Notes: generated by a model from the sequence alone, not told the origin. 64,000 bases of DNA from Dehalococcoidia bacterium (GCA_963666115.2 CAXXET010000008.1:160001-224000), one strand, 5' to 3'; positions 1-64,000 are shown, numbered from the stretch's first letter. Numbers and translations: made by a program.

Positions 1-519
1 CCCGCCAATTTCATGCTCGTGGGCGCGATGAATCCGTGCCCGTGCGGTTTCTACGGGGACGTGGTGAAGGCGTGCTCCTGCTCGCCGGCTGCAATCGACC
101 GCTACCAGCGCAGGATCAGCGGGCCGCTGCTGGACCGCATCGACATCTTCGTGGACGTGCCGCGCGTGGAGTACGAGAAGCTGACGGACGAGCGGAAGGG
201 CGAGACGTCGGCGGTCGTCAGGAACCGCGTGGAGGAGGCGCGCACGAGGCAGCGGGCGCGATTCGGCAATTCGCCGGGCGTGCTGACGAATGCCGACATG
301 GGGCCGGTGCAGGTGCGGGAGTTCTGCGGGCTGGACGACGCCTCGCACGGGCTTCTGCGGGCGGCGATGCAGCAGCTTCACCTGAGCGCCCGGGGGTTCC
401 ACCGGATTCTCAAGCTGGCTCGGACGATTGCGGACCTGGCGGAAGAGCCGACCATTACGTCGCGCCACCTGAGTGAGGCGCTCCAGTACAGGCCACGCGA
501 GTTGGGAGCGGCGGCGTAA
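1..519 (+). CDS. comM: YifB/ComM-family Mg-chelatase-like AAA+ ATPase, C-terminal part (5' truncated by window)
   Basis: F-x-LVGAMNPCPCG Zn motif, ISGPLLDRID, LSARGFHRILKLARTIADL and EALQYR are typical of the ComM/YifB C-terminus. Confidence 0.9.
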   Translation, partial: PANFMLVGAMNPCPCGFYGDVVKACSCSPAAIDRYQRRISGPLLDRIDIFVDVPRVEYEKLTDERKGETSAVVRNRVEEARTRQRARFGNSPGVLTNADMGPVQVREFCGLDDASHGLLRAAMQQLHLSARGFHRILKLARTIADLAEEPTITSRHLSEALQYRPRELGAAA

Positions 520-526
520 CGCCCCC

Positions 527-612
527 TCCGTCATTCCCGCCCCCTCTCCGTCATTCCCGCGAAAGCGGGAATCCAGAATCCCTTCCCCCTTGATGGGGGA
601 AGGTCAGGGTGA
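527..612. repeat. REP-like cluster: CCGTCATTCCCGCGAAAGCGGGAATCC palindrome with a duplicated left arm, plus a CCCTTCCCCCTTGATGGGGGAAGG hairpin
   Basis: Palindromes between convergent genes; the same families recur across the window. Confidence 0.85.
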
Positions 613-1869
613 CAGGGTGACGCGGATGGGGTGCGGCAACGGCTGGTTGAAGAGGTAGCCCTTCTCGTTGAAGGGGACGTGATCGGGCTGTGTGTTGCCG
701 GCAGAGTCGGTCGCGCGCGTCATGATGGTGTGGTTGCCTGTTTCAGCGTCCCACGTGAAGGCGAACTGTACCCATGAGTGGTCGGGCTGGGGTGTGGTGA
801 GTTCTGCGTTGCGCCAGATTCGACCGCCGTCGGCGCTCCATTCGACACGGAAGATGGGGCCGGCGGGTGATTGGGCGTAGCCGTGGATGCGGCGGGGGCC
901 GGGGGCAATCGTCGCGGGCCAGGGGAGCGCCAGCGCGCTCTTGATGGCCTGCGCCGTCACCGGCTTGCCGCGCGCTTCGCCCTCCGGCGGGTAGTCTTCT
1001 CCAATGAGCACGTAGGACGTCGTGTTGTTGCGCGTCCACAGCCGTTCCGACGACACGACGATGCGGCCAAGCCACTTGATGTGGGAGCTGCCCACCCAGC
1101 CCGGCACGACGGCGCGGAGGGGGAAGCCGTGGTCTTTCGGCAGCGGTTCGCCGTTCAGCGAGTAGGCCAGCAGGGTGTCGTCGTCCATCGCCTTGTCGAC
1201 GGGCAGCACGTAGCGAAAACCGTTCTCAGGGGCATCGGCGTCCAGGCCAATGAGCAGCACGCTGACCGCGGCATCGGTGATGCCCGCGAGCGTCAACACG
1301 TCGCGCAGCGCCACACCCGTCCATTCGCCGTTGCCGATCGCGCCTCTCTCCCACTGCGTTCCCTTCGCCTGCCGCCCGTGGAGCAGGCCGAACATGGCGC
1401 GGTGATTTCCGGCGCACTCCAGGTAGGAGATCAGCGCGCGGCTCGGCAGGCGTCGCAGCTCGTCGAATGAGAGCTGCACCGGCTCGGTTATCGCGTCGCC
1501 CTCGATGGAGAGACGCCAGCCGGACACGTCGATCTCGGGTGTCGCGCCGTTGTTGCGGACGAAGAACAGCTCGTTGGGCGTGATCAGCCCCTTCATGTGT
1601 TCCAGCCGGGCCTCCAGGCCGATGTCATCGCGCCGGATGAAGGGGCGGGGGTCCTTGAATAGCAGCCGCTGCCGCGTGGGGGTGAGCGCCGGATCAGCCG
1701 AATCCCCGTTGAACAGGCTGCCGGAGCAGGCGGCGATGACCATCGCCGCGCCGCCCATGACCAGGAGGCGCAGGAATTCGCGGCGTCCCATCCCGTTCGC
1801 GCTGGCGTACTGCCACAGCGACTCATCGGTGGGGGTCGTCGGGGCTTGTCCCGTGTCCTGGTTCGTCAT
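604..1869 (-). CDS. Sulfite oxidase-family molybdopterin oxidoreductase with Tat signal and lipobox
   Basis: GRREFL twin-arginine motif, IAAC lipobox, LFFVRN, LECAGN (Mo-ligand Cys), HGFPLR, KWL and a C-terminal dimerisation domain; true start taken at ATG 1869. Confidence 0.88.
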   Translation of the reverse strand: MTNQDTGQAPTTPTDESLWQYASANGMGRREFLRLLVMGGAAMVIAACSGSLFNGDSADPALTPTRQRLLFKDPRPFIRRDDIGLEARLEHMKGLITPNELFFVRNNGATPEIDVSGWRLSIEGDAITEPVQLSFDELRRLPSRALISYLECAGNHRAMFGLLHGRQAKGTQWERGAIGNGEWTGVALRDVLTLAGITDAAVSVLLIGLDADAPENGFRYVLPVDKAMDDDTLLAYSLNGEPLPKDHGFPLRAVVPGWVGSSHIKWLGRIVVSSERLWTRNNTTSYVLIGEDYPPEGEARGKPVTAQAIKSALALPWPATIAPGPRRIHGYAQSPAGPIFRVEWSADGGRIWRNAELTTPQPDHSWVQFAFTWDAETGNHTIMTRATDSAGNTQPDHVPFNEKGYLFNQPLPHPIRVTLSP

Positions 1870-1941
1870 AAGGTAAACTCTACAGTAGAGCCGCAGGGAA
1901 TTATCGGCGGCGCGTTGCACACAGACAAGGCTGAAACAACC

Positions 1942-2634
1942 ATGACAAGCGCAAACGGAACGACGTTGACCCTCGAAGGCGAACGGCGCGAGGCGCTGGG
2001 CCGCCACGTGAAGGCGCTCCGGCGCGGCGGCATCACGCCCGCCAACCTCTATGGCCGGGGGGCGGAGTCCGTCAGCTTCCAGGCCGAGACGCGGGCGCTG
2101 GACAGGCTGGTCACGGACGGGGGGCGCGGGTCGCTCGTCGAGTTGACCATCGACGGGGAGACGCACCAGACGCTGCTGCGGAACTTGCAGCGGCACCCGG
2201 TGACGCGGGCGATTTTGCACGCGGATTTCTACATCGTGGAGATGAACCGGCCGGTGCAGACGACGGTTCCGGTTCACCTGGTGGGCGAGGCGCCGGCGGC
2301 GCGGCTGCCGGGGGCGGTCATCACGCACCTGACGCACGAGGTCACCATCGAGTGCCTGCCCGCCAACATTCCCCCGGCGGTGGAACTGGACGTGTCCGCG
2401 CTGGAGGAGCTGGAGACATCGCTGTACGTTGGCAACATCGCCGCGCCGGAGGGCGTGGAGATACTGACGGATTCCGAGACAATCATCGTGCGGGCAACCC
2501 ACTCCCGCGTAGCGGCAACGGTCGAGGCGGACGAGGCGGAGGCCGCGGCGGAGGGTGTCGAGGAGGGGGCTGAGGGGGCGGCGGCGGCGGATGGCGCCGG
2601 TGGTTCGGCGGAGGAGGCTGGGGGCGGGGAGTAG
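1942..2634 (+). CDS. rplY: 50S ribosomal protein L25 / general stress protein Ctc
   Basis: LRRGGITPANLYG, QRHPVTRAILHADFY, VPVHLVGE, IECLPANIP and acidic tail. Confidence 0.95.
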   Translation: MTSANGTTLTLEGERREALGRHVKALRRGGITPANLYGRGAESVSFQAETRALDRLVTDGGRGSLVELTIDGETHQTLLRNLQRHPVTRAILHADFYIVEMNRPVQTTVPVHLVGEAPAARLPGAVITHLTHEVTIECLPANIPPAVELDVSALEELETSLYVGNIAAPEGVEILTDSETIIVRATHSRVAATVEADEAEAAAEGVEEGAEGAAAADGAGGSAEEAGGGE

Positions 2635-2645
2635 GATCCAGATTG

Positions 2646-4100
2646 ATGAGGTTGCTCGCAGCGCTGTTCGCGGCAACGGCGATTGTCCTGATCGGAGCCG
2701 GCGCCTGTACAACGGACAGTTCGCCTTATATCGAACCGTCTGACTCCGATTCATCGTATGTCGAGCCGTCCGACCCTGACTCATCGCCTGACGAGCCCTC
2801 TGACCCTGATTCACTGTCTGACGAGCCCTCCGATTCCGCTCCAGCAGACGCCGGGCCTTCTGACTCCGATTCATTGGGGGATGAGACGGTGGGTGACGAG
2901 ACGGACGGGATCAGCGGCCAGATTGAATTTAGCCAATTGGTGAGGGACGGTACGGTGTGGCCTACGCATGCAGGCTACGAACTACAGCCTGAGGACTTCA
3001 TTGTCATAGACTACGTCGAGATATTCGGAAGATTCAATTACGCCAACTACATCTTTATTGTGTTTGACGCAGACGGCTCAGAGTGCGGCATGTATTTCCG
3101 GGAGGAGGGCAAGTTCCGCGTCGGGGACAACCCTCCCCAACGGTTGGTAATTAGCTGGTTGTACTATAACAGTTACTTTTTGGCCGATACGCCCGGCTAC
3201 GAAGCCGGAGACGTATTCTTGGGCTCATGTAGAGTGCCGAAAGCAGCAATTGTTGGATTTGGGGCGCCGAAATATCTCGCAGATCACGTGAGCGCGGCGT
3301 TGGATTCCTACGAGCGAGCAAGCACGGAGTCGGACCGCGCCCGGGCCACACGAGAATCTAGGGAGGCGCAGCTTGATCGCGTTCTGGCGCGCTACTGCTT
3401 CAATCCTCCGTGCAGGGTCGCCAACTATAGCGGCGATAAACTGCGTGACGTGTATTCAACCGTGGATGCAGTCGACAAGAGGGCGTTTCAGGATTACAAC
3501 GAGGCGGTATATGACCAAGAGATGGCTCGCGATGCCTGGATTGAGGCGAAAGAATATGCCGGGTGCTGGTTACAAAACCTTGCGAGCGCACAGCACATAA
3601 ATCACTTCAACCAAGCTTGCGGGTCGGAAACAGTCGCGGCAACGGCTACAGCTGTCGCGGCAACGGCCATAGCACGGGAGACTGCAACAGCTGTCGCGGA
3701 ACGTGACTTTCCCAACGCCAACTTGGTCACAATTTCGCTGGACGATCGGGGCGGCACGTACGCGTTGACCGCCTACCCCGCGTCAGTTCAAGCAGGAGCA
3801 GTCACCTTTTACGTTGCGAACGATGGCCTAATCGCCCATGAGTTCAAGATCGTGAAACTCAACGATGCAGGCCTGGCGGCGAATCTCTCCGACTTGTCCA
3901 CGGAGGCCGGACTCATCTCGGAGACCGGCAACACGGTCGAGGGCGTCGGAACGATTCTCGGCAGCGTGCTTGAAGCGGATCTGCCAGCCGGTGGCTCTCA
4001 TGAGTTGACTCTGCTACTGGAACCAGGTGAGTACATGCTGCTCTGCAACGTAGCGACCCACTACCAACTGGGCATGTGGAACAGGTTCACTGTCACGTAG
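2646..4100 (+). CDS. Lipoprotein with acidic repeats and a C-terminal cupredoxin (type-1 copper) domain
   Basis: AGAC lipobox; IAHEF ... GEYMLLCNVATHYQLGM supplies His/Cys/His/Met ligands. Confidence 0.7.
   Translation: MRLLAALFAATAIVLIGAGACTTDSSPYIEPSDSDSSYVEPSDPDSSPDEPSDPDSLSDEPSDSAPADAGPSDSDSLGDETVGDETDGISGQIEFSQLVRDGTVWPTHAGYELQPEDFIVIDYVEIFGRFNYANYIFIVFDADGSECGMYFREEGKFRVGDNPPQRLVISWLYYNSYFLADTPGYEAGDVFLGSCRVPKAAIVGFGAPKYLADHVSAALDSYERASTESDRARATRESREAQLDRVLARYCFNPPCRVANYSGDKLRDVYSTVDAVDKRAFQDYNEAVYDQEMARDAWIEAKEYAGCWLQNLASAQHINHFNQACGSETVAATATAVAATAIARETATAVAERDFPNANLVTISLDDRGGTYALTAYPASVQAGAVTFYVANDGLIAHEFKIVKLNDAGLAANLSDLSTEAGLISETGNTVEGVGTILGSVLEADLPAGGSHELTLLLEPGEYMLLCNVATHYQLGMWNRFTVT
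2721..2870 (+). repeat. Five degenerate 30-bp coding tandem repeats (EPSDxDS linker)
   Basis: Units such as tcatcgcctgacgagccctctgaccctgat repeat in frame. Confidence 0.8.
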
Positions 4101-4173
4101 CCCGCCGACAACTGAAGGGAACAAGAGAGGTGAACCATGCTGATCGATACCGAGGCAAAGGGAGGGTAGGCAC

Positions 4174-4533
4174 ATGCCCCTGGATGAGCGGGACTATATG
4201 ACCGGGCGTAGCCGACGGCGCGAGGGCGTCTACCACACGGACAACTACTACGACCCTAGCACTGCGAAGCGGCGCAGAGTACCCCGGGCGCTAGTCCTGC
4301 CTGTACTGGCTCTCATTGTTGGCGCGCTGATTGCGGCTACTGCGTTCACCAGTTACGGGCAAGATGCGTATGGGGAAGCATCCTACTTCGTTCAGGAACG
4401 CTGGCTGGATATTCGCTGGCAGATTGAGGCTGCTAAAGATGTCGGGATTAGCCGTCAAGAAGCATTGGAGCTTGACCGGGCCGGGGTGATCAGAATCGCC
4501 GATGAGTTCAGGGACACACGAGGGCGTGGGTAA
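4174..4533 (+). CDS. Hypothetical single-TM protein
   Basis: GGAGGG RBS; MPLDERDYM N-terminus and one hydrophobic helix. Confidence 0.6.
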   Translation: MPLDERDYMTGRSRRREGVYHTDNYYDPSTAKRRRVPRALVLPVLALIVGALIAATAFTSYGQDAYGEASYFVQERWLDIRWQIEAAKDVGISRQEALELDRAGVIRIADEFRDTRGRG

Positions 4534-4638
4534 CGTCGTATGTGATTCCCCGACTGGATATCCGGCGTCGCTGTCCCAGCTACAGCGGTGCAATCTCCAC
4601 TATCCACTGGCGTTCGGAACGCACGAGGAGGTGCGAGA

Positions 4639-5664
4639 ATGACTCCAGAAAGACTGAAGCTGGCAGGCTTGATAATCGTGACCCTCTATCTGGCCGTGGG
4701 TCCCGTGCTCTTCCTGTGGGAAGATTACCTACAGGATGTTGATGCTGGTGAAGGAGTGACCCAATGGGTTTTCTGGTGGGCGCTGCCTGTGCTCGCCGCG
4801 CTACCCGTGATCGCCTCAATTTTTGTGCGGTCACCCGAGTCGAGCATTCACCCCAACTTGTTCCGCGGGTTAGTCTTCGGCGTTGCCGCGCTCTGGACTC
4901 TCCTCGCCGGATGGATTCTATGGGTCCCCTACGTGCTCGCGCCGGAGCTTGGCGACAGCGTGTATCGCTGGTGGACCGCTGTGGTGATCCTTTTGATCAG
5001 CGTAGCATCCGTCATACCTTACGTGCCATTCCGCTCAGCCAAAGAAGACGTATCAGAGTCGAGGCGCCAGGTCCACTGGAAGAGCACTGCGCTCAATCTG
5101 GCAGCATGTGGACTGATGTTGGCTGCGCTCGCTGTAGCGTTATGGGTAACTACCGTCGATGCAGTAGACATAGATGATCCAGTCTATCTCTGGGCGGTGC
5201 TACTCTCCGCCGCCAGCCTGACGTGTTGGGCAGTCCTGCACTGGAAGCGCACAGTGGTCGGCGCATTCATAGCCTTATACGCAGGCATCGTGCTCGCGCT
5301 GGCCGTGGATGCCCTGGAGGGCAGTCCGGGTTGGCGCTTCTGGGCACTGATTGCTGTTTTCGTGGGGGTGATATGGGCATCATGGTTCTTGCTGGATAAT
5401 CGGTTTGTGCAGCACGTGAAGAGGATCGTAACGATAGGACTAGTGGTCCTTGTGTTCGCCTCCGGCGTTGCTCTCTTTGGGATAGTCCTCTTCAGCGGAG
5501 TACTCGAGCATGAACGTGGTCTAGTGACGGACATCCTCGCAAAGCTGCTCAACTTCCTCGTTAAGATTGGATTGCCGGCAGCAGGCATGGTGGGCGGAAT
5601 TGAGATTGCGCAAAAATTGAGCGGCTGGTTGGGTCTTGGCGATGCGCCCAACGTCACTAGGTAA
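4639..5664 (+). CDS. Hypothetical polytopic membrane protein
   Basis: GAGGAG RBS before ATG 4639; about 10 hydrophobic helices; lower GC than core genes. Confidence 0.7.
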   Translation: MTPERLKLAGLIIVTLYLAVGPVLFLWEDYLQDVDAGEGVTQWVFWWALPVLAALPVIASIFVRSPESSIHPNLFRGLVFGVAALWTLLAGWILWVPYVLAPELGDSVYRWWTAVVILLISVASVIPYVPFRSAKEDVSESRRQVHWKSTALNLAACGLMLAALAVALWVTTVDAVDIDDPVYLWAVLLSAASLTCWAVLHWKRTVVGAFIALYAGIVLALAVDALEGSPGWRFWALIAVFVGVIWASWFLLDNRFVQHVKRIVTIGLVVLVFASGVALFGIVLFSGVLEHERGLVTDILAKLLNFLVKIGLPAAGMVGGIEIAQKLSGWLGLGDAPNVTR

Positions 5665-5725
5665 GGACAGGACTGCCTACAAACTTGCTGCCCGTTTTAG
5701 GGCTCACTGCGCTCTGTCCTCGCTC

Positions 5726-5945
5726 CCCTCACCCTAGCCCTCTCCCTCAGGGAGAGGGGATTTTGTGGTGGGCCTGGTGGCGGCGTGGGCCCCCGCCTGC
5801 GCGGGGGATGCGGTAGGGGGCGGGGGGTTGTCTGGTTGGCTTCACGAGGGTTGGCTGCATCCCGTGTCCTGGATTCCCGTTTTCACGGGAAAAAGAGGGG
5901 GTGCGGGTCTTTGGTTGGGTTCACCCTTCGACTGGGCTCAGGGCG
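5726..5945. repeat. Cluster of REP-like palindromes (CCCTCACCCTAGCCCTCTCCC..GGGAGAGGG; CCCCCGCCTGCGCGGGG; GGATTCCCGTTTTCACGGGAA; CCCTTCGACTGGGCTCAGGG)
   Basis: Related copies at 22588, 48121, 58529, 58565 and 6984. Confidence 0.75.
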
Positions 5946-5976
5946 GGCGGGGTTGGCTCAGGGTGGATGCGGCTGA

Positions 5977-6189
5977 TTAGGTGGCGGGTGCTGGGAGGGG
6001 CAGTGATTCGGCTTCCAGCGTGGACAGGTCCAGGCGTCGGGATGCCTGATCGATGTCGAAGCCAACGACGTTGCCGTTCGCGTCCAGATCAACGTTGAGT
6101 CCCTCGGTGACCTCAATCGTTTCGGCGCCGGGCTGGGCTGTGAACTCGACATAGAGGCTATCGGTCTCAGGATAGTAGTGCAGCTTCAT
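5977..6189 (-). CDS. DUF2283-family small protein (putative antitoxin)
   Basis: MKLHYYPETDSLYVEF ... VDLDANGNVVGFDI signature. Confidence 0.85.
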   Translation of the reverse strand: MKLHYYPETDSLYVEFTAQPGAETIEVTEGLNVDLDANGNVVGFDIDQASRRLDLSTLEAESLPLPAPAT

Positions 6190-6191
6190 CG

Positions 6192-6440
6192 TTATTTCTC
6201 CACTCGGAACCGTCGATCAAAGAACGCGTTGTGGATCGTCTCTCCATCCTCCAGTGTAACGACTCGAAGAAAGCGGGGCGCTGTCTCACCAGGCACGTTG
6301 ATCGCTCCCCAGAATCGCACACGCCCGTCCGCCTGCCTCTCCTGACGCATCGGGGAAGCAATGACTTGAGCGCACCACGCCAATTCGATATAGGGACGCT
6401 TTCGCAGCACTTGCTCATCGAAATAGCGTGTGGTCTTCAA
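6192..6440 (-). CDS. Putative toxin (DUF4258/BrnT-like fold) paired with DUF2283
   Basis: DGRVRFW ... LRVVTLEDGETIHNAFFDR; 2-bp gap to the DUF2283 gene. Confidence 0.7.
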   Translation of the reverse strand: MKTTRYFDEQVLRKRPYIELAWCAQVIASPMRQERQADGRVRFWGAINVPGETAPRFLRVVTLEDGETIHNAFFDRRFRVEK

Positions 6441-6538
6441 CTGCCCTCCTGCTCCATGAGGGCAGTATAGTCCCCGCGTGGGGGGGCGTGGGATTCAGAG
6501 GAGGGGGCTCTTCAACGGGCGTGCAGCCGCTTCTCAGG

Positions 6539-6559
6539 TTGTACGGTTTACCGTACAAT
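6539..6559 (+). promoter_or_regulatory. Perfect 9-bp inverted-repeat operator TTGTACGGT-TT-ACCGTACAA overlapping -10 TACAAT of the addiction module
   Basis: Palindrome read directly; -10 box lies 6 nt before ATG 6566. Confidence 0.7.
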
Positions 6560-6565
6560 GGGCTC

Positions 6566-6682
6566 ATGTTCACGATTATACGCAGCGCGACGTTTGATCG
6601 GTGGCTGCGCGGGCTGCGAGATCGGCGGGCTGTGAGCCGCATCGTGGCCGGGGTGCTAGCAGCGGGAGGGGATGATGCCTGA
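6566..6682 (+). pseudogene. Truncated RelE/HigB-like addiction-module killer protein
   Basis: MFTIIRSATFDRWLRGLRDRRAVSRI N-terminus joined directly to LAAGGD; the middle of the domain is deleted. Confidence 0.75.
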
Positions 6683-7004
6683 GGAGTATCGGAGATTTGA
6701 TGCGGCGGATTATGTGCGAACCGGGGGGGACGCGCAGGAACTTCTCAGGGCTGCCGTCGATGAGGACCCTGGGGACGGGATTGTGATTCGCGCTGCCCTG
6801 AGGCACGTCGCGCAAACAAGGAACATGAGCGCCCTCGCCCGCGCCACCGGGCTGAACCGGGTCAACCTCTATGAGGCGCTGTCTGAAGACGGCAACCCGA
6901 CCCTGACAACGCTGCTCAGGATCACCCGCGCCCTGGGCTTGAGGCTGCGCCTTGAGCCGGTGGAGAGTTCTGCGGAGGGCGGCCCTTCGACAGGCTCAGG
7001 GTGA
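6672..7004 (+). CDS. Addiction-module antidote protein (HI1420/HigA-like HTH)
   Basis: FDAADY ... MSALARATGLNRVNLYEALSEDGNPTLTT. Confidence 0.9.
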   Translation: MMPEEYRRFDAADYVRTGGDAQELLRAAVDEDPGDGIVIRAALRHVAQTRNMSALARATGLNRVNLYEALSEDGNPTLTTLLRITRALGLRLRLEPVESSAEGGPSTGSG

Positions 7005-7024
7005 CAGAGGGGGAGGACTGTACC

Positions 7025-7480
7025 GGCCGCCGCCAGAGACCTTTGGAGCGAGATGAACGAGGATTGGGATGCCTTTGTGGAAGAATCTACGCTTGCCCGG
7101 CAGAGTCACGGGTTGGGCAAGACTTCTTCCGCACCGCCGTCATGACTGCGTACAACTACAGATGCTGCATCTCCGGACTGGGAGAAACGGAACTGCTTGT
7201 TGCAAGCCACATTGTGCCTTGGAGTGGAGGGTCGACGAGAAGAACAGGGTGAATCCTCGCAACGGCCTCTTGCTTTCGGTCTTGCATGACAAGGCTTTTG
7301 ACCGCGGCTTCATCACTTTGGGCGACGATCTCGTGGTTCATGTGTCACGCAATAGTCTGCCGAGAGATGACCGGTTCTTCTCGCAGACGGTCGCCGCCTA
7401 CGATGGGCAGCCAATCGCCCCGCCTGAGAAGCTGCGGCCCGCCCCAGAGTTCCTCGCCTATCACCGGGAGCATACATTCC
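7025..7480 (+). pseudogene. HNH endonuclease remnant (restriction-type), truncated and frameshifted
   Basis: RVGQDFFR..AY..RCCISG..LLVASHIVPW continues as NPRNGLLLSVLHDKAFDRG in another frame; a 5-bp TGGAG duplication near 7220 explains the shift. Confidence 0.8.
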
Positions 7481-7580
7481 CGCCCCCCCGTCCGTCATTC
7501 CCGCCCCCCTCCGTCATTCCCTCCCCCCGTCCGTCATTCCCTCCCCCCGTCCGTCATTCCCGCGCACGCGGGAATCCACA
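7478..7580. repeat. Tandemly reiterated left arms CCGTCATTCCC ending in the full REP CCGTCATTCCCGCGCACGCGGGAATCC
   Basis: Four ~20-bp units read directly. Confidence 0.85.
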
Positions 7581-7624
7581 ACACAGTGCGCAACCCACTC
7601 CGTAACGCCGCCCAACCCAAATGC

Positions 7625-7755
7625 CATGCCATTCTGAGCAACCCCATGTCACCCTGAGCAACCCCATGTCACCCTGAGCGACCCCATGTCATTCTGAGCG
7701 ACCCCATGTCATTCTGAGCGCAGCGAAGAATCCAAAGCCTCAATTGTGCAACCGC
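7625..7755. repeat. 20-bp tandem repeat (ACCCCATGTCAYYCTGAGCR) ending in the REP GTCATTCTGAGCGCAGCGAAGAATCC
   Basis: About five contiguous units with no unique spacers. Confidence 0.85.
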
Positions 7756-7783
7756 CCCCACCCCGTGACGTTGCTGACCGTCC

Positions 7784-8339
7784 CTAATTGAGCCGCCGAA
7801 GCAGCGGCAGCGCCTCCCCCAATCGGCTGCCGGAATTCCCCAGGCAGGCGAGCGCGACCTCAACAGCCGTGCTGTCGATGACGAACCGGGCGACATCATA
7901 GCGTTCGCCCGGTCGTTCGTTGCTCAGCAGCTCCACGAAGCGAGTTTTCCCCTCTATCTCGACGTTGTAGCCGGGCTGTGGGGAAAGGCCAATCGGCCCT
8001 GCTGGGCCCGGCCCCAACTCCACAATCATCACTGCGAGGTCCCGTTCCACGAGAGGAGTTGCGAGAGGGCCGCTGGGGACGCTCTCAAGGGTTCTGCTCG
8101 TGACGAGAGCCTTCATAGGTTCACCTTCCAGCCACCGATACTTGACCCGGACTGTATGGACCGGGCCCCGCCCCTTGCCCTCGCCCCACGAATCGAGGAC
8201 CGCGAGATCCGGCCCCAACGTCCAACCCGAACGCGACCATTGCCGCCTCCTGAACGATAGTCTCGAGCGGCCTCGCGGGTACCGGTAACTCCCGGTTCAG
8301 AGAGTCACTTTTTCCGATGAAGAGAACGCGGCGCGCCAT
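7784..8339 (-). pseudogene. Hypothetical protein, probably one gene split by a frameshift near 8215
   Basis: ORFs 8121-8339 and 7784-8218 join if one G is removed from GTTGGGGCCG. Confidence 0.4.
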
Positions 8340-8345
8340 GATTAT

Positions 8346-8822
8346 CTAGCACCAGAATGGTCCGGACGCCGAATCGTCATAGTCTGACTGACCCTGATTC
8401 CGAACTATATGAGTGCCTTCGACTCGGAAGTAGCCCGGGTTCACACATTCGTATACACCGGATGCCTTACATCCATAAGTGTTGGAGCAGAACTTCGTCG
8501 GAATTTTCACGGAGTGCCAGCCGAGGGTTTCAGAGTACTTCTGAAGGTCAGCCGCTACCGTGTGGTGATCAATCGGGGCAGTGCAGGATTGGGCACTCTC
8601 AAACCAGATCGAGCGACCGTGTACATTGTGCGAGGACCAACCCCAGCAGATGATCACTTCGTCCGACTGTGTGTACGCTTCGGCTTCCGAGGCGAAGCTC
8701 ACCGCCGGAGGCGTGCTCGACCCAACGACATCGTCCGCTTTGGCAGAAGCAACCCCCGGCGCCAAGGCCAACACCATAAGCGCAATTACCAACGCCTGAA
8801 CCGCGTGCTTCACTCTTAGCAT
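8346..8822 (-). CDS. Secreted Cys-rich hypothetical protein
   Basis: Signal peptide ending in ASA; six Cys in the mature part. Confidence 0.6.
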   Translation of the reverse strand: MLRVKHAVQALVIALMVLALAPGVASAKADDVVGSSTPPAVSFASEAEAYTQSDEVIICWGWSSHNVHGRSIWFESAQSCTAPIDHHTVAADLQKYSETLGWHSVKIPTKFCSNTYGCKASGVYECVNPGYFRVEGTHIVRNQGQSDYDDSASGPFWC

Positions 8823-9015
8823 TGTTCCACTCCCTGCGAGCGTTAGTGGCCAGACCACCCAAAGTGTACACGTGACGCGTGAAATTGCCACCCCTCTTGC
8901 CAACGTGGCAGAAGTGACTGCTTGACCCCGAATCCCCCCCCCGCCGCTTGCGCCGCATCGCCGTCCTGTATGACACTAATCCTGAAACAACACACACGGT
9001 GGGGGGCATAGCCGG

Positions 9016-10170
9016 ATGAAGATTCACGAATACCAGGCCAAAGACGTCCTCAAGTCCTTCGGCGTCGCCGTGCCCAACGGGCGCGTCGCCGCCACTCCCG
9101 ATGAGGCGAGAGCCATCGCCGAGGAACTCGGCGGCAGGGGCGTCGTCAAGGCGCAGGTCCACGCCGGCGGGCGCGGCAAGGCCGGCGGCGTCAAGGTCGT
9201 CTCAAGCCCGGATGAGGCTGCGGAGTTCGCCGCCGGCCTGCTCGGCTCCAACCTCGTCACAGCGCAGACCGGCCCCGCCGGCGTCCCCGTCAACACCGTC
9301 CTGGTCGAAGAGCCGGTGGACATCGCCCAGGAACTCTACCTGAGCGTCACCGTGGACGGCGCGGCAAAATCGCCCGTCATCATCGCCTCCGCGGCGGGCG
9401 GCATGGAGATTGAGGAGATCGCCGAAACGTCGCCGGAAAAGATCACCCAGGTGCATATCGACCCGCTCATCGGCTACCAGCCCTTCGTTGGCCGTCGCGT
9501 CGCCGCGGCCCTGGAGCTTGACGCCGCTTTGGCGAGACCCTTTGGCGCGCTCCTTGGCGGCGTCGTCAACGCCTTCATCAAGAACGACTTGAACCTCGTC
9601 GAAATCAACCCCCTCGTCGTCACCGCCGAGGGCGCGCTTCTCGCCGCAGACGGCAAGATCGACACCGACGAAAACAGCCACTTCCGCCACCGCGACCTTG
9701 CCGAGCTGCGCGACGCAGACCAGGAAGACCCGCTGGAGCGCAACGCCAATGACAAGGGCGTCCAGTACGTCAAGCTGGACGGCGACGTTGGCTGCATGGT
9801 GAACGGCGCCGGCCTCGCCATGGCCACCATGGACGTGATCGCGCAGGTCGGCCACGCGCCCGCCAACTTCCTTGACGTGGGCGGCGGCGGCACCGAGGAG
9901 CAGGTCGCCGAGGCCTTCAAGATCATCGTCTCCGACCCGGACGTGAAGAAGGTCCTCATCAACGTCTTTGGCGGCATCCTCCGCTGCGACGTGCTGGCCA
10001 ACGGCATCGTCTCCGCCTACAAGGAGGTCGATGTCAACGTCCCCATCATCGTCCGCATGACCGGCACCAACGCCGACCAGGGCGCGGAAATCCTCCGCAA
10101 CTCGGACATCACCGTCGCAGTCGCCGCCGACCTCAACGACGCAGCCACCAAGGTTGCAGAGATTTCGTAG
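9016..10170 (+). CDS. sucC: Succinyl-CoA ligase beta subunit
   Basis: [47 protein letters not shown]. Confidence 0.98.
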
Positions 10171-10183
10171 GAGAAACAGATAA

Positions 10184-11074
10184 ATGAGCATTCTTGTTGG
10201 CGAGAACACCCGCGTCCTGGTTCAGGGCATGAGCGGACGCGAGGGAACCTTCCAGACCGAGCGCTGCATCGCCTTTGGCACCAACGTCGTGGCAGGCGTG
10301 ACGCCCGGCCGCGGCGGCACGACACACATCGACCGCCCCATGTACGACTCCGTTGCCGAGGCAGTAGAGCAGGAGGGCGCGAACGTCTCCCTCATCTTCG
10401 TCCCCGCCGCGTTCGCAACGGACGCTCTGCTTGAGGCCGCCGAGGGCGGCGTAGACCTGATCGTCTGCATCACGGACGGCCTGCCCACGCTGGACATGGC
10501 GCAGGTCGCCCAGTACCTCACAAAGAAGGGCGTCCGCCTCATCGGCCCCAACTGCCCCGGCCTCACCTCCGTCGCGGAGAAGCAAAAGGTCGGCATCATC
10601 CCCGGCAACATCCACGCGGAGGGGCGCATCGGCGTCATCTCCCGCTCCGGCACGCTGACCTATGAAGCCGTCTCCCAGCTAACCGCGCTCGGCATCGGCC
10701 AGTCCACCTGCGTCGGCGTCGGCGGCGACCCCATCATCGGCCTGCGCCACCGCGATGTGCTGGAACTATTCGAGAACGACCCTGACACGGACGCCGTCGT
10801 CCTCATCGGCGAGATCGGCGGCACTGGCGAGCAGGAAGCCGCGGACTACATCAAGAACCACATGAGCAAGCCCGTCACGGGATTCATCGCGGGTGCGACT
10901 GCCCCGCCCGGGCGCCGCATGGGACACGCCGGCGCCATCATCACGGGCACGGCGGCGACGGCGGAGGCCAAGAAACAGGCCCTCCGTGACGCCGGCTGCT
11001 ACGTCTCGGACAGCCCTGGCCAGATCGGCCTCACCGTCCAGCGGATGCTGGCAGAACGGAGGATTTCGGCTTAA
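10184..11074 (+). CDS. sucD: Succinyl-CoA ligase alpha subunit
   Basis: [25 protein letters not shown] with the phospho-His. Confidence 0.98.
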
Positions 11075-11108
11075 TTTGCCGATTTCGCGCACAGGCGCAT
11101 ACTGGTAC

Positions 11109-11126
11109 TAGTGACAACATTCACAA
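11109..11126. promoter_or_regulatory. Candidate Rex operator TAGTGAC-AACA-TTCACAA
   Basis: Matches TTGTGAA-N4-TTCACAA with two mismatches in the left arm; 33 nt upstream of the RND gene. Confidence 0.5.
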
Positions 11127-11159
11127 CTTGATCGGGTAGCCCCGGGGAGTCCTTTCGGT

Positions 11160-13697
11160 ATGCTTCTCACCCGCCTCGCCCTCCGCGCGCGCATCGTAAC
11201 GCTCGTTATCCTCGCCCTCCTGATCGCGGGCGGCATCTGGTCGTACTCCCGCCTCCAGGTCGAGTTCCTCCCCTCCGTCGATTTCCCCCTCGTCACCGTC
11301 GTCACCTTCTATCCGCAGGCGAGCCCGGAGACCGTCCTGGAGGACGTGACGATCCCCGTGGAGGACATCCTGCTGGAACAGGAATCCGTCTTGACGGTCT
11401 CCTCCACGTCCTCCCTCAACCTGTCGATCGCCTTTGCGGAGTTCGAATTCGGAACCGACGTGGTGGCAATCGAGGAGGCCGTCAAGGAAGAGATTGCCCG
11501 CCTCCAATTGCCTCCAACGGTTGCCGCGCCGCGCGTGGGGCGGCTCAGCTTCGAGCAGTTCCCCGTTTTCCAGGTGTCCATACGCAGCGGCCTCCCGCCC
11601 GAAGACCTGCAGGAGCTCGCGGAGAGCGAAGTCCTGCCCCGCCTGGAACAAGTCCCGGGCGTCGACAGCGCGACCATTCCCGCGAGCGCCGGCGCCGCAG
11701 GCGTCATCAGCCGCACGAACGGGCAGCCCAGCCTGACCATCGATGTGGTCAAGGGGCCGGACGACAACACCGTTGAGGTGGTCGACGCCGTGCAGGCCGA
11801 GCTGGAGCGGATCAAGGCAGACCTGCCCGTGGACGTGCAATTCACGGAAATATCCAACCAGGGGCCGGAGATCGAGGACTCCATCAACAAGCTGGGGCGG
11901 GAAGTCGCCCTGGGCGCGGCGCTGGCCGTCCTCGTCATCCTGGCCTTCCTCCTCAGCGTCCGCCCCACCTTCGTCACAGGCATATCCATCCCCGCCAGCC
12001 TGCTCATCGGCGTCATCGTCATGCACTGGCAGGGCATGAGCCTCAACATCGTCACGCTTGGCGGCCTGGCCATCTCGGCGGGCCGCGTCGTCGATGACTC
12101 CATCGTCGTCATGGAGAATATCTACCGCCACATCCAGGATGGCGAGGACCGCCTCCACGCCGCGTTCGAGGGCACGAAGGAAGTCGCCCTCCCAATCACC
12201 ATCGCAACCCTCACCACCATCGCCGTCTTTGCCCCCCTCGGCTTCATCGGCGGCATCGTCAGCGAGTTCTTCCTCCCCTTCGCCCTCGTCATCACCTACG
12301 CCCTGCTCGCCTCGCTGGTCGTCGCCCTCACGGCGGTGCCCGTCCTGGCGAGCCTGCTCATCAGGCGGCACGGCGAGGACACGGCGGCGGAAGCCCTCAC
12401 GCGCCGCATCGTCCGCGTCTACACCCCGATGATCACCTGGGCGCTTGGACACCGCCTCATCACCGTCCTCGGCGCGATTGTCCTGTTCCTCGGCAGCATG
12501 TCGCTTCTCGCCGGCATCCCCATCGGTTTCCTGCCCAGCAGCACACAGAACGTCTTGAGCATCGAAATCGAGGCCCCGCTGCCCACCCCGCCGGACGTCG
12601 TCGTCCAATATCTGGACGATGCGGAGGCGCGGCTGGAGCAACTGCGACTGGCCGGCGACGTTGAGGCGTACTCATCCCGTGTTGGCGGCGGCGGCGTGTT
12701 CCAGGGCGGCGCGGCCGGGCTCACGTCGATCAACATCACCGCCCGGCTGACCGAGGAGACGGACGCCGAGGCGATGGCCGCCATGCTCCGCGAGGACTTT
12801 GCTGGGCCCGGCCGCACCGTCTTCATCCAGCAGGCGCAGGGCGGCGGCCCCCCCGCCGGCGATCTCGAAGTGCGCCTGATCAGCGAGGACTACGCCCTTC
12901 TCCAGGAGGCCTCCGACAGGCTCATAGGGCCGATCAGCGAGCTCGACGGCGTGCTCAACGTTCGCTCCAACGCCATAGACGTCTCTGCCGCCGGCCCGTT
13001 CGCCGCGTCGATCCCCATTACGCGCGTGAACGGCCAGAGGACCGTCACCATCTCCGGCGTGATCACCGCGCAGGACACGCGCGCCGTGAGCGCGGAGATC
13101 GACCGTGTCGTTGCGGAGGTTGGCCTGCCGCCGGGCGTGGAGCGTGAGACGGGCGGCGTGTTCAGCGATATTCAGGAAGTCTTCACGCAGATGATCATCG
13201 CCATGGGCATCGGCGCGGTGCTGGTCTACGTCGTCATGTTCCTGGCGCAGCGTTCATTCATCACGCCGTTGATCATCCTGATCGCCGTGCCGCTCGCGTT
13301 CACGGGCGCGGTAATCGCGCTCTTCATCACGGGGCGCGCGCTGAGCCTGCCCGGGCTGATGGGGCTGCTAATGCTGATCGGCCTGGTCGTAACGAACGCC
13401 GTCGTCCTGATCGCCTTCGTAGACCAGGAAAGAGCGCGAGGCGCGCGCATACAGGACGCCCTGATAACGGGCGGCCAGGCGAGAATCCGCCCCATCCTGA
13501 TGACAGCCCTAACAACAAGCTTCGTCCTCCTCCCGCTAGCCCTGGAAGAAGCCGAAGGCGGCGGAGGCATAATAGGAGCAGAACTGGCGACAGTAATAAT
13601 AGGCGGCCTAATGACCTCCACAGTCCTAACCCTGGTAGTAATCCCAATAGTCTACCGCCTACTCCGCCGCGAACCCCCCACCGCTACAGGGACTTAG
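11160..13697 (+). CDS. RND efflux permease (AcrB/SwrC-like), shortened to 845 aa
   Basis: GRVVDDSIVVMENI proton-relay motif, GLVVTNAVVL, RIRPILMTALTT; 12-TM organisation. Confidence 0.93.
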   Translation: MLLTRLALRARIVTLVILALLIAGGIWSYSRLQVEFLPSVDFPLVTVVTFYPQASPETVLEDVTIPVEDILLEQESVLTVSSTSSLNLSIAFAEFEFGTDVVAIEEAVKEEIARLQLPPTVAAPRVGRLSFEQFPVFQVSIRSGLPPEDLQELAESEVLPRLEQVPGVDSATIPASAGAAGVISRTNGQPSLTIDVVKGPDDNTVEVVDAVQAELERIKADLPVDVQFTEISNQGPEIEDSINKLGREVALGAALAVLVILAFLLSVRPTFVTGISIPASLLIGVIVMHWQGMSLNIVTLGGLAISAGRVVDDSIVVMENIYRHIQDGEDRLHAAFEGTKEVALPITIATLTTIAVFAPLGFIGGIVSEFFLPFALVITYALLASLVVALTAVPVLASLLIRRHGEDTAAEALTRRIVRVYTPMITWALGHRLITVLGAIVLFLGSMSLLAGIPIGFLPSSTQNVLSIEIEAPLPTPPDVVVQYLDDAEARLEQLRLAGDVEAYSSRVGGGGVFQGGAAGLTSINITARLTEETDAEAMAAMLREDFAGPGRTVFIQQAQGGGPPAGDLEVRLISEDYALLQEASDRLIGPISELDGVLNVRSNAIDVSAAGPFAASIPITRVNGQRTVTISGVITAQDTRAVSAEIDRVVAEVGLPPGVERETGGVFSDIQEVFTQMIIAMGIGAVLVYVVMFLAQRSFITPLIILIAVPLAFTGAVIALFITGRALSLPGLMGLLMLIGLVVTNAVVLIAFVDQERARGARIQDALITGGQARIRPILMTALTTSFVLLPLALEEAEGGGGIIGAELATVIIGGLMTSTVLTLVVIPIVYRLLRREPPTATGT

Positions 13698-13704
13698 TGA
13701 ACCG

Positions 13705-13935
13705 CTAGAGAGATTCTAGATGGGCAAAGAACGGCGCGACATCAATGCCTTCCAGGTCAAAGACTATTCGCAAGTCCTCTTCGCTAATCTGACCGTCCTT
13801 GAAGTCGAACAGGATCATGCGGCCAGGCACGAGAGGATGCACGAAAGCCTCGATCCCCTCATCTTCAACCACGCCATATCCCATCCTCATGAGAGCTGCG
13901 CGGACGGCGCTTCCTGAATATGACCTAGCTTGCAT
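13705..13935 (-). CDS. Small hypothetical protein, possible HicA-like toxin
   Basis: VRAALMRMGY..FVHP pattern; overlaps the upstream HicB-like gene. Confidence 0.45.
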   Translation of the reverse strand: MQARSYSGSAVRAALMRMGYGVVEDEGIEAFVHPLVPGRMILFDFKDGQISEEDLRIVFDLEGIDVAPFFAHLESL

Positions 13936-14218
13936 GTAGCAAAGCCTTGTCATCGACGGGCGTAACCGTCACGAGATCATCATCGCTGACAAGGTATGGA
14001 ATGGAATGCTTATCCAGATATGCCTTGACGCTCGTCACACCGCCGGAACTATACAGCGCATTCAGCCCCAATCTGACTGCCTTCACCAACCTCTCGTTGA
14101 CTGCCTCCTCGGTGTCGGCGTATACGCGAATGCTCGTGCCTGGAACAAACGCCACCCATCCTCCGTCTCCGTCGGAATCAAAGCGAAACAGTGACTTCAG
14201 ATCGATATGGAAAAGCAT
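13925..14218 (-). CDS. HicB-like antitoxin-fold protein
   Basis: DGGWVAFVPG..VYADTEEAV..L..AV motif. Confidence 0.55.
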   Translation of the reverse strand: MLFHIDLKSLFRFDSDGDGGWVAFVPGTSIRVYADTEEAVNERLVKAVRLGLNALYSSGGVTSVKAYLDKHSIPYLVSDDDLVTVTPVDDKALLHAS

Positions 14219-14307
14219 GGCCTTATCCTTGGTGCTCCTTTCGTGATGGGGCTGGAAAAGCCCACACGCAATCAACTATACGCGCGTGCCGCAAACCTGT
14301 CACCCGC

Positions 14308-15093
14308 TCACCCCTCCCCAAACAACCCCCCCTCCACCCCCGCCCCATCCCCCGCCGCCGGTATCAACCGCGCAAACAACTCCCGCGGCGCCAACCGCCC
14401 CCGAAGCCCAGGCGAAAGCAGCTCCCACCGCCGCATCCACCAAGCCCCCTCCCTCAGCGCCGTCGTATAGCATCTCGCCGCCTCCCGCCGTTGCGCCAGC
14501 ACGCCGCGCACGTCAACCGCCGTCGTCGGACGCTGCGACTCCTGCGCGATCCGCAGCGCATCCCCCACGTCGCCCAGGCCCTTCCGCCGCGTCAACCTCC
14601 CGATCCGCAGCCGCGCCGCAAGCTGCCGCCGCGCAAACACGGCGGCATACAGCCGCGGCGCGCTGATCCCCGTCATCGACCCCACCGCCTGCAAGGTAGC
14701 CGCCCCAATCAGGATATGCTCGAGGTTCCCCGTCGCCCCCGTCGCATCGAAGGTGATGACAACGTCCGGACGAAGTCCGCGCAGTTCCGCGTGGATAGAG
14801 TTCGCGAGGTGGGGCAGGGAGGGATAAGTTGGCGCCAAAAACGTCTCCGCCGTAATCCCCAGCACGTCCGCCGCCGCCCCCAGCTCCGCCAGCCGCTGCG
14901 CCGACGGCCTCCCGTCCGCCTCCGGCCCAAACGGCCCGTAGATGACGTGAACGTCGTGCCCGCGTGATGCGTAGAGAGCCAGCGTCCCCCCGATGATGAA
15001 CGTCTCATCGTCCGGGTGGGCAAGCACGGCGACGATCGTGCGCGGCCCCGCCGCCCCGTGCTCCGCGCGTCCGTTTGAACCTGGCCGGCTCAT
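14308..15093 (-). CDS. PIG-L/LmbE-family deacetylase
   Basis: VLAHPDDET, LRPDVVITFD; second motif degenerate (NLEH instead of HPDH). Confidence 0.8.
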   Translation of the reverse strand: MSRPGSNGRAEHGAAGPRTIVAVLAHPDDETFIIGGTLALYASRGHDVHVIYGPFGPEADGRPSAQRLAELGAAADVLGITAETFLAPTYPSLPHLANSIHAELRGLRPDVVITFDATGATGNLEHILIGAATLQAVGSMTGISAPRLYAAVFARRQLAARLRIGRLTRRKGLGDVGDALRIAQESQRPTTAVDVRGVLAQRREAARCYTTALREGAWWMRRWELLSPGLRGRLAPRELFARLIPAAGDGAGVEGGLFGEG

Positions 15094-15212
15094 GCCCGGA
15101 AGCCGTTCACCAGGCCCCGCGCATTCGGCGTGCGGGACGCCTATAATAGACGGAACCCTGACCGGTTTCCGGAACGGGAATCGGACGGGCGCGGCCACTG
15201 AGGGGAGGAAAA

Positions 15213-16115
15213 ATGCGCATCGGCGCCTTTGAAGTCGAGGAACCACTGCCGGAACTGCGTGATCCGCACATATTCGCTATCCTCCAGCCGTGGATCGACG
15301 TGGGCTCCGTCGGCACGCTCACCCTCGGCACGCTTGAAGACCAGTTTAACGCCACCGAACTGGGACGCCTCGCCCGCCCCAGCCAATTCTACGACCTCAC
15401 CCGCTACCGCCCCATGCTGCACCGCCGCGGCGGCGAGCGCTACGTGGAGATCCCCAACACCATCGTACGGTACGCGCAGGGCGACGGCGGCAACGATTTC
15501 GTCTTCCTCCACATCCTGGAGCCGCACTCCAACGGCGAGGATTTCGTCGAATCCCTGCTCGAATTGTCGGAGCGCCTGAACGTGCGCCGCTACTGCCAGG
15601 TCGGCGCGATGTACGGCTCCACCCCCCACACGCGGCCCCTGCTGGCGAGCGGGCAGGCGTCCGACCCAAACGTGCAGACGGTATTGGAGCGGGCGGGCGT
15701 TCGCACGTCCAACTACGAGGGGCCGACGAGCATGATGGCCATCGCCACGCAGGAGCTCCAGCGCCGTGGCGTCGAGACCCTCTCGGCGCTGATCCAACTC
15801 CCGCCCTACGCGCGCCTTGAGGAAGACCATCGCGGCCAGGAGAAGCTCCTCAAGCTCCTCTCGCCCGTCTACGGCTTCCAGATACCCGACCTCAACAAGA
15901 TCGAGCAGGACGGCGACCGCCAGTACGCGGAGATCGACCGCATGGCGCAGCGCGAGCCGCGCGTCCGCTCGCTGGTCAAGCAGCTCGAAGAGGCCTACGA
16001 CAGCGAGGTAGGCGCGAACCAGGGCGAGATCGGCGAAATGGAAGAGCAGGAGCCCCCGCGCCTCGCCCCGGACGTAGAAGACTTCCTCCGAGAACTGGAG
16101 CAGCGCGACGAATAG
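15213..16115 (+). CDS. PAC2-family (proteasome assembly chaperone-like) protein
   Basis: WIDVGSVG, FYDLTRYRP, PHTRP, YEGPTS, LVKQLEEAYD. Confidence 0.88.
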   Translation: MRIGAFEVEEPLPELRDPHIFAILQPWIDVGSVGTLTLGTLEDQFNATELGRLARPSQFYDLTRYRPMLHRRGGERYVEIPNTIVRYAQGDGGNDFVFLHILEPHSNGEDFVESLLELSERLNVRRYCQVGAMYGSTPHTRPLLASGQASDPNVQTVLERAGVRTSNYEGPTSMMAIATQELQRRGVETLSALIQLPPYARLEEDHRGQEKLLKLLSPVYGFQIPDLNKIEQDGDRQYAEIDRMAQREPRVRSLVKQLEEAYDSEVGANQGEIGEMEEQEPPRLAPDVEDFLRELEQRDE

Positions 16116-16143
16116 GGGCGGGGACGCCGCCGCGCAGAAGCGC

Positions 16144-16836
16144 ATGGGACGTTATCACGTGAGACGGTCAGGCCGCATCCTCCCCGCCGCAGTTCTCATT
16201 GCGCTGGGCCTCCTCTTTCTCGCCGGCAACCTCTGGTCGTTCGACCTCTGGTCAACGCTGTGGCCGCTCGTCCTGATCGCCCTCGGCGTGCTGTGGGTCA
16301 TTCGCGGGCCGCTCTGGCTCGGCCTGCTGATCCTCACCACGGGCGGCATCTTCCTGGCCGACGGCCTGGGCATGGACGTCAGCATGGGCACGTACTGGCC
16401 CCTGCTCATCGTCGCGCTCGGCCTCGGCATCCTCCTGGAACGCACGAAATCAGGCCGCCGCCGCGCAAGCCCCCTCCCCGACGGGCAGGAGGTCCTGACC
16501 GACGACGAAAGCACGATCGAGGTATCCGCGACGTTCTCCTCCGCGAGCCGCTCTGTCCTCTCGCAGTCGTTCCGGGGAGGGACGGTTGCGGCGACGTTCG
16601 CCAACGTGGAGGTCGATATGCGGCAGGCGCGCCTGCACGAAAACGGGGCGGACCTGCAGATTTCCGCAACGTTCGGCGGCGTGACCCTCCGCGTGCCGCG
16701 CGATTGGGTCATCCACCAGGACGGCTCCGCAGTGCTGTCCGAGATAGACGACGTGCGGAGCAGCCACCCAACTGAAGGCCCGCCCCTCCGCCTGCGAACG
16801 TCAACAACATTCGGCAACGTGACAATAGAAGACTAG
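16144..16836 (+). CDS. LiaF-like membrane protein (DUF5668 + DUF2154)
   Basis: LIALGLLFL, WPLVLIALG, FGGVTLRVPRDW. Confidence 0.8.
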   Translation: MGRYHVRRSGRILPAAVLIALGLLFLAGNLWSFDLWSTLWPLVLIALGVLWVIRGPLWLGLLILTTGGIFLADGLGMDVSMGTYWPLLIVALGLGILLERTKSGRRRASPLPDGQEVLTDDESTIEVSATFSSASRSVLSQSFRGGTVAATFANVEVDMRQARLHENGADLQISATFGGVTLRVPRDWVIHQDGSAVLSEIDDVRSSHPTEGPPLRLRTSTTFGNVTIED

Positions 16837-16842
16837 GCGCCG

Positions 16843-16870
16843 TTCACCGTGAGCTTGTCGAAGGGTGAAC
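16843..16870. repeat. REP-like palindrome GTTCACCGTGAGCTTGTCGAAGGGTGAAC
   Basis: Same family as CCTGAGCCTGTCGAAG at 6984 and 58565. Confidence 0.7.
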
Positions 16871-16885
16871 AGAAAGGGAGGAATA

Positions 16886-17617
16886 ATGGGCACGAATAGG
16901 GCAGGGACGGGTGGCATTCTGTGGGCGCAGGTCATCGCGATGATGGTGCTGGGCATGGTGTTCGCCCAGGCGCTCGGCTGGATATTCTCCGATGAGCCGT
17001 GGAGCAGATTCGTCAGCATCGGCCTGGTATTCGGCCTCTCAAGCATCGCGTCCGTCCGCAAACGCCACCTCGCAAGCCTGCTCATCTTCGGCGGCGGCAT
17101 ACTCTGGTTCCTCCAGATCGTCCGCTTGGACTCCGCCGGCTGGATCGCCTTCGTCGGCTGGGCGCTGGTCGTGGCCGGACTCATCGTCTGGGTCTTCTTC
17201 AGCCACGGTCGCGTCGCCGCGTCTGACTCTGACGCTGAGTCCGAGGACGGGGAGAGCGTCATCGGCGGCGGCGTCACCGAGACGTCCGCAGACGAGATTC
17301 ACCTGAGCGGCAAGGCAACCAGCGCGCGCCGCATAGTAACGTCCCAGTCATTCCGGGGCGGCGAGGTCTCCGTCTCCCTCGGCACGTTGGAAATCGACCT
17401 CACATCCGCGCAGCTCGCCGAGGAAGGCGCATCCCTCGCGCTATCGTCGCAGATGGGCAACCTAACGCTGCGAGTCCCCGCCGATTGGACGCTCCAAATC
17501 GACGGCTCATTCAAAATGGGCGCAGTCAACGATGACCGCCCCGAAAAGCCAACGGAAGGCCCCGAACTCCGCCTAAACGTAAACACCTCAATGGGCAACA
17601 TCCACATCACAAACTAG
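16886..17617 (+). CDS. Second LiaF-like membrane protein (tandem paralog)
   Basis: SQSFRGG, IDLTSAQL, LRVPADW and PTEGPELRL shared with the upstream gene. Confidence 0.75.
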   Translation: MGTNRAGTGGILWAQVIAMMVLGMVFAQALGWIFSDEPWSRFVSIGLVFGLSSIASVRKRHLASLLIFGGGILWFLQIVRLDSAGWIAFVGWALVVAGLIVWVFFSHGRVAASDSDAESEDGESVIGGGVTETSADEIHLSGKATSARRIVTSQSFRGGEVSVSLGTLEIDLTSAQLAEEGASLALSSQMGNLTLRVPADWTLQIDGSFKMGAVNDDRPEKPTEGPELRLNVNTSMGNIHITN

Positions 17618-19025
17618 GCGCCCGCCTATGCCACTCCGTAGCCCCCTGGTAAGCGTGCCCCACGTTAAAGGCAGTCTGCTCATCCCACACGTTGGCAACG
17701 ATCTGCATCCCTGCCGGCAGCCCCCCCTGATCGAACCCGATCGGCACGCTCAACGCAGGCATCCCCGTCAAATTGAACGGGAAGAGGTTGCGCGTCCGCA
17801 GGAATGAGGCCTCCTCCTCCCCGTCGCCCACCTGCACCATGATCTGCCCAAGCCGCGCCGCCGTATAGGGAACAGTCGGCATGACAAGAACATCGTAACG
17901 CTTCAGTGCGCTTTGGACCGATTCCTCCCACACCGCGCGCGCCCGTTGCGCGTTCACATAATCCATCGCGGGGATGGCATAGCCCGGGATCAGGCGGTCG
18001 AGAATAGCGTAGCCGTACTCCCCGCCCTTGCCCTCCCGTATCCACCGGTGATGGTAGGCGGCGGCCTCCGCCGGCAGGATGGTGGCGAACAGCGCCGGCA
18101 GCACGTCCGTGTGCTCCAGTTCGACGTCCTCCATCTCCATGCCGAGGCCGCGCAGGACATCGTACGCCTGCTCATTGAGCCGCGCCACCTCCGGCACAAT
18201 CGGCTCCCAAAAGTAGCCGCGCACGATGCCGGCGCGCAAGCGGCCCACCTCCCCGTCCAGGTTCGCCGCGTAGTTCGGAACGGTGCGCCGCCCGGTCGTC
18301 TCATCCTTCGGGTCGTGCCCCGCGATCGCGCTCAACACGAGCGCGGCATCCTCCACGCTCCGGGCGAGCGGCCCAGCATGGTCGAGCGTCCACGCCAGCG
18401 GCACGACGCCGAACTTGCTGACCCGCCCAAACGACGGCTTGATCCCCGTGACCCCGTTGAAGTGCGACGGGTTGCGGATGGACGCGGCGGTGTCCGTGCC
18501 GAGCGCGGCATACGCGAGCCGTGCGGCGACGACAGCCCCTGAGCCCCCCGACGACCCGCCCGAGCTCCGCTCCAAATCCCACGGGTTGTGCGTCGCGCCG
18601 TAGTGCGTATTCTCAGTCGTGCCGCCGAACGCGAACTCGTCCATGTTGGCGCGGCCAATGATGATCGCCCCCGCCTGCCGCAGCTTGTGGACGGCGGTGG
18701 AATCCTCGTCCGGTATCCAGTCCGCCAGGATGCTGGAACCGGCGGACGAAGGAATCCCCCGCTCCGCAAACAGGTCCTTGACGGCGATAGGCACGCCGTG
18801 AAGCGGGCCGTGGTCGACGCCCGCGTTCAGCAGGGCGTCAGCCGCTCGCGCCTGCGCCATCGCCCGCTCCGTGTGGACGGCCACGTACCCGTTCACCGTC
18901 GGCTCAACCCGCTCGATGCGCTCAAGCAGCGCCCGCGTCACCTCCTCGCAGGTAACCTCCCGCGCGTGGATGCGCGCGGAAATCTCCGCAAGCGTCAGGG
19001 CTGTCAGGTCGGTAGCGGATGTCAT
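17607..19025 (-). CDS. Amidase-signature family amidase
   Basis: LHGVPIAVKD, GGSSGGS, LGTDTAASIR. Confidence 0.93.
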   Translation of the reverse strand: MTSATDLTALTLAEISARIHAREVTCEEVTRALLERIERVEPTVNGYVAVHTERAMAQARAADALLNAGVDHGPLHGVPIAVKDLFAERGIPSSAGSSILADWIPDEDSTAVHKLRQAGAIIIGRANMDEFAFGGTTENTHYGATHNPWDLERSSGGSSGGSGAVVAARLAYAALGTDTAASIRNPSHFNGVTGIKPSFGRVSKFGVVPLAWTLDHAGPLARSVEDAALVLSAIAGHDPKDETTGRRTVPNYAANLDGEVGRLRAGIVRGYFWEPIVPEVARLNEQAYDVLRGLGMEMEDVELEHTDVLPALFATILPAEAAAYHHRWIREGKGGEYGYAILDRLIPGYAIPAMDYVNAQRARAVWEESVQSALKRYDVLVMPTVPYTAARLGQIMVQVGDGEEEASFLRTRNLFPFNLTGMPALSVPIGFDQGGLPAGMQIVANVWDEQTAFNVGHAYQGATEWHRRAPSL

Positions 19026-19056
19026 GTCGCGCGTCCGTTAAAGTCAGATAGCAAAA

Positions 19057-20484
19057 CTAGGGAGTCGTGTCCGCCGGCGGACGCCACGTGTGCCAATCGG
19101 TTTCCTGCTGGTAGGCGTGTCCGGCGCGAAGAACCGTCGCCTCATCGAATGGCCGCCCCGCAAGCTGCAGGCCGATGGGCAGCTCGTCGCCGCTGAACCC
19201 GCACGGCACGGACATCGCGGGAACGCCCAGCAGGTTGAACGCCCCCATGTTCCGCGTCAGCGCGCGTGTGAGTTGCAGTTCGCCGCTCCCGACGGCCACC
19301 GTCTCATACGCATGGCCGATCCTCGGCGCCGTGACGGGCGAAGTCGGCAGCGCGAGCACGTCGACCCTCCGCCACACGTCGCGCATCTTCTCGCGCAGGA
19401 CCGACCGCAAGCGTTGGGCGTTCACATAATCGACCGCCGGAACCGTCGCCCCCTGCCGCAGACCGGCCAGCACGCGCGAATCGTAATCTCCAGGCCGCTC
19501 CCGCATCCACCGGTGGTGGTAGGCGGCGGCGTCCGCGAACAGGATGGCCGTCTGCATCGGCGCAACCTCGTCCGCAAGCGGAAACTCCACGTCGATAACC
19601 CGCGCCCCCTGCCCCGTGAGCACGTCGATTCCCGCCCGAACCGCGGCCTCCACCTCCGGATCGATCGGGTCCCAGAACGGCTCGCCGGGCACGCCGATGG
19701 TCAGGCCGTCGATGGGATCGTTCAGCGTGGCGAGATAGTCCGGCACGGGGCGGTTGGCGGACGTGGGATCGAGCGGATCGTGCCCCGCGAGAACGTTGAG
19801 GGCGCGCGCGCAGTCCTCAGCCGTCCGCGCAATCGGCCCAACGTGATCCAGCGACCATGACAACGGCAGGCACCCGTAGCGGCTGACGCGGCCATACGTG
19901 GGCTTGATGCCCGTAACGCCGCACAGCGTGGCGGGGATGCGAATGGAGCCGCCCGTGTCCGTGCCGATGGCCATGTACCCCATGCCCATGGCAACCGCCG
20001 CGCCGGAGCCGCCGCTTGACCCGCCCGGCACGTGCTCAGGATTCCAGGGGTTGCGCGTGTTGCCGTGATGCGGATTCTCCGTGGTCACGCCAAACGCGAA
20101 CTCGTGGAGGTTCGTCTTGCCGATGATCACCGCGCCCGCCTGTCGCAGCTTGCGGACGACGGTCGCGTCAAAGTCAGGCGTCCAGTCGGCCAGTATCTTT
20201 GAGCCTGCCGTCGTCGTGATGCCGGCGGTGGTCAGGATGTCTTTGACAGCGACGGGCACGCCGTGAAGCGGCCCAAGCAGGTGCCCGGCGCGGAGCATGT
20301 GGTCCGCGGCCTCCGCCTCCTGCAAAGCCTGGTCCCGCAGGACGGTGACGAACGCGTTGATGGTGTCATCCGCGTGGGCGACGTGCTCCAGCACGTCCTC
20401 CAGCGCATGCGTGGCAGACACCTCCTGCGAGTGGATGCGCCGCGCCATCTCCGTAAGGGAGAGCCCAACGCGCTCTTCATTCAT
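19057..20484 (-). CDS. Amidase-signature family amidase
   Basis: LHGVPVAVKD, PGGSSGGS, IGTDTGGSIRIP. Confidence 0.93.
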   Translation of the reverse strand: MNEERVGLSLTEMARRIHSQEVSATHALEDVLEHVAHADDTINAFVTVLRDQALQEAEAADHMLRAGHLLGPLHGVPVAVKDILTTAGITTTAGSKILADWTPDFDATVVRKLRQAGAVIIGKTNLHEFAFGVTTENPHHGNTRNPWNPEHVPGGSSGGSGAAVAMGMGYMAIGTDTGGSIRIPATLCGVTGIKPTYGRVSRYGCLPLSWSLDHVGPIARTAEDCARALNVLAGHDPLDPTSANRPVPDYLATLNDPIDGLTIGVPGEPFWDPIDPEVEAAVRAGIDVLTGQGARVIDVEFPLADEVAPMQTAILFADAAAYHHRWMRERPGDYDSRVLAGLRQGATVPAVDYVNAQRLRSVLREKMRDVWRRVDVLALPTSPVTAPRIGHAYETVAVGSGELQLTRALTRNMGAFNLLGVPAMSVPCGFSGDELPIGLQLAGRPFDEATVLRAGHAYQQETDWHTWRPPADTTP

Positions 20485-20489
20485 GCCCG

Positions 20490-20693
20490 CTAGCTCCCGC
20501 CCGGCGAGGCATCGGGATCGTAAACAACGGCAGGCTCAGTAAGCCCAAAATCCATCTCATCGAGCCGGCTCATAGCCTCCTGGTAAAAAGCAACCCGCCG
20601 CTCCAACCCGGGCAGCGATTCCTCATCCACACTCACCCCCAAAAGCGCCAACTGCGCCTTAAGTTCCTCCGCCGTCGGTATTGGTCGCCCCAT
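20490..20693 (-). CDS. Small GatC/AtzG-like amidase accessory subunit
   Basis: 67 aa, ..LDEMDFGLTEPAVVY; directly upstream of the amidases. Confidence 0.55.
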   Translation of the reverse strand: MGRPIPTAEELKAQLALLGVSVDEESLPGLERRVAFYQEAMSRLDEMDFGLTEPAVVYDPDASPGGS

Positions 20694-20831
20694 GGGCCCA
20701 CCCCCTATTCCAAAACATCCACCGCCATAATACGCCATCGGAGAGGGTAGGTGAGCCGCATGGCATTCGGCTCGCCCTTGCTTTAGAATTGATCCCACCA
20801 ACGAAATCACCGAGCGCTTGGGGAGTCAAGG

Positions 20832-22574
20832 ATGCACCAGCAGGGCGGCACTATCGAAAGTACCCTAAAGAGCATCGAGTCACATCAATTTGTTCTGCCC
20901 GCCATCCAACGGGAGTTTGTCTGGCAGCCTGAGCAGGTATGTGATCTGTTCGACAGCCTGATGCAGGGATTCCCGTTCGGCGAGTTCATGTACTGGAAAG
21001 TTGAGCCGCAGAACTCCAGCCAATACCGCTGGTACGACTTTGTGCGTCACTACCACGAGAAGGATAGCCCTCACTGCCCGGAGTTGGGCATCAGGCACAA
21101 CGAAGCCCTGACAGCCGTGCTGGACGGGCAGCAGCGGCTGACCGCGTTCAACATCGGGCTCAAGGGCTCAATGGCAAAGAAGCTGCCGTACAAGTGGTGG
21201 GCAAGCCCTGATGCATTTCCCAAGCGGGTGCTGGCGCTTGACCTTCTATCGCCCACAGAGCCGGACGAAGACGGCAGGCGCTATCGATTCGAGTTCATTG
21301 ACGAACGCCGCATTGGGATGGAGGACGATCGGCTCTGGTTCCGTGTGTCCGAGATTCTCGGCCTTGACTCCGGGTCACCCATGCTCCAGTGGCTCCTTGA
21401 CAAGGATCTGGATAATGACAGGCTCCATCAAGCCTTTGGCACACTCGACCGTCTGCACCACGTTATTCGTAAAGACCCCGTCATCGCATGGTACGAGGAA
21501 ACGAGCCAGGACATTGAGCGCGTTCTACAGATATTCATCAGGTGCAACAGCGGCGGCACCCCGCTTTCTTACTCCAATCTCCTGTTGAGCATCGCGGTTT
21601 CCCAGTGGGAAAAGCTGGACGCGCGGGCTGAGGTGCATGGACTCGTTGATGAACTCAACGGCATCAGGGACGGATTGCGATTCAATGCCGACTTCGTGCT
21701 GAAGGCCGGTCTGATGCTGACGGACATTGCCAGCGTGGGTTTCCGCGTGGAGAACTTCACGCACGAGAACATGGCCGCACTTGAGAAAAACTGGCAGCGA
21801 CTCAGGACCGCCCTGCTCACAACGGCACAACTCATTGACCGCTTCGGATTTGACTCGCGCACTGTCCGCGCCATGAATGCGCTGCTGCCAATCGCCTACT
21901 ACGTGTACCTGCGGCAATTGCCCGAGAGTTTTGTGACGAGCGACCAATTCCTTGAAGATCGGCGAAGGATCAAGAACTGGCTCACTCGTTCAATCCTGAA
22001 GCAGTCAGGAATCTGGGGCGCTGCCGACGCTCTGTTGACCGCTCTCCGGGAAACTATCCGTAACCTTGGGGAGGCCGGTTTCCCTGCTCATGAAATCGGC
22101 CGGGTCATGGCACAGCGGGGCAGGGGGCTGGAATTCCAGGGCGAGGAGATTGACGACCTCGCGGATATGCGGATTTCCGACTCGCGGACGTTCCCGCTGC
22201 TTTCAATGCTGTTCCCAACTCTTGGTACGCACGGCAGCACCGACATAGACCACGTCTTCCCCAAGAGCAGATTAACGACGACGCAGCTCAACAACATAGG
22301 CATCGAATCCGACACGGCGGAGCGCCTGCAAGACTGGCGTGACCGCCTAGCCAACCTGCAACTCCTCGACTCTACGGTGAACAACGAGAAGCGCGCCGTC
22401 ATGCCGGCCGAGTGGCTCGATACCCACTGCCCCGACCCGCAGTCGCGCCAGGCTTACGTTGATCGTCACCTGTTGGGAGATGTCCCGCAAGAACTGCACG
22501 GGTTCGAGCAGTTCTACGAATCCCGTCGCCAAGCCCTCCGAGACAGGCTCTCCCAACTGGTCAACACTGTTTAG
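20832..22574 (+). CDS. DUF262 + DUF1524 GmrSD-like restriction/defence protein
   Basis: LPAIQREFVW, VLDGQQRLT, IFIRCNSGG, DIDHVFPK, LANLQLL. Confidence 0.88.
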   Translation: MHQQGGTIESTLKSIESHQFVLPAIQREFVWQPEQVCDLFDSLMQGFPFGEFMYWKVEPQNSSQYRWYDFVRHYHEKDSPHCPELGIRHNEALTAVLDGQQRLTAFNIGLKGSMAKKLPYKWWASPDAFPKRVLALDLLSPTEPDEDGRRYRFEFIDERRIGMEDDRLWFRVSEILGLDSGSPMLQWLLDKDLDNDRLHQAFGTLDRLHHVIRKDPVIAWYEETSQDIERVLQIFIRCNSGGTPLSYSNLLLSIAVSQWEKLDARAEVHGLVDELNGIRDGLRFNADFVLKAGLMLTDIASVGFRVENFTHENMAALEKNWQRLRTALLTTAQLIDRFGFDSRTVRAMNALLPIAYYVYLRQLPESFVTSDQFLEDRRRIKNWLTRSILKQSGIWGAADALLTALRETIRNLGEAGFPAHEIGRVMAQRGRGLEFQGEEIDDLADMRISDSRTFPLLSMLFPTLGTHGSTDIDHVFPKSRLTTTQLNNIGIESDTAERLQDWRDRLANLQLLDSTVNNEKRAVMPAEWLDTHCPDPQSRQAYVDRHLLGDVPQELHGFEQFYESRRQALRDRLSQLVNTV

Positions 22575-22586
22575 CCAGCAGCGCCG

Positions 22587-22622
22587 CCCTCACCCCAACC
22601 CTCTCCCACCGGGAGAAGGGGG
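22587..22622. repeat. REP-like CCCTCACCCCAACCCTCTCCCACCGGGAGAAGGG
   Basis: Similar to the copy at 5726; lies between convergent genes. Confidence 0.7.
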
Positions 22623-22624
22623 CG

Positions 22625-23350
22625 CTACCCCCCGCCGTCGCAGTGCACCAGGTGAGAACCGTCAGCGTTCGTATGCACCGCGTAGGATGCCTCCCCAAGC
22701 GTGAAGACGAATTTGTACCCCGGCGTGATCACCTGGGCATAGCCAAACCCCTCTTGCGGGCATCCCAGGCTGGCATCCGGCCATGACACGCTTTCAGAGC
22801 TGATGAGGGTGAAATCGTCTTCATCAGCGTTGATCTCATTCGCCAATAGCTCACGCGCAGCAGCCGCTATCTCGCTTGGCGCCGCCTCGCCCTCTTGGTC
22901 AGCGCCACCCCCGACCTCCGGGTGGGCGCTCCAGGTTTCGAAGGGCTGTTGCGAGGCGTCCAGCCTGACGTCTGCCATCTCTCCCGGGGCGAGGTCCAGG
23001 GTGGGCGTTGGGCCGAGTTCGATGCCGTTGGAGAGGTGGACTTCGATGCGGACGCGGCGCAGGGTCCGGTTCGTCGTATTTTCCACCGTGCCCGTGAAGG
23101 CGTTGGCCGTCGCGTCGTAAGAGAGCATCAGCCGCGCGCCGGCGCGAACGACGTCATAGGTGTCCGTCAGGCCGTACTGTATGGCGGATTCTTCGCCGTC
23201 GCCCTCACCCGACTCCGATTCGCCGTTATGTTCGCCGGATTCCCCGCCCTCGCCATGCTCCCCGGTCTCTTCGCTCCCAGGGGAACACGCCGCGAGCACG
23301 GCGACTGTCATGGCAACCATCAGCAGCAGGGCGGCCAGCAAACTTTTCAT
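22625..23350 (-). CDS. Lipoprotein with E/G/H-rich linker and C-terminal WPDASLGCP domain
   Basis: LAAC lipobox; WPDASLGCP..YAQVITPGY. Confidence 0.7.
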   Translation of the reverse strand: MKSLLAALLLMVAMTVAVLAACSPGSEETGEHGEGGESGEHNGESESGEGDGEESAIQYGLTDTYDVVRAGARLMLSYDATANAFTGTVENTTNRTLRRVRIEVHLSNGIELGPTPTLDLAPGEMADVRLDASQQPFETWSAHPEVGGGADQEGEAAPSEIAAAARELLANEINADEDDFTLISSESVSWPDASLGCPQEGFGYAQVITPGYKFVFTLGEASYAVHTNADGSHLVHCDGGG

Positions 23351-23500
23351 GGAGTACGCGAACCTCTCGTCATCTCAAGTAATCACGATAACGTCGGGGA
23401 GCGGGTAAAGGATAGGTGACGGGTGTATCCCAAAAGAATTGCCCCCCGATGGCGCCGCCATCGGGGGGCAACAGATTCCCGTGGTTATCGAAAGGTCAGC

Positions 23501-24316
23501 TTACCCGCCAACCCACTGCGGCTTGCGCTTCTCCACGAACGCCCGCGGGCCCTCCGCCGTGTCCTTCGGCGACAGCTGCCGCAGCCGGTTGCTGTTCAGC
23601 GACTGGATCTGCAGCGCCTCCCGCGTGGGCAGGTGCAGCGTCCGCGTGATGTGCTCCTTCGCGACGCGCGTCGCGATCGGCGAGCACTCCGTCACGATCT
23701 CCGTCGCCATCGCGACGGCCGTGTCCATCAACTCCGCCTGCGGAACGACCTGGCTGACGAGGCCCATCCGGTAGCAGTCCGGAGCCTTGTAGCGCCGCCC
23801 GGTGATGATGAGTTCCATCGCGAGGCCGATGGGGATGGCGCGAGACATGCGCGTCGTGCCGCTGATGGAGAGCAGGCCGCGCCGCGGCTCGAGCAGGCCC
23901 ATCTCCGCGTTCTCGGACATGATGCGGATGTCCGCCCACAGCGCCATCTCGGACCCGCCGCCGAACGCGTACCCGTTGATGGCCGCGATGACCGGCTTGA
24001 AGACCTCGATGCTCGGATAGGAGTGCAGGCCCTCATTCGGCACCTGCGGCGGGGGCGGCGGCTCCTCGTTGGAGGCGTCCTGCTGCGACTGCCTGCGAAG
24101 ATCGAGCCCCGTTGAGAAAGACCGCTCGCCGGCGCCCGTCAGGATGAGCACCCAAGCGTCCGGGTCGTCGCGGAACTCGCGGACGTAGTTGAGCATGGCG
24201 GCATTGCCGTCCAGGGTCAGAGAGTTCAGCGTCTCCGGCCTGTTCATCGTGATCAGCCGGACGTGCTCCGCCGGCGTCGTGTACATAATCTCGGGCTGCG
24301 CGTTTTCCTGGGTCAT
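23501..24316 (-). CDS. Enoyl-CoA hydratase/isomerase
   Basis: FSTGLDL, KPVIAAINGYAFGGGSEMAL, EGPRAFVEKRKPQW. Confidence 0.93.
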   Translation of the reverse strand: MTQENAQPEIMYTTPAEHVRLITMNRPETLNSLTLDGNAAMLNYVREFRDDPDAWVLILTGAGERSFSTGLDLRRQSQQDASNEEPPPPPQVPNEGLHSYPSIEVFKPVIAAINGYAFGGGSEMALWADIRIMSENAEMGLLEPRRGLLSISGTTRMSRAIPIGLAMELIITGRRYKAPDCYRMGLVSQVVPQAELMDTAVAMATEIVTECSPIATRVAKEHITRTLHLPTREALQIQSLNSNRLRQLSPKDTAEGPRAFVEKRKPQWVGG

Positions 24317-24426
24317 CTCCTACCTCCCGCCAGTATTGTCCGTATGGCGCGCCACTTGCGCGCCCAAGCGCAAAAACTATAGCACGCCCAAGGCAACCCC
24401 GTCAGTTCTTGGAGGAGCGAAAGGAA

Positions 24427-24798
24427 TCAGCCCCCGTTGCTGAGAACGCCCTCAACCCTGTCAACAAACTGGGCGACCTGTTCGAGACTATCCCGGATGT
24501 CCCGGCTAGTGAACTGACCCTCGTAGAAGTTCTCATGCAACCCGCCCGCCTCGTTGAAGAGGGTGCGGTAACTGTTATCGTCCGTCTCCTCCACGAGCAG
24601 ACTCACCACGCCATACAGGCGGGCATGGCTGTTGTGGTCAAACCCGCGCCGGTCGGCGTAAGCCTTGACCATCTGCGAGGCCGCCCCCCATCCCTTCTCG
24701 GACGCCTGACGGAGATCCTCCGCCTCAAGTTCCACCCAAGCCTGGCCAAGAAACCGCCGGCTCTGCTCCTGGTACCCATTGCTGTCGTGATTCGTCAT
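24427..24798 (-). CDS. PaREP1-family (HEPN-like) protein, copy 4 of tandem array
   Basis: QASEKGWGAA and LHENFYEG; TATACT 6 nt before the ATG. Confidence 0.85.
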   Translation of the reverse strand: MTNHDSNGYQEQSRRFLGQAWVELEAEDLRQASEKGWGAASQMVKAYADRRGFDHNSHARLYGVVSLLVEETDDNSYRTLFNEAGGLHENFYEGQFTSRDIRDSLEQVAQFVDRVEGVLSNGG

Positions 24799-24850
24799 GG
24801 AGACAGTATACGACATGGGCAGACGGGCAGATTCGCCTCTGAGCGCGGCT

Positions 24851-25228
24851 CTATCCGCTGCCGTTCCGCCCGTTCAGCAAGCCCTCCACCTTATCAACGA
24901 ATTGCGCGACGCTTTCCAGGCCGCCCTGCACATCCCGACCGGAGAGCTGTCCCTCATAGAAGTTAGTGTGGAGGCCGCCGGCGTCATGGAAAAGGACGCG
25001 GAAGCTGTCATCGTCCGTCTCGGCGACCAGGCGGCTGACAGCGCCAAAGAGGAGGCCGTGACTATCGTGATTCAGACCCCGCAGAACCGCGTAGGCCTTG
25101 ACCATCTGGGAAGCAGCCCCCCACCCCTTCTCGGAGGCCTGGTGGAGGTCTTCGGCTTCCAACTCCACCCAAGCCTGGTCAAGAAACCGCCGCCCCTGCC
25201 GCTGGTACCCATTGCTAAAGCTAGTCAT
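24851..25228 (-). CDS. PaREP1-family protein, copy 3
   Basis: QASEKGWGAA, LHTNFYEG; TATACT 6 nt before the ATG. Confidence 0.85.
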   Translation of the reverse strand: MTSFSNGYQRQGRRFLDQAWVELEAEDLHQASEKGWGAASQMVKAYAVLRGLNHDSHGLLFGAVSRLVAETDDDSFRVLFHDAGGLHTNFYEGQLSGRDVQGGLESVAQFVDKVEGLLNGRNGSG

Positions 25229-25287
25229 AGGCACAGTATACGGGATGCGGAACACGCGGACGGGCAGATTCGCTTGTGAGCGTTGTG

Positions 25288-25668
25288 TTATCCGCTGCCG
25301 TTCCGCCCATTCAGCAGCCCCTCAACCTTGTCAACAAACTGCGCGATCTGCCCCAGCGTTGCCCGCAGCACTTCTTTATCCATGCCGCCTTCGTAATAGT
25401 TCACGTGGAGGCCGCTGGCAGTGCTGAAGAGAGTGCCGATGGACGTGTCCCCCGTTTCGCGCGCGAGGGCGCTCGCAACGCTGAAGAGGAAGCCATGCGT
25501 ATCATGTCGGAGCCCGCGTTCCTCCGCCGCAGCCTTCACGAGTTGGGCCGCCGCCCCCCATCCCTTCTCGGAGGCCTGGTGCAGATCATCCGCCTCCAGT
25601 TCCACCCAAGCCTGATCGAGGAATACGCGCCCCTGCTGAGCATAAGTCATCCCATAACCATTCATCAT
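25288..25668 (-). CDS. PaREP1-family protein, copy 2
   Basis: QASEKGWGAA, LHVNYYEG; TACACT 6 nt before the ATG. Confidence 0.85.
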   Translation of the reverse strand: MMNGYGMTYAQQGRVFLDQAWVELEADDLHQASEKGWGAAAQLVKAAAEERGLRHDTHGFLFSVASALARETGDTSIGTLFSTASGLHVNYYEGGMDKEVLRATLGQIAQFVDKVEGLLNGRNGSG

Positions 25669-25714
25669 CGAAACAGTGTACCTGAGTCTGCTCTACGTTC
25701 CCGGAGGCACGGCG

Positions 25715-26095
25715 TTATCCGCTGCCGTTCCGACCGTTCAGCAGCCCCTCGATCCTCTCAACAAGCAGCTCGATGTCCTGCAGCGCGGCGCGGATGTCCT
25801 CCGCGCTGATCCCCCCTTCATAGTAGTTGACGTGGAGTCCGCTCGCGATCTGAAACCCGCGGCGAATGACGCCGTCGCCGTCGTCCTCGCCGATGATGCC
25901 GGTCGCGCGAAACAGCAGCCCATGAGTGTCATGCGGGATGCCGCGCTCATCCGCCGCAGCCTTCACCAGTAGCGCCGCCGCGCCCCACCCCTTCTCCGCC
26001 GCCTGCGACAGATCCCCCCGCGCAAGCTCATCAAAAGCCTGCGACAGGTAAACCCGCCCCTGCTCCGCATAGGTCACGCCGTAGCCATTCATCAT
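25715..26095 (-). CDS. PaREP1-family protein, copy 1
   Basis: QAAEKGWGAA, LHVNYYEG; TATACT 6 nt before the ATG. Confidence 0.85.
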   Translation of the reverse strand: MMNGYGVTYAEQGRVYLSQAFDELARGDLSQAAEKGWGAAALLVKAAADERGIPHDTHGLLFRATGIIGEDDGDGVIRRGFQIASGLHVNYYEGGISAEDIRAALQDIELLVERIEGLLNGRNGSG

Positions 26096-26199
26096 GCAAG
26101 CAGTATACAGGGGTGGAATGGCTGTAAAGAAAACCCTTCAGCAGTTCAGGAGTGAAGGTGAAAGGGCTTGGCGTCAGTCTGCGGAAAGAGAGCGGACTA

Positions 26200-26427
26200 C
26201 TAAGAGTTCTGGCTGGCCTGTTTTTCTGCCCGTTCATCAATCAGATCAAGAACGGCGGGAACGAGGTCTCTCGGCACCGCAACCCACGTCATATCGGGGT
26301 CCAAATCGACAGCCTCGATATCCGCAGCCAGAGCGTCTTCATCGTCGAGAAGCCCGTTGTGGTGGTCGAGCACCTTTTGGACGCGCTCCGCGTCCCAGCC
26401 GGGGGGATAGACGTTCGGGTCCTTCAT
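26200..26427 (-). CDS. Small putative antitoxin (YPPGWDAERV family)
   Basis: ATGA overlap with the upstream toxin-like gene; paralogs at 40335-40779. Confidence 0.65.
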   Translation of the reverse strand: MKDPNVYPPGWDAERVQKVLDHHNGLLDDEDALAADIEAVDLDPDMTWVAVPRDLVPAVLDLIDERAEKQASQNS

Positions 26428-26708
26428 CGGCCTCTCCTTCTCATTCGGCGTCTATAAGATGCGAGCGGGCTGCCTCTCAGTTCATATGCAGTGATGACGA
26501 ACGTCTCATCTGCGGGGTGCCTGCGAGCATAGATGACGCGCAAAATGCGACCGGCAAAGGTCGGGCCGGTAGCGATGCGCGACCCTTCACGGCTGCGCAG
26601 GTTGTCCCTTGCCGTCTGAAGAACCTCCTCCACTTCATCTTCCGTGACGCCATGATCCAGTATATGCGGTTGGCCGGTTTCAGGGTTGACGTGGAATCTG
26701 ATGGGCAC
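26424..26708 (-). CDS. DUF4258/BrnT-like putative toxin
   Basis: HILDHGVTEDEVEEVL, G.T.AGRILRVIY, FVITAYEL. Confidence 0.75.
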   Translation of the reverse strand: MPIRFHVNPETGQPHILDHGVTEDEVEEVLQTARDNLRSREGSRIATGPTFAGRILRVIYARRHPADETFVITAYELRGSPLASYRRRMRRRGR

Positions 26709-26989
26709 TGAGGCGACTCATTTCAATACGGCATCCCGTACCACCCCAACAGCCGGATAGTGAAAGAAAGGTTTTAGTCTTGCGTTCTTTTGTTGCGATT
26801 TAAAGACAGCAACAGGTCTCGTTGCGCCGAAGCGCGCAGCGATCTATGGTGCCCTGCCCCTGGTCCGACCGGGGTTCCGCCACCCTTGGAAGGGCGGTTC
26901 ATGCCACTCAGACACCGGACGTCAACGCAGGAGAATCGCTGACCGACCTGGGTGCAATGCGCCCCGCCAAAGCGGAGCGATTAGCTCCC

Positions 26990-28502
<1,513 letters not shown>

Positions 28503-28588
28503 GAATTGAACGGAAGACCTCTGCCTTCCTTTTCACTATCCAACTGTTAAGGCTCTCGCACCCCTCCCGAAAGAAGGGCGCAACGCTC

Positions 28589-28617
28589 AGAATATGCCCC
28601 CCCACCAACCCTGTCAA
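28589..28617 (-). promoter_or_regulatory. 16S rRNA promoter TTGACA-17-TATTCT
   Basis: Consensus -35, 17-bp spacer and -10 about 90 nt upstream of the 16S. Confidence 0.85.
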
Positions 28618-28658
28618 CCCCAACCAACCCGTCAACCACGCGGCGCACAGCCACGCGA

Positions 28659-29129
28659 CTACACGGCGCCGCGTAGTGGAGTGAACAAGCTCGCGCTGCC
28701 CCCAATTGCCAGCGCGGCGGCAAACAGGCGGGCATCCGCAGTAAGCAGAAGGTACCCGCGTGACACCGCCTCCAGTAGTGCGCTGTCGGTTAGGCCGAAC
28801 CTCTCGAATTCCTCCCGTCGCGCCGCGGTTTGGCTGGCAATGACAATCTCCTCTCCCTGGTCGATCACGCGGCGCAGCAGCGCCAAAAGGCGAGAGCGAT
28901 CCGGCTGGCCATGCTGTGCAAGAAGGTTGCCTGCCTCCGTCAAGGTATTCGGCGTGACCACGATGGGCTCGTGCCCCGAAATGATCCCCCTCAACTCCTC
29001 GAAGTCGTCCGGCGCATAGCCGGAGAGCCGCCGGTGCGTGAGGATAAGATTCCGGTCAAATCGGCCAACGATCAGGAGGACAAGCAGATTCGAATCGATG
29101 AGTATTCTGTTCGCGGCGGGTATGCTCAT
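28659..29129 (-). CDS. PIN-domain protein
   Basis: ILIDSNLLV, TPNTLTEAGN, FGLTDSAL, LLTADARL. Confidence 0.85.
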   Translation of the reverse strand: MSIPAANRILIDSNLLVLLIVGRFDRNLILTHRRLSGYAPDDFEELRGIISGHEPIVVTPNTLTEAGNLLAQHGQPDRSRLLALLRRVIDQGEEIVIASQTAARREEFERFGLTDSALLEAVSRGYLLLTADARLFAAALAIGGSASLFTPLRGAV

Positions 29130-29425
29130 TCGGCCTCGGGGAAGTCAAGCAGGGCGCGGTCCGTCACCCGCAGCACCCGGCTGCTCCCGTCATCGATGGT
29201 GACCATCTTGAACGTGCGCGGATGGCGCGTCTTCATCAGCGAATCGACCCACGGCCCGTCCTGCTCCCACGGACGCGCAAAGCCGATAGTAATCATCCAC
29301 CGCCCTGTATCGGGATTGTGGACGACCTCTTCAAGCCCAACGTTGGCAATCTCCTCGTCCTCGAAGAGAGTCACAATCTCCGCGCGGGCAATCTCGACGG
29401 CTTTCTTCACGTGCAGTTGCGGCAT
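29126..29425 (-). CDS. Hypothetical PIN-partner protein (GLEEV..W.ITIGF.RPW family)
   Basis: Overlaps the PIN start; paralog immediately upstream. Confidence 0.7.
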   Translation of the reverse strand: MPQLHVKKAVEIARAEIVTLFEDEEIANVGLEEVVHNPDTGRWMITIGFARPWEQDGPWVDSLMKTRHPRTFKMVTIDDGSSRVLRVTDRALLDFPEAE

Positions 29426-29429
29426 CGTT

Positions 29430-29723
29430 TCACCTGAACATGCGCGGCGTCGCGCGCTCGGCAAGCCCGATAACTTGCCGGCTCTCATCATCGATTGTCA
29501 CGAGCTTATACGTCCTGGGATGCTCGGAAGTATCGTAAGGGCTGTGGCGCGGAGGCCTGAAAGCCCAGGGCCGCTTGAATCCGATGGTAATCTTCCATCT
29601 GCCAGCCTCCGGATCGTGGACGACCTCCTCCAGGCCGACGTTCTCAATCCCCTCAACGTCAAAGAGGCCCCGTACCTCCCGCTTGGCGATGTCCACCGCC
29701 GCCCTAACCTCAAGATTAGCCAT
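29430..29723 (-). CDS. Hypothetical PIN-partner protein, tandem duplicate
   Basis: NVGLEEVVH.P..GRW.ITIGF.RPW..HPRT.K.VTIDD shared with 29126-29425. Confidence 0.7.
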   Translation of the reverse strand: MANLEVRAAVDIAKREVRGLFDVEGIENVGLEEVVHDPEAGRWKITIGFKRPWAFRPPRHSPYDTSEHPRTYKLVTIDDESRQVIGLAERATPRMFR

Positions 29724-29813
29724 GCCCGCCTCGCCACTCCCTCCCAACACACAACCATTCTATAGCAGAGTGTCAGTTGCCCTCACCCGCCCCCCATGTA
29801 TACTGTCCCCACC

Positions 29814-30197
29814 ATGAACGGATACGGCAGAACATACGCAGAGCAGGGCCGCATCTACCTTGCGCAGGCTTATGAGGAGCTTGAGCGGGGCGACCTCCCG
29901 CAGACCGCGGAGAAAGGCTGGGGCGCAGCGTCTCAGCTCGTCAAAGCCGCCGCCGATGAGCGAGGCCTGCCCCATCACTCCCACGGCTTCCTCTTCCGCG
30001 CCGTCGGAGTCCTCGGTGAAGAGCAGGGCGGCGATGTTATCCGGCAAGGCTTCTTCTCCGCGCACGGCCTCCACGGCAACTACTACGAAGGCGGAAGCCC
30101 CGAAGCCGACATCCGAGCCGCCCTAAAAGACGTAGAATCCCTAGTTGAAACAATCGAGGGAATGCTGAACGGGCGCAATGGAGCGACAACTCCCTAG
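29814..30197 (+). CDS. PaREP1-family protein, copy 5
   Basis: AEKGWGAA, LHGNYYEG; TATACT 9 nt before the ATG. Confidence 0.85.
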   Translation: MNGYGRTYAEQGRIYLAQAYEELERGDLPQTAEKGWGAASQLVKAAADERGLPHHSHGFLFRAVGVLGEEQGGDVIRQGFFSAHGLHGNYYEGGSPEADIRAALKDVESLVETIEGMLNGRNGATTP

Positions 30198-30313
30198 CCT
30201 GGCCCTCACCGCCCCGTACACAACCCTCGCCGCGTAAGTAGTAAACAGTGTAGGCTTGGCGGCGAGAACGAGAGGCACGCTCTGATTCCAGATGCGTGCC
30301 GGGGCTCAAACAC

Positions 30314-30673
30314 ATGAAGCTCACCAAAATAGCAGCCTGGGCAGCCCACCTCTGGGCTTGGGCCGTCGGCCTCTGGATGACCTTCGGCCCCTTCTACAGC
30401 GATGGCGCGACGCTGGTCGAACAGAACGGCGCATACGTTCTCCTGATACTGCTCTTCCCCATTCTGATGTCCGGCATCGCGCTCCTGGCCATCCGCTTCA
30501 TCGATGCCGGACGGGTAGCGCGCAAAGCGCTCCTGTGGACAATAGCCCTGGTTCTCGTGGCCCTCTGCATAGCGACCTATATCTCCCTCTGCATATTCTA
30601 TCTCCCAATGGTGATCGTACTGCTGGTTGTGGCCATACGCGAGGGAGGGCTTACGGCTGTTCGGTGGCGATGA
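30314..30673 (+). CDS. Hypothetical membrane protein
   Basis: Three to four hydrophobic helices. Confidence 0.6.
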   Translation: MKLTKIAAWAAHLWAWAVGLWMTFGPFYSDGATLVEQNGAYVLLILLFPILMSGIALLAIRFIDAGRVARKALLWTIALVLVALCIATYISLCIFYLPMVIVLLVVAIREGGLTAVRWR

Positions 30674-30742
30674 GCGCCATCTCCGCCTCCGGGTCCGACA
30701 CCCCAAACCGCGCCCCCGCCCCCCATGTATACTGTCCCCACC

Positions 30743-31126
30743 ATGAACGGCTACGGCAGGACATACGCTGAACAGGGGCGCATCTACCTTGCCCAGGCTT
30801 ACGAAGAGCTTGAGCGCGGAGACCTCCCGCAGGCCGCGGAGAAAGGCTGGGGCGCAGCGTCTCAGCTCGTCAAAGCCGCCGCCGATGAGCGTGGCCTGCC
30901 GCATCACTCCCACGGGCTGCTTTTCCGGACTGTGGGGGTTCTTACCGAGGAATCCGGAGATGATGCCATTCGCCGGGGGTTTGACTCCGCCAGTTCCCTT
31001 CACGTCAACTACTATGAGGGCGGCGCAGCGAAGGTGAATATCCGCGCAAGCTTGCAGGACGTCGAGTCCCTCGTCGAAACAATCGAAACCATGCTAAACG
31101 GCCACAACGGCGCAACAACTCCCTAG
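30743..31126 (+). CDS. PaREP1-family protein, copy 6
   Basis: N-terminal half nearly identical to copy 5; LHVNYYEG. Confidence 0.85.
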   Translation: MNGYGRTYAEQGRIYLAQAYEELERGDLPQAAEKGWGAASQLVKAAADERGLPHHSHGLLFRTVGVLTEESGDDAIRRGFDSASSLHVNYYEGGAAKVNIRASLQDVESLVETIETMLNGHNGATTP

Positions 31127-31142
31127 CGCCCCCCGCCGCCTA

Positions 31143-31200
31143 CCCCAACCAACCCGTCAACCACGCGGCGCACAGCCGCGCGAGACTACACTGCGCCGCC
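31143..31200. repeat. Imperfect direct repeat of 28617-28672 (CCCCAACCAACCCGTCAACCACGCGGCGCACAGCC..GACTACAC.GCGCCGC)
   Basis: Read directly in both places. Confidence 0.8.
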
Positions 31201-31320
31201 GGTGGTGACCTTCCAGCGACCTGCGTCCGGTTCACACGGAGTCAGGCGGTTCCTCGTCAAGCTGGAAAACGGTGAGGATTCCTTCCATCATGGAAGGATA
31301 TGGCAACTGGGAGGTTGAGC

Positions 31321-31779
31321 ATGGACAAGACATGGAAAGTCGCCGGCATTACCGTTGTGATGGCTTTAGTCACGCTGACAATGACGGCATGTCAGGGCCC
31401 TCAGGGGCCAGCAGGTCCGGTTGGGCCTCAAGGACTAATTGGCCCGGTGGGACCCCAAGGAGCAGTAGGGCCAGTTGGACCCCAAGGACCAATAGGGCCG
31501 CAGGGTCCGGAAGGACAGCCTGGCTCACAGGTGACCGCACCGAGCGAAGAGATGCAGGAGCCCTATAGTGCAGAGATGTATGACGACTGCCGAGACGCTT
31601 TCGGCAGCATGAGCGCCACCACCTTGAGGCTCCTCTTGGCATCCGGAGCGGACGAAGATGACTACCAATTTCTACTTGAAATGTCAGATTCAGACGTTCG
31701 TGGTGTGATGAAGCTGGGGTGCCTGGCTATTGCCTCAGGTGGTCGTGCACCCTTCGGCTCTTTTTGGGATGAAACGTAG
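31321..31779 (+). CDS. Lipoprotein with collagen-like (Gly-X-Y)15 repeat
   Basis: MTAC lipobox followed by [12 protein letters not shown]... Confidence 0.8.
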
Positions 31780-31898
31780 CTCATTTGGGGTTTGGATGGT
31801 AGAACCCAAGAGCGTCTCGATAGGGTTGGTGCCCTCCGCTTGTCCCCCTCCAGGGGTTCACATAGAATGGCGTGGACAGTAATGAGGGAGACACAGCC

Positions 31899-32237
31899 AT
31901 GAGCCGCGTCGTTGTACTGCTGGAACCGACTTTCCTGCGTGACCGCGAGAACGGCGAGTACGCGGCGCGATTCCGCAGCCTCGGCCTCACCGCCTACGGC
32001 GATACCCGCGACGAGGCCCTGACGGCGCTAAAGGACTTCTTCGCCTTCTTCGTCCGCAAGCGTCGTGAAAACGGCACCCTTGAATGGTTCCTGGATAAAG
32101 CAGGCGTCGAGTGGTACCCGGAAGACAAATACCCACACGACCCAAGCGTAATCGAGTATCTCGGCGAGGACAGCGAAGCCGCATCACGCTGGATTCGCGT
32201 CGACCCCACATCCCCATACACCACCCTCGCCGCATAA
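31899..32237 (+). CDS. HicB-like antitoxin-fold protein
   Basis: YAARFRSLGLTAYGDTRDEAL..L motif; GAGGGAG RBS. Confidence 0.6.
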   Translation: MSRVVVLLEPTFLRDRENGEYAARFRSLGLTAYGDTRDEALTALKDFFAFFVRKRRENGTLEWFLDKAGVEWYPEDKYPHDPSVIEYLGEDSEAASRWIRVDPTSPYTTLAA

Positions 32238-32241
32238 GTAG

Positions 32242-32526
32242 GTGAACATTCCGGGAGACGTTCCGGCGCATTACGTCATTGAGGCGTATGCCAGGCTCGG
32301 ATTCGCATTGGAGCAGGGCGGATTCGCCCAACTCAGCTTTCGGAATGATGAGGGCATCCTCCTGTTCCACGCCATGCGGCGCGAAGGCATGATCAACGTG
32401 CCAATTGCGCTCGAAGACATCGGGCTGGTTGAGACCATCAATGTCCTGCCACCCGGCTGGGGCCGTGAAACCTGGTTGGCCGCCCTGCTGGACGTGATGC
32501 AAGACCCCTACTACGCGCCACGATAG
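32242..32526 (+). CDS. Small hypothetical protein, possible HicA-like partner
   Basis: IEAYARLGF; 4-bp gap after the HicB-like gene. Confidence 0.45.
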   Translation: MNIPGDVPAHYVIEAYARLGFALEQGGFAQLSFRNDEGILLFHAMRREGMINVPIALEDIGLVETINVLPPGWGRETWLAALLDVMQDPYYAPR

Positions 32527-32548
32527 CGCACAGCCGTCCCCTCGCCTG

Positions 32549-33910
32549 TCAACGTGCCATATCTTGGACGTTCTCCTCCCCCTCCCCCTTCATCAACGCC
32601 ATCTCTGCCTCCGGATCCGACACCCCGAACCGCGCCATCGCCGTCCGCCTCGAACGCAGCCCGTTCTTCACAAGCTCAATCTCCTGCCGCGCGACCTGCG
32701 CCTGGTCCTGCGGCAAAATCGCCCCCCACTCGATCGACGTCCGGTACGGCGCCAGAGGCTCGCCCGTCATCTGCTCATGGATGCGAAGCGCGATCTCATT
32801 CCGCTTGCGGTACGCCGCCGCCCGGATAAGCCGCTTCCGCCGCAGCTTGTGCAGCAGCGGGTGGAGTTCCATCTCCAGTGCCACCCCGGACAGCCCCTGC
32901 CGGTTGTCCCCAAAGGCGATGCGCGGCGTCTCCGAGAGGTCGTGCAGCGCGCGGTAGATGGCGTTCACGTAGTCGATGTGCAGCTGCACCCCGCCCCCCT
33001 GCAGCAGGTCCAACAGGTACGCGCGCGCCCGGTCCGGCAGCTCCCACACCGCCCCGGGCTGTATGGCGATGTCCTGCGACTGATCGACGTTCTCCAGCAC
33101 CGCGATGGGATTGCCGGAGAGTTCCAGGATCATGGAGAGCTGCGAGAGGGCGCGGTTCAGTTCCCGGATCGGCTCCATCATCGCGGGAATGTCGGACACC
33201 CCCCAGAACTGCTTGGGCGCGCGGATGTTGGGATACACCACGAACGGGATGAGCCCGTACGGGTTCGCCTCATCCCGCGCGAGCGTGTCCCCCGCGTACA
33301 ACCGGAACCTCTTGTCGTCCCACACCTCCGTGATCGTGATGCGAGACTGCGCCCTGCCCCGCGCCGGCGGCCGGACGCCATGCAGCTCGCGCGCCTCCTC
33401 CGCGTCCAGCGTATAGCGCGAGGCCACGCGCCGGATGCGGTTCACGTCATCCCCCACCCACCAGCAGTGGAGTCCCTGCACGTCCGGCGCCGTGATGCGG
33501 ATGCCGCCCCGCCCATCGTCCCACGTGATCTTGTACGCCCCGTCGCCCAGCACCGCGGTGTCGATCTCCGTGTCGAAATCGAGCTGGTCGAGCGAATTGA
33601 CCTCCGCCATGTCCGCCAGCAGCCGCTCTGCCCCCCGCGCCCGCTCCTGCTCCTCCGGCGAGGCGTCCAGGGGCGGCACGGTGGAGCGCAGATCGGCCAT
33701 CAGGTACGACGTGACCTTCTCGACGGACGCGCGCGCGTAGTTGAAGGTAAGCCGCCGCTCGCGCCCCCGCGTCCGCCCCGGCCAGTGCTCGCCCTCGTAG
33801 AACGCCAGGTTGCGCCGGTAGCGTTCCCGCCGCTCCGTGTCCCGCTTGTCCAGCGATGACGGAACGAAATCGTCGCGGCTCTCCGTCCGCCCGTTCAGCG
33901 ATGTCGTCAT
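32549..33910 (-). CDS. Phage portal protein (SPP1 gp6-like)
   Basis: FYEGEHW, NYARASVEKVTSYL, NPYGLIPFVVYPN, GVSDI, LSGVALE, SRRTAM..GV.DPEAE. Confidence 0.85.
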   Translation of the reverse strand: MTTSLNGRTESRDDFVPSSLDKRDTERRERYRRNLAFYEGEHWPGRTRGRERRLTFNYARASVEKVTSYLMADLRSTVPPLDASPEEQERARGAERLLADMAEVNSLDQLDFDTEIDTAVLGDGAYKITWDDGRGGIRITAPDVQGLHCWWVGDDVNRIRRVASRYTLDAEEARELHGVRPPARGRAQSRITITEVWDDKRFRLYAGDTLARDEANPYGLIPFVVYPNIRAPKQFWGVSDIPAMMEPIRELNRALSQLSMILELSGNPIAVLENVDQSQDIAIQPGAVWELPDRARAYLLDLLQGGGVQLHIDYVNAIYRALHDLSETPRIAFGDNRQGLSGVALEMELHPLLHKLRRKRLIRAAAYRKRNEIALRIHEQMTGEPLAPYRTSIEWGAILPQDQAQVARQEIELVKNGLRSRRTAMARFGVSDPEAEMALMKGEGEENVQDMAR

Positions 33911-34308
33911 GGCGCAGCCTCTCTCCTCTCGGCGTCTGCCTGCTCGTCGTCGCGCCGCGCGGATTCCAGCGCGCGAAAGACGGTGCGTCTCCCAACCTTG
34001 AATCTCTTGGCGATGGCGGGGACGGACAGCCCCTCCTCCAGTCGCGCCGCCGCGATGGCCTTGTCGCGTGACGCCAGCCGTTCGCGGCGCGTGACCGGCC
34101 CCTCGTCGTAGCGGCAGCGCGGATACGGGCAGTCCAGGGAGCTCGTGCACTCCTCGCCGCACCCCCGGTCCATGTACAGCGTGTCCTCCGGTAGCCTGTC
34201 CCCCCGTTTCCCGCTCCGACGCGCAAGCGGTATCTCCAGTTGATCCACGTTGTTCGGCCTGCGCGGGCGGGGCGGCCGGGCGCCCTGCCCGGACGATTCA
34301 CGTGACAT
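33907..34308 (-). CDS. Cys4 metal-binding + HTH DNA-binding protein
   Basis: YMDRGC..C..LDCPYPRCRYD, then GLSVPAIAKRFKVGRRTVFRAL; start uncertain. Confidence 0.75.
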   Translation of the reverse strand: MSRESSGQGARPPRPRRPNNVDQLEIPLARRSGKRGDRLPEDTLYMDRGCGEECTSSLDCPYPRCRYDEGPVTRRERLASRDKAIAAARLEEGLSVPAIAKRFKVGRRTVFRALESARRDDEQADAERREAAP

Positions 34309-34357
34309 CCGATTGCCTCCTCCCGGCGCGAATTGGGCGAAAATCCTGGCGGAACGT

Positions 34358-35761
34358 CTAGCTGGTGGAACGGCTGCGTCCGACAGCCGTGCGAAGACCC
34401 CCTTCCTGCGCGCTCGCGTGCGCCGCCAGGGCCAGCGAAATCAGGTAATCGTCGCGGCCATCCCGCTCCGGCACGTAGAAGTTCATCGTGTGGTTCGCGT
34501 TGTGCTGCGCCTGCGCGTAGTGAATCTGGCGCCGCGCCGCCGCGGATTCCGATGACAGGTCGTCCGCGTACAGCCGCAGGCGCCCCGCGTTGACCATCGC
34601 AAGCAGCCCAAAGCCGATCTTGGACTTCGAATGCTGCGTGAACGTGATGGGCTGCACGGCCTGTCCCACGCGGTGCTGGAGGGAGGCGACCATCGGCTCC
34701 CCGATGCCGGTCGCGTCCACGGCGACCCGCCGCACGCGCCACACGTTCTTCAGCAGGTCCGTCAACTGCTCCAGGAGCGCCCCGTGTGGAGTCCCGCGCC
34801 AGTAATAGTGCTGCACGATGTGAACCTGCGGCTCGTCGAAGCCGTGGCCGGGGATGATCTCCGCGATCGTGAGAACCGTCTCGTCGCGCTGGACAACGCG
34901 GTCCGCGCCCCACTCCGTCTCGGTAATGGCCAGCGGCGCGCCGGCCAGATCGAGACCCGCCGCGTAGATCGCTCCGGGGCGCGGCGACTGCTGCCGGGGG
35001 TGGTCGCCGTGCAGTTGAACGACGTGCGCGCGGCTGAAGAGGCGGGTGTTCTCATCCACCGGCAGAAGCGCGTACTGCGTCCGGAACAGCGGATGCTCCT
35101 CGCCCAGCCGCTGCCGCTCCCCCTCCACGAAGGCCCCGTAGAGCCGGTTGTGCCGCGCAACCTCCTGCCAGTCGTAGCGGAAGTGCCGCCTCCGCCCCGC
35201 TCTGCCGTAGGCGCTCTGCGACGAGCCCACGCGCTCCGTGGCCTTCACCTGTTCCAGCAGGGAATCGCTGCGCCATGCCGTGCCGTACAGCACCGTCGTC
35301 GCGTTCTGCGCCGCGGCCATCGGGCGGAAATCGCGGTTGAACTTGTCCGGCAAAACGTCCTGCGCCTCGTCGATCTCCAGCAGGAGATCCGCCGTCTGCC
35401 CGACGACATTCGACGTCGGGTGCGCGCTGAGATACGTGGCGCGGCAGTGGCCGACCCGGAGAACGTGCCCCCTGTCCAGGCGGGATATGGTGCTCAGGCC
35501 GCTCTCCTCCAGCCGCTGCATGACCCGCTCGATGGAGATCAGCGCCTGCGGCTGAAAGGTGGGCGCCGCCTTGACCAGCGCGCCCCCCCGCGCCGCGTTC
35601 CGCAGCAGCAGCACCATCTGGAGATACGCGGACAACTCGTTCTTCCCCGCCTGACGCGCCATCTCCACCGTGAACGTCAACCCCCGCCGGTTGAACACGG
35701 AGTCCAGCACGGCCCGCGCAACGTCCGCCTGGTACGGGCGCAGGCGGATGCCCGTCGTCAC
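34358..35761 (-). CDS. Terminase large subunit
   Basis: LRPYQ, Walker A RQAGKN, Walker B LLEIDEAQD, RNase-H acidic motifs GLDLA, VDATGIG and DDYLISLALA. Confidence 0.88.
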   Translation of the reverse strand: MTTGIRLRPYQADVARAVLDSVFNRRGLTFTVEMARQAGKNELSAYLQMVLLLRNAARGGALVKAAPTFQPQALISIERVMQRLEESGLSTISRLDRGHVLRVGHCRATYLSAHPTSNVVGQTADLLLEIDEAQDVLPDKFNRDFRPMAAAQNATTVLYGTAWRSDSLLEQVKATERVGSSQSAYGRAGRRRHFRYDWQEVARHNRLYGAFVEGERQRLGEEHPLFRTQYALLPVDENTRLFSRAHVVQLHGDHPRQQSPRPGAIYAAGLDLAGAPLAITETEWGADRVVQRDETVLTIAEIIPGHGFDEPQVHIVQHYYWRGTPHGALLEQLTDLLKNVWRVRRVAVDATGIGEPMVASLQHRVGQAVQPITFTQHSKSKIGFGLLAMVNAGRLRLYADDLSSESAAARRQIHYAQAQHNANHTMNFYVPERDGRDDYLISLALAAHASAQEGGLRTAVGRSRSTS

Positions 35762-35763
35762 GG

Positions 35764-35958
35764 CTACAACCCCGCCACGCGCATGATCGCCTGCAGCGCC
35801 ACCGTCCCCACGATCAGCAGGAACAGGTTGTTGATCCGCCCCCGCAGGTCCTCCAGCTGCTGCTCGAGCGCCTGCATCTGTTGCCGCAGCAGCGCCTCGA
35901 ATGCCGTGCTCGGCTCCGTGTCGAGCGCGGGTTTCTCATCGGTCCGATGATTCGCCAT
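35764..35958 (-). CDS. Small coiled-coil protein with C-terminal TM helix
   Basis: AAAGGAG RBS; coiled coil followed by LFLLIVGTVAL. Confidence 0.65.
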   Translation of the reverse strand: MANHRTDEKPALDTEPSTAFEALLRQQMQALEQQLEDLRGRINNLFLLIVGTVALQAIMRVAGL

Positions 35959-35985
35959 TCCGTGTACTCTCCTTTAAGGTGTCGG

Positions 35986-36378
35986 CTAACTGGTGTTCTC
36001 TGGCGTCATAAAGTCGAAGTCCTCGTCCATGACCGGGAAGAGCTGCTCGCTAAGCCCCTCCATGGTGCCGGCGAGATTCTCCAGCAGTTCGTTCTCCGGC
36101 TTGGCCCCCAGCCGGTGCCGCGCCGCGAGTGTGTGAGACAGCGTGCTGATGGCTTTCATCAGGAGCGGAAGGTCGTCCGGCCTGTCCTCGAGGACGGTCA
36201 AAATCTTCGCCCGCAGAACGGCAACCTCATCATCCAGGCCGTTCACGTTCTTGGCGCGCTTCGCGTACTCCTTCTCCCCGGCGGACATCGCGCGCTCATA
36301 GAAGTTGGCCTTTGCCCTCCGGCGCGGCGACACGGCCTGGGCGGGCGATTTCGCCGCGCTGTCGATTGTCTTGATCAT
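35986..36378 (-). CDS. Putative terminase small subunit
   Basis: NFYE..GLDDEVAVLRAKI helical pattern; position upstream of TerL. Confidence 0.55.
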   Translation of the reverse strand: MIKTIDSAAKSPAQAVSPRRRAKANFYERAMSAGEKEYAKRAKNVNGLDDEVAVLRAKILTVLEDRPDDLPLLMKAISTLSHTLAARHRLGAKPENELLENLAGTMEGLSEQLFPVMDEDFDFMTPENTS

Positions 36379-36388
36379 CGGCGCTCCC

Positions 36389-36571
36389 CTACGCCCGCCC
36401 GCCGGACGGCGGCTCGCCCGGAACCTCGTCGAAAAACAGGGCAAGCACGTCCGGCGGCGTCTCGATGATCGCCTGCGCTAGACCCCAGATCAGCGCGAGC
36501 GCCGAAAGCTCGCTCAACTCGGGCGACTCGGATTGCCGGATAGCCTTCAGAGTGGCCGACTGTGCCGTCAT
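36389..36571 (-). CDS. Small hypothetical protein, first gene of the terminase operon
   Basis: GGGGAGG RBS; follows the promoter. Confidence 0.5.
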   Translation of the reverse strand: MTAQSATLKAIRQSESPELSELSALALIWGLAQAIIETPPDVLALFFDEVPGEPPSGGRA

Positions 36572-36631
36572 CCCATCCTCCCCCTGCCCCTGTGCGATTT
36601 CCCGCGTGGGCTCGTGTGTCGTTAGAACGGA

Positions 36632-36660
36632 AGAATAGAATATACGTTCTTATCCGTCAA
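36632..36660 (-). promoter_or_regulatory. Sigma70 promoter TTGACG-17-TATTCT with overlapping LexA (SOS) box AGAACGTATATTCT (36637-36650)
   Basis: One mismatch to AGAAC-N4-GTTCT; the box lies in the spacer and touches the -10. Confidence 0.75.
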
Positions 36661-36799
36661 TGCCTCGTGACACATCCGCGCGGCGCGGGACGGCCCTGCG
36701 CCGTCCGGTTGCCCCGACTCGGATACACTGGTAGGAGGCGCGCATGGCGCGTCCGGACTTTCAGGACGGAAGCGAGGACAATCGACGGGTGAATTGCCG

Positions 36800-37384
36800 A
36801 TGAAAGCCGTGAGAACGGCGCTTGTGAGCATTGCGCTGGCCGCGTTGGCGCTGTCGGGAGCCTGCGCCGCTGTTGACGGCGTGTTCCGCCAGCCGCTGCC
36901 GTCCCCCGAAACGCTGAACCTCCAGGCCTTCATGTTGGAGGGCGGCGGCGTCATGCCCGGCACGGATGTCGTCCGCGTCAACTGGAGCCCCCCGGACGAC
37001 GATCTGGACATCGACTTCGTCGTCATCGAGTACTCGGAGAATGAAGACGGCCCGTGGGATGAGATCGCCGCGAAAGCCCCCGACGCCGGACACTACGAGC
37101 ATGGCGCCATCTTTACCAGCGGCAGCTTCCACTATTACCGCGTATTCCTCGCGCGCGGTCAGGAAGAGACGCCCCCGACCGACCCGATAGCCGTCTGGAT
37201 ACCGGGGCAGGGAGCCCTTGACCGCGCCGGCCCCGGCCAGGTCCTCCCGGCCAATCGAACCCCGACGCCCGTCCCGGGATCGGACGCCCCCCCCACGCCC
37301 CTCCCCACCGTTTCCGGCGACAGCAACGCGCCGTTCATGGTCGTTCCTCCCACCCCAACGGCGCCGCCAACGCCCGTCGCCTGA
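36800..37384 (+). CDS. Lipoprotein with fibronectin-III-like domain and Pro/Thr tail
   Basis: SGAC lipobox; VRVNWSPP..F.VIEYS..GPW..YYRV. Confidence 0.6.
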   Translation: MKAVRTALVSIALAALALSGACAAVDGVFRQPLPSPETLNLQAFMLEGGGVMPGTDVVRVNWSPPDDDLDIDFVVIEYSENEDGPWDEIAAKAPDAGHYEHGAIFTSGSFHYYRVFLARGQEETPPTDPIAVWIPGQGALDRAGPGQVLPANRTPTPVPGSDAPPTPLPTVSGDSNAPFMVVPPTPTAPPTPVA

Positions 37385-37407
37385 CGCGGAACGCTGACGC
37401 CTGCCCC

Positions 37408-37437
37408 TTGACGATGAACGTGGCCAATTCCTAGAAT
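37408..37437 (+). promoter_or_regulatory. Promoter TTGACG-18-TAGAAT for rex
   Basis: Near-consensus hexamers upstream of rex. Confidence 0.6.
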
Positions 37438-37513
37438 CTGAGCATCCTTCAAGCGTCGCCTGCCATGCGTTGGCGTGCCCGGCAGGCGGGGCGGGCGTAT
37501 AGGTGGGGAGTGT

Positions 37514-38209
37514 ATGCCAACGGATATCCCGGCTGTGGTCGTGGACAGGCTGCCGCACTATTTGCGGACGCTGCGTCTCATGCTCGACGACGGGATCGAA
37601 GTGGTCAGTTCACGCGAACTCGGCGAAGCCCTCGGAACGACGCCCGCGCAGATACGCAAGGACCTCAGCTACTTTGGACGATTCGGCAAGCAGGGGCGGG
37701 GCTACGATGTCTCAGCCCTGCTTGACGACCTGACCCGCATCCTGGGGCTGGAACGCTCCTGGCCGGTCGTGCTGGTCGGCGTCGGGCGGCTGGGCCGCGC
37801 GATCATCACCTATCCCGGGCTGACCCCGGAGGGGTTTCACGTGCGCGCCGCGTTCGATGCGGACCCGCGCCTCGTGGGCAGCAGCGTTGACAACGTCCCC
37901 GTGCGCCCCGTGCGCGAGATGGAGAGCTTCATCCGCAAAGAAGGAATCGAGATCGCGATCCTCGCAACACCCGGCGACGTAGCCCAGGACGTAATCGACA
38001 GATTAGTCGCCTGCGGCGTCCGCGGCATCCTAAACTACGCCCCCGTCACCCCCCACGTGCCAGGCGATATCACAGTCCGCACAATAGACCCCGTCCAGGC
38101 CCTCCAAACCATGACCTTCTACCTCCGAGAACCGGACGACGAAGAAGCCGCCAACAACCACCCCTCGACCAACCGCAACCGCAACAAACGCCGCAACGGC
38201 CGCCGCTAA
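37514..38209 (+). CDS. rex: Redox-sensing transcriptional repressor Rex
   Basis: RLPHYLR, VSSRELG, QIRKDLSYFGRFGKQGRGYDV, LVGVGRLG. Confidence 0.96.
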   Translation: MPTDIPAVVVDRLPHYLRTLRLMLDDGIEVVSSRELGEALGTTPAQIRKDLSYFGRFGKQGRGYDVSALLDDLTRILGLERSWPVVLVGVGRLGRAIITYPGLTPEGFHVRAAFDADPRLVGSSVDNVPVRPVREMESFIRKEGIEIAILATPGDVAQDVIDRLVACGVRGILNYAPVTPHVPGDITVRTIDPVQALQTMTFYLREPDDEEAANNHPSTNRNRNKRRNGRR

Positions 38210-38359
38210 AGCCCCCCCGCCACCTAACACCCCACAATTGCGATCACCGCAGCTGATTGAGTATACTCGAACAAGTGTAGCCTACTGGGAGGGGAGTGAG
38301 ATGGGTAGCATGTCTGATACGACAGGCCCGCCGAACATCTTCTCCCAACAGCGATTCCC

Positions 38360-38794
38360 GTGATCCCGCCCTTCAATGCCTCCGGTTCCTTGCCTGTTGG
38401 TCTCCATGACACAACCATGAATGAGATGCAAGAGACGCTCGGATTCACAGCGCGTCGGCGTGGCCTTGTCGACGGGTTGCAGCGGTACTTGGCCGCGTGG
38501 CGCCCATACGAGTTGTTGGATTTTGTCGTGGTTGACGGTAGCTTCGTGACATCCGAAGAGGAACCCGCCGACATCGACATGCTCTTGGTTCCCGTGCCCT
38601 TCGCGGCCTTACGTCCAAATGCAGAGGCCGCTTTTTCCAGGTTGGGGCTGGATCGAGAGGCGGTGCGCCATCAGTTTGGGTGCGATGTACTCCCGACTGA
38701 CGTAGACGGGTCTCGCGACTACCAGGGATGGCTGGCGTTCTTTACGATAGATAAGCAGGGCAACTCCAAGGGCGCGCTTAAACTTGAGGTCTGA
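38360..38794 (+). CDS. DUF6932-like nucleotidyltransferase-fold protein
   Basis: MIPPFN..G.LP.G.H, VDGSFVT..EPADID, KG at the C-terminus. Confidence 0.7.
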   Translation: MIPPFNASGSLPVGLHDTTMNEMQETLGFTARRRGLVDGLQRYLAAWRPYELLDFVVVDGSFVTSEEEPADIDMLLVPVPFAALRPNAEAAFSRLGLDREAVRHQFGCDVLPTDVDGSRDYQGWLAFFTIDKQGNSKGALKLEV

Positions 38795-38796
38795 CG

Positions 38797-39786
38797 ATGA
38801 GTACACGTGAAGGGCGGGAGCCCATTGATGCTGTTGTGACCTCCGAGCAAATTGCTCGCTTGGAGCAAGCCGTGTTCTCGTTGAAGGACTCCTCGACGAT
38901 GCCCCCTGACGTAGCCGAAGCCATGGCGAGAACGCAGTACAACTACATCCAAGAGCTCAGGGCGGAGTTGGACGCCGCTCTTGGGTTCGGGCAGCCCGCG
39001 CCAGACCTTATTGTCTCGCTGGGAGGGCCGCAGGTTCACCTGGGCAGCGTGACGGCGCGCTCGGTGACAAAGGTGCTGGATGAGTTGCAGACCGCCGTGC
39101 GCAACGTGTTCACTTGGCTCGCGGACGGCGTGTCCCGTCCCCAGAGCCGCCCAAGGGAAACCGTGTCTCGCGCAACCGGACTCAAGCTTGTCGGAGTCGG
39201 TACGGGCAGCATTCGGCTATTCCTCAATTTGCCTGGACCGGACGAATCGGCGTCCGGCGGCAGCCGCGAAACCATGGAGAACGCGGTGCGAAGTCTGCTG
39301 GACGTTGCTGAATGGGCAAGCACGGAGCAGGATGCCTCAGCGCTCATGCAAGCCAAGCCGGATGTCAACCTTGCGCGCGTTCTGCTTGAGAACGCTCAAC
39401 GAATCATTCCGGGGCAGGGCAGCGAATTTGATTACATGATCCTGTCAGGAAACCTGGTCGATGCTCGTGACGGCCTCTTCCTCACGCCGGCCGCTCACAG
39501 TCGCCTGAATGATGCGCGCTTGAAATTGCAGAATCGCGAACCCGCCGGCGTTACGGTGACTGGAACATTGCGCGCCATCGACAAGGACAAGCAGACCGTC
39601 AAGCTTCGTGCGAGTGGAAATAAGTCAGGAACGCTTTGGAAGATACCTGCGCATATGATGGAGCAGGTTTTCCAGTATCTGGCCTCCGACACCTTGGTGA
39701 CTCTGGAAGGAGTTCAGGAGTACGGGGACAACGATAAGCCCCGCCCCCTCAAGATTCGCGACATCCATCCCGCCACGAATCGATAG
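38797..39786 (+). CDS. Hypothetical protein coupled to the NTase-like gene
   Basis: 329-aa ORF, 2-bp gap; GSIRL motif and possible C-terminal OB-like VTGTLRAID. Confidence 0.65.
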   Translation: MSTREGREPIDAVVTSEQIARLEQAVFSLKDSSTMPPDVAEAMARTQYNYIQELRAELDAALGFGQPAPDLIVSLGGPQVHLGSVTARSVTKVLDELQTAVRNVFTWLADGVSRPQSRPRETVSRATGLKLVGVGTGSIRLFLNLPGPDESASGGSRETMENAVRSLLDVAEWASTEQDASALMQAKPDVNLARVLLENAQRIIPGQGSEFDYMILSGNLVDARDGLFLTPAAHSRLNDARLKLQNREPAGVTVTGTLRAIDKDKQTVKLRASGNKSGTLWKIPAHMMEQVFQYLASDTLVTLEGVQEYGDNDKPRPLKIRDIHPATNR

Positions 39787-39902
39787 AGGGATCGCCTAAG
39801 TATCCGATCGCGGTGGCTGGCCCTGCCCCGGCCCCCCATGCCGCCCCCCGCCACCATCGCTATACTTGTTGCAAGCGACACCAATCCCCAGGAGACCACA
39901 CC

Positions 39903-40268
39903 ATGGCAACAGTACGAGCAAAATACACAAACGGCGTCCTAACCCCCCTCGAACCCCTGGACCTCGAAGAAGGCAAAGAAGTAACACTCTCCATCGACAA
40001 AAGTGAATCGCCCAAGTCGTGGGCCTATGGAACAAAGGGCCAGCCAAAGGGAGCTGCCCACGAGTCCCCGTCGCCTGATGCCCAGACGACGGATGCTTCC
40101 ACGTCCGATGAGACAAAGCCGCCTCTCACCGGGTTCGCTGCCATCCTCGCAAGCGCACGCGAACTGCATGAGACCATGCCGCCGGAGGAGCAGGACCGAG
40201 CCCCCAGAGACCTCGCCAAAAACCTGAAGCACTACCTCTACGGCCACCCAAAGGAAGAAGACGAGTAA
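39903..40268 (+). CDS. AF2212/DUF104-like antitoxin
   Basis: VRAKYTNGVLTPLEPLDLEEGKEV; P.DLAKNLKHYLYG.PK tail. Confidence 0.85.
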   Translation: MATVRAKYTNGVLTPLEPLDLEEGKEVTLSIDKSESPKSWAYGTKGQPKGAAHESPSPDAQTTDASTSDETKPPLTGFAAILASARELHETMPPEEQDRAPRDLAKNLKHYLYGHPKEEDE

Positions 40269-40270
40269 GA

Positions 40271-40294
40271 GTGATCTTCGCGGACGCGGGCTAA
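40271..40294 (+). pseudogene. 7-codon remnant of a VapC/PIN toxin (MIFADAG*)
   Basis: Typical PIN N-terminus directly after the antitoxin, then a stop. Confidence 0.5.
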
Positions 40295-40334
40295 CTACAG
40301 CTACAGAGACCTAACCATGGCTGGCCGCCGCTAA

Positions 40335-40571
40335 CTACCCGCCCTCTTCCGCCGCCCGTGCCTCCGAATGCTCGGCAAGCAGCCTGTGGACGGCAGGGGC
40401 CAACTCGCGGGGAATGACCATCACGATATTGTCGGGGTCATTGAACGCGGCCTCATCTTCGGCAGCCCATTCTTCGGCAGTCAAGCTGTCGTAGTACTTG
40501 ATGAGCTCATCATACCGACGATCAACCACGTATTTTGCAGGCTTGCGAGCCTCACTCACCGACGGCTTCAT
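40335..40571 (-). CDS. Small putative antitoxin (orphan paralog of 26200-26427)
   Basis: WAAEDEAA..M.IPRELAPAV..LLAEH. Confidence 0.6.
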   Translation of the reverse strand: MKPSVSEARKPAKYVVDRRYDELIKYYDSLTAEEWAAEDEAAFNDPDNIVMVIPRELAPAVHRLLAEHSEARAAEEGG

Positions 40572-40779
40572 CTACTTTGTCCTCCGGATGCTCCGCCAAA
40601 AGCGCGCGCACCGCCGGCACAAGCTCCTTCGGTATAGCCATCCACGTCACCGTTGAATCCCAAAGCGCAGCCTCGTCCTCCGCAGCCCAGTCGTCCTCAT
40701 CCATGCCGTCATGGTATTCGACAACCTTGCGGACTCGTTCCGCGTCCCACCCAGGCGGGTAGTCATTCGGGTCATTCAT
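40552..40779 (-). CDS. Small putative antitoxin (orphan paralog of 26200-26427)
   Basis: MNDPNDYPPGWDAERVRKV. Confidence 0.65.
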   Translation of the reverse strand: MNDPNDYPPGWDAERVRKVVEYHDGMDEDDWAAEDEAALWDSTVTWMAIPKELVPAVRALLAEHPEDKVDEAVGE

Positions 40780-40788
40780 CGGTGCGCG

Positions 40789-41256
40789 TTACGAATCCGA
40801 TCGCGGCGCCTGCCCCTGCCCCGGCCCCCCCTGCCTACCCCGCCGCCGCGCCGCTATCCGCTCAGCAACACGTATCCGCGCCAAAGACCGCAGCAGCGCC
40901 GATTCCGCCCGCGCCATATCCAAATCAGGCGTCGCCGTCCGGTTCGCAAGCCGCTCCTGCGCCCGCCGCCGCGCCTCCTCGGCGCGTTCCATGTCGATGT
41001 CCTCCGCGTACTCCGCAGCGTCCGACAAAATAGTCACGCTGTCCGGCCCGATCTGCGCGAAGCCGCCGCTGATGACCAGCGCCGTCTCCTCCCCGGACGT
41101 CCGCGTCAGAACCTCGCCCGGCTGCAGCAGCGTCACAATCCGCGCGTGCCGCGGCAGCACGCCAAGCTGCCCCTCCTCGCCGGGCAGCACGACGATATCC
41201 ACGTCGTCCTCGTAGGCGATCCTGTCTAGCGCAATGATTTGCAGGTGGGTCGGCAT
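40789..41256 (-). CDS. atpC: ATP synthase F1 epsilon
   Basis: PGEEGQLGVLPRHA, ISGGFA, AEDIDMERAEEA. Confidence 0.95.
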   Translation of the reverse strand: MPTHLQIIALDRIAYEDDVDIVVLPGEEGQLGVLPRHARIVTLLQPGEVLTRTSGEETALVISGGFAQIGPDSVTILSDAAEYAEDIDMERAEEARRRAQERLANRTATPDLDMARAESALLRSLARIRVAERIAARRRGRQGGPGQGQAPRSDS

Positions 41257-41259
41257 GAT

Positions 41260-42666
<1,407 letters not shown>

Positions 42667-42670
42667 TCAT

Positions 42671-43357
42671 CTACCGTGCCAGGGCCGGCTCGGCCCCCTG
42701 TCCAAAGTAGCGATCCACGTCAAACTCCCGAAGGCTCTCGATAATCTCATCCGCCTTCGAAATATCAAGATTCGCCGTCATGCCCGTCCGCAGCCCGATT
42801 GTCCGTATGCCCGCGCCCTTTGCGGCCTTGATCCCCGCCGGCGAGTCCTCGATGGCGACGGCGTCCGCCGGGTCAAGCCCCATCAACTCGGCCGCCTTGA
42901 GATAGATATCCGGCGCGGGCTTGGTTCGCCGCACGTCCGTGGAGCACACTGCGACGTCAAAGAAATCCGTCAGCCCCAGCTTCTCCAGCTTGATCGTCAG
43001 CCACTTGCGCCGCGACGCCGTCGCGATGCCGCGCGGGATGCCCCGCCGCTCCACCACGCCCAGCAGCTCCTCCGCCTCCGGCTTGATGAAGAGCTCGCTC
43101 TTCAACACGCCCTCGATCACCGCCTCGTACCGGTCCTGGTAATGCTGCGCCGGTTCCGGCAAATTGTTCTCGCGCGTCAGCGCCTCCCACGTCCGTGTGG
43201 CCGTCGAGCCGATCCACCGCTCGTACTCCGACGCCGACAACTGCGGCGCGCCGCACTCCTCAAGAATGACGTTCACCGACTTTAAATAAAGCGGCTCGCT
43301 GTCGATCAGCACGCCGTCGAAGTCAAAGATGATGCCCCGGGCCTGGAAGGCGCTCAT
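42671..43357 (-). CDS. HAD-superfamily phosphatase (beta-PGM/CbbY-like)
   Basis: FDFDGVLIDSE, ATAS, KPAPDIY, IEDSPAG. Confidence 0.92.
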   Translation of the reverse strand: MSAFQARGIIFDFDGVLIDSEPLYLKSVNVILEECGAPQLSASEYERWIGSTATRTWEALTRENNLPEPAQHYQDRYEAVIEGVLKSELFIKPEAEELLGVVERRGIPRGIATASRRKWLTIKLEKLGLTDFFDVAVCSTDVRRTKPAPDIYLKAAELMGLDPADAVAIEDSPAGIKAAKGAGIRTIGLRTGMTANLDISKADEIIESLREFDVDRYFGQGAEPALAR

Positions 43358-44070
43358 GGTCGTTCGCCTCCCCCCAGCAGCCCCTCCACGTCAATCTCGC
43401 GCAGCGAATCCACGATGACGTGCGCGTGCGATTGGTCGGCGTCCTCCATCCACGAATTGCGGACGGCAATCGTATACAGCCCCGCGTCCCGCGCCGCCGC
43501 GATGCCGCTCGGCGAATCCTCGATGGCGAACGCATCCGCCGGTTCCACCCCAAGCGCCCGTGCCGCCTCCAGGTAAATCTCCGGGTGCGGCTTGTACTCG
43601 GAAACCATGTCGCCCGTCAGGATCGCGTCAAAGGCGTCGGAGATGCCCATGATCTCAAGCCGCGGAAATGCCCACGCCCGCCGTGAATTCGTCACCAGCG
43701 CGAACGGCGCGCCCATCCGGTGAACCGCCGCAATCAGTTCCATCGCCCCGTCCGCCGCCCGCAAATCCGTGGGAAACAGAGTCTGCGCCACCGCGTCCAC
43801 GCGCCGCGTATACTCGTCCAGCGGGATTGCCAACGCCGGCCGCAGCGCGCTCACTTGCCGCCACCACCCCTCGTTCCCGAACCCCGCCATCGTCCGCGCC
43901 TCATCGTGCGCCAGGGCCTCCTGCCCCTCCTCCACGAGGAAGCGATTGATCGCCGAAACCAGCACCCTCTCCGTATCGCACAGCGTCCCGTCCAGGTCGG
44001 TAATGACCGCCCGCAGGCGCGTCGGCGCGTCCGCGAACCGGTTAACTGTTGCCGCCGCCGCGCTCGTCAT
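43354..44070 (-). CDS. HAD-superfamily phosphatase (beta-PGM/CbbY-like)
   Basis: TDLDGTLCDTE, VTNS, KPHPEIY, IEDSPSG. Confidence 0.92.
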   Translation of the reverse strand: MTSAAAATVNRFADAPTRLRAVITDLDGTLCDTERVLVSAINRFLVEEGQEALAHDEARTMAGFGNEGWWRQVSALRPALAIPLDEYTRRVDAVAQTLFPTDLRAADGAMELIAAVHRMGAPFALVTNSRRAWAFPRLEIMGISDAFDAILTGDMVSEYKPHPEIYLEAARALGVEPADAFAIEDSPSGIAAARDAGLYTIAVRNSWMEDADQSHAHVIVDSLREIDVEGLLGGGERP

Positions 44071-44072
44071 CG

Positions 44073-44951
44073 CTACGCCTTCTCCAGCGCGGCCACGCCG
44101 CCCACCAGGTCCAAAAGTTCCTTGGTGATCGTCTCCTGCCGCGCCTTGTTGTACTCCAGCGTCAGCGCGTCGATCATCTCCCCCGCCGCGTCCGTCGCCG
44201 CCCGCATCGCCACCATCCGCGCCGACTGCTCGGACGCCGCGTTCTCCAAAGCCGCCTGGTAGATCTGCGTCTCCACGTACCGGGGCAGCAAGCCCCCGAG
44301 CACCGTCGCCGCGTCCGGCTCGTACTCGTAGTCGCCCAGCGCCGCGCCCGCGCCGTTCTCAGACGCCGCAGGCGGCTCAACCGGCAGAAGCTGACGTATG
44401 ACCGGCTCCTGCACGGCGGTATTCACGAAATTGGCATACGCCAGGTAGACGCGGTCAAGCCGCCCCTCCGCGTAGTCCTCCAGCACGACACGCGCGATGG
44501 GAGACGTATCGACAGGCTCCGGGAAATCGCCGAGGTTCAGGAACTCCGCGCGAATGTCCCGGCCCCGCCGCGAGAAGAAGTCGTTGCCCTTCTTGCCGAC
44601 GGAAATCTGCGAGACGGGATGCTCCTGCTCCAGTCCGAAATTATACGCCGCGCGGTTCAGGTTCGCGTTCAGTCCGCCGCACAGCCCCCGGTCCGGCGTG
44701 AACAACACGAGGCCGATGGTGTTCGGCTCCCGCACCTGCATCAGCGGATGAACGTCGTCCCCGCTGCCGCTCTGCCGCGCCACGATGTCCGTGATCAGAT
44801 CGAGCAGCCGCGTGGAATAGGGGCGCGACGCCATGACGCGCTGCTGCGCCCGCCGCATCTTCGCCGCCGCGATGAGCTCCATCGCGTTCGTGATGCGCTG
44901 CGTGCTCGTCACGCTGCGTATTCGCTGCCGGATCTGCCGTGTATTTGGCAC
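44073..44951 (-). CDS. atpG: ATP synthase F1 gamma
   Basis: DRGLCGGLN, ASEQSARMVAM, YNKARQETITKEL. Confidence 0.98.
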   Translation of the reverse strand: MPNTRQIRQRIRSVTSTQRITNAMELIAAAKMRRAQQRVMASRPYSTRLLDLITDIVARQSGSGDDVHPLMQVREPNTIGLVLFTPDRGLCGGLNANLNRAAYNFGLEQEHPVSQISVGKKGNDFFSRRGRDIRAEFLNLGDFPEPVDTSPIARVVLEDYAEGRLDRVYLAYANFVNTAVQEPVIRQLLPVEPPAASENGAGAALGDYEYEPDAATVLGGLLPRYVETQIYQAALENAASEQSARMVAMRAATDAAGEMIDALTLEYNKARQETITKELLDLVGGVAALEKA

Positions 44952-44988
44952 GACGCCCTATCCTCTCGCTGCTCGCCCCAATTCTCGC

Positions 44989-46500
44989 CTAGTAGGTTCC
45001 CGTCTCCTTGAACTCGTTCACCGCGTTCCGCAAAGCCCCCTCCGTCTCCTCGGCAAGGTCGCCCGACTCCCGGATCGTGTCCAGCACGCCGGAGTGCGAC
45101 GCGTCGAGGAACGCGAGGAACGCCCGCTCGAACGACCCCACGCGCTCAACGGCCACGTCGTCCATCAGTCCCTGCGTCGCCGCAAACAGGACGGCCACCT
45201 CCTTCTCCACCGGCAAAGGCTCGTACTGCCCCTGCTTGAGGAGTTCCGTCAGGATCTGCCCGCGCTCCAGCTGACGCCGCGTCGCCGGGTCAAGGTCGCC
45301 GCTCCCGAACTGCGCGAACGCCTGCAAATTGCGGAACTGCGCCAAATCAAGGCGCAGCCGTCCCGCCACGCGGCGAATGGCGCGCGTCTGCGCCGCCCCC
45401 CCCACGCGCGACACGGACAAACCCGCGTTCACCGCCGGCCGGATGCCGGAGTTGAACAGGTCCGTCTCAAGATAAATCTGCCCGTCCGTAATCGAAATCA
45501 CGTTCGTCGGGATGTACGCGGACACGTCGCCCGCCTGCGTCTCGATGATCGGCAGCGCCGTCAGCGATCCCCCCCCGTTCTCGTCGCTCATCCGCGCCGC
45601 CCGCTCCAGCAGCCGGCTGTGCAGGTAGAAAACGTCGCCCGGGTACGCCTCGCGCCCTGGCGGGCGCCGCAGCAGCAGCGAAACCTCGCGGTACGCCCAC
45701 GCGTGCTTGGAAAGATCGTCATAGACGATGAGCGCGTCCTTGCCCTCCTCCATGAACTGCTCGCCAATCGCGCACCCCGCGTACGGCGCAAGGTACTGCA
45801 TCGCGGCGGAGTCCGACGCGTTCGCCGTCACGATGACCGTGTGCTCCATCGCGCCGTTCTGCTCCAGCGTCGCCACAAGCTGCGCCACCTTGGACGCCTT
45901 CTGCCCGATGGCCACGTAGATGCAGATGAGGTCGCCGCCGCGTTGGTTGATGATCGTGTCGATGGCGATGGCCGTCTTGCCGGTCGAGCGGTCGCCGATG
46001 ATCAACTCCCGCTGCCCGCGCCCGACGGGAATCATGGAGTCCACCGCCTTGATGCCCGTCTGGACAGGCTTGTTCACGGACTGCCGCGTCACCACGTTCG
46101 GCGCAACCCTCTCCAGCGGCCTGGACTGCGTGGTCTGGATTGGCCCCTTGCCGTCCACCGCCACGCCCAGCGCGTCCACCACGCGCCCCAGCATCCCGTC
46201 GCCAACGGGCACCTCGGCGATGCGCCCCGTCGTGCGGACCTCCGAGCCCTCCTGGATGCCGGCGTCCGAGCCGAGGATGACCGTGCCCACGGTCTCCTCT
46301 TCGAGGTTCAGCGCGATGCCGATAGCCCCGGTGGCGAATTCGATCAACTCGCCGTAGCGCACCCCCGTCAGCCCGTGAACCGTCGCGATCCCGTCACCAA
46401 CCTGGATGACGGAGCCAACGTCCACGGTCTCAATCGAGACCCCAAAATCCTCAATTTGGCGCCGGATGATTGACGCAATATCCTGGCCGCGAACAGCCAT
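44989..46500 (-). CDS. atpA: ATP synthase F1 alpha
   Basis: [33 protein letters not shown]. Confidence 0.99.
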
Positions 46501-46565
46501 CGTTCAGTCCCCTTGTCTCTACTTCCTTGTGCGTTCCAAGTCGTGCTTGCGCTCCGGTGGCCCGT

Positions 46566-47111
46566 CTATGACGACGCCGCGCTCTCCCGCAGCCACTCCC
46601 GCAGATTCCGGAGCCGCGCCCGCGTGCTGCCGTCCAAAACGCGGTCGCCCACACGCGCCACGAACCCGCCGATGATCTCCGGGTCCACGTCCACGGACAA
46701 CCGCAAGTCGCGCCCAACCTGCCGGTTCAGCAGCAGCCGCACCTGCTCCTGCAGGTCGTCGTCCATCTGCTCTGCGGAGGTCACGCTTGCCGCCACGATG
46801 CCCCGTTCCTCGTCCAGCATCCGCAGGTAGTCGTCCAGGATGCCCTGCGCCAGGTGCGAGCGGTTCCGCCGGATCAGGATCATGGCAAGGTTCCGCCCAA
46901 GCGGCGCAACGCTCCCAAGGTGCTGATCCAGCAGTTGCCGCTTGTTCTCCTGCGAGACGCGCGGCGATTCCACGAACGCTTGGACGTCCGGCAGCCCCAG
47001 GACGTCTGCGATCGTCTGCAGGTCGTCCCGCCACTGGTCGAGCGTGTCCTGGTCGCGCGCAATGTCGAACACCGCCTGCGCGTATCGCCGGGATGATCCG
47101 CCGGACGGCAT
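46566..47111 (-). CDS. atpH: ATP synthase F1 delta
   Basis: RRYAQAVF, VDPEIIGGFVARVGDRVLDGS. Confidence 0.96.
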   Translation of the reverse strand: MPSGGSSRRYAQAVFDIARDQDTLDQWRDDLQTIADVLGLPDVQAFVESPRVSQENKRQLLDQHLGSVAPLGRNLAMILIRRNRSHLAQGILDDYLRMLDEERGIVAASVTSAEQMDDDLQEQVRLLLNRQVGRDLRLSVDVDPEIIGGFVARVGDRVLDGSTRARLRNLREWLRESAASS

Positions 47112-47114
47112 CGG

Positions 47115-47624
47115 TTAGGAGCCTCCGCCGTTCGTGATCTCTTCCGCCTCGCGCAACACCTCTTCAACGAGATTCCGGTGCGCGTCATGGTCCAGCGACT
47201 GGTTGATGATCCGCTCGGCGGCGATGATCGAGAGATCGATGATCTCCTGCCTCCCCCGCTCGATGATCTCAGCCGCCTCCCGCCGCAGTTCCTCCCGTGA
47301 CCGCTCAGCAAGCGCCTCCGCATCCTGCCGCGCCTGCGCCAGCAGCTCCTCCGCCTGGCGCCGGCTCGTCTCCGTCGCCTGCTGGACGATCTGCTGCGCC
47401 CGGTCCCTGGCCTCCGCCAGCGCCTGCTGAACCTCCTCGCCGCTCCGCGCGGACTCCTCGCGCGCGCGCTCCGCCTCCGAGAGTGCCTCCCGGATGCGTT
47501 CCGCCCGCTGGTCGAGCATCCGCGTCACCGGCTTGTACAGGATCAGCGACAGCAGCAGCAGGAAAATCCCGAAGTTGATGAACTGGCTGATCAGTCCGGG
47601 AATGTTGAATCCGATGGCTTCCAT
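47115..47624 (-). CDS. atpF: ATP synthase Fo subunit b
   Basis: QFINF..L..LYKPV..MLDQR, then coiled coil. Confidence 0.95.
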   Translation of the reverse strand: MEAIGFNIPGLISQFINFGIFLLLLSLILYKPVTRMLDQRAERIREALSEAERAREESARSGEEVQQALAEARDRAQQIVQQATETSRRQAEELLAQARQDAEALAERSREELRREAAEIIERGRQEIIDLSIIAAERIINQSLDHDAHRNLVEEVLREAEEITNGGGS

Positions 47625-47645
47625 CGACTCATGTCCCTTTCCGCT

Positions 47646-48149
<504 letters not shown>

Positions 48150-49262
48150 CTAGTGCGCCTCCTCCCCGTGACCCTCACTCCCGTGGTGCGTAACGGCAAG
48201 AATCCCGAAGATCAGCGTCAAAATCGCGAAGATGAACGCCTGAATGATACCGAAGAACACTTCCATGAAGAACACGCCCACCACGAACGTCAGCGGCACG
48301 AAGAACGACATCATCAGGATCAAAATCTCACCCGCGAACACGTTTCCGAACAGCCGGAACGTAAAGCTCAGCAGCCGCACAAGCTCCGAGATCAGGTCCA
48401 CGAACCCCACGAAGATGTCGATCAGCCCGAACGGGATGTCCCCCTTCAAAAGCCGCCCAAAGTTGAAGAACTTGCCAAGATAGGCGAACAGCCCCAGGCT
48501 CGTCACCCCCCAGAACTCCACGAAGATGAAGCTCCACACCGCGATGGCGAACGGCGTGTTCACGTCCGTATTGGCGGGCCGCAGCATCGGCACCAGGTGC
48601 CCCGCGTTCAACTCGGGATTGTTCGCGTGGAACTCCTCCCACTGGTCGCCGTAGATGTCGTACTTCGTCGTCGTCTTGCCGTCCAGCTCATACTCAAAGC
48701 CGCCAATGGGATAGTTGTTGTTGGCGTCCAGCACGTACAGGTGCAGGTCGGCCAGCTTCTTGTCCAGCTCCGCCCCGGAATACTTCTCCTCGTAGTGGTG
48801 AACCTCCTCCTCGGCGGACACCACCGTGTAGATGGTGCCCGTGCCGGGGATGAAGCCCAGCAGGTTCGCCGCCGCAACGAACAGGAAGATGGTCGCCACG
48901 ACCGGGAAGAACCGCCGCCCGTTCACCGCCCCCGCCGCGGACTGGCACAGGTTCAGCAGCCCCTCGACGACGGCCTCCGCCAGCGCCTGCATCCGTCCCG
49001 GCACGACGCTCATCTTGCGCGTGGCGATGTAGGCGAGGATGAGCACCGCGGCCATGCCGATCCACTGCTGGATCACCGTGGAGCGAACCGGGTAGCCGTC
49101 CTCAAAGCCGGGAATCGGCAGCGTGATCGGAATGGTGATAAACGGGTCGATCTGGAGGGGCGGAATCTCCAGCGGCCCCTTCAGGTACAGCAGCCCGAAG
49201 ACGGTTAAAAGGAGCGCGGCGATGATGCTGAACAGCACACGAGGCCGCGCAAGCAGACTCAC
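48150..49262 (-). CDS. atpB: ATP synthase Fo subunit a with long extracytoplasmic loop
   Basis: VPGRMQ..E, SFTFRLFGNVFAGE, IQAFIF..LT. Confidence 0.95.
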   Translation of the reverse strand: MSLLARPRVLFSIIAALLLTVFGLLYLKGPLEIPPLQIDPFITIPITLPIPGFEDGYPVRSTVIQQWIGMAAVLILAYIATRKMSVVPGRMQALAEAVVEGLLNLCQSAAGAVNGRRFFPVVATIFLFVAAANLLGFIPGTGTIYTVVSAEEEVHHYEEKYSGAELDKKLADLHLYVLDANNNYPIGGFEYELDGKTTTKYDIYGDQWEEFHANNPELNAGHLVPMLRPANTDVNTPFAIAVWSFIFVEFWGVTSLGLFAYLGKFFNFGRLLKGDIPFGLIDIFVGFVDLISELVRLLSFTFRLFGNVFAGEILILMMSFFVPLTFVVGVFFMEVFFGIIQAFIFAILTLIFGILAVTHHGSEGHGEEAH

Positions 49263-49531
49263 TCGTCGTTATCCTTTCGCGTGGGACGCGGCGACAAAAG
49301 CGGCGCAGCCATCCGGTACGCCCCCAAAGCCGCCGTAATCAACCCCAACCCCACTCCCAGTAGCGTGAATAGCGGCGTCACCCCAAGGCGGCCATCCAGC
49401 CAGACCCCGCCCAGCACGCCCAGAAGGATGCAGGCGGCGACGTACCATCCGAGGCCAAGCAGCCGCGCTGCGACGTGCATGGCCCTGCTGCCGGTTAACC
49501 GCGACATGACACCGCTTGCGAAACGTACCAC
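49259..49531 (-). CDS. AtpZ/AtpI-family (ATPase gene 1) protein
   Basis: G..GVWLDGRLGVTPLFTLLG; first gene of the atp operon. Confidence 0.85.
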   Translation of the reverse strand: MVRFASGVMSRLTGSRAMHVAARLLGLGWYVAACILLGVLGGVWLDGRLGVTPLFTLLGVGLGLITAALGAYRMAAPLLSPRPTRKDNDE

Positions 49532-49576
49532 ACCCCCATAACCGCGTCAATCAGCAGGCGAGGGCAGGCCGGAGTC

Positions 49577-50209
49577 CTACTCCTTCCGCTGCTCGCCCTC
49601 GAGATCCATGTTGATCTCCTCAACCGCGTCGCTGAACGCCGACATCTTCCGCGCCTCCGCATCGGACACCCCGGACTCCCCGTCCCCCTCCAGGTTCAGC
49701 TCCTCCACGAAATCCCGGAACGCCGACAGCTTCCGAAGCTCCTCTTCGGTCACCTCCCGATGCCCGCCCCCTTCCGCGTCCCGCGCAAACACGTAGTCCC
49801 CCGTGTCCGAATTGATGAGCACCCCCGCCTCGTTCAGCACCTCGTCCGCCGCGTAGATGGGAACCTCCGCCCGCACCGCCAGCGCGACCGCGTCGCTCGG
49901 ACGGCAATCAATCTCAATGTCGTTCTCGCCGTGCCGCGCGACAATCGTCGCGAAAAACGTATCGTCCTTCAGGTCGGAGATGAGGATATGGCGAATCTCC
50001 CCGCCAAGCTGCGGGATCACCGTATTCAAAAGATCGTGCGTCAGCGGGCGCGGCACGCGAACGTTCTGCATCCTGATCGCGATGGATTCGGCCTCCGCAG
50101 GGCCGATCCAGATGATCAGCCGCCGTTCCGCCTCTTTCTCCTTGAGAATCACGACGCGCTGATAGCTGTTGAGGCTCACGCCGATCCTGTCGATTGTCAT
50201 CTCGATCAT
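49577..50209 (-). CDS. Bifunctional nuclease family protein (DUF151)
   Basis: IWIGPAEA, PRPLTHDLL, IDCRPSDAVALA. Confidence 0.93.
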   Translation of the reverse strand: MIEMTIDRIGVSLNSYQRVVILKEKEAERRLIIWIGPAEAESIAIRMQNVRVPRPLTHDLLNTVIPQLGGEIRHILISDLKDDTFFATIVARHGENDIEIDCRPSDAVALAVRAEVPIYAADEVLNEAGVLINSDTGDYVFARDAEGGGHREVTEEELRKLSAFRDFVEELNLEGDGESGVSDAEARKMSAFSDAVEEINMDLEGEQRKE

Positions 50210-50280
50210 GCGGCCCACCTCCCTCCCTCCCCGGATTCCCAATTGTACGCCCCCAACCCAACACGGACAATCACAACCCC

Positions 50281-50311
50281 CTCCGTCATTCCGGCGAAGG
50301 CCGGAATCCAT
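50281..50311. repeat. REP CCGTCATTCCGGCGAAGGCCGGAATCC
   Basis: Identical to the copies at 48023 and 48087. Confidence 0.88.
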
Positions 50312-50319
50312 CGCCCCCC

Positions 50320-52890
50320 TCACCCCGCCACCCTATACGTAGACCCCCCCTCCCCCTTCACCACGTCGATCCGCGTATCAAACTGGTTCCGTATATCGTC
50401 AATATGCGTGATGATCAAAATAAGCCCGTCGTGAAACACCGGATCGTTCCACAACGCCGAGATCGCCTCGATGAGCCGTTCCCGCCCCTCCGCGTCCTGG
50501 CTCCCGAAACCCTCGTCGATGAACAGCACCGGCACCTCCGACCCCGCCCGCCGCGCCAGCAGCTTGGACAGCGCGATCCGCAGCGCGAAGTTGATGCGGA
50601 ACGCCTCCCCCCCGCTGTACATCTCATACGCCCGCGTCCCCTGGATGTCGGAGATGATCACCTCCAGCGTCTCCACCGTCGCGCCCGCCTGCGTCTGCCG
50701 CTGTGTCTCCAGCCGCAGCGTCATCGACCCGTTCGTCATCCGCCCCAGCAGATCGTTGGCGTCGTCCTCCAGTTCCGGCAGCGCCGTCTCGATGAGGAGC
50801 GCCTGCACCCCGCGCGGCCCAAACGCCACCGCAAGCTCATCGTGAATCGACGCGCGAGACCCCGACTCCCCCTCCTCCTCGCGCAGACGCCCCTTCTCCT
50901 CCCGCCGCTCCCCAAGCTGACGCAGAAGCGTCGCAACCCGAACCTCCTCCTGCTCCGCAGCGCGAATCTCCGATGACGCCGACTCCACAACGCCGGCGGC
51001 CTCCCCCGCCCGCGACACCACATCATCCATCCCCGCCAAACCGCCCTCGAGTTCCGCCGCGCGCCCCTGCTGCGTCTCCAACGCGGCGATAGCGTTGCCT
51101 AGCCGCTCGCCCGCGTCGGCAAGCGCCGCCCTGTCCCTGTCCACACGCGCCGCGACGGCATCCAGTTCCCGCCGCTCCCCCTCCCAGTGCCGCAGGCCGT
51201 CCTCCCGCTCCTGCGCCGCGGCGTGCCCGTCCGCGTCATAGCCGAGTTCGTCGATTTGCGCCCGCACGTCGCGCAGCTCCTCGGATTCCTCCGGCAGTGC
51301 CGCAAGGCCGGCGCGTGCCTGTTCGAGGGCCGAGGCCGATTCCGGCAGACGCGCCGCCGCGTCCTCCGCCCGCTCCAGTTGCGCCCGGATCGAGCCCGCC
51401 TCCGCATCCACCCGCGACGACTCCCCCCGCAGCGCCCCCTCCTCCCGCTCGATCTCCCCAACAAGCCCGTCATACGTCGCGCGAAGCGCCTTGCCGTCCG
51501 CTTCAATCCGCCCCATCTCCGACACAATCTCTGCCTTGCGTGTCTCGAAGTGGGCGCGGACGCGCTCCATCCCGTGCAGCCCCAACTCCGTGCCGCACAC
51601 CGGGCACACCGCGTCCGAATCCCCGGTAACCACCGCCATCCGCGGCTCAAGCCCATCCCGTTCCGCCCGCAGCGCGCCCAGCGTCGCCCGCATCTCCCCA
51701 AGCCGACCGTTCGCGTCATCCCGCTCAGCCCGCCGGCCCGCCAGCGCCTCCTCCCGACGCGCCAGCCCCGCCCGTTCCGCCGACACCGCCGTCAGCCGCT
51801 CCTGCAACACCGACGCCCCGTCCGCCTCCTTTAAAAGATCCGCGTGCTGACCGTCCCTAAGGGAAACCTCGTTCGCCAGTTGCGACCGCTGCTCGGCCAC
51901 AATCTGCTCCAACCGCCCCCGCTCCGCGACGAGTTCCCCGTGCCGCCGAGCCCTACTGCCCATATCCGCCAGCATCGACCGCGCCGCCTCCAACTCCCCC
52001 CACCCAGCCTCGATATCCCCCCGCCGCCCCAGCATCGACTCCGCGCTTTCGACGGCCTCCCCCAGCTCATCCCGCCGCGCCCCCAGCCCGTCCGCCTCCT
52101 CTGATAGCTCCGTAATCCGAACCCGGACGCCGTCCAGTTCCCGCTGCCGGACCTCCAGTTCGACGACTCTGGCATTCAACTCGTCGCGCTGAACAGTCGC
52201 GGATTCCAGCCTCCCCCGCAGCCCGTCGAGGGCGGCGCCGATCTCCGACGCCTGCGAAGCAAGCCCCTCCTCTTGCTCAAGCTCGCGGTCGATCGCCGCA
52301 ATCCGACCCCGCGCAACCTCCTGCCGGTTGCGGTCGTCACGCGCCATCTCCCGCGCCCGCTGCGCGTACCCGTCATACACGGACAGGTTCAAAATCTCGC
52401 CCAAAATCCGCTTCCGCTCCGCCGGCCGCTGCGCCACGAACAGGTCGGCCCGCCCCTGCACCAGGAACGCCGAATTGATGAACGTGTCATAGTCCAGCCG
52501 GATCGTCTCAACCACCTTGCGCGTCGTCTCCCGCACCGTCGTCTCCGTCAGCGAACGCCACCCCCCGCCGTCCCGCATCTGGAAATCAAGCGTCGTATTC
52601 CCCCCGCTCCGGCGACGACGGTGGCGACGCTCCACGCGGTAGTCCACCCCGTGCGACCGGAACTCCAACTGCACGCCCATGTCCGACATGCCCGCCGCCA
52701 CGAGCTGGTCAGCCGACGCCCCCGCCCGCGAACGCCCCCACAACGCCCACGTGATCGCATCCAACAGCGACGATTTACCCGCCCCGTTCGCCCCGGACAG
52801 GCACGCGATGCCCAGCCCCTCCAGGACAAGCGGCGCCTGCCGCCCCCGGTAAGGCATGAAGTTCTCAACGGCCAACGACAGCGGCAGCAT
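50320..52890 (-). CDS. sbcC: SbcC/Rad50 SMC-family ATPase
   Basis: GANGAGKSS, Q-loop LVQG, zinc hook CPVCG, YSGGE, FIDEGFG, IITH. Confidence 0.92.
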   Translation of the reverse strand: MLPLSLAVENFMPYRGRQAPLVLEGLGIACLSGANGAGKSSLLDAITWALWGRSRAGASADQLVAAGMSDMGVQLEFRSHGVDYRVERRHRRRRSGGNTTLDFQMRDGGGWRSLTETTVRETTRKVVETIRLDYDTFINSAFLVQGRADLFVAQRPAERKRILGEILNLSVYDGYAQRAREMARDDRNRQEVARGRIAAIDRELEQEEGLASQASEIGAALDGLRGRLESATVQRDELNARVVELEVRQRELDGVRVRITELSEEADGLGARRDELGEAVESAESMLGRRGDIEAGWGELEAARSMLADMGSRARRHGELVAERGRLEQIVAEQRSQLANEVSLRDGQHADLLKEADGASVLQERLTAVSAERAGLARREEALAGRRAERDDANGRLGEMRATLGALRAERDGLEPRMAVVTGDSDAVCPVCGTELGLHGMERVRAHFETRKAEIVSEMGRIEADGKALRATYDGLVGEIEREEGALRGESSRVDAEAGSIRAQLERAEDAAARLPESASALEQARAGLAALPEESEELRDVRAQIDELGYDADGHAAAQEREDGLRHWEGERRELDAVAARVDRDRAALADAGERLGNAIAALETQQGRAAELEGGLAGMDDVVSRAGEAAGVVESASSEIRAAEQEEVRVATLLRQLGERREEKGRLREEEGESGSRASIHDELAVAFGPRGVQALLIETALPELEDDANDLLGRMTNGSMTLRLETQRQTQAGATVETLEVIISDIQGTRAYEMYSGGEAFRINFALRIALSKLLARRAGSEVPVLFIDEGFGSQDAEGRERLIEAISALWNDPVFHDGLILIITHIDDIRNQFDTRIDVVKGEGGSTYRVAG

Positions 52891-52909
52891 CGTATAACCC
52901 CGCGCGCCC

Positions 52910-54250
52910 CTACGCCACGACGACGGCCTGCCCGCCCCGCCCCGCGTGAACGATGTGCCGCGCCCCAATCCGCCGTATCATCGCGGTCATCTCATCAAAC
53001 GTCGCGTGCCCGTTGTCATACGCGGGAATACGAACGCTCCCCGCCGCCCCGACAGCCTCCACAACGTCCGACTCCCCCCCCGAAGCCCGCAAAATATACT
53101 CCCCCCCGTTCGCCCTCAGTTCCCCCGGCGAAACCAAAATAGACGCGCACCGCCGGCGCGCATCCTCCCGCCACTGCTGAGCCTCCCCATCCGCCGGGGG
53201 CATATCCAAAACCCGCAGCGTGCCGACCTCATCCAGCGCAGGAAACTGACGCCAAACGATCCCCAGGGCATGAATCATATGCGCGTCCCGCAGCGACAGC
53301 ACAACCTTCCGCCCGGTCCTCTCCGCGATATAGATGAAAGTCAAAAACCGCTCAATATCCACCACGTCAAAATCCGCAACCACGAGCCCCCCCCGGCCCC
53401 GCACCGCATCCATGACAAGCCCAAAAACATCCCCCTCAGTCAAAACCGAACCCCCCGCCTCCGTTTCCACCCCCCCCACACTCAACGCCGAAACACCGCG
53501 CTCCCCATGCGCCCCCCCCACAATCAACGCCAAAAGCCCCAGTTCCGAAAACCCCTCCATAAACTCCTCCATCAAGCCAGGCTGCTGCCCATGAAACCGG
53601 ACCCCCCCCACATACCCCACCCACCCATCCGACGTCTCAACCGCAAAAGCAGAAGCCCCAAGAACAGAATGATCAACAGGAAAATGCCGCACCCCCCGCC
53701 CATTCAGCGCCCGCTCTCGAAACTGAGGCATAGTGCGCGCCGACACGACCGCCTCCTGCATGAGCGCCGCGCTATGCCGGGGCGGCTGCCGCCACCAATC
53801 ATGCACCTCAGAAAAAGTATCGAGTGGCTCTCCAACAGCACGCGCCGAATCATTCTGCGTAAGCAAAAACGTATAAGGACGCTGCCGCCAAGTCCGCGCC
53901 AGCGGACTCCCGGACACCCCCCCGCCCAGCGAACTCTCAGACCGCCCCCCGGCCAGCGAGTACACATACTCATGATCACGCCCAGGCGGCGCAGCCTCCT
54001 GAGCCGCCTTAAGAATGGCAGCAGTAATCACACTAGCGTAGATAGGCGTCTCCCGCGCCAAATAAGGAATCCCCGCCGTGGACTCCCCATGAGCATGGCT
54101 AACCAAAACCCCATCGATAGGCAGCCGAAGGCCATCGACCGCCGCCGCATCCCCACAATCAAACAAAAACGCCCCGAAGTCATCCTCAACCAACACCCGG
54201 ACAGCGCCCCGCGCGTCCCTATGCCCCTCCGTCGTAATCCTAACTCCCAC
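52910..54250 (-). CDS. Degenerate metallo-beta-lactamase/beta-CASP (RNase J-like) protein
   Basis: FLFDCG, SHAHGES (not HxHxDH), PVDHSV.GA, GHA; start uncertain. Confidence 0.65.
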   Translation of the reverse strand: MGVRITTEGHRDARGAVRVLVEDDFGAFLFDCGDAAAVDGLRLPIDGVLVSHAHGESTAGIPYLARETPIYASVITAAILKAAQEAAPPGRDHEYVYSLAGGRSESSLGGGVSGSPLARTWRQRPYTFLLTQNDSARAVGEPLDTFSEVHDWWRQPPRHSAALMQEAVVSARTMPQFRERALNGRGVRHFPVDHSVLGASAFAVETSDGWVGYVGGVRFHGQQPGLMEEFMEGFSELGLLALIVGGAHGERGVSALSVGGVETEAGGSVLTEGDVFGLVMDAVRGRGGLVVADFDVVDIERFLTFIYIAERTGRKVVLSLRDAHMIHALGIVWRQFPALDEVGTLRVLDMPPADGEAQQWREDARRRCASILVSPGELRANGGEYILRASGGESDVVEAVGAAGSVRIPAYDNGHATFDEMTAMIRRIGARHIVHAGRGGQAVVVA

Positions 54251-54257
54251 AGAATCC

Positions 54258-54350
54258 CCCCCCACCTTACATTCTGAGGGGCGCAGCCCCGAAGAATCAA
54301 AAGACGCCCCCCCCTTTCCCCGCAAAACCGGGAATCCAGCCCCCCCCTTG
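54258..54350. repeat. Composite REP: TTACATTCTGAGGGGCGCAGCCCCGAAGAATC plus TTTCCCCGCAAAACCGGGAATCCAG
   Basis: First part identical at 56118 and 57231. Confidence 0.85.
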
Positions 54351-54436
54351 CATCACTAGGCGGATTTGGTGCGGCGTGCTGCGCGCCGTATACTTTGCCC
54401 CAACGCAAGCAAGAGCACACGCGGGGAGGTCGACCG

Positions 54437-56109
54437 GTGAGCGGACACGTGCGCCTGATCCTTTTCGCCCTGCTAGCCCTCCTCCTCGCCGCAGCAACCG
54501 CCTGCGGTGCCGCTGAAGAAGACGAGTCCTACGACGATTCCTACGCCGCGCCCGCCCCCACCCCCATGGCCATCACCGGCTCCGACGCCTCATTCACCAC
54601 GAATGACGACCGCCAGGTCGACGCAACGGCCGGCGAGGACCCCCGCCGCGTCCGTCGACGCCGCTGCATCCAACACCGACCTCGCCTCCGGCTACCCCCC
54701 CCGTCTCCGCCCAAAACCGCCTCATCGTCCGCATCGTCGATATTGACCCTGGAGGTCGATGACGTCTCCGAGCGCATGGACGACGTTGCCGCCATCGCCG
54801 CCCGCCGCAGCGGCTGGGTCGTCGCCGAATCGCGCTACAGCAAAGCACGCCGGCAGCATCTCGATTCGCGTGCCCAGCGCCCAGCTCGACGCCGCCGTCC
54901 GTGACATCTCCGCCCTCGGCCTCGACGTTCCTCTCCCTCTCATCCACCAGCCAGGACGTGACCGAGGAGTACTTCGACCTGCAGGCGCGCATCGCCAATC
55001 TCAACGTCACCCGCGACGCCCTCCGCGAGCTGCTCAAGCGCGAAGGAGAGCTTGAGGACATCCTGAAAGTGCAGCAGGAAATCACCCGCATCAGCGAGGA
55101 GATCGAAGTCCTGGAGGGCCGCAAGCGCTACCTGGAGCAGACCTCCGCAACCTCCCTCATCAACGTCTCCCTCTCCCTCGTCGCGGCGGAAATGGCCGTC
55201 AACGCCGGGCCTGACCTGCAGGGCGTCGAATGGCGCAACCTCGTCTTCCGCGCCACCTTCACCCCCCCGGATGACATCGAAGACTTTGAGTATTGGTGGG
55301 ACTTTGGCGATGGCGCGAACTCCGGCGTCCGCACCGGCACGGCCCAAACCGAAACGCCCGGAGAGCGCATCACCGAGACCGTCCGCCACGCCTACGAATC
55401 CGCCGACGAATCCCCCTACTTCGTCACGCTGACCCTGCGCGGCACGGGCGACGCGGGCGTCGTCGAAGCCGAGGACGCCATCAAGGTCATCGTCTCCCGC
55501 GTCCCCACCATCGTCGTCTCAACGGATTCCAGCGCCACGATCCGCGCGGGTGACGAGGTCACGCTGACCGGAACGTTCACCCGCCCGGTGGACGTGTCCA
55601 ACCTCACCTATGAATGGAACTTCGGCGACGGTCTCGCCCCGCAGACGGGCAGCATCGACGACGGCCAAACGGAAGTCACCGTCACCCACGAATACTCCAT
55701 CGACCGCTATGAGCCCTACGCCGCCCAGTTCATCATCAGGGGCGAAACGTCCTTCGGCGCCCCGGTGGAATCCTCCTCCACAGTGCAGGTGTACGTGGAG
55801 CCGGGCTCGGACTGGGTCATCGGATTCCTCGACATCCCCGAAACCGCCCGCGCCGCCACCCGCGTCCTCAGCGTCATCGGCCAGGCCCTCGTCGTCGCCC
55901 TCATCTGGGTAGTCCTGCTAAGCCCGGTATGGGGCGTAATCGCCGCCCTAATCTGGTTCCTCCGCCGCCGAACCCCAATCGGAACCCCCTCCCGCCCAGC
56001 TTCCTGGCAAGAAACCGCCGAAGAAAATACCGAACCGGAAGAACCTGCCCCGGAGCCGGAAGCCCCCAGCGTCGACAACGAGGACAAGAACAACGAATCG
56101 CCGCGTTAG
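54437..56109 (+). pseudogene. DUF4349 lipoprotein fused to two PKD domains, broken by several frameshifts in 54640-54935
   Basis: ATAC lipobox; ISIRVPSAQLD, SQDVTEEYFDLQARI, YWWDFGDG and YEWNFGDG lie in different frames. Confidence 0.7.
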
Positions 56110-56335
56110 CCCCCCCATTACATTCTGAGGGGCGCAGCCCCGAAGAATCCAAAAACGCCCCTAGCCGCCTAACCCCCCGATCCCCGTCGAAGCGCGCCCC
56201 CCTCCGTCATTCCCGCCCCCCCTCCGTCATTCCCGCGAAAGCGGGAATCTGAATCCCACAATGCCAACCAAACCCCGTACCGCCGCCCCCCCGGCCCACC
56301 CCAACCGTCATTCTGAGCGCAGCGAAGAATCCACC
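56110..56335. repeat. Composite REP cluster (three families)
   Basis: ATTCTGAGGGGCGCAGCCCCGAAGAAT, CCGTCATTCCCGCGAAAGCGGGAAT, GTCATTCTGAGCGCAGCGAAGAATCC. Confidence 0.88.
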
Positions 56336-56365
56336 GACGCCCCCAGGACACCATTCGCCGGGTGC

Positions 56366-57091
56366 TCAGATCCCAAGTGTCGCCTCCGCGAGAACATCCA
56401 AAACACGAGGTAGCGTTGCTATGGGAGATACTACGACCAAGTTGAGGATGAAAATTCCGATATAGAACCAAGTTACAACAATAGACCAGATCATGACCTT
56501 TCGGGCTAACGCGCCCAAATCCGCAGGAAGAGTATAGGAGGAGATTGCCCCATCAACGTCAAGCTGCCAAGGAAGCGCGACGGATTGCCATGTGTGTCGC
56601 AGATCTTTGATAAGCATCCAATAGAGCCGACCGCCGACCAAAATGCTTATAAGAGCGGCGCCCAGATCAGGAGACGGATTGCTAAGACCGACCAAACTTA
56701 ACGCATCAAAGGAAAACGCGATCACTATGTCGGTAACGAAAAAGACTAGCAACATAGTGAAAGCAAGAAAGGGCCCCAGGACAGCTAGCGAAAACAGTGT
56801 GTAATATGTCGGACGCAATAAGGTTTTTGCCTCCATTGAACCGTTAGCCACAAAGTAGACATATAGCCAGGGGATGAACATTCGAATGGAGGAGGATGCG
56901 CCCGCGGCCAGGCCTTTTTGAAAGCCGCCGGCCCGTGAGCGTAACAGCCAAGCAACAACAAGCGCACCGAAAGGCGCCCACAGAACCCCCAGTATCATCA
57001 GAAGGAGGGCTATGGCCAGGAAGAACAGCCCGGGTGCCAGCAAGTAGACGCCAATCATCTCCAGCCACGTCGTGACGCTGGAATACGTCAT
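56366..57091 (-). CDS. Hypothetical membrane protein
   Basis: Five to six TM helices; lower GC. Confidence 0.65.
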   Translation of the reverse strand: MTYSSVTTWLEMIGVYLLAPGLFFLAIALLLMILGVLWAPFGALVVAWLLRSRAGGFQKGLAAGASSSIRMFIPWLYVYFVANGSMEAKTLLRPTYYTLFSLAVLGPFLAFTMLLVFFVTDIVIAFSFDALSLVGLSNPSPDLGAALISILVGGRLYWMLIKDLRHTWQSVALPWQLDVDGAISSYTLPADLGALARKVMIWSIVVTWFYIGIFILNLVVVSPIATLPRVLDVLAEATLGI

Positions 57092-57220
57092 GCTCGGCTA
57101 GCCTCGCGCATGATAACGCTGATCCCCACCCCTCCCAGCGAAGTCCCGGCGATGATGCTCACCCCCTGCCCCCACTCAATAGCCGCAAGCATAGCCCCAT
57201 ATACACAAGGCAGCAACACG

Positions 57221-57340
57221 CCCCCCCCCATTACATTCTGAGGGGCGCAGCCCCGAAGAATCCAAAGCCCCAATTGTGCAACCAACCCCCGTAAGCGCCG
57301 CCCCCCTTTTCCAACGCGCGCGAGAATCCAGCCCCCCAGT
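57221..57340. repeat. Composite REP
   Basis: Shares AAGAATCCAAAGCC.CAATTGTGCAACC with 7727-7753 and its head with 54265 and 56118. Confidence 0.85.
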
Positions 57341-57381
57341 GTAGCCGAGGCATTGGGAACGGGCGTCGCTGGGAGTGTCCA

Positions 57382-58014
57382 TCACCCGAAGTCCGCAAGA
57401 AACAAGAAGAAGACGGCCGCCATGACCGCAAGCACAACAAGGCTCAAAACGCTAAGCGCGGCGGACAGTCTATATGGACTGAGCGATAGCAGCGACACGT
57501 CAAAAGAGATCCGTGCATCATTCGTCATGGCGTCCCCGTAGGCGCTCAGAGATTCTGACAAAGAACTCCTCCATGACCTGAAGAAAGCCCACGCCACGGC
57601 GGGGGCTATCAGAAGAGACAGTATCGCGATGATGCCGTCGGTGGAACCAACGGGATCAGCAAACAATGTGACGAGGCTGAAAAGTGTGACGCCAATCCAG
57701 AGAAAGGGAGGACCCAGGAACCACATCCCATGAATAACCCATTGTCGGGATGGACGCACAAATCCCGTGTTCAGCTCAATATATTCGTTCTGGTACATAT
57801 GGACCCACGGCAAGAATGGCTGACTGATTACCCGCAGAAGCTGGTATGTCACGCCGATGCGTAGCGCGCCGTTGAACACCCCGAATCTGCTTTGCAGGAG
57901 GGAGAGTGGGATTAAGCCCAGCCCTAGCAGAGCCGACGCGATCAGAAGGAGATGGAAAGCAAATGACACGTACATGAGTGCCGCCGGAACCATCCACCAC
58001 TCAAATCCATCCAT
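57382..58014 (-). CDS. Hypothetical membrane protein, distant paralog of 56366-57091
   Basis: AAGGAG RBS; F.PW..Y and LGP motifs in both. Confidence 0.6.
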   Translation of the reverse strand: MDGFEWWMVPAALMYVSFAFHLLLIASALLGLGLIPLSLLQSRFGVFNGALRIGVTYQLLRVISQPFLPWVHMYQNEYIELNTGFVRPSRQWVIHGMWFLGPPFLWIGVTLFSLVTLFADPVGSTDGIIAILSLLIAPAVAWAFFRSWRSSLSESLSAYGDAMTNDARISFDVSLLSLSPYRLSAALSVLSLVVLAVMAAVFFLFLADFG

Positions 58015-58039
58015 TGCTATGTCTCCTTAATCCCCCCCC

Positions 58040-58396
58040 TTAATACATAATCAACTCGCGCGGCACCAGCGTTTCCGCGCGAGGATCGACCGCCAGCGCA
58101 AACACTTCCAGCGTCAGCGCCCCCAGCAGCAGAGGCGAATTATCGTCTCCGAACGCGACGTATGTAATCAGACTCTGGTCGCCAATCGTGGCGACGGCGT
58201 ACCCGATGTCGCGCTCGATGCGCTGCCCGTTCGCGATCGTGAACTGCTGCCTGGCGACAGGCTCCACGCCGAGTTCTCGCAGCATCGGCGCAGGCAGCGT
58301 CGTCATGGACGCGCCCGTATCGACAAACGCGTCGATATCCATCCACCGCTCGCCATCGAGGTTCGCGATCCGCACCGGCCACGTAAACGTGCTCAT
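58040..58396 (-). CDS. Clan AA (retropepsin-like) aspartic protease
   Basis: FVDTGAS and LLGALTLE motifs. Confidence 0.88.
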   Translation of the reverse strand: MSTFTWPVRIANLDGERWMDIDAFVDTGASMTTLPAPMLRELGVEPVARQQFTIANGQRIERDIGYAVATIGDQSLITYVAFGDDNSPLLLGALTLEVFALAVDPRAETLVPRELIMY

Positions 58397-58421
58397 CCCA
58401 ACCGCCTCCCCACCCATTCTA

Positions 58422-58582
58422 CCCCCCTCCGAGCCCCGTCGAAGCGTGCCCCACCTCCGTCATTCCCGCGCACGCGGGAATCTGAATCTCATAGTGCCAA
58501 CCAAACCCCGTACCGCCGCCACACCCCCTCTTTTTTCCGCGAAAGCGGGAACCCAGATTCGCCCCCTGAGCCTGTCGAAGTC
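58422..58582. repeat. Composite REP; ~100 bp homologous to 56173-56287
   Basis: CCCCGTCGAAGCG..CTCCGTCATTCCCGCG..GCGGGAATCTGAATC..TGCCAACCAAACCCCGTACCGCCGCC in both. Confidence 0.85.
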
Positions 58583-58597
58583 CCCCCCCCCCGCCCC

Positions 58598-58626
58598 TTG
58601 ACCGTCGCCACACCTCATGGTAATCT
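58598..58626 (+). promoter_or_regulatory. Promoter TTGACC-17-TAATCT (TG-extended) for the NYN gene
   Basis: Hexamers and spacing read directly. Confidence 0.7.
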
Positions 58627-58693
58627 CCCACCTACCACCCCTATCGCTTCGCCGGTAGGGTCGAGACCGTCCTCCGAGGCGGTCTCTGTCTTT

Positions 58694-59338
58694 ATGGGGA
58701 GCGACCGAGTGATCACCAACGTCTACATCGACGGCTTCAACCTCTACTACCGCGCCCTCAAGGACACCCCGTTCAGGTGGCTCGACTTGCGGAAGCTCGC
58801 CGAGACCCTCTTTCCGCAGGACGACATCAACAAGGTCTCCTACTTCACCGCGCGGCTCGACCCGCGCCCCGGCAATCCCAATCAACCTCGGCGGCAGTTA
58901 GTGTACTTGAGGGCATTGGCCACACTGCCCGGATTCGAGACGCACTACGGCGTCTTCCGCTCCGGCGTCAAGCGACGCCCCCTGGCCGAGCCGGTCGCGG
59001 GGCTGCCTGCCAGCGTCCTGGTCAGGGACTCGGAGGAGAAGGGCTCGGACGTAAACCTCGCGACCCGTCTGCTGGTTGACGGCTTCAACGGGGAGTACGA
59101 ACAGGCAATAGTCGTGTCCAACGACGCCGACTTCGCCGGGGCGATGCAATACGTGCGAGATGACTTGGGCCTGCGCGTAACCCTGGTCAACCCCGACACC
59201 CGCAACACCAGCCCCCGCCGGCTGACCGACGCAGCCACCTACGTCAAGCGACTCTGGAAAAGCCACCTGCGCCAAAGCCTGCTCCCCGACACCCTAACGG
59301 ACAACGTCGGAACCATCACCAAACCGGAAGGTTGGTAA
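58694..59338 (+). CDS. NYN-domain (PIN-like) ribonuclease
   Basis: VYIDGFNLYY, EEKGSDVNLA, VVSNDADF; start may be GTG 58709. Confidence 0.9.
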   Translation: MGSDRVITNVYIDGFNLYYRALKDTPFRWLDLRKLAETLFPQDDINKVSYFTARLDPRPGNPNQPRRQLVYLRALATLPGFETHYGVFRSGVKRRPLAEPVAGLPASVLVRDSEEKGSDVNLATRLLVDGFNGEYEQAIVVSNDADFAGAMQYVRDDLGLRVTLVNPDTRNTSPRRLTDAATYVKRLWKSHLRQSLLPDTLTDNVGTITKPEGW

Positions 59339-59362
59339 CCCCAACAAGAATCCCCCCCCCCA

Positions 59363-59866
59363 TCACCGAAAAGGCGCAACAGCAAGCGTAACAGCAATAG
59401 CCACTTGGATGACGGCGAAGATCAGCCACACGAGGCTGAAAACGATCCCCCCGCCGAATAGCATCGCCACCCCCCACGCAAACACCGCCGAACCCCCCGC
59501 CACAAAGCGCAATGACCGCGCCCGGCTCCGGTTCGCCGCCACGTGAACCGCCTGCCCGATCAGAAATCCCGCCACTGCCCACATGATCAAGCTGAAAAAC
59601 CCGCCAAAGACCCCCGAAAGAACCGTGATCGCAATGGCCAGCAGCAGCCCCGCCCCCAGCCCCGCCCCAACCGCCGCCGCCAGCCGCGAACCCGCCACCT
59701 GCGCGATGGGATTCCGCTCCCACGTCACGCATGACGGGCAGATATGCCCCACCGCCGCCTGCACCATGCACTCCGGGCAGATCGGATCGTCGCACCGCGC
59801 GCACCGCAGCCCGGTCTCCCGGTCGCGGTGCCGCAGGCAGTAAACGGGTTCAAACGCCGCTGTCAT
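59363..59866 (-). CDS. B-box zinc-finger membrane protein
   Basis: C..H.DRETGLRC..C..PIC..C...A.VG..C..C, followed by TM helices. Confidence 0.8.
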   Translation of the reverse strand: MTAAFEPVYCLRHRDRETGLRCARCDDPICPECMVQAAVGHICPSCVTWERNPIAQVAGSRLAAAVGAGLGAGLLLAIAITVLSGVFGGFFSLIMWAVAGFLIGQAVHVAANRSRARSLRFVAGGSAVFAWGVAMLFGGGIVFSLVWLIFAVIQVAIAVTLAVAPFR

Positions 59867-60014
59867 TGGCTCACAAGGCTTTCCACAAGGCAGTCACACG
59901 CCAGTGTACCCAAAGTGCGGCGTCCGGAGAGCCGTCGCGCCAAAGTGTCGCAGACTCATTGGCGATTGGGACTAGAATAGGGTAGGGCAGAGCGGCGGCC
60001 ACACAGGAGGGCGT

Positions 60015-60925
60015 ATGGAACTCGGAATGATCGGCCTCGGGCGCATGGGCGGCAACATGACCAGGCGGCTCCTCCAAAAGGGGCATCGCGTCGTCGTCTT
60101 CGACTTCAGCCAGGAGGCCGTCGCCGCCGCCGCAGACGCGGGCGCCGTCCCCTCAACCTCCCTCGAAAACCTCGTCTCCCAACTCGCCGCCCCCCGCGCC
60201 GTCTGGGTCATGGTCCCCGCCGGCGACCCGACGGAGCAGACGATCAACGCCGTCCTCGACCTGCTCAGCCCCGGCGACGCCATCATCGACGGCGGCAACT
60301 CCAACTACCACGAAACCCAGCGCCGCGCCGCCGCCGTCGCCGGAAAGGGCGTCGCCATGCTCGATTGCGGCACCAGCGGCGGCATCTGGGGCCTCACGGA
60401 GGGCTACAGCCTCATGGTCGGCGGCGACGCCGGCGCCTACAAACGCCTAGAGCCCATATTCCAGGCGCTCGCCCCCTCCGAAACGCAGGGCGTCGGCCAC
60501 GTCGGCCCCGCCGGCTCCGGCCACTACGTCAAGATGATCCACAACGGCATCGAATATGCCATGATGCAGGCGTTCGCGGAGGGCTTTGAAATCCTCAAGG
60601 CCAAGGAGGAGTTCGACCTCGACCTCCACGCCGTCGGCCAAATCTGGCAGCACGGCAGCGTCGTCCGCTCATGGCTCCTCGATCTCGCCGTCTCCGCCCT
60701 CGAAAAAGACCCCGGCCTCGATGAAATCATGGGACACGTCTCCGATTCCGGCGAGGGGCGCTGGACGATACAGGAGGCCATAGACCTCGATGTGCCCGCC
60801 CACGTCATCACAACATCCCTCTTCACCCGGTTCCGCTCCCGCATGAGCAACACCTTTGCCGACCGCATGTTGGCCGCCCTCCGCAATGAGTTCGGCGGAC
60901 ACGCCGTCGTGAGGTCCGATTCCTG

Positions 60926-60926
<1 letters not shown>
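60015..60926 (+). CDS. gnd: 6-phosphogluconate dehydrogenase (short YqeC type)
   Basis: GLGRMG, IDGGNS, GHYVKMIHNGIEY, LRNEFGGH. Confidence 0.96.
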
Positions 60927-62435
<1,509 letters not shown>

Positions 62436-62455
<20 letters not shown>

Positions 62456-63176
62456 GACGGAAATCGCCATCCTGCCGGACGCGGACGCCGTCGCGCGGAC
62501 GGTCGCCGGCATCGTCGCCGCAATGTCCAATGCGGCGGACGGCGCGTTCTCCATTGCCCTTGCCGGCGGAGAGACGCCCCGCCTCCTCTATGAAACCCTT
62601 GCCCAGGAACCCTACAAGTCCGGCATCGACTGGGCAAAGTGGGACGTATGGTGGGGCGATGAGCGCTGCGTCCCCCCCACCGATGAGATGAGTAACTACG
62701 GCCTGGCCGCTGAGACCCTGCTGGACAAGGTCCCGATTCCCGCCGAACGCATCCACCGCATCCACGGAGAGGCAGGCTCGCAGGCCGCCGCCCTCTCCTA
62801 CGAAAACGACATACGCGAGCGCTATCACGCCGAAATGCCGCAGTTCGACCTGGTCCTGCTCGGCATGGGCGAAGACGGCCACACAGCCGCCCTCTTCCCC
62901 GGCACCCACGCCCTCCAGGAAACCCGCCTTGCCGCTGTCCCTGGCGCCGCCCCCACCCCCCCGCATGACCGCGTAACCCTGTCCCTCCCTGCCATCAACG
63001 CCGCCCGCCGCGTCGTCTTCATCGTCGTCGGACGCGAAAAAGCCCACGCCCTCCGCGCGGTGCTCGCCGCAGACGAGGAGGACGCCCAGCAGCCCCCCGC
63101 CGCCCTCGTCCGCCCCAAAAGCGGCGCGGCGCAATTCGTCGTCGATGAGGACGCAGCGCGTATAGTCCTGACATGA
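62436..63176 (+). CDS. pgl: 6-phosphogluconolactonase
   Basis: LAGGETP, GDERCVP, LLGMGEDGHTA; start at 62436 or 62448. Confidence 0.93.
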
Positions 63177-64000
63177 CACTCAACGCACACGGCTACAAGA
63201 ACATCGGCGATTACGGCCTCATTGGAGACCGCCACTCCGCCGCGCTCGTCGGCATCGACGGCTCCATTGATTGGTGCGCTTTCCCCCGTTTCGACTCCGC
63301 GAGCGTCTTCGCCGCCATCCTCGACAGTGAAAAGGGAGGCCGCTTTGCCGTCACGCCGTCCGAACTCTACACCGGCGGCCAGCGCTACCTGAAAGACTCC
63401 AACGTCCTGGAAACGCAGTTCGTCACGCGCGATGGCGCATGTACGCTGACCGACTTCATGCCGTTCTTCCGCCGCCCGGACCGTTCATGGGTCGCGCACG
63501 GCTGTATCATCCGCGTGTTGCGCTGTACGTCCGGCACAATCCCCATGCGTATCGCCTATGAGCCCCGCCCGGACTACGGCCGCTCGTCAGAAACCCTGTG
63601 GGAGCGCAACGGCACGCTCGTCATCAGGGACGATGACTATGAGCTGATCCTCGAAACCACCCTGCCCCTGCAAATCAACGAATCCGGCGATGGCGCCTAC
63701 GCGGAAGTCCTGCTCTCTGAGGGCATGGAAGCCGTGTTCGTCGTGCGCCACGTGTTGGAGGGCCACGAGGAGGCCATCCCCTCCGCCCTCGCCTCCTCCA
63801 TTCCCCACGAACTCCTTGAACTCACCGACGCCTACTGGCGCAACCTCTCCATGAGCGTCAACTACACCGGCCCCTACCGCGATGTCGTCGTCCGCTCCTA
63901 TCTCGTCCTCCACCTGCTCGTCTACGTCCCCACCGGCGCAATCGTCGCCGCCCCCACCACGTCCCTCCCGGAATGGATCGGCGGCAGCCGCAACTGGGAC
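63173..64000 (+). CDS. Glycoside hydrolase family 15 (trehalase/glucoamylase-like), 3' truncated by window
   Basis: IGDYGLIGD, DGSIDW..PRFDS, TGAIVAAPTTSLPE.IGG.RNWD; missing from the ORF track because it has no stop. Confidence 0.92.
   Translation, partial: MTLNAHGYKNIGDYGLIGDRHSAALVGIDGSIDWCAFPRFDSASVFAAILDSEKGGRFAVTPSELYTGGQRYLKDSNVLETQFVTRDGACTLTDFMPFFRRPDRSWVAHGCIIRVLRCTSGTIPMRIAYEPRPDYGRSSETLWERNGTLVIRDDDYELILETTLPLQINESGDGAYAEVLLSEGMEAVFVVRHVLEGHEEAIPSALASSIPHELLELTDAYWRNLSMSVNYTGPYRDVVVRSYLVLHLLVYVPTGAIVAAPTTSLPEWIGGSRNWD

What the first reader, a model, noticed from the sequence alone, without database searches (positions are those of the whole stretch)
32549..36660. SOS-box-controlled, capsid-less terminase-portal operon: candidate domesticated GTA-like DNA-packaging system
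Seen: six co-oriented genes (small ORF, TerS-like, coiled-coil/TM protein, TerL with intact ATPase and nuclease motifs, Cys4-HTH protein, portal) with no frameshifts and host-like codon and strand bias. There is no integrase, replication, capsid, tail or lysis gene and no att repeat in the window. They share one promoter, TTGACG-17-TATTCT. Known: TerS/TerL/portal form the packaging motor, and gene-transfer agents are often split over several loci. Inference: this is a host-maintained packaging module whose head genes lie elsewhere, or a motor repurposed without a capsid, rather than a decaying prophage.
Basis: partly seen in the sequence, partly recalled or inferred. Interest (0 to 1): 0.88.

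Follow-up and report, generated by a model that had tools for sequence, protein, structure and literature searches.

The report
Split, host-kept phage particle genes
A marine Dehalococcoidia bacterium keeps a terminase-portal operon, a capsid-adaptor-tail operon and a scaffold gene at three separate chromosomal sites, inherited with the host under strong purifying selection, which makes it a candidate new gene-transfer-agent-like system in a phylum where none is described.

Summary
The six-gene operon is real. It lies on the minus strand at 32549-36571 and reads orf60, TerS-like, a 64-aa coiled-coil/TM protein, TerL, Cys-HTH, portal. It is driven by TTGACG-17-TATTCT at 36660-36632.

It is not capsid-less at genome level. 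An HK97-type capsid, an SU10-type adaptor, a 661-aa putative tail protein, a 71-aa protein and an ASCH protein form a second operon 46 kb upstream, outside the window. A scaffold-like gene sits alone on another contig.

All three loci occupy fixed syntenic sites in 20-21 of 21 congeneric genomes. dN/dS is 0.08-0.24 and dS is host-like. The element tree matches the ATP-synthase tree (distance correlation r=0.96).

I found no integrase within about 10 kb of any component. The genome has no second capsid gene and only two tyrosine recombinases, which I read as XerC/D-type.

The portal type occurs, mostly as a single copy, in 233 of 401 Dehalococcoidia genomes, against 16 of 265 elsewhere in the phylum. 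Contiguous versions exist in other families, and some environmental relatives carry an integrase.

The three promoters share an upstream TGTG-N-CA element. Two also carry a LexA-box-like operator.

Best reading: an anciently domesticated podovirus-like particle system that works like a GTA. Particle production and DNA transfer are not shown.

The parts
36667..36674 (-). Upstream element TGTGTCAC, 6 nt upstream of the -35 box. It is the L1 version of the (C)ATGTG-N-CACAT(G) palindrome found at the same place in the capsid and scaffold promoters.
   Evidence: Read. Alignments of 18 (L1), 11 (L2) and 12 (L3) genomes. A genome scan found 15 sites against 6.2 expected.
36632..36660 (-). Promoter TTGACG-17 nt-TATTCT of the packaging operon.
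   Evidence: 9 of 12 consensus positions, and the only minus-strand match in 31800-37000. Conserved in 18 of 18 congeneric genomes.
36638..36649 (-). LexA-box-like operator GAAC-GTAT-ATTC in the promoter spacer. It has one mismatch to the core GAAC-N4-GTTC.
   Evidence: GAAC-N4-ATTC in 17 of 18 genomes, with a variable N4; G009 has GCAC-N4-GTTC. A genuine box, CGAACAGGGGTTCG, lies 55 nt upstream of lexA.
36389..36571 (-). orf60, a small protein of unknown role and the first gene of the operon in this genome.
   Evidence: Orthologues in 9 of 9 genus loci, 48-71% identity. dN/dS 0.235. No family.
35986..36378 (-). Small terminase subunit homologue (130 aa) that has lost the N-terminal GNQNARKHG motif of its phage-type relatives.
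   Evidence: Alignment A2. 11 of 20 members match phrog_1889 TerS; the window copy itself has no hit. dN/dS 0.19.
35764..35958 (-). 64-aa protein with a predicted N-terminal coiled coil and a C-terminal hydrophobic helix. Function unknown.
   Evidence: Sequence. Conserved in 8 of 9 genus loci and in two other families. dN/dS 0.16. No family.
34358..35761 (-). Large terminase subunit (467 aa) with ATPase and RNaseH-like nuclease motifs conserved.
   Evidence: Motifs invariant in 18 of 18 orthologues. Found in 21 of 21 congeners at 69-81% identity. dN/dS 0.11.
33907..34308 (-). Cys-rich N-terminus plus an HTH_23/HTH_7-type DNA-binding protein. The start is either 34308 or 34248.
   Evidence: HTH_23, 5.4e-7. 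Between TerL and portal in all 9 genus loci and 5 loci of other families; detected in 27 of 80 IMG/VR loci. dN/dS 0.20.
32549..33910 (-). Portal protein (453 aa), the last gene of the operon.
   Evidence: Found in 20 of 21 congeners at 83-91% identity. dN/dS 0.086. The portal profile matches 233 of 401 genomes of the class.
30670..30720 (.). 51-nt copy (86% identity) of the portal 3' end (32592-32642), 1.9 kb beyond the portal. Possibly a scar of the rearrangement that separated the portal from scaffold and capsid.
   Evidence: family D1. Short portal C-terminal fragments also occur in G004, G007 and G009.

Best explanation
The operon is the DNA-packaging third of an anciently domesticated, podovirus-like phage particle system. 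The host keeps it as three unlinked transcription units.

- **L1** (in the window): TerS, TerL, an HTH protein and the portal.
- **L2** (G000:C8:145628-149711, 46 kb upstream of L1): HK97-fold capsid, SU10-type adaptor, a 661-aa putative tail or nozzle protein, a 71-aa protein and an ASCH protein.
- **L3** (G000:C7:135549-136019): a scaffold-like protein.

**Inferred mechanism.**
1. A shared regulator acts at the TGTG-N-CA element upstream of the -35 box. A repressor, possibly LexA, sits on the GAAC-N4-(A/G)TTC operator in the L1 and L2 promoter spacers and releases.
2. Scaffold, capsid and portal build procapsids.
3. TerS and TerL fill them with DNA. The structural genes are scattered and there is no excision or replication module, so the packaged DNA can only be host chromosome.
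4. Adaptor, p661 and p71 close the particle.
5. Particles are released and may deliver DNA to kin.

This would make it work like a gene transfer agent.

**Shown:** gene identities, the three-locus layout, vertical inheritance, purifying selection, lack of mobility genes, and shared promoter motifs.

**Inferred:** co-regulation, particle assembly, packaging of host DNA, release and transfer.
For: **Identities.**. The MCP matches phrog_212 at 1.8e-70, and SU10_adaptor matches at 9.4e-11.

**Scaffold role of L3.**
- It lies between portal and MCP in 8 other-family genomes and in 50 of 80 IMG/VR loci.
- It has an acidic, coiled-coil-like sequence.
- It has a weak match to phrog_233, E=0.015.

**Conservation in the genus.**
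- TerL 21 of 21, MCP 21 of 21, scaffold 21 of 21, portal 20 of 21.
- Fixed synteny in 9 of 9 L1 loci and 10 of 10 L2 loci.
- The loci lie 46-116 kb (L1-L2) and 5-280 kb (L2-L3) apart in complete genomes.

**Selection.** dN/dS is 0.08-0.24, against 0.03-0.21 for flanking host genes. dS is alike: 0.72-1.29 for element genes and 0.49-1.65 for host genes.

**Co-divergence.** Trees. Distance correlation r=0.96 over 17 genomes (0 of 2000 permutations reach it), 0.83 within the genus (2 of 2000), and 0.69 among 7 other-family genomes (15 of 2000).

**No mobility genes or second phage.**
- No integrase-like hit in 33 loci plus the window.
- The whole genome has one PF05065 capsid and only two tyrosine recombinases, on other contigs.
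- TerL and portal are single-copy.

**Class-wide distribution.**
- Portal in 233 of 401 genomes and 136 of 223 genera, mostly single-copy.
- At the stricter threshold, 19 of 35 in the class against 16 of 265 elsewhere in the phylum.

**Different break-ups of one ancestral order in other families.**

**Promoters.**

**Compatible but unspecific.** LexA is present with its own box. ComEC and DprA are present.
Against: - No particle, packaged DNA, transcript or transfer has been observed. No RNA run holds the locus.
- p661, p71, cc64 and orf60 have no family, so a working tail and a release mechanism are unproven.
- No fibre or receptor-binding gene and no endolysin were identified. The small three-TM candidate release protein is missing in this genome and in 5 other of 18 congeners.
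- The operator differs from the genuine LexA box at a core position. The scaffold promoter lacks it.
- The upstream TGTG-N-CA element also heads five copies of an unrelated non-coding repeat, so it is not specific to the system.
- Distribution is patchy above genus level. The system was not found in the three other genomes of the same family in the relatives set (G022-G024), nor in G026 and G040.
- It is degraded in some lineages: G029, G030 and the g54 deletion remnant.
- A few genus copies show a stop or a split. These are the MCP of G004, the portal of G019, and the scaffold of G016 and G006. They could be assembly errors or real damage.
- One placement (G032) differs between the element and host trees.
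Confidence: 0.6

Rival explanations
1. The system is domesticated and particle-forming, but it serves something other than gene transfer. Options include anti-phage interference (capsids, portal or terminase that hijack or starve an infecting phage's assembly or packaging, as satellites do), a killer or bacteriocin-like particle, or regulated DNA export or eDNA release under stress.
For: - The same conservation, selection and regulation data fit this as well.
- Both L1 and L2 sit beside variable islands rich in restriction-modification systems and small paralogous genes.
- No fibre or receptor-binding protein was found, so delivery to a recipient is not evident.
- Integrase-bearing relatives exist that could be targets or competitors.
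Against: - Interference needs few genes. Here a full set (TerS, TerL, portal, scaffold, capsid, adaptor and two tail-position genes) is under purifying selection.
- I ran no search against the defence-system library, so membership of a known defence system was not tested.
- No toxin-like or lytic effector was seen in the loci.
Confidence: 0.27
2. It is a cryptic prophage broken up by rearrangements and decaying slowly. Conservation reflects hitch-hiking and short divergence, not function.
For: - The gene set is incomplete for a phage: no replication, lysogeny or fibre genes.
- Some lineages hold frameshifted or deleted copies.
- The canonical TerS N-terminal motif is lost in the genus.
- One small gene is deleted in 6 of 18 congeners.
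Against: - Synonymous divergence is near 0.7-1.3 per site, yet dN/dS is 0.08-0.24 for all 11 genes, as for flanking host genes.
- All catalytic motifs of TerL are intact in 18 of 18 orthologues.
- Retained in 20-21 of 21 congeners with genomes of only about 2 Mb.
- Present in 136 of 223 genera of the class.
- Promoters are conserved.
Confidence: 0.06
3. An active or recently active temperate phage or satellite repeatedly integrates at the same sites, giving a false look of vertical descent.
For: - Related environmental contigs carry a tyrosine integrase next to the terminase genes: 4 of 80 loci, namely L130, L150, L153 and L162.
- IMG/VR lists 453 relatives as viral.
Against: - Three separate loci with host genes between them. 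No integrase, att repeat or flanking tRNA was found.
- Element distances track host distances.
- The nearest relatives are the syntenic orthologues. Cultured phages are far: MCP at most 42%, TerL at most 33%, portal at most 25% identity.
Confidence: 0.03

Closest known systems
RcGTA-type gene transfer agents of Alphaproteobacteria (Rhodobacter capsulatus). Features are recalled from my own knowledge; no paper was read beyond listings and abstracts.
   Same: - Phage-derived head and packaging genes kept by the host.
- No integrase or replication genes.
- Genes at more than one locus.
- Vertical inheritance with purifying selection across a large clade.
- A TerS that differs from its phage relatives.
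- A possible link to LexA.
   Different: - Independent origin. RcGTA is siphovirus-like, with a tape measure and tail tube. Here the tail-side genes are podovirus-like: an SU10-type adaptor and no tube, tape measure or sheath among detected homologues.
- Even the head module is split: portal, scaffold and capsid lie in three places.
- A different phylum (Chloroflexota).
- Function is not shown.
Podoviruses with an SU10-type adaptor and GP4-type fibres, and the integrase-bearing environmental contigs L130, L150, L153 and L162.
   Same: - Gene order TerS-TerL-(HTH)-portal-scaffold-MCP-...-adaptor-p661-p71.
- Pfam SU10_adaptor and SU10_MCP matches.
- A Gp80 fibre protein in L162, E=1.1e-52.
- An ASCH protein in L150.
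   Different: - The window's genome lacks the integrase, the small early genes, the fibre gene and the genes between MCP and adaptor.
- The genes are dispersed and host-flanked.
- Portal identity is only about 52%.
Capsid-forming phage satellites (cf-PICI; recalled).
   Same: They encode their own capsid, portal and terminase but not a full phage.
   Different: - Satellites are single mobile islands with integrase, att sites and replication genes, and they need a helper phage.
- None of these was found here.
- The genome has no other phage capsid, portal or TerL.
Encapsulins (HK97-fold nanocompartments).
   Same: A host-kept HK97-fold shell protein. There is a weak SrpI-like Pfam match, E=0.0015, below the cut-off.
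   Different: Encapsulins have no portal, terminase, scaffold or adaptor. Here all are conserved with the capsid gene.

Membership tests
Gene transfer agent (GTA) | Particle structural and packaging genes are encoded by the host genome, inherited vertically and kept by purifying selection. | tested here: met
Gene transfer agent (GTA) | No autonomous phage functions (integration/excision, replication), and the genes cannot be packaged as one unit. | tested here: met
   - No integrase near any component.
- Only two tyrosine recombinases genome-wide, which I read as XerC/D-type.
- Three loci on two contigs, 46 kb or more apart in this genome.
- Replication genes were not searched by family. None was seen among homologues of relatives' ORFs.
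Gene transfer agent (GTA) | Particles package more or less random host DNA, less than needed to encode the particle. | not testable with these tools
   Needs particle DNA. No RNA or virome evidence was obtained.
Gene transfer agent (GTA) | Particles deliver DNA to recipient cells. | not testable with these tools
   Only ComEC and DprA presence is known, and both are common in bacteria.
Gene transfer agent (GTA) | Production is under host regulatory control. | tested here: inconclusive
   - Conserved shared promoter motifs at the three loci, and a LexA-box-like operator at two.
- The operator has a core mismatch.
- The upstream motif also occurs at other sites.
- No binding or expression data.
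Decaying cryptic prophage | Relaxed selection, pseudogenes and sporadic presence among close relatives. | tested here: not met
   - dN/dS 0.08-0.24.
- Present in 20-21 of 21 congeners.
- Intact TerL motifs.
- Decay is seen only in some other lineages.
Phage satellite (PICI / cf-PICI) | A single integrated island with integrase, att sites and replication/primase genes. | tested here: not met
   Genes are dispersed over three loci.
HK97-fold tailed-phage head module (Caudoviricetes-derived) | Portal, large terminase and HK97-type major capsid protein. | tested here: met
   - Portal: PF05133, 6.5e-14.
- MCP: PF05065, 1.1e-9, and phrog_212, 1.8e-70.
- TerL: phrog_5909, 1.7e-8, plus conserved motifs.
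LexA (SOS) regulon | An operator matching the organism's LexA box CGAAC-N4-GTTCG. | tested here: inconclusive
   - lexA's own box is perfect.
- L1 has AGAAC-N4-ATTCT and L2 has G[TCA]AC-N4-GTTC. Each has one mismatch in the 8-nt core, with half-sites conserved while N4 varies.
- Sites with one mismatch or fewer occur at 0.40 per kb of intergenic DNA.

The most novel reading that the evidence does not exclude
This is a genuine gene transfer agent of independent, podovirus-like origin. It was domesticated near the root of the Dehalococcoidia and is still kept as a single copy in about 60% of the class's genera. Its genes are scattered into a small regulon that responds to DNA damage through LexA and to a second regulator acting at the TGTG-N-CA element. 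It would be the first GTA in Chloroflexota, and the first with a known gene set of podovirus type.
Probability: 0.4. Interest if true: 0.92.

Novelty: new variant of a known kind. Interest (0 to 1): 0.85.

Why it matters
Only a handful of independent GTA families are known (recalled: Alphaproteobacteria, Bartonella, Brachyspira, Desulfovibrio, Methanococcus).

Four full-text searches found no paper describing one in Dehalococcoidia or Chloroflexi. They also found no paper on a conserved terminase/portal/capsid set in that class. A further search for domesticated podovirus-type GTAs found none either.

If these genes make DNA-carrying particles, they would be a built-in route of gene exchange. 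The group has small, streamlined genomes and is, from my recall, abundant in marine, subsurface and host-associated habitats.

The case also shows how far a phage head module can be taken apart and still stay under selection. Portal, scaffold and capsid are at three sites.

It gives concrete handles for testing:
- three conserved promoters;
- a candidate operator;
- complete genomes in other genera that carry a near-contiguous version.

Tried and rejected
- **Structure of p661.** No fold, no fold search and no complex prediction was done. p661 therefore stays a 'putative tail/nozzle protein', resting on three things: its position; weak BNR/sialidase-like profile hits (best E=0.0028); and Atlas leads ('phage tail protein' clusters at 0.98-0.99, Sipho_Gp37 cluster at 0.92). 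Family scans of 31 homologues gave nothing usable.
- **PDB sequence searches** with p661, TerL and portal gave no or only marginal hits.
- **IMG/VR search** with the single portal protein found nothing. The alignment query did.
- **Rfam** found nothing for the non-coding repeat family at either the gathering or the E-value threshold.
- **The full palindrome CATGTGNCACATG** with up to 2 mismatches was too loose to be informative: 65 hits, mostly inside genes. I replaced it with the motif-plus-(-35) pattern.
- **My first regular expression** for the operator had the wrong spacing and found nothing (first part). I corrected it.
- **Sequencing runs.** No RNA holder was listed, and I did not lay reads. 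This is no evidence on expression.
- **Gene calls** come from a crude codon-usage caller of my own. It misses atypical genes; for example, it missed the EcoRII/Dcm/Vsr genes, which one search found.
- **dN/dS** is pairwise Nei-Gojobori on tblastn-aligned segments of 5-10 genomes per gene. Pairs with dS above 3 were dropped (0-4 of 45 per gene).
- **The trees** use 18 genomes. G036 was left out for lack of atpD. G029 has TerL only, and I dropped it from the distance correlation.
- **The class count** includes one genome flagged as unpublished (G257). It contributes 1 of the 233 matches.
- **Supplementary files** of papers were not consulted. No paper was read beyond search listings and abstracts.
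- **Rejected: assembly chimera.** Single-contig genomes show the same three-locus layout.
- **Rejected: encapsulin.** Portal, terminase and adaptor are conserved alongside the capsid gene.

Full report
**What is in the window.** The window is G000:C8:160001-224000 of a 2.07-Mb genome in nine contigs with 63.5% G+C. The genome search rates the genome 100% complete. Record titles of close relatives name Dehalococcoidia MAGs.

Six tightly spaced ORFs without frameshifts lie on the minus strand between 36571 and 32549. The portal start overlaps the stop of the gene before it.
- The portal is clear: PF05133 E=6.5e-14, phrog_64 1.6e-26.
- The 133-aa protein before it has a Cys-rich N-terminus and an HTH_23/HTH_7 domain.
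- TerL is weak by family models: Terminase_6C 21 bits against a cut-off of 22.6, phrog_5909 1.7e-8. However, its RPYQ, RQxGKN (Walker A), LLExDE (Walker B) and three nuclease Asp motifs are invariant in 18 of 18 orthologues across the class.
- The 130-aa 'TerS-like' protein has no family hit of its own. In an alignment of 20 homologues, 11 match phrog_1889 and 10 match phrog_509, both 'terminase small subunit'. The genus copies have replaced the N-terminal GAPxGNQNARKHGFYS motif of the phage-type copies.
- orf60 and the 64-aa coiled-coil/TM protein have no family.

The promoter TTGACG-17-TATTCT (36660-36632) is the only sigma-70-like match on that strand. The window has no tRNA, no integrase-like sequence, and no att-like repeat around the operon.

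**The genes are kept by the host.**
- TerL was found once each in 21 of 21 genomes of the same genus (69-81% identity). Overall it occurs in 37 of 41 genomes of the relatives set.
- The portal is in 20 of 21 congeners (83-91% identity). The miss, G001, is a 230-contig assembly.
- In 9 of 9 genus loci fetched, the order is the same: portal, HTH, TerL, 64-aa gene (not detected in G014), TerS-like, orf60. The neighbours are also the same. On one side are a lipoprotein gene, rex and (in 7 of 9) the ATP-synthase operon. On the other side are a variable stretch and an enoyl-CoA hydratase gene.

**Selection.** Pairwise Nei-Gojobori estimates over 10 genomes give the following dN/dS:

| Gene | dN/dS |
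|---|---|
| portal | 0.086 |
| TerL | 0.112 |
| 64-aa gene | 0.158 |
| TerS-like | 0.194 |
| HTH | 0.204 |
| orf60 | 0.235 |

dS for these genes is 0.72-1.03. Fifteen flanking host genes give dN/dS 0.03-0.21 and dS 0.49-1.65. This is long divergence under purifying selection, not a recent arrival or a decaying relic.

**The capsid is elsewhere.**
- In another family (G039) the portal is followed by a capsid gene and an SU10-adaptor-like gene.
- Their homologues in the window's genome lie at C8:145628-147124, 46 kb upstream of the operon and 13 kb outside the window.
- That locus (L2) reads as follows: MCP (PF05065 1.1e-9, phrog_212 1.8e-70), SU10_adaptor (9.4e-11), a 661-aa protein, a 71-aa protein, and an ASCH-domain protein.
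- L2 is present in 21 of 21 congeners (MCP 82-91% identity). It is syntenic in 10 of 10 loci fetched, between a TPR-protein gene and two conserved host genes.
- This genome alone among those loci has an EcoRII/Dcm/Vsr island and a methyltransferase island inserted at the two edges.
- dN/dS: MCP 0.080, adaptor 0.112, p661 0.154, p71 0.127, ASCH 0.070.

**A third locus.** Comparison with environmental relatives showed a gene between portal and MCP whose only homologue in this genome is a 156-aa acidic, coiled-coil-like protein at C7:135549-136019. It sits beside relA, a small basic protein and a tRNA-Leu. I read it as the scaffold protein for three reasons: its position, its composition, and a weak phrog_233 'head scaffolding' match (E=0.015).

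It is in 21 of 21 congeners (59-79% identity) and lies far from the other loci in most complete genomes. For example, in G018 TerL is at 1.089 Mb, MCP at 1.137 Mb and the scaffold gene at 1.372 Mb.

Reverse searches from all ORFs of 80 IMG/VR loci found no further component in this genome. They hit only the three loci and the two tyrosine recombinases.

Genome-wide there is one PF05065 capsid gene. The only two tyrosine recombinases are on C4 and C6, and I read them as XerC/D-type. So there is no second prophage to lend parts.

**Descent.** A tree of portal+TerL+MCP and a tree of AtpD+AtpA+AtpG for the same 18 genomes agree on three things:
- the genus clade (100/100 in both);
- the inner order G014, then G000, then (G004,G008) and G007/G013/G018;
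- G037/G038/G039 grouping together.

They differ in the place of G032 and in poorly supported basal branches.

| Genome set | Correlation of element and host distances | Permutations reaching it |
|---|---|---|
| 17 genomes | r=0.96 | 0 of 2000 |
| within the genus | r=0.83 | 2 of 2000 |
| 7 other-family genomes | r=0.69 | 15 of 2000 |

Kin are not independent, so I take them as consistency, not proof.

**Range.**
- A portal profile matches 233 of 401 Dehalococcoidia genomes at E<=1e-30. That is 183 of 299 high-quality genomes and 136 of 223 genera, nearly always once per genome.
- Families tend to be all or none, for example 23/25, 11/12, 0/25 and 0/11. One of the 233 is an unpublished genome, G257.
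- At E<=1e-60 and at least 90% completeness, it is in 19 of 35 genomes of the class but only 16 of 265 elsewhere in the phylum.
- It was not found in the three other genomes of the window's own family in the relatives set, nor in G026 and G040. Losses, or a later acquisition by the genus ancestor from a related lineage, must therefore be assumed.

**One ancestral order, broken differently.**
- In 80 IMG/VR loci the order is TerS, TerL, (HTH), portal, scaffold, MCP, a variable stretch, adaptor, p661, p71. Portal identity there is 49-57%, and all contigs are at most 27 kb.
- Counts of components detected at 50% coverage or more: portal 80, MCP 72, adaptor 65, p661 36, HTH 27, TerL 21, p71 14, TerS-like 9. 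Many misses are contig ends.
- G039 keeps almost this order, flanked by host genes.
- G038 has adaptor, portal, scaffold, MCP ... p661 ... TerL.
- G027 has the portal-to-p71 set on one contig and TerL on others.
- Group g84 keeps HTH to p71 together, with TerS at least 6 kb away. Group g54 holds a deletion remnant that fuses a truncated portal to the end of p661.
- G029 and G030 show fragmented copies.
- Four IMG/VR loci carry a tyrosine integrase upstream of TerS. One also has a GP4-type podophage fibre gene (E=1.1e-52). So mobile, phage-like relatives exist.
- Cultured phages are distant: MCP at most 41.6%, TerL at most 32.6%, portal at most 25.2% identity.

**Regulation.** The L1 promoter is conserved in 18 of 18 congeners. 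Three features recur:
- The L1, L2 and L3 promoters all carry (C)ATGTG-N-CACAT(G), or in L1 GTGTG-N-CA(T/C), 5-6 nt upstream of a TTGAC/TTGC -35 box.
- L1 and L2 are alike through the spacer: GATAAG, then G(A/T/C)AC-N4-(A/G)TTC, then TAT. The half-sites are kept while N4 varies, which is the pattern of a dimer operator.
- The organism has lexA with a perfect CGAAC-N4-GTTCG box 55 nt upstream. Nine of the 12 perfect GAAC-N4-GTTC sites in the genome are intergenic.

The L1 and L2 boxes each miss the core by one base. Such sites occur at 0.40 per kb of intergenic DNA. LexA control is therefore plausible but unproven, and the scaffold promoter lacks the box.

The upstream motif plus -35 pattern occurs 15 times in the genome against 6.2 in shuffles. 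Besides the three loci, it heads five copies of a non-coding repeat, so it is not private to this system.

In 12 of 18 congeners, a roughly 100-aa protein with three hydrophobic helices and a basic tail is the first gene of the operon. It might be a release (holin-like) protein. It is deleted in this genome and five others, and it has no family.

**Reading.**
- Shown: a complete-looking head, packaging and portal-closure gene set of podovirus type. It is scattered over three host-flanked loci, inherited with the host, held under purifying selection and fitted with related promoters. It has no mobility or replication genes and no other phage in the genome.
- Inferred: the products still build DNA-filled particles. 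Because the genes cannot travel together, those particles would carry host DNA, as gene transfer agents do.
- Not shown: expression, particles, DNA content, release, adsorption and transfer.
- p661 is only a putative tail or nozzle protein, and no fibre was found.
- Rival uses of such particles (defence against related phages, killing, DNA export) are not excluded.

**Novelty.** Four searches of about 8.4 million full texts gave no paper on such a system in Dehalococcoidia or Chloroflexi. A fifth search, on domesticated podovirus-type GTAs, gave none either. I read only listings and abstracts. Subscription-only literature and supplements were not covered. I file it as a new variant of a known kind: a candidate GTA of independent origin.

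Noticed in passing
G000:C7:131356-131995; C4:429354-429992 (-); C4:277816-278472 (-); C6:562700-563212 (-); C7:218869-219380 (-). All are outside the window.: A non-coding repeat family: three copies of about 640 nt (94-98% alike) and two related copies of about 510 nt. At least four copies begin with CCATGTG(A/C)CACC-N-TTG(A/C) and a -10-like box, the same upstream element as the three particle loci (the C4:278472 copy was found by similarity only). There is no convincing ORF, no tRNA and no Rfam match. This may be an unknown structured RNA or a mobile element.
   Followed up: partly
window 24427-26095 (-), 29796-30197 (+), 30725-31126 (+): Six paralogues of a 126-134-aa protein sharing the motif EKGWGAA...NYYEG. 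They sit in the variable stretch downstream of the portal. Copy number and position differ among congeners. No family search was run on them.
   Followed up: partly
L031 2326-5350 (G000:C8:142326-145350), just upstream of the capsid gene: An EcoRII (N- and C-terminal domains in two separate ORFs), Vsr, Dcm restriction-modification island inserted between the TPR gene and the capsid promoter. It is present in this genome only among the 11 compared. Two N-methyltransferase genes are inserted after the ASCH gene.
   Followed up: partly
G000:C2:45107, C6:194690, C6:259955, C6:545567, C8:158900 and others: Nine intergenic perfect GAAC-N4-GTTC boxes define a likely LexA regulon. One is upstream of lexA. 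Another lies between two genes at the very start of the window's contig neighbourhood, upstream of the gene that runs into window position 519.
   Followed up: partly
L018 (G009) 7030-8340: The 3' part of the small membrane-protein gene at the head of the operon is repeated in tandem several times. The copies are interleaved with a short GC-rich palindromic element (GGATTCCGGCTTTCGCCGGAATGACGGAGGGG-like).
   Followed up: no
window 31300-31779 (+): A 159-aa predicted lipoprotein with collagen-like GPxG repeats (Pfam Collagen, 8.6e-8). Its PHROG 'tail fibre' matches cover only the repeat, so it is not evidence of a tail gene.
   Followed up: partly
L186 (G153) 9186-13570: In a 1.47-Mb complete genome of another family, the system is reduced to HTH, the first 274 residues of the portal joined in line to the last roughly 430 residues of p661, p71, and TerL/TerS on the opposite strand. 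This is a clean deletion of scaffold, capsid and adaptor.
   Followed up: partly
window 28659-29750 (-): A 156-aa protein followed by two paralogous roughly 100-aa proteins. Homologues occur at the same place in G021. This looks like a small toxin-antitoxin-type cassette, but it was not tested.
   Followed up: no
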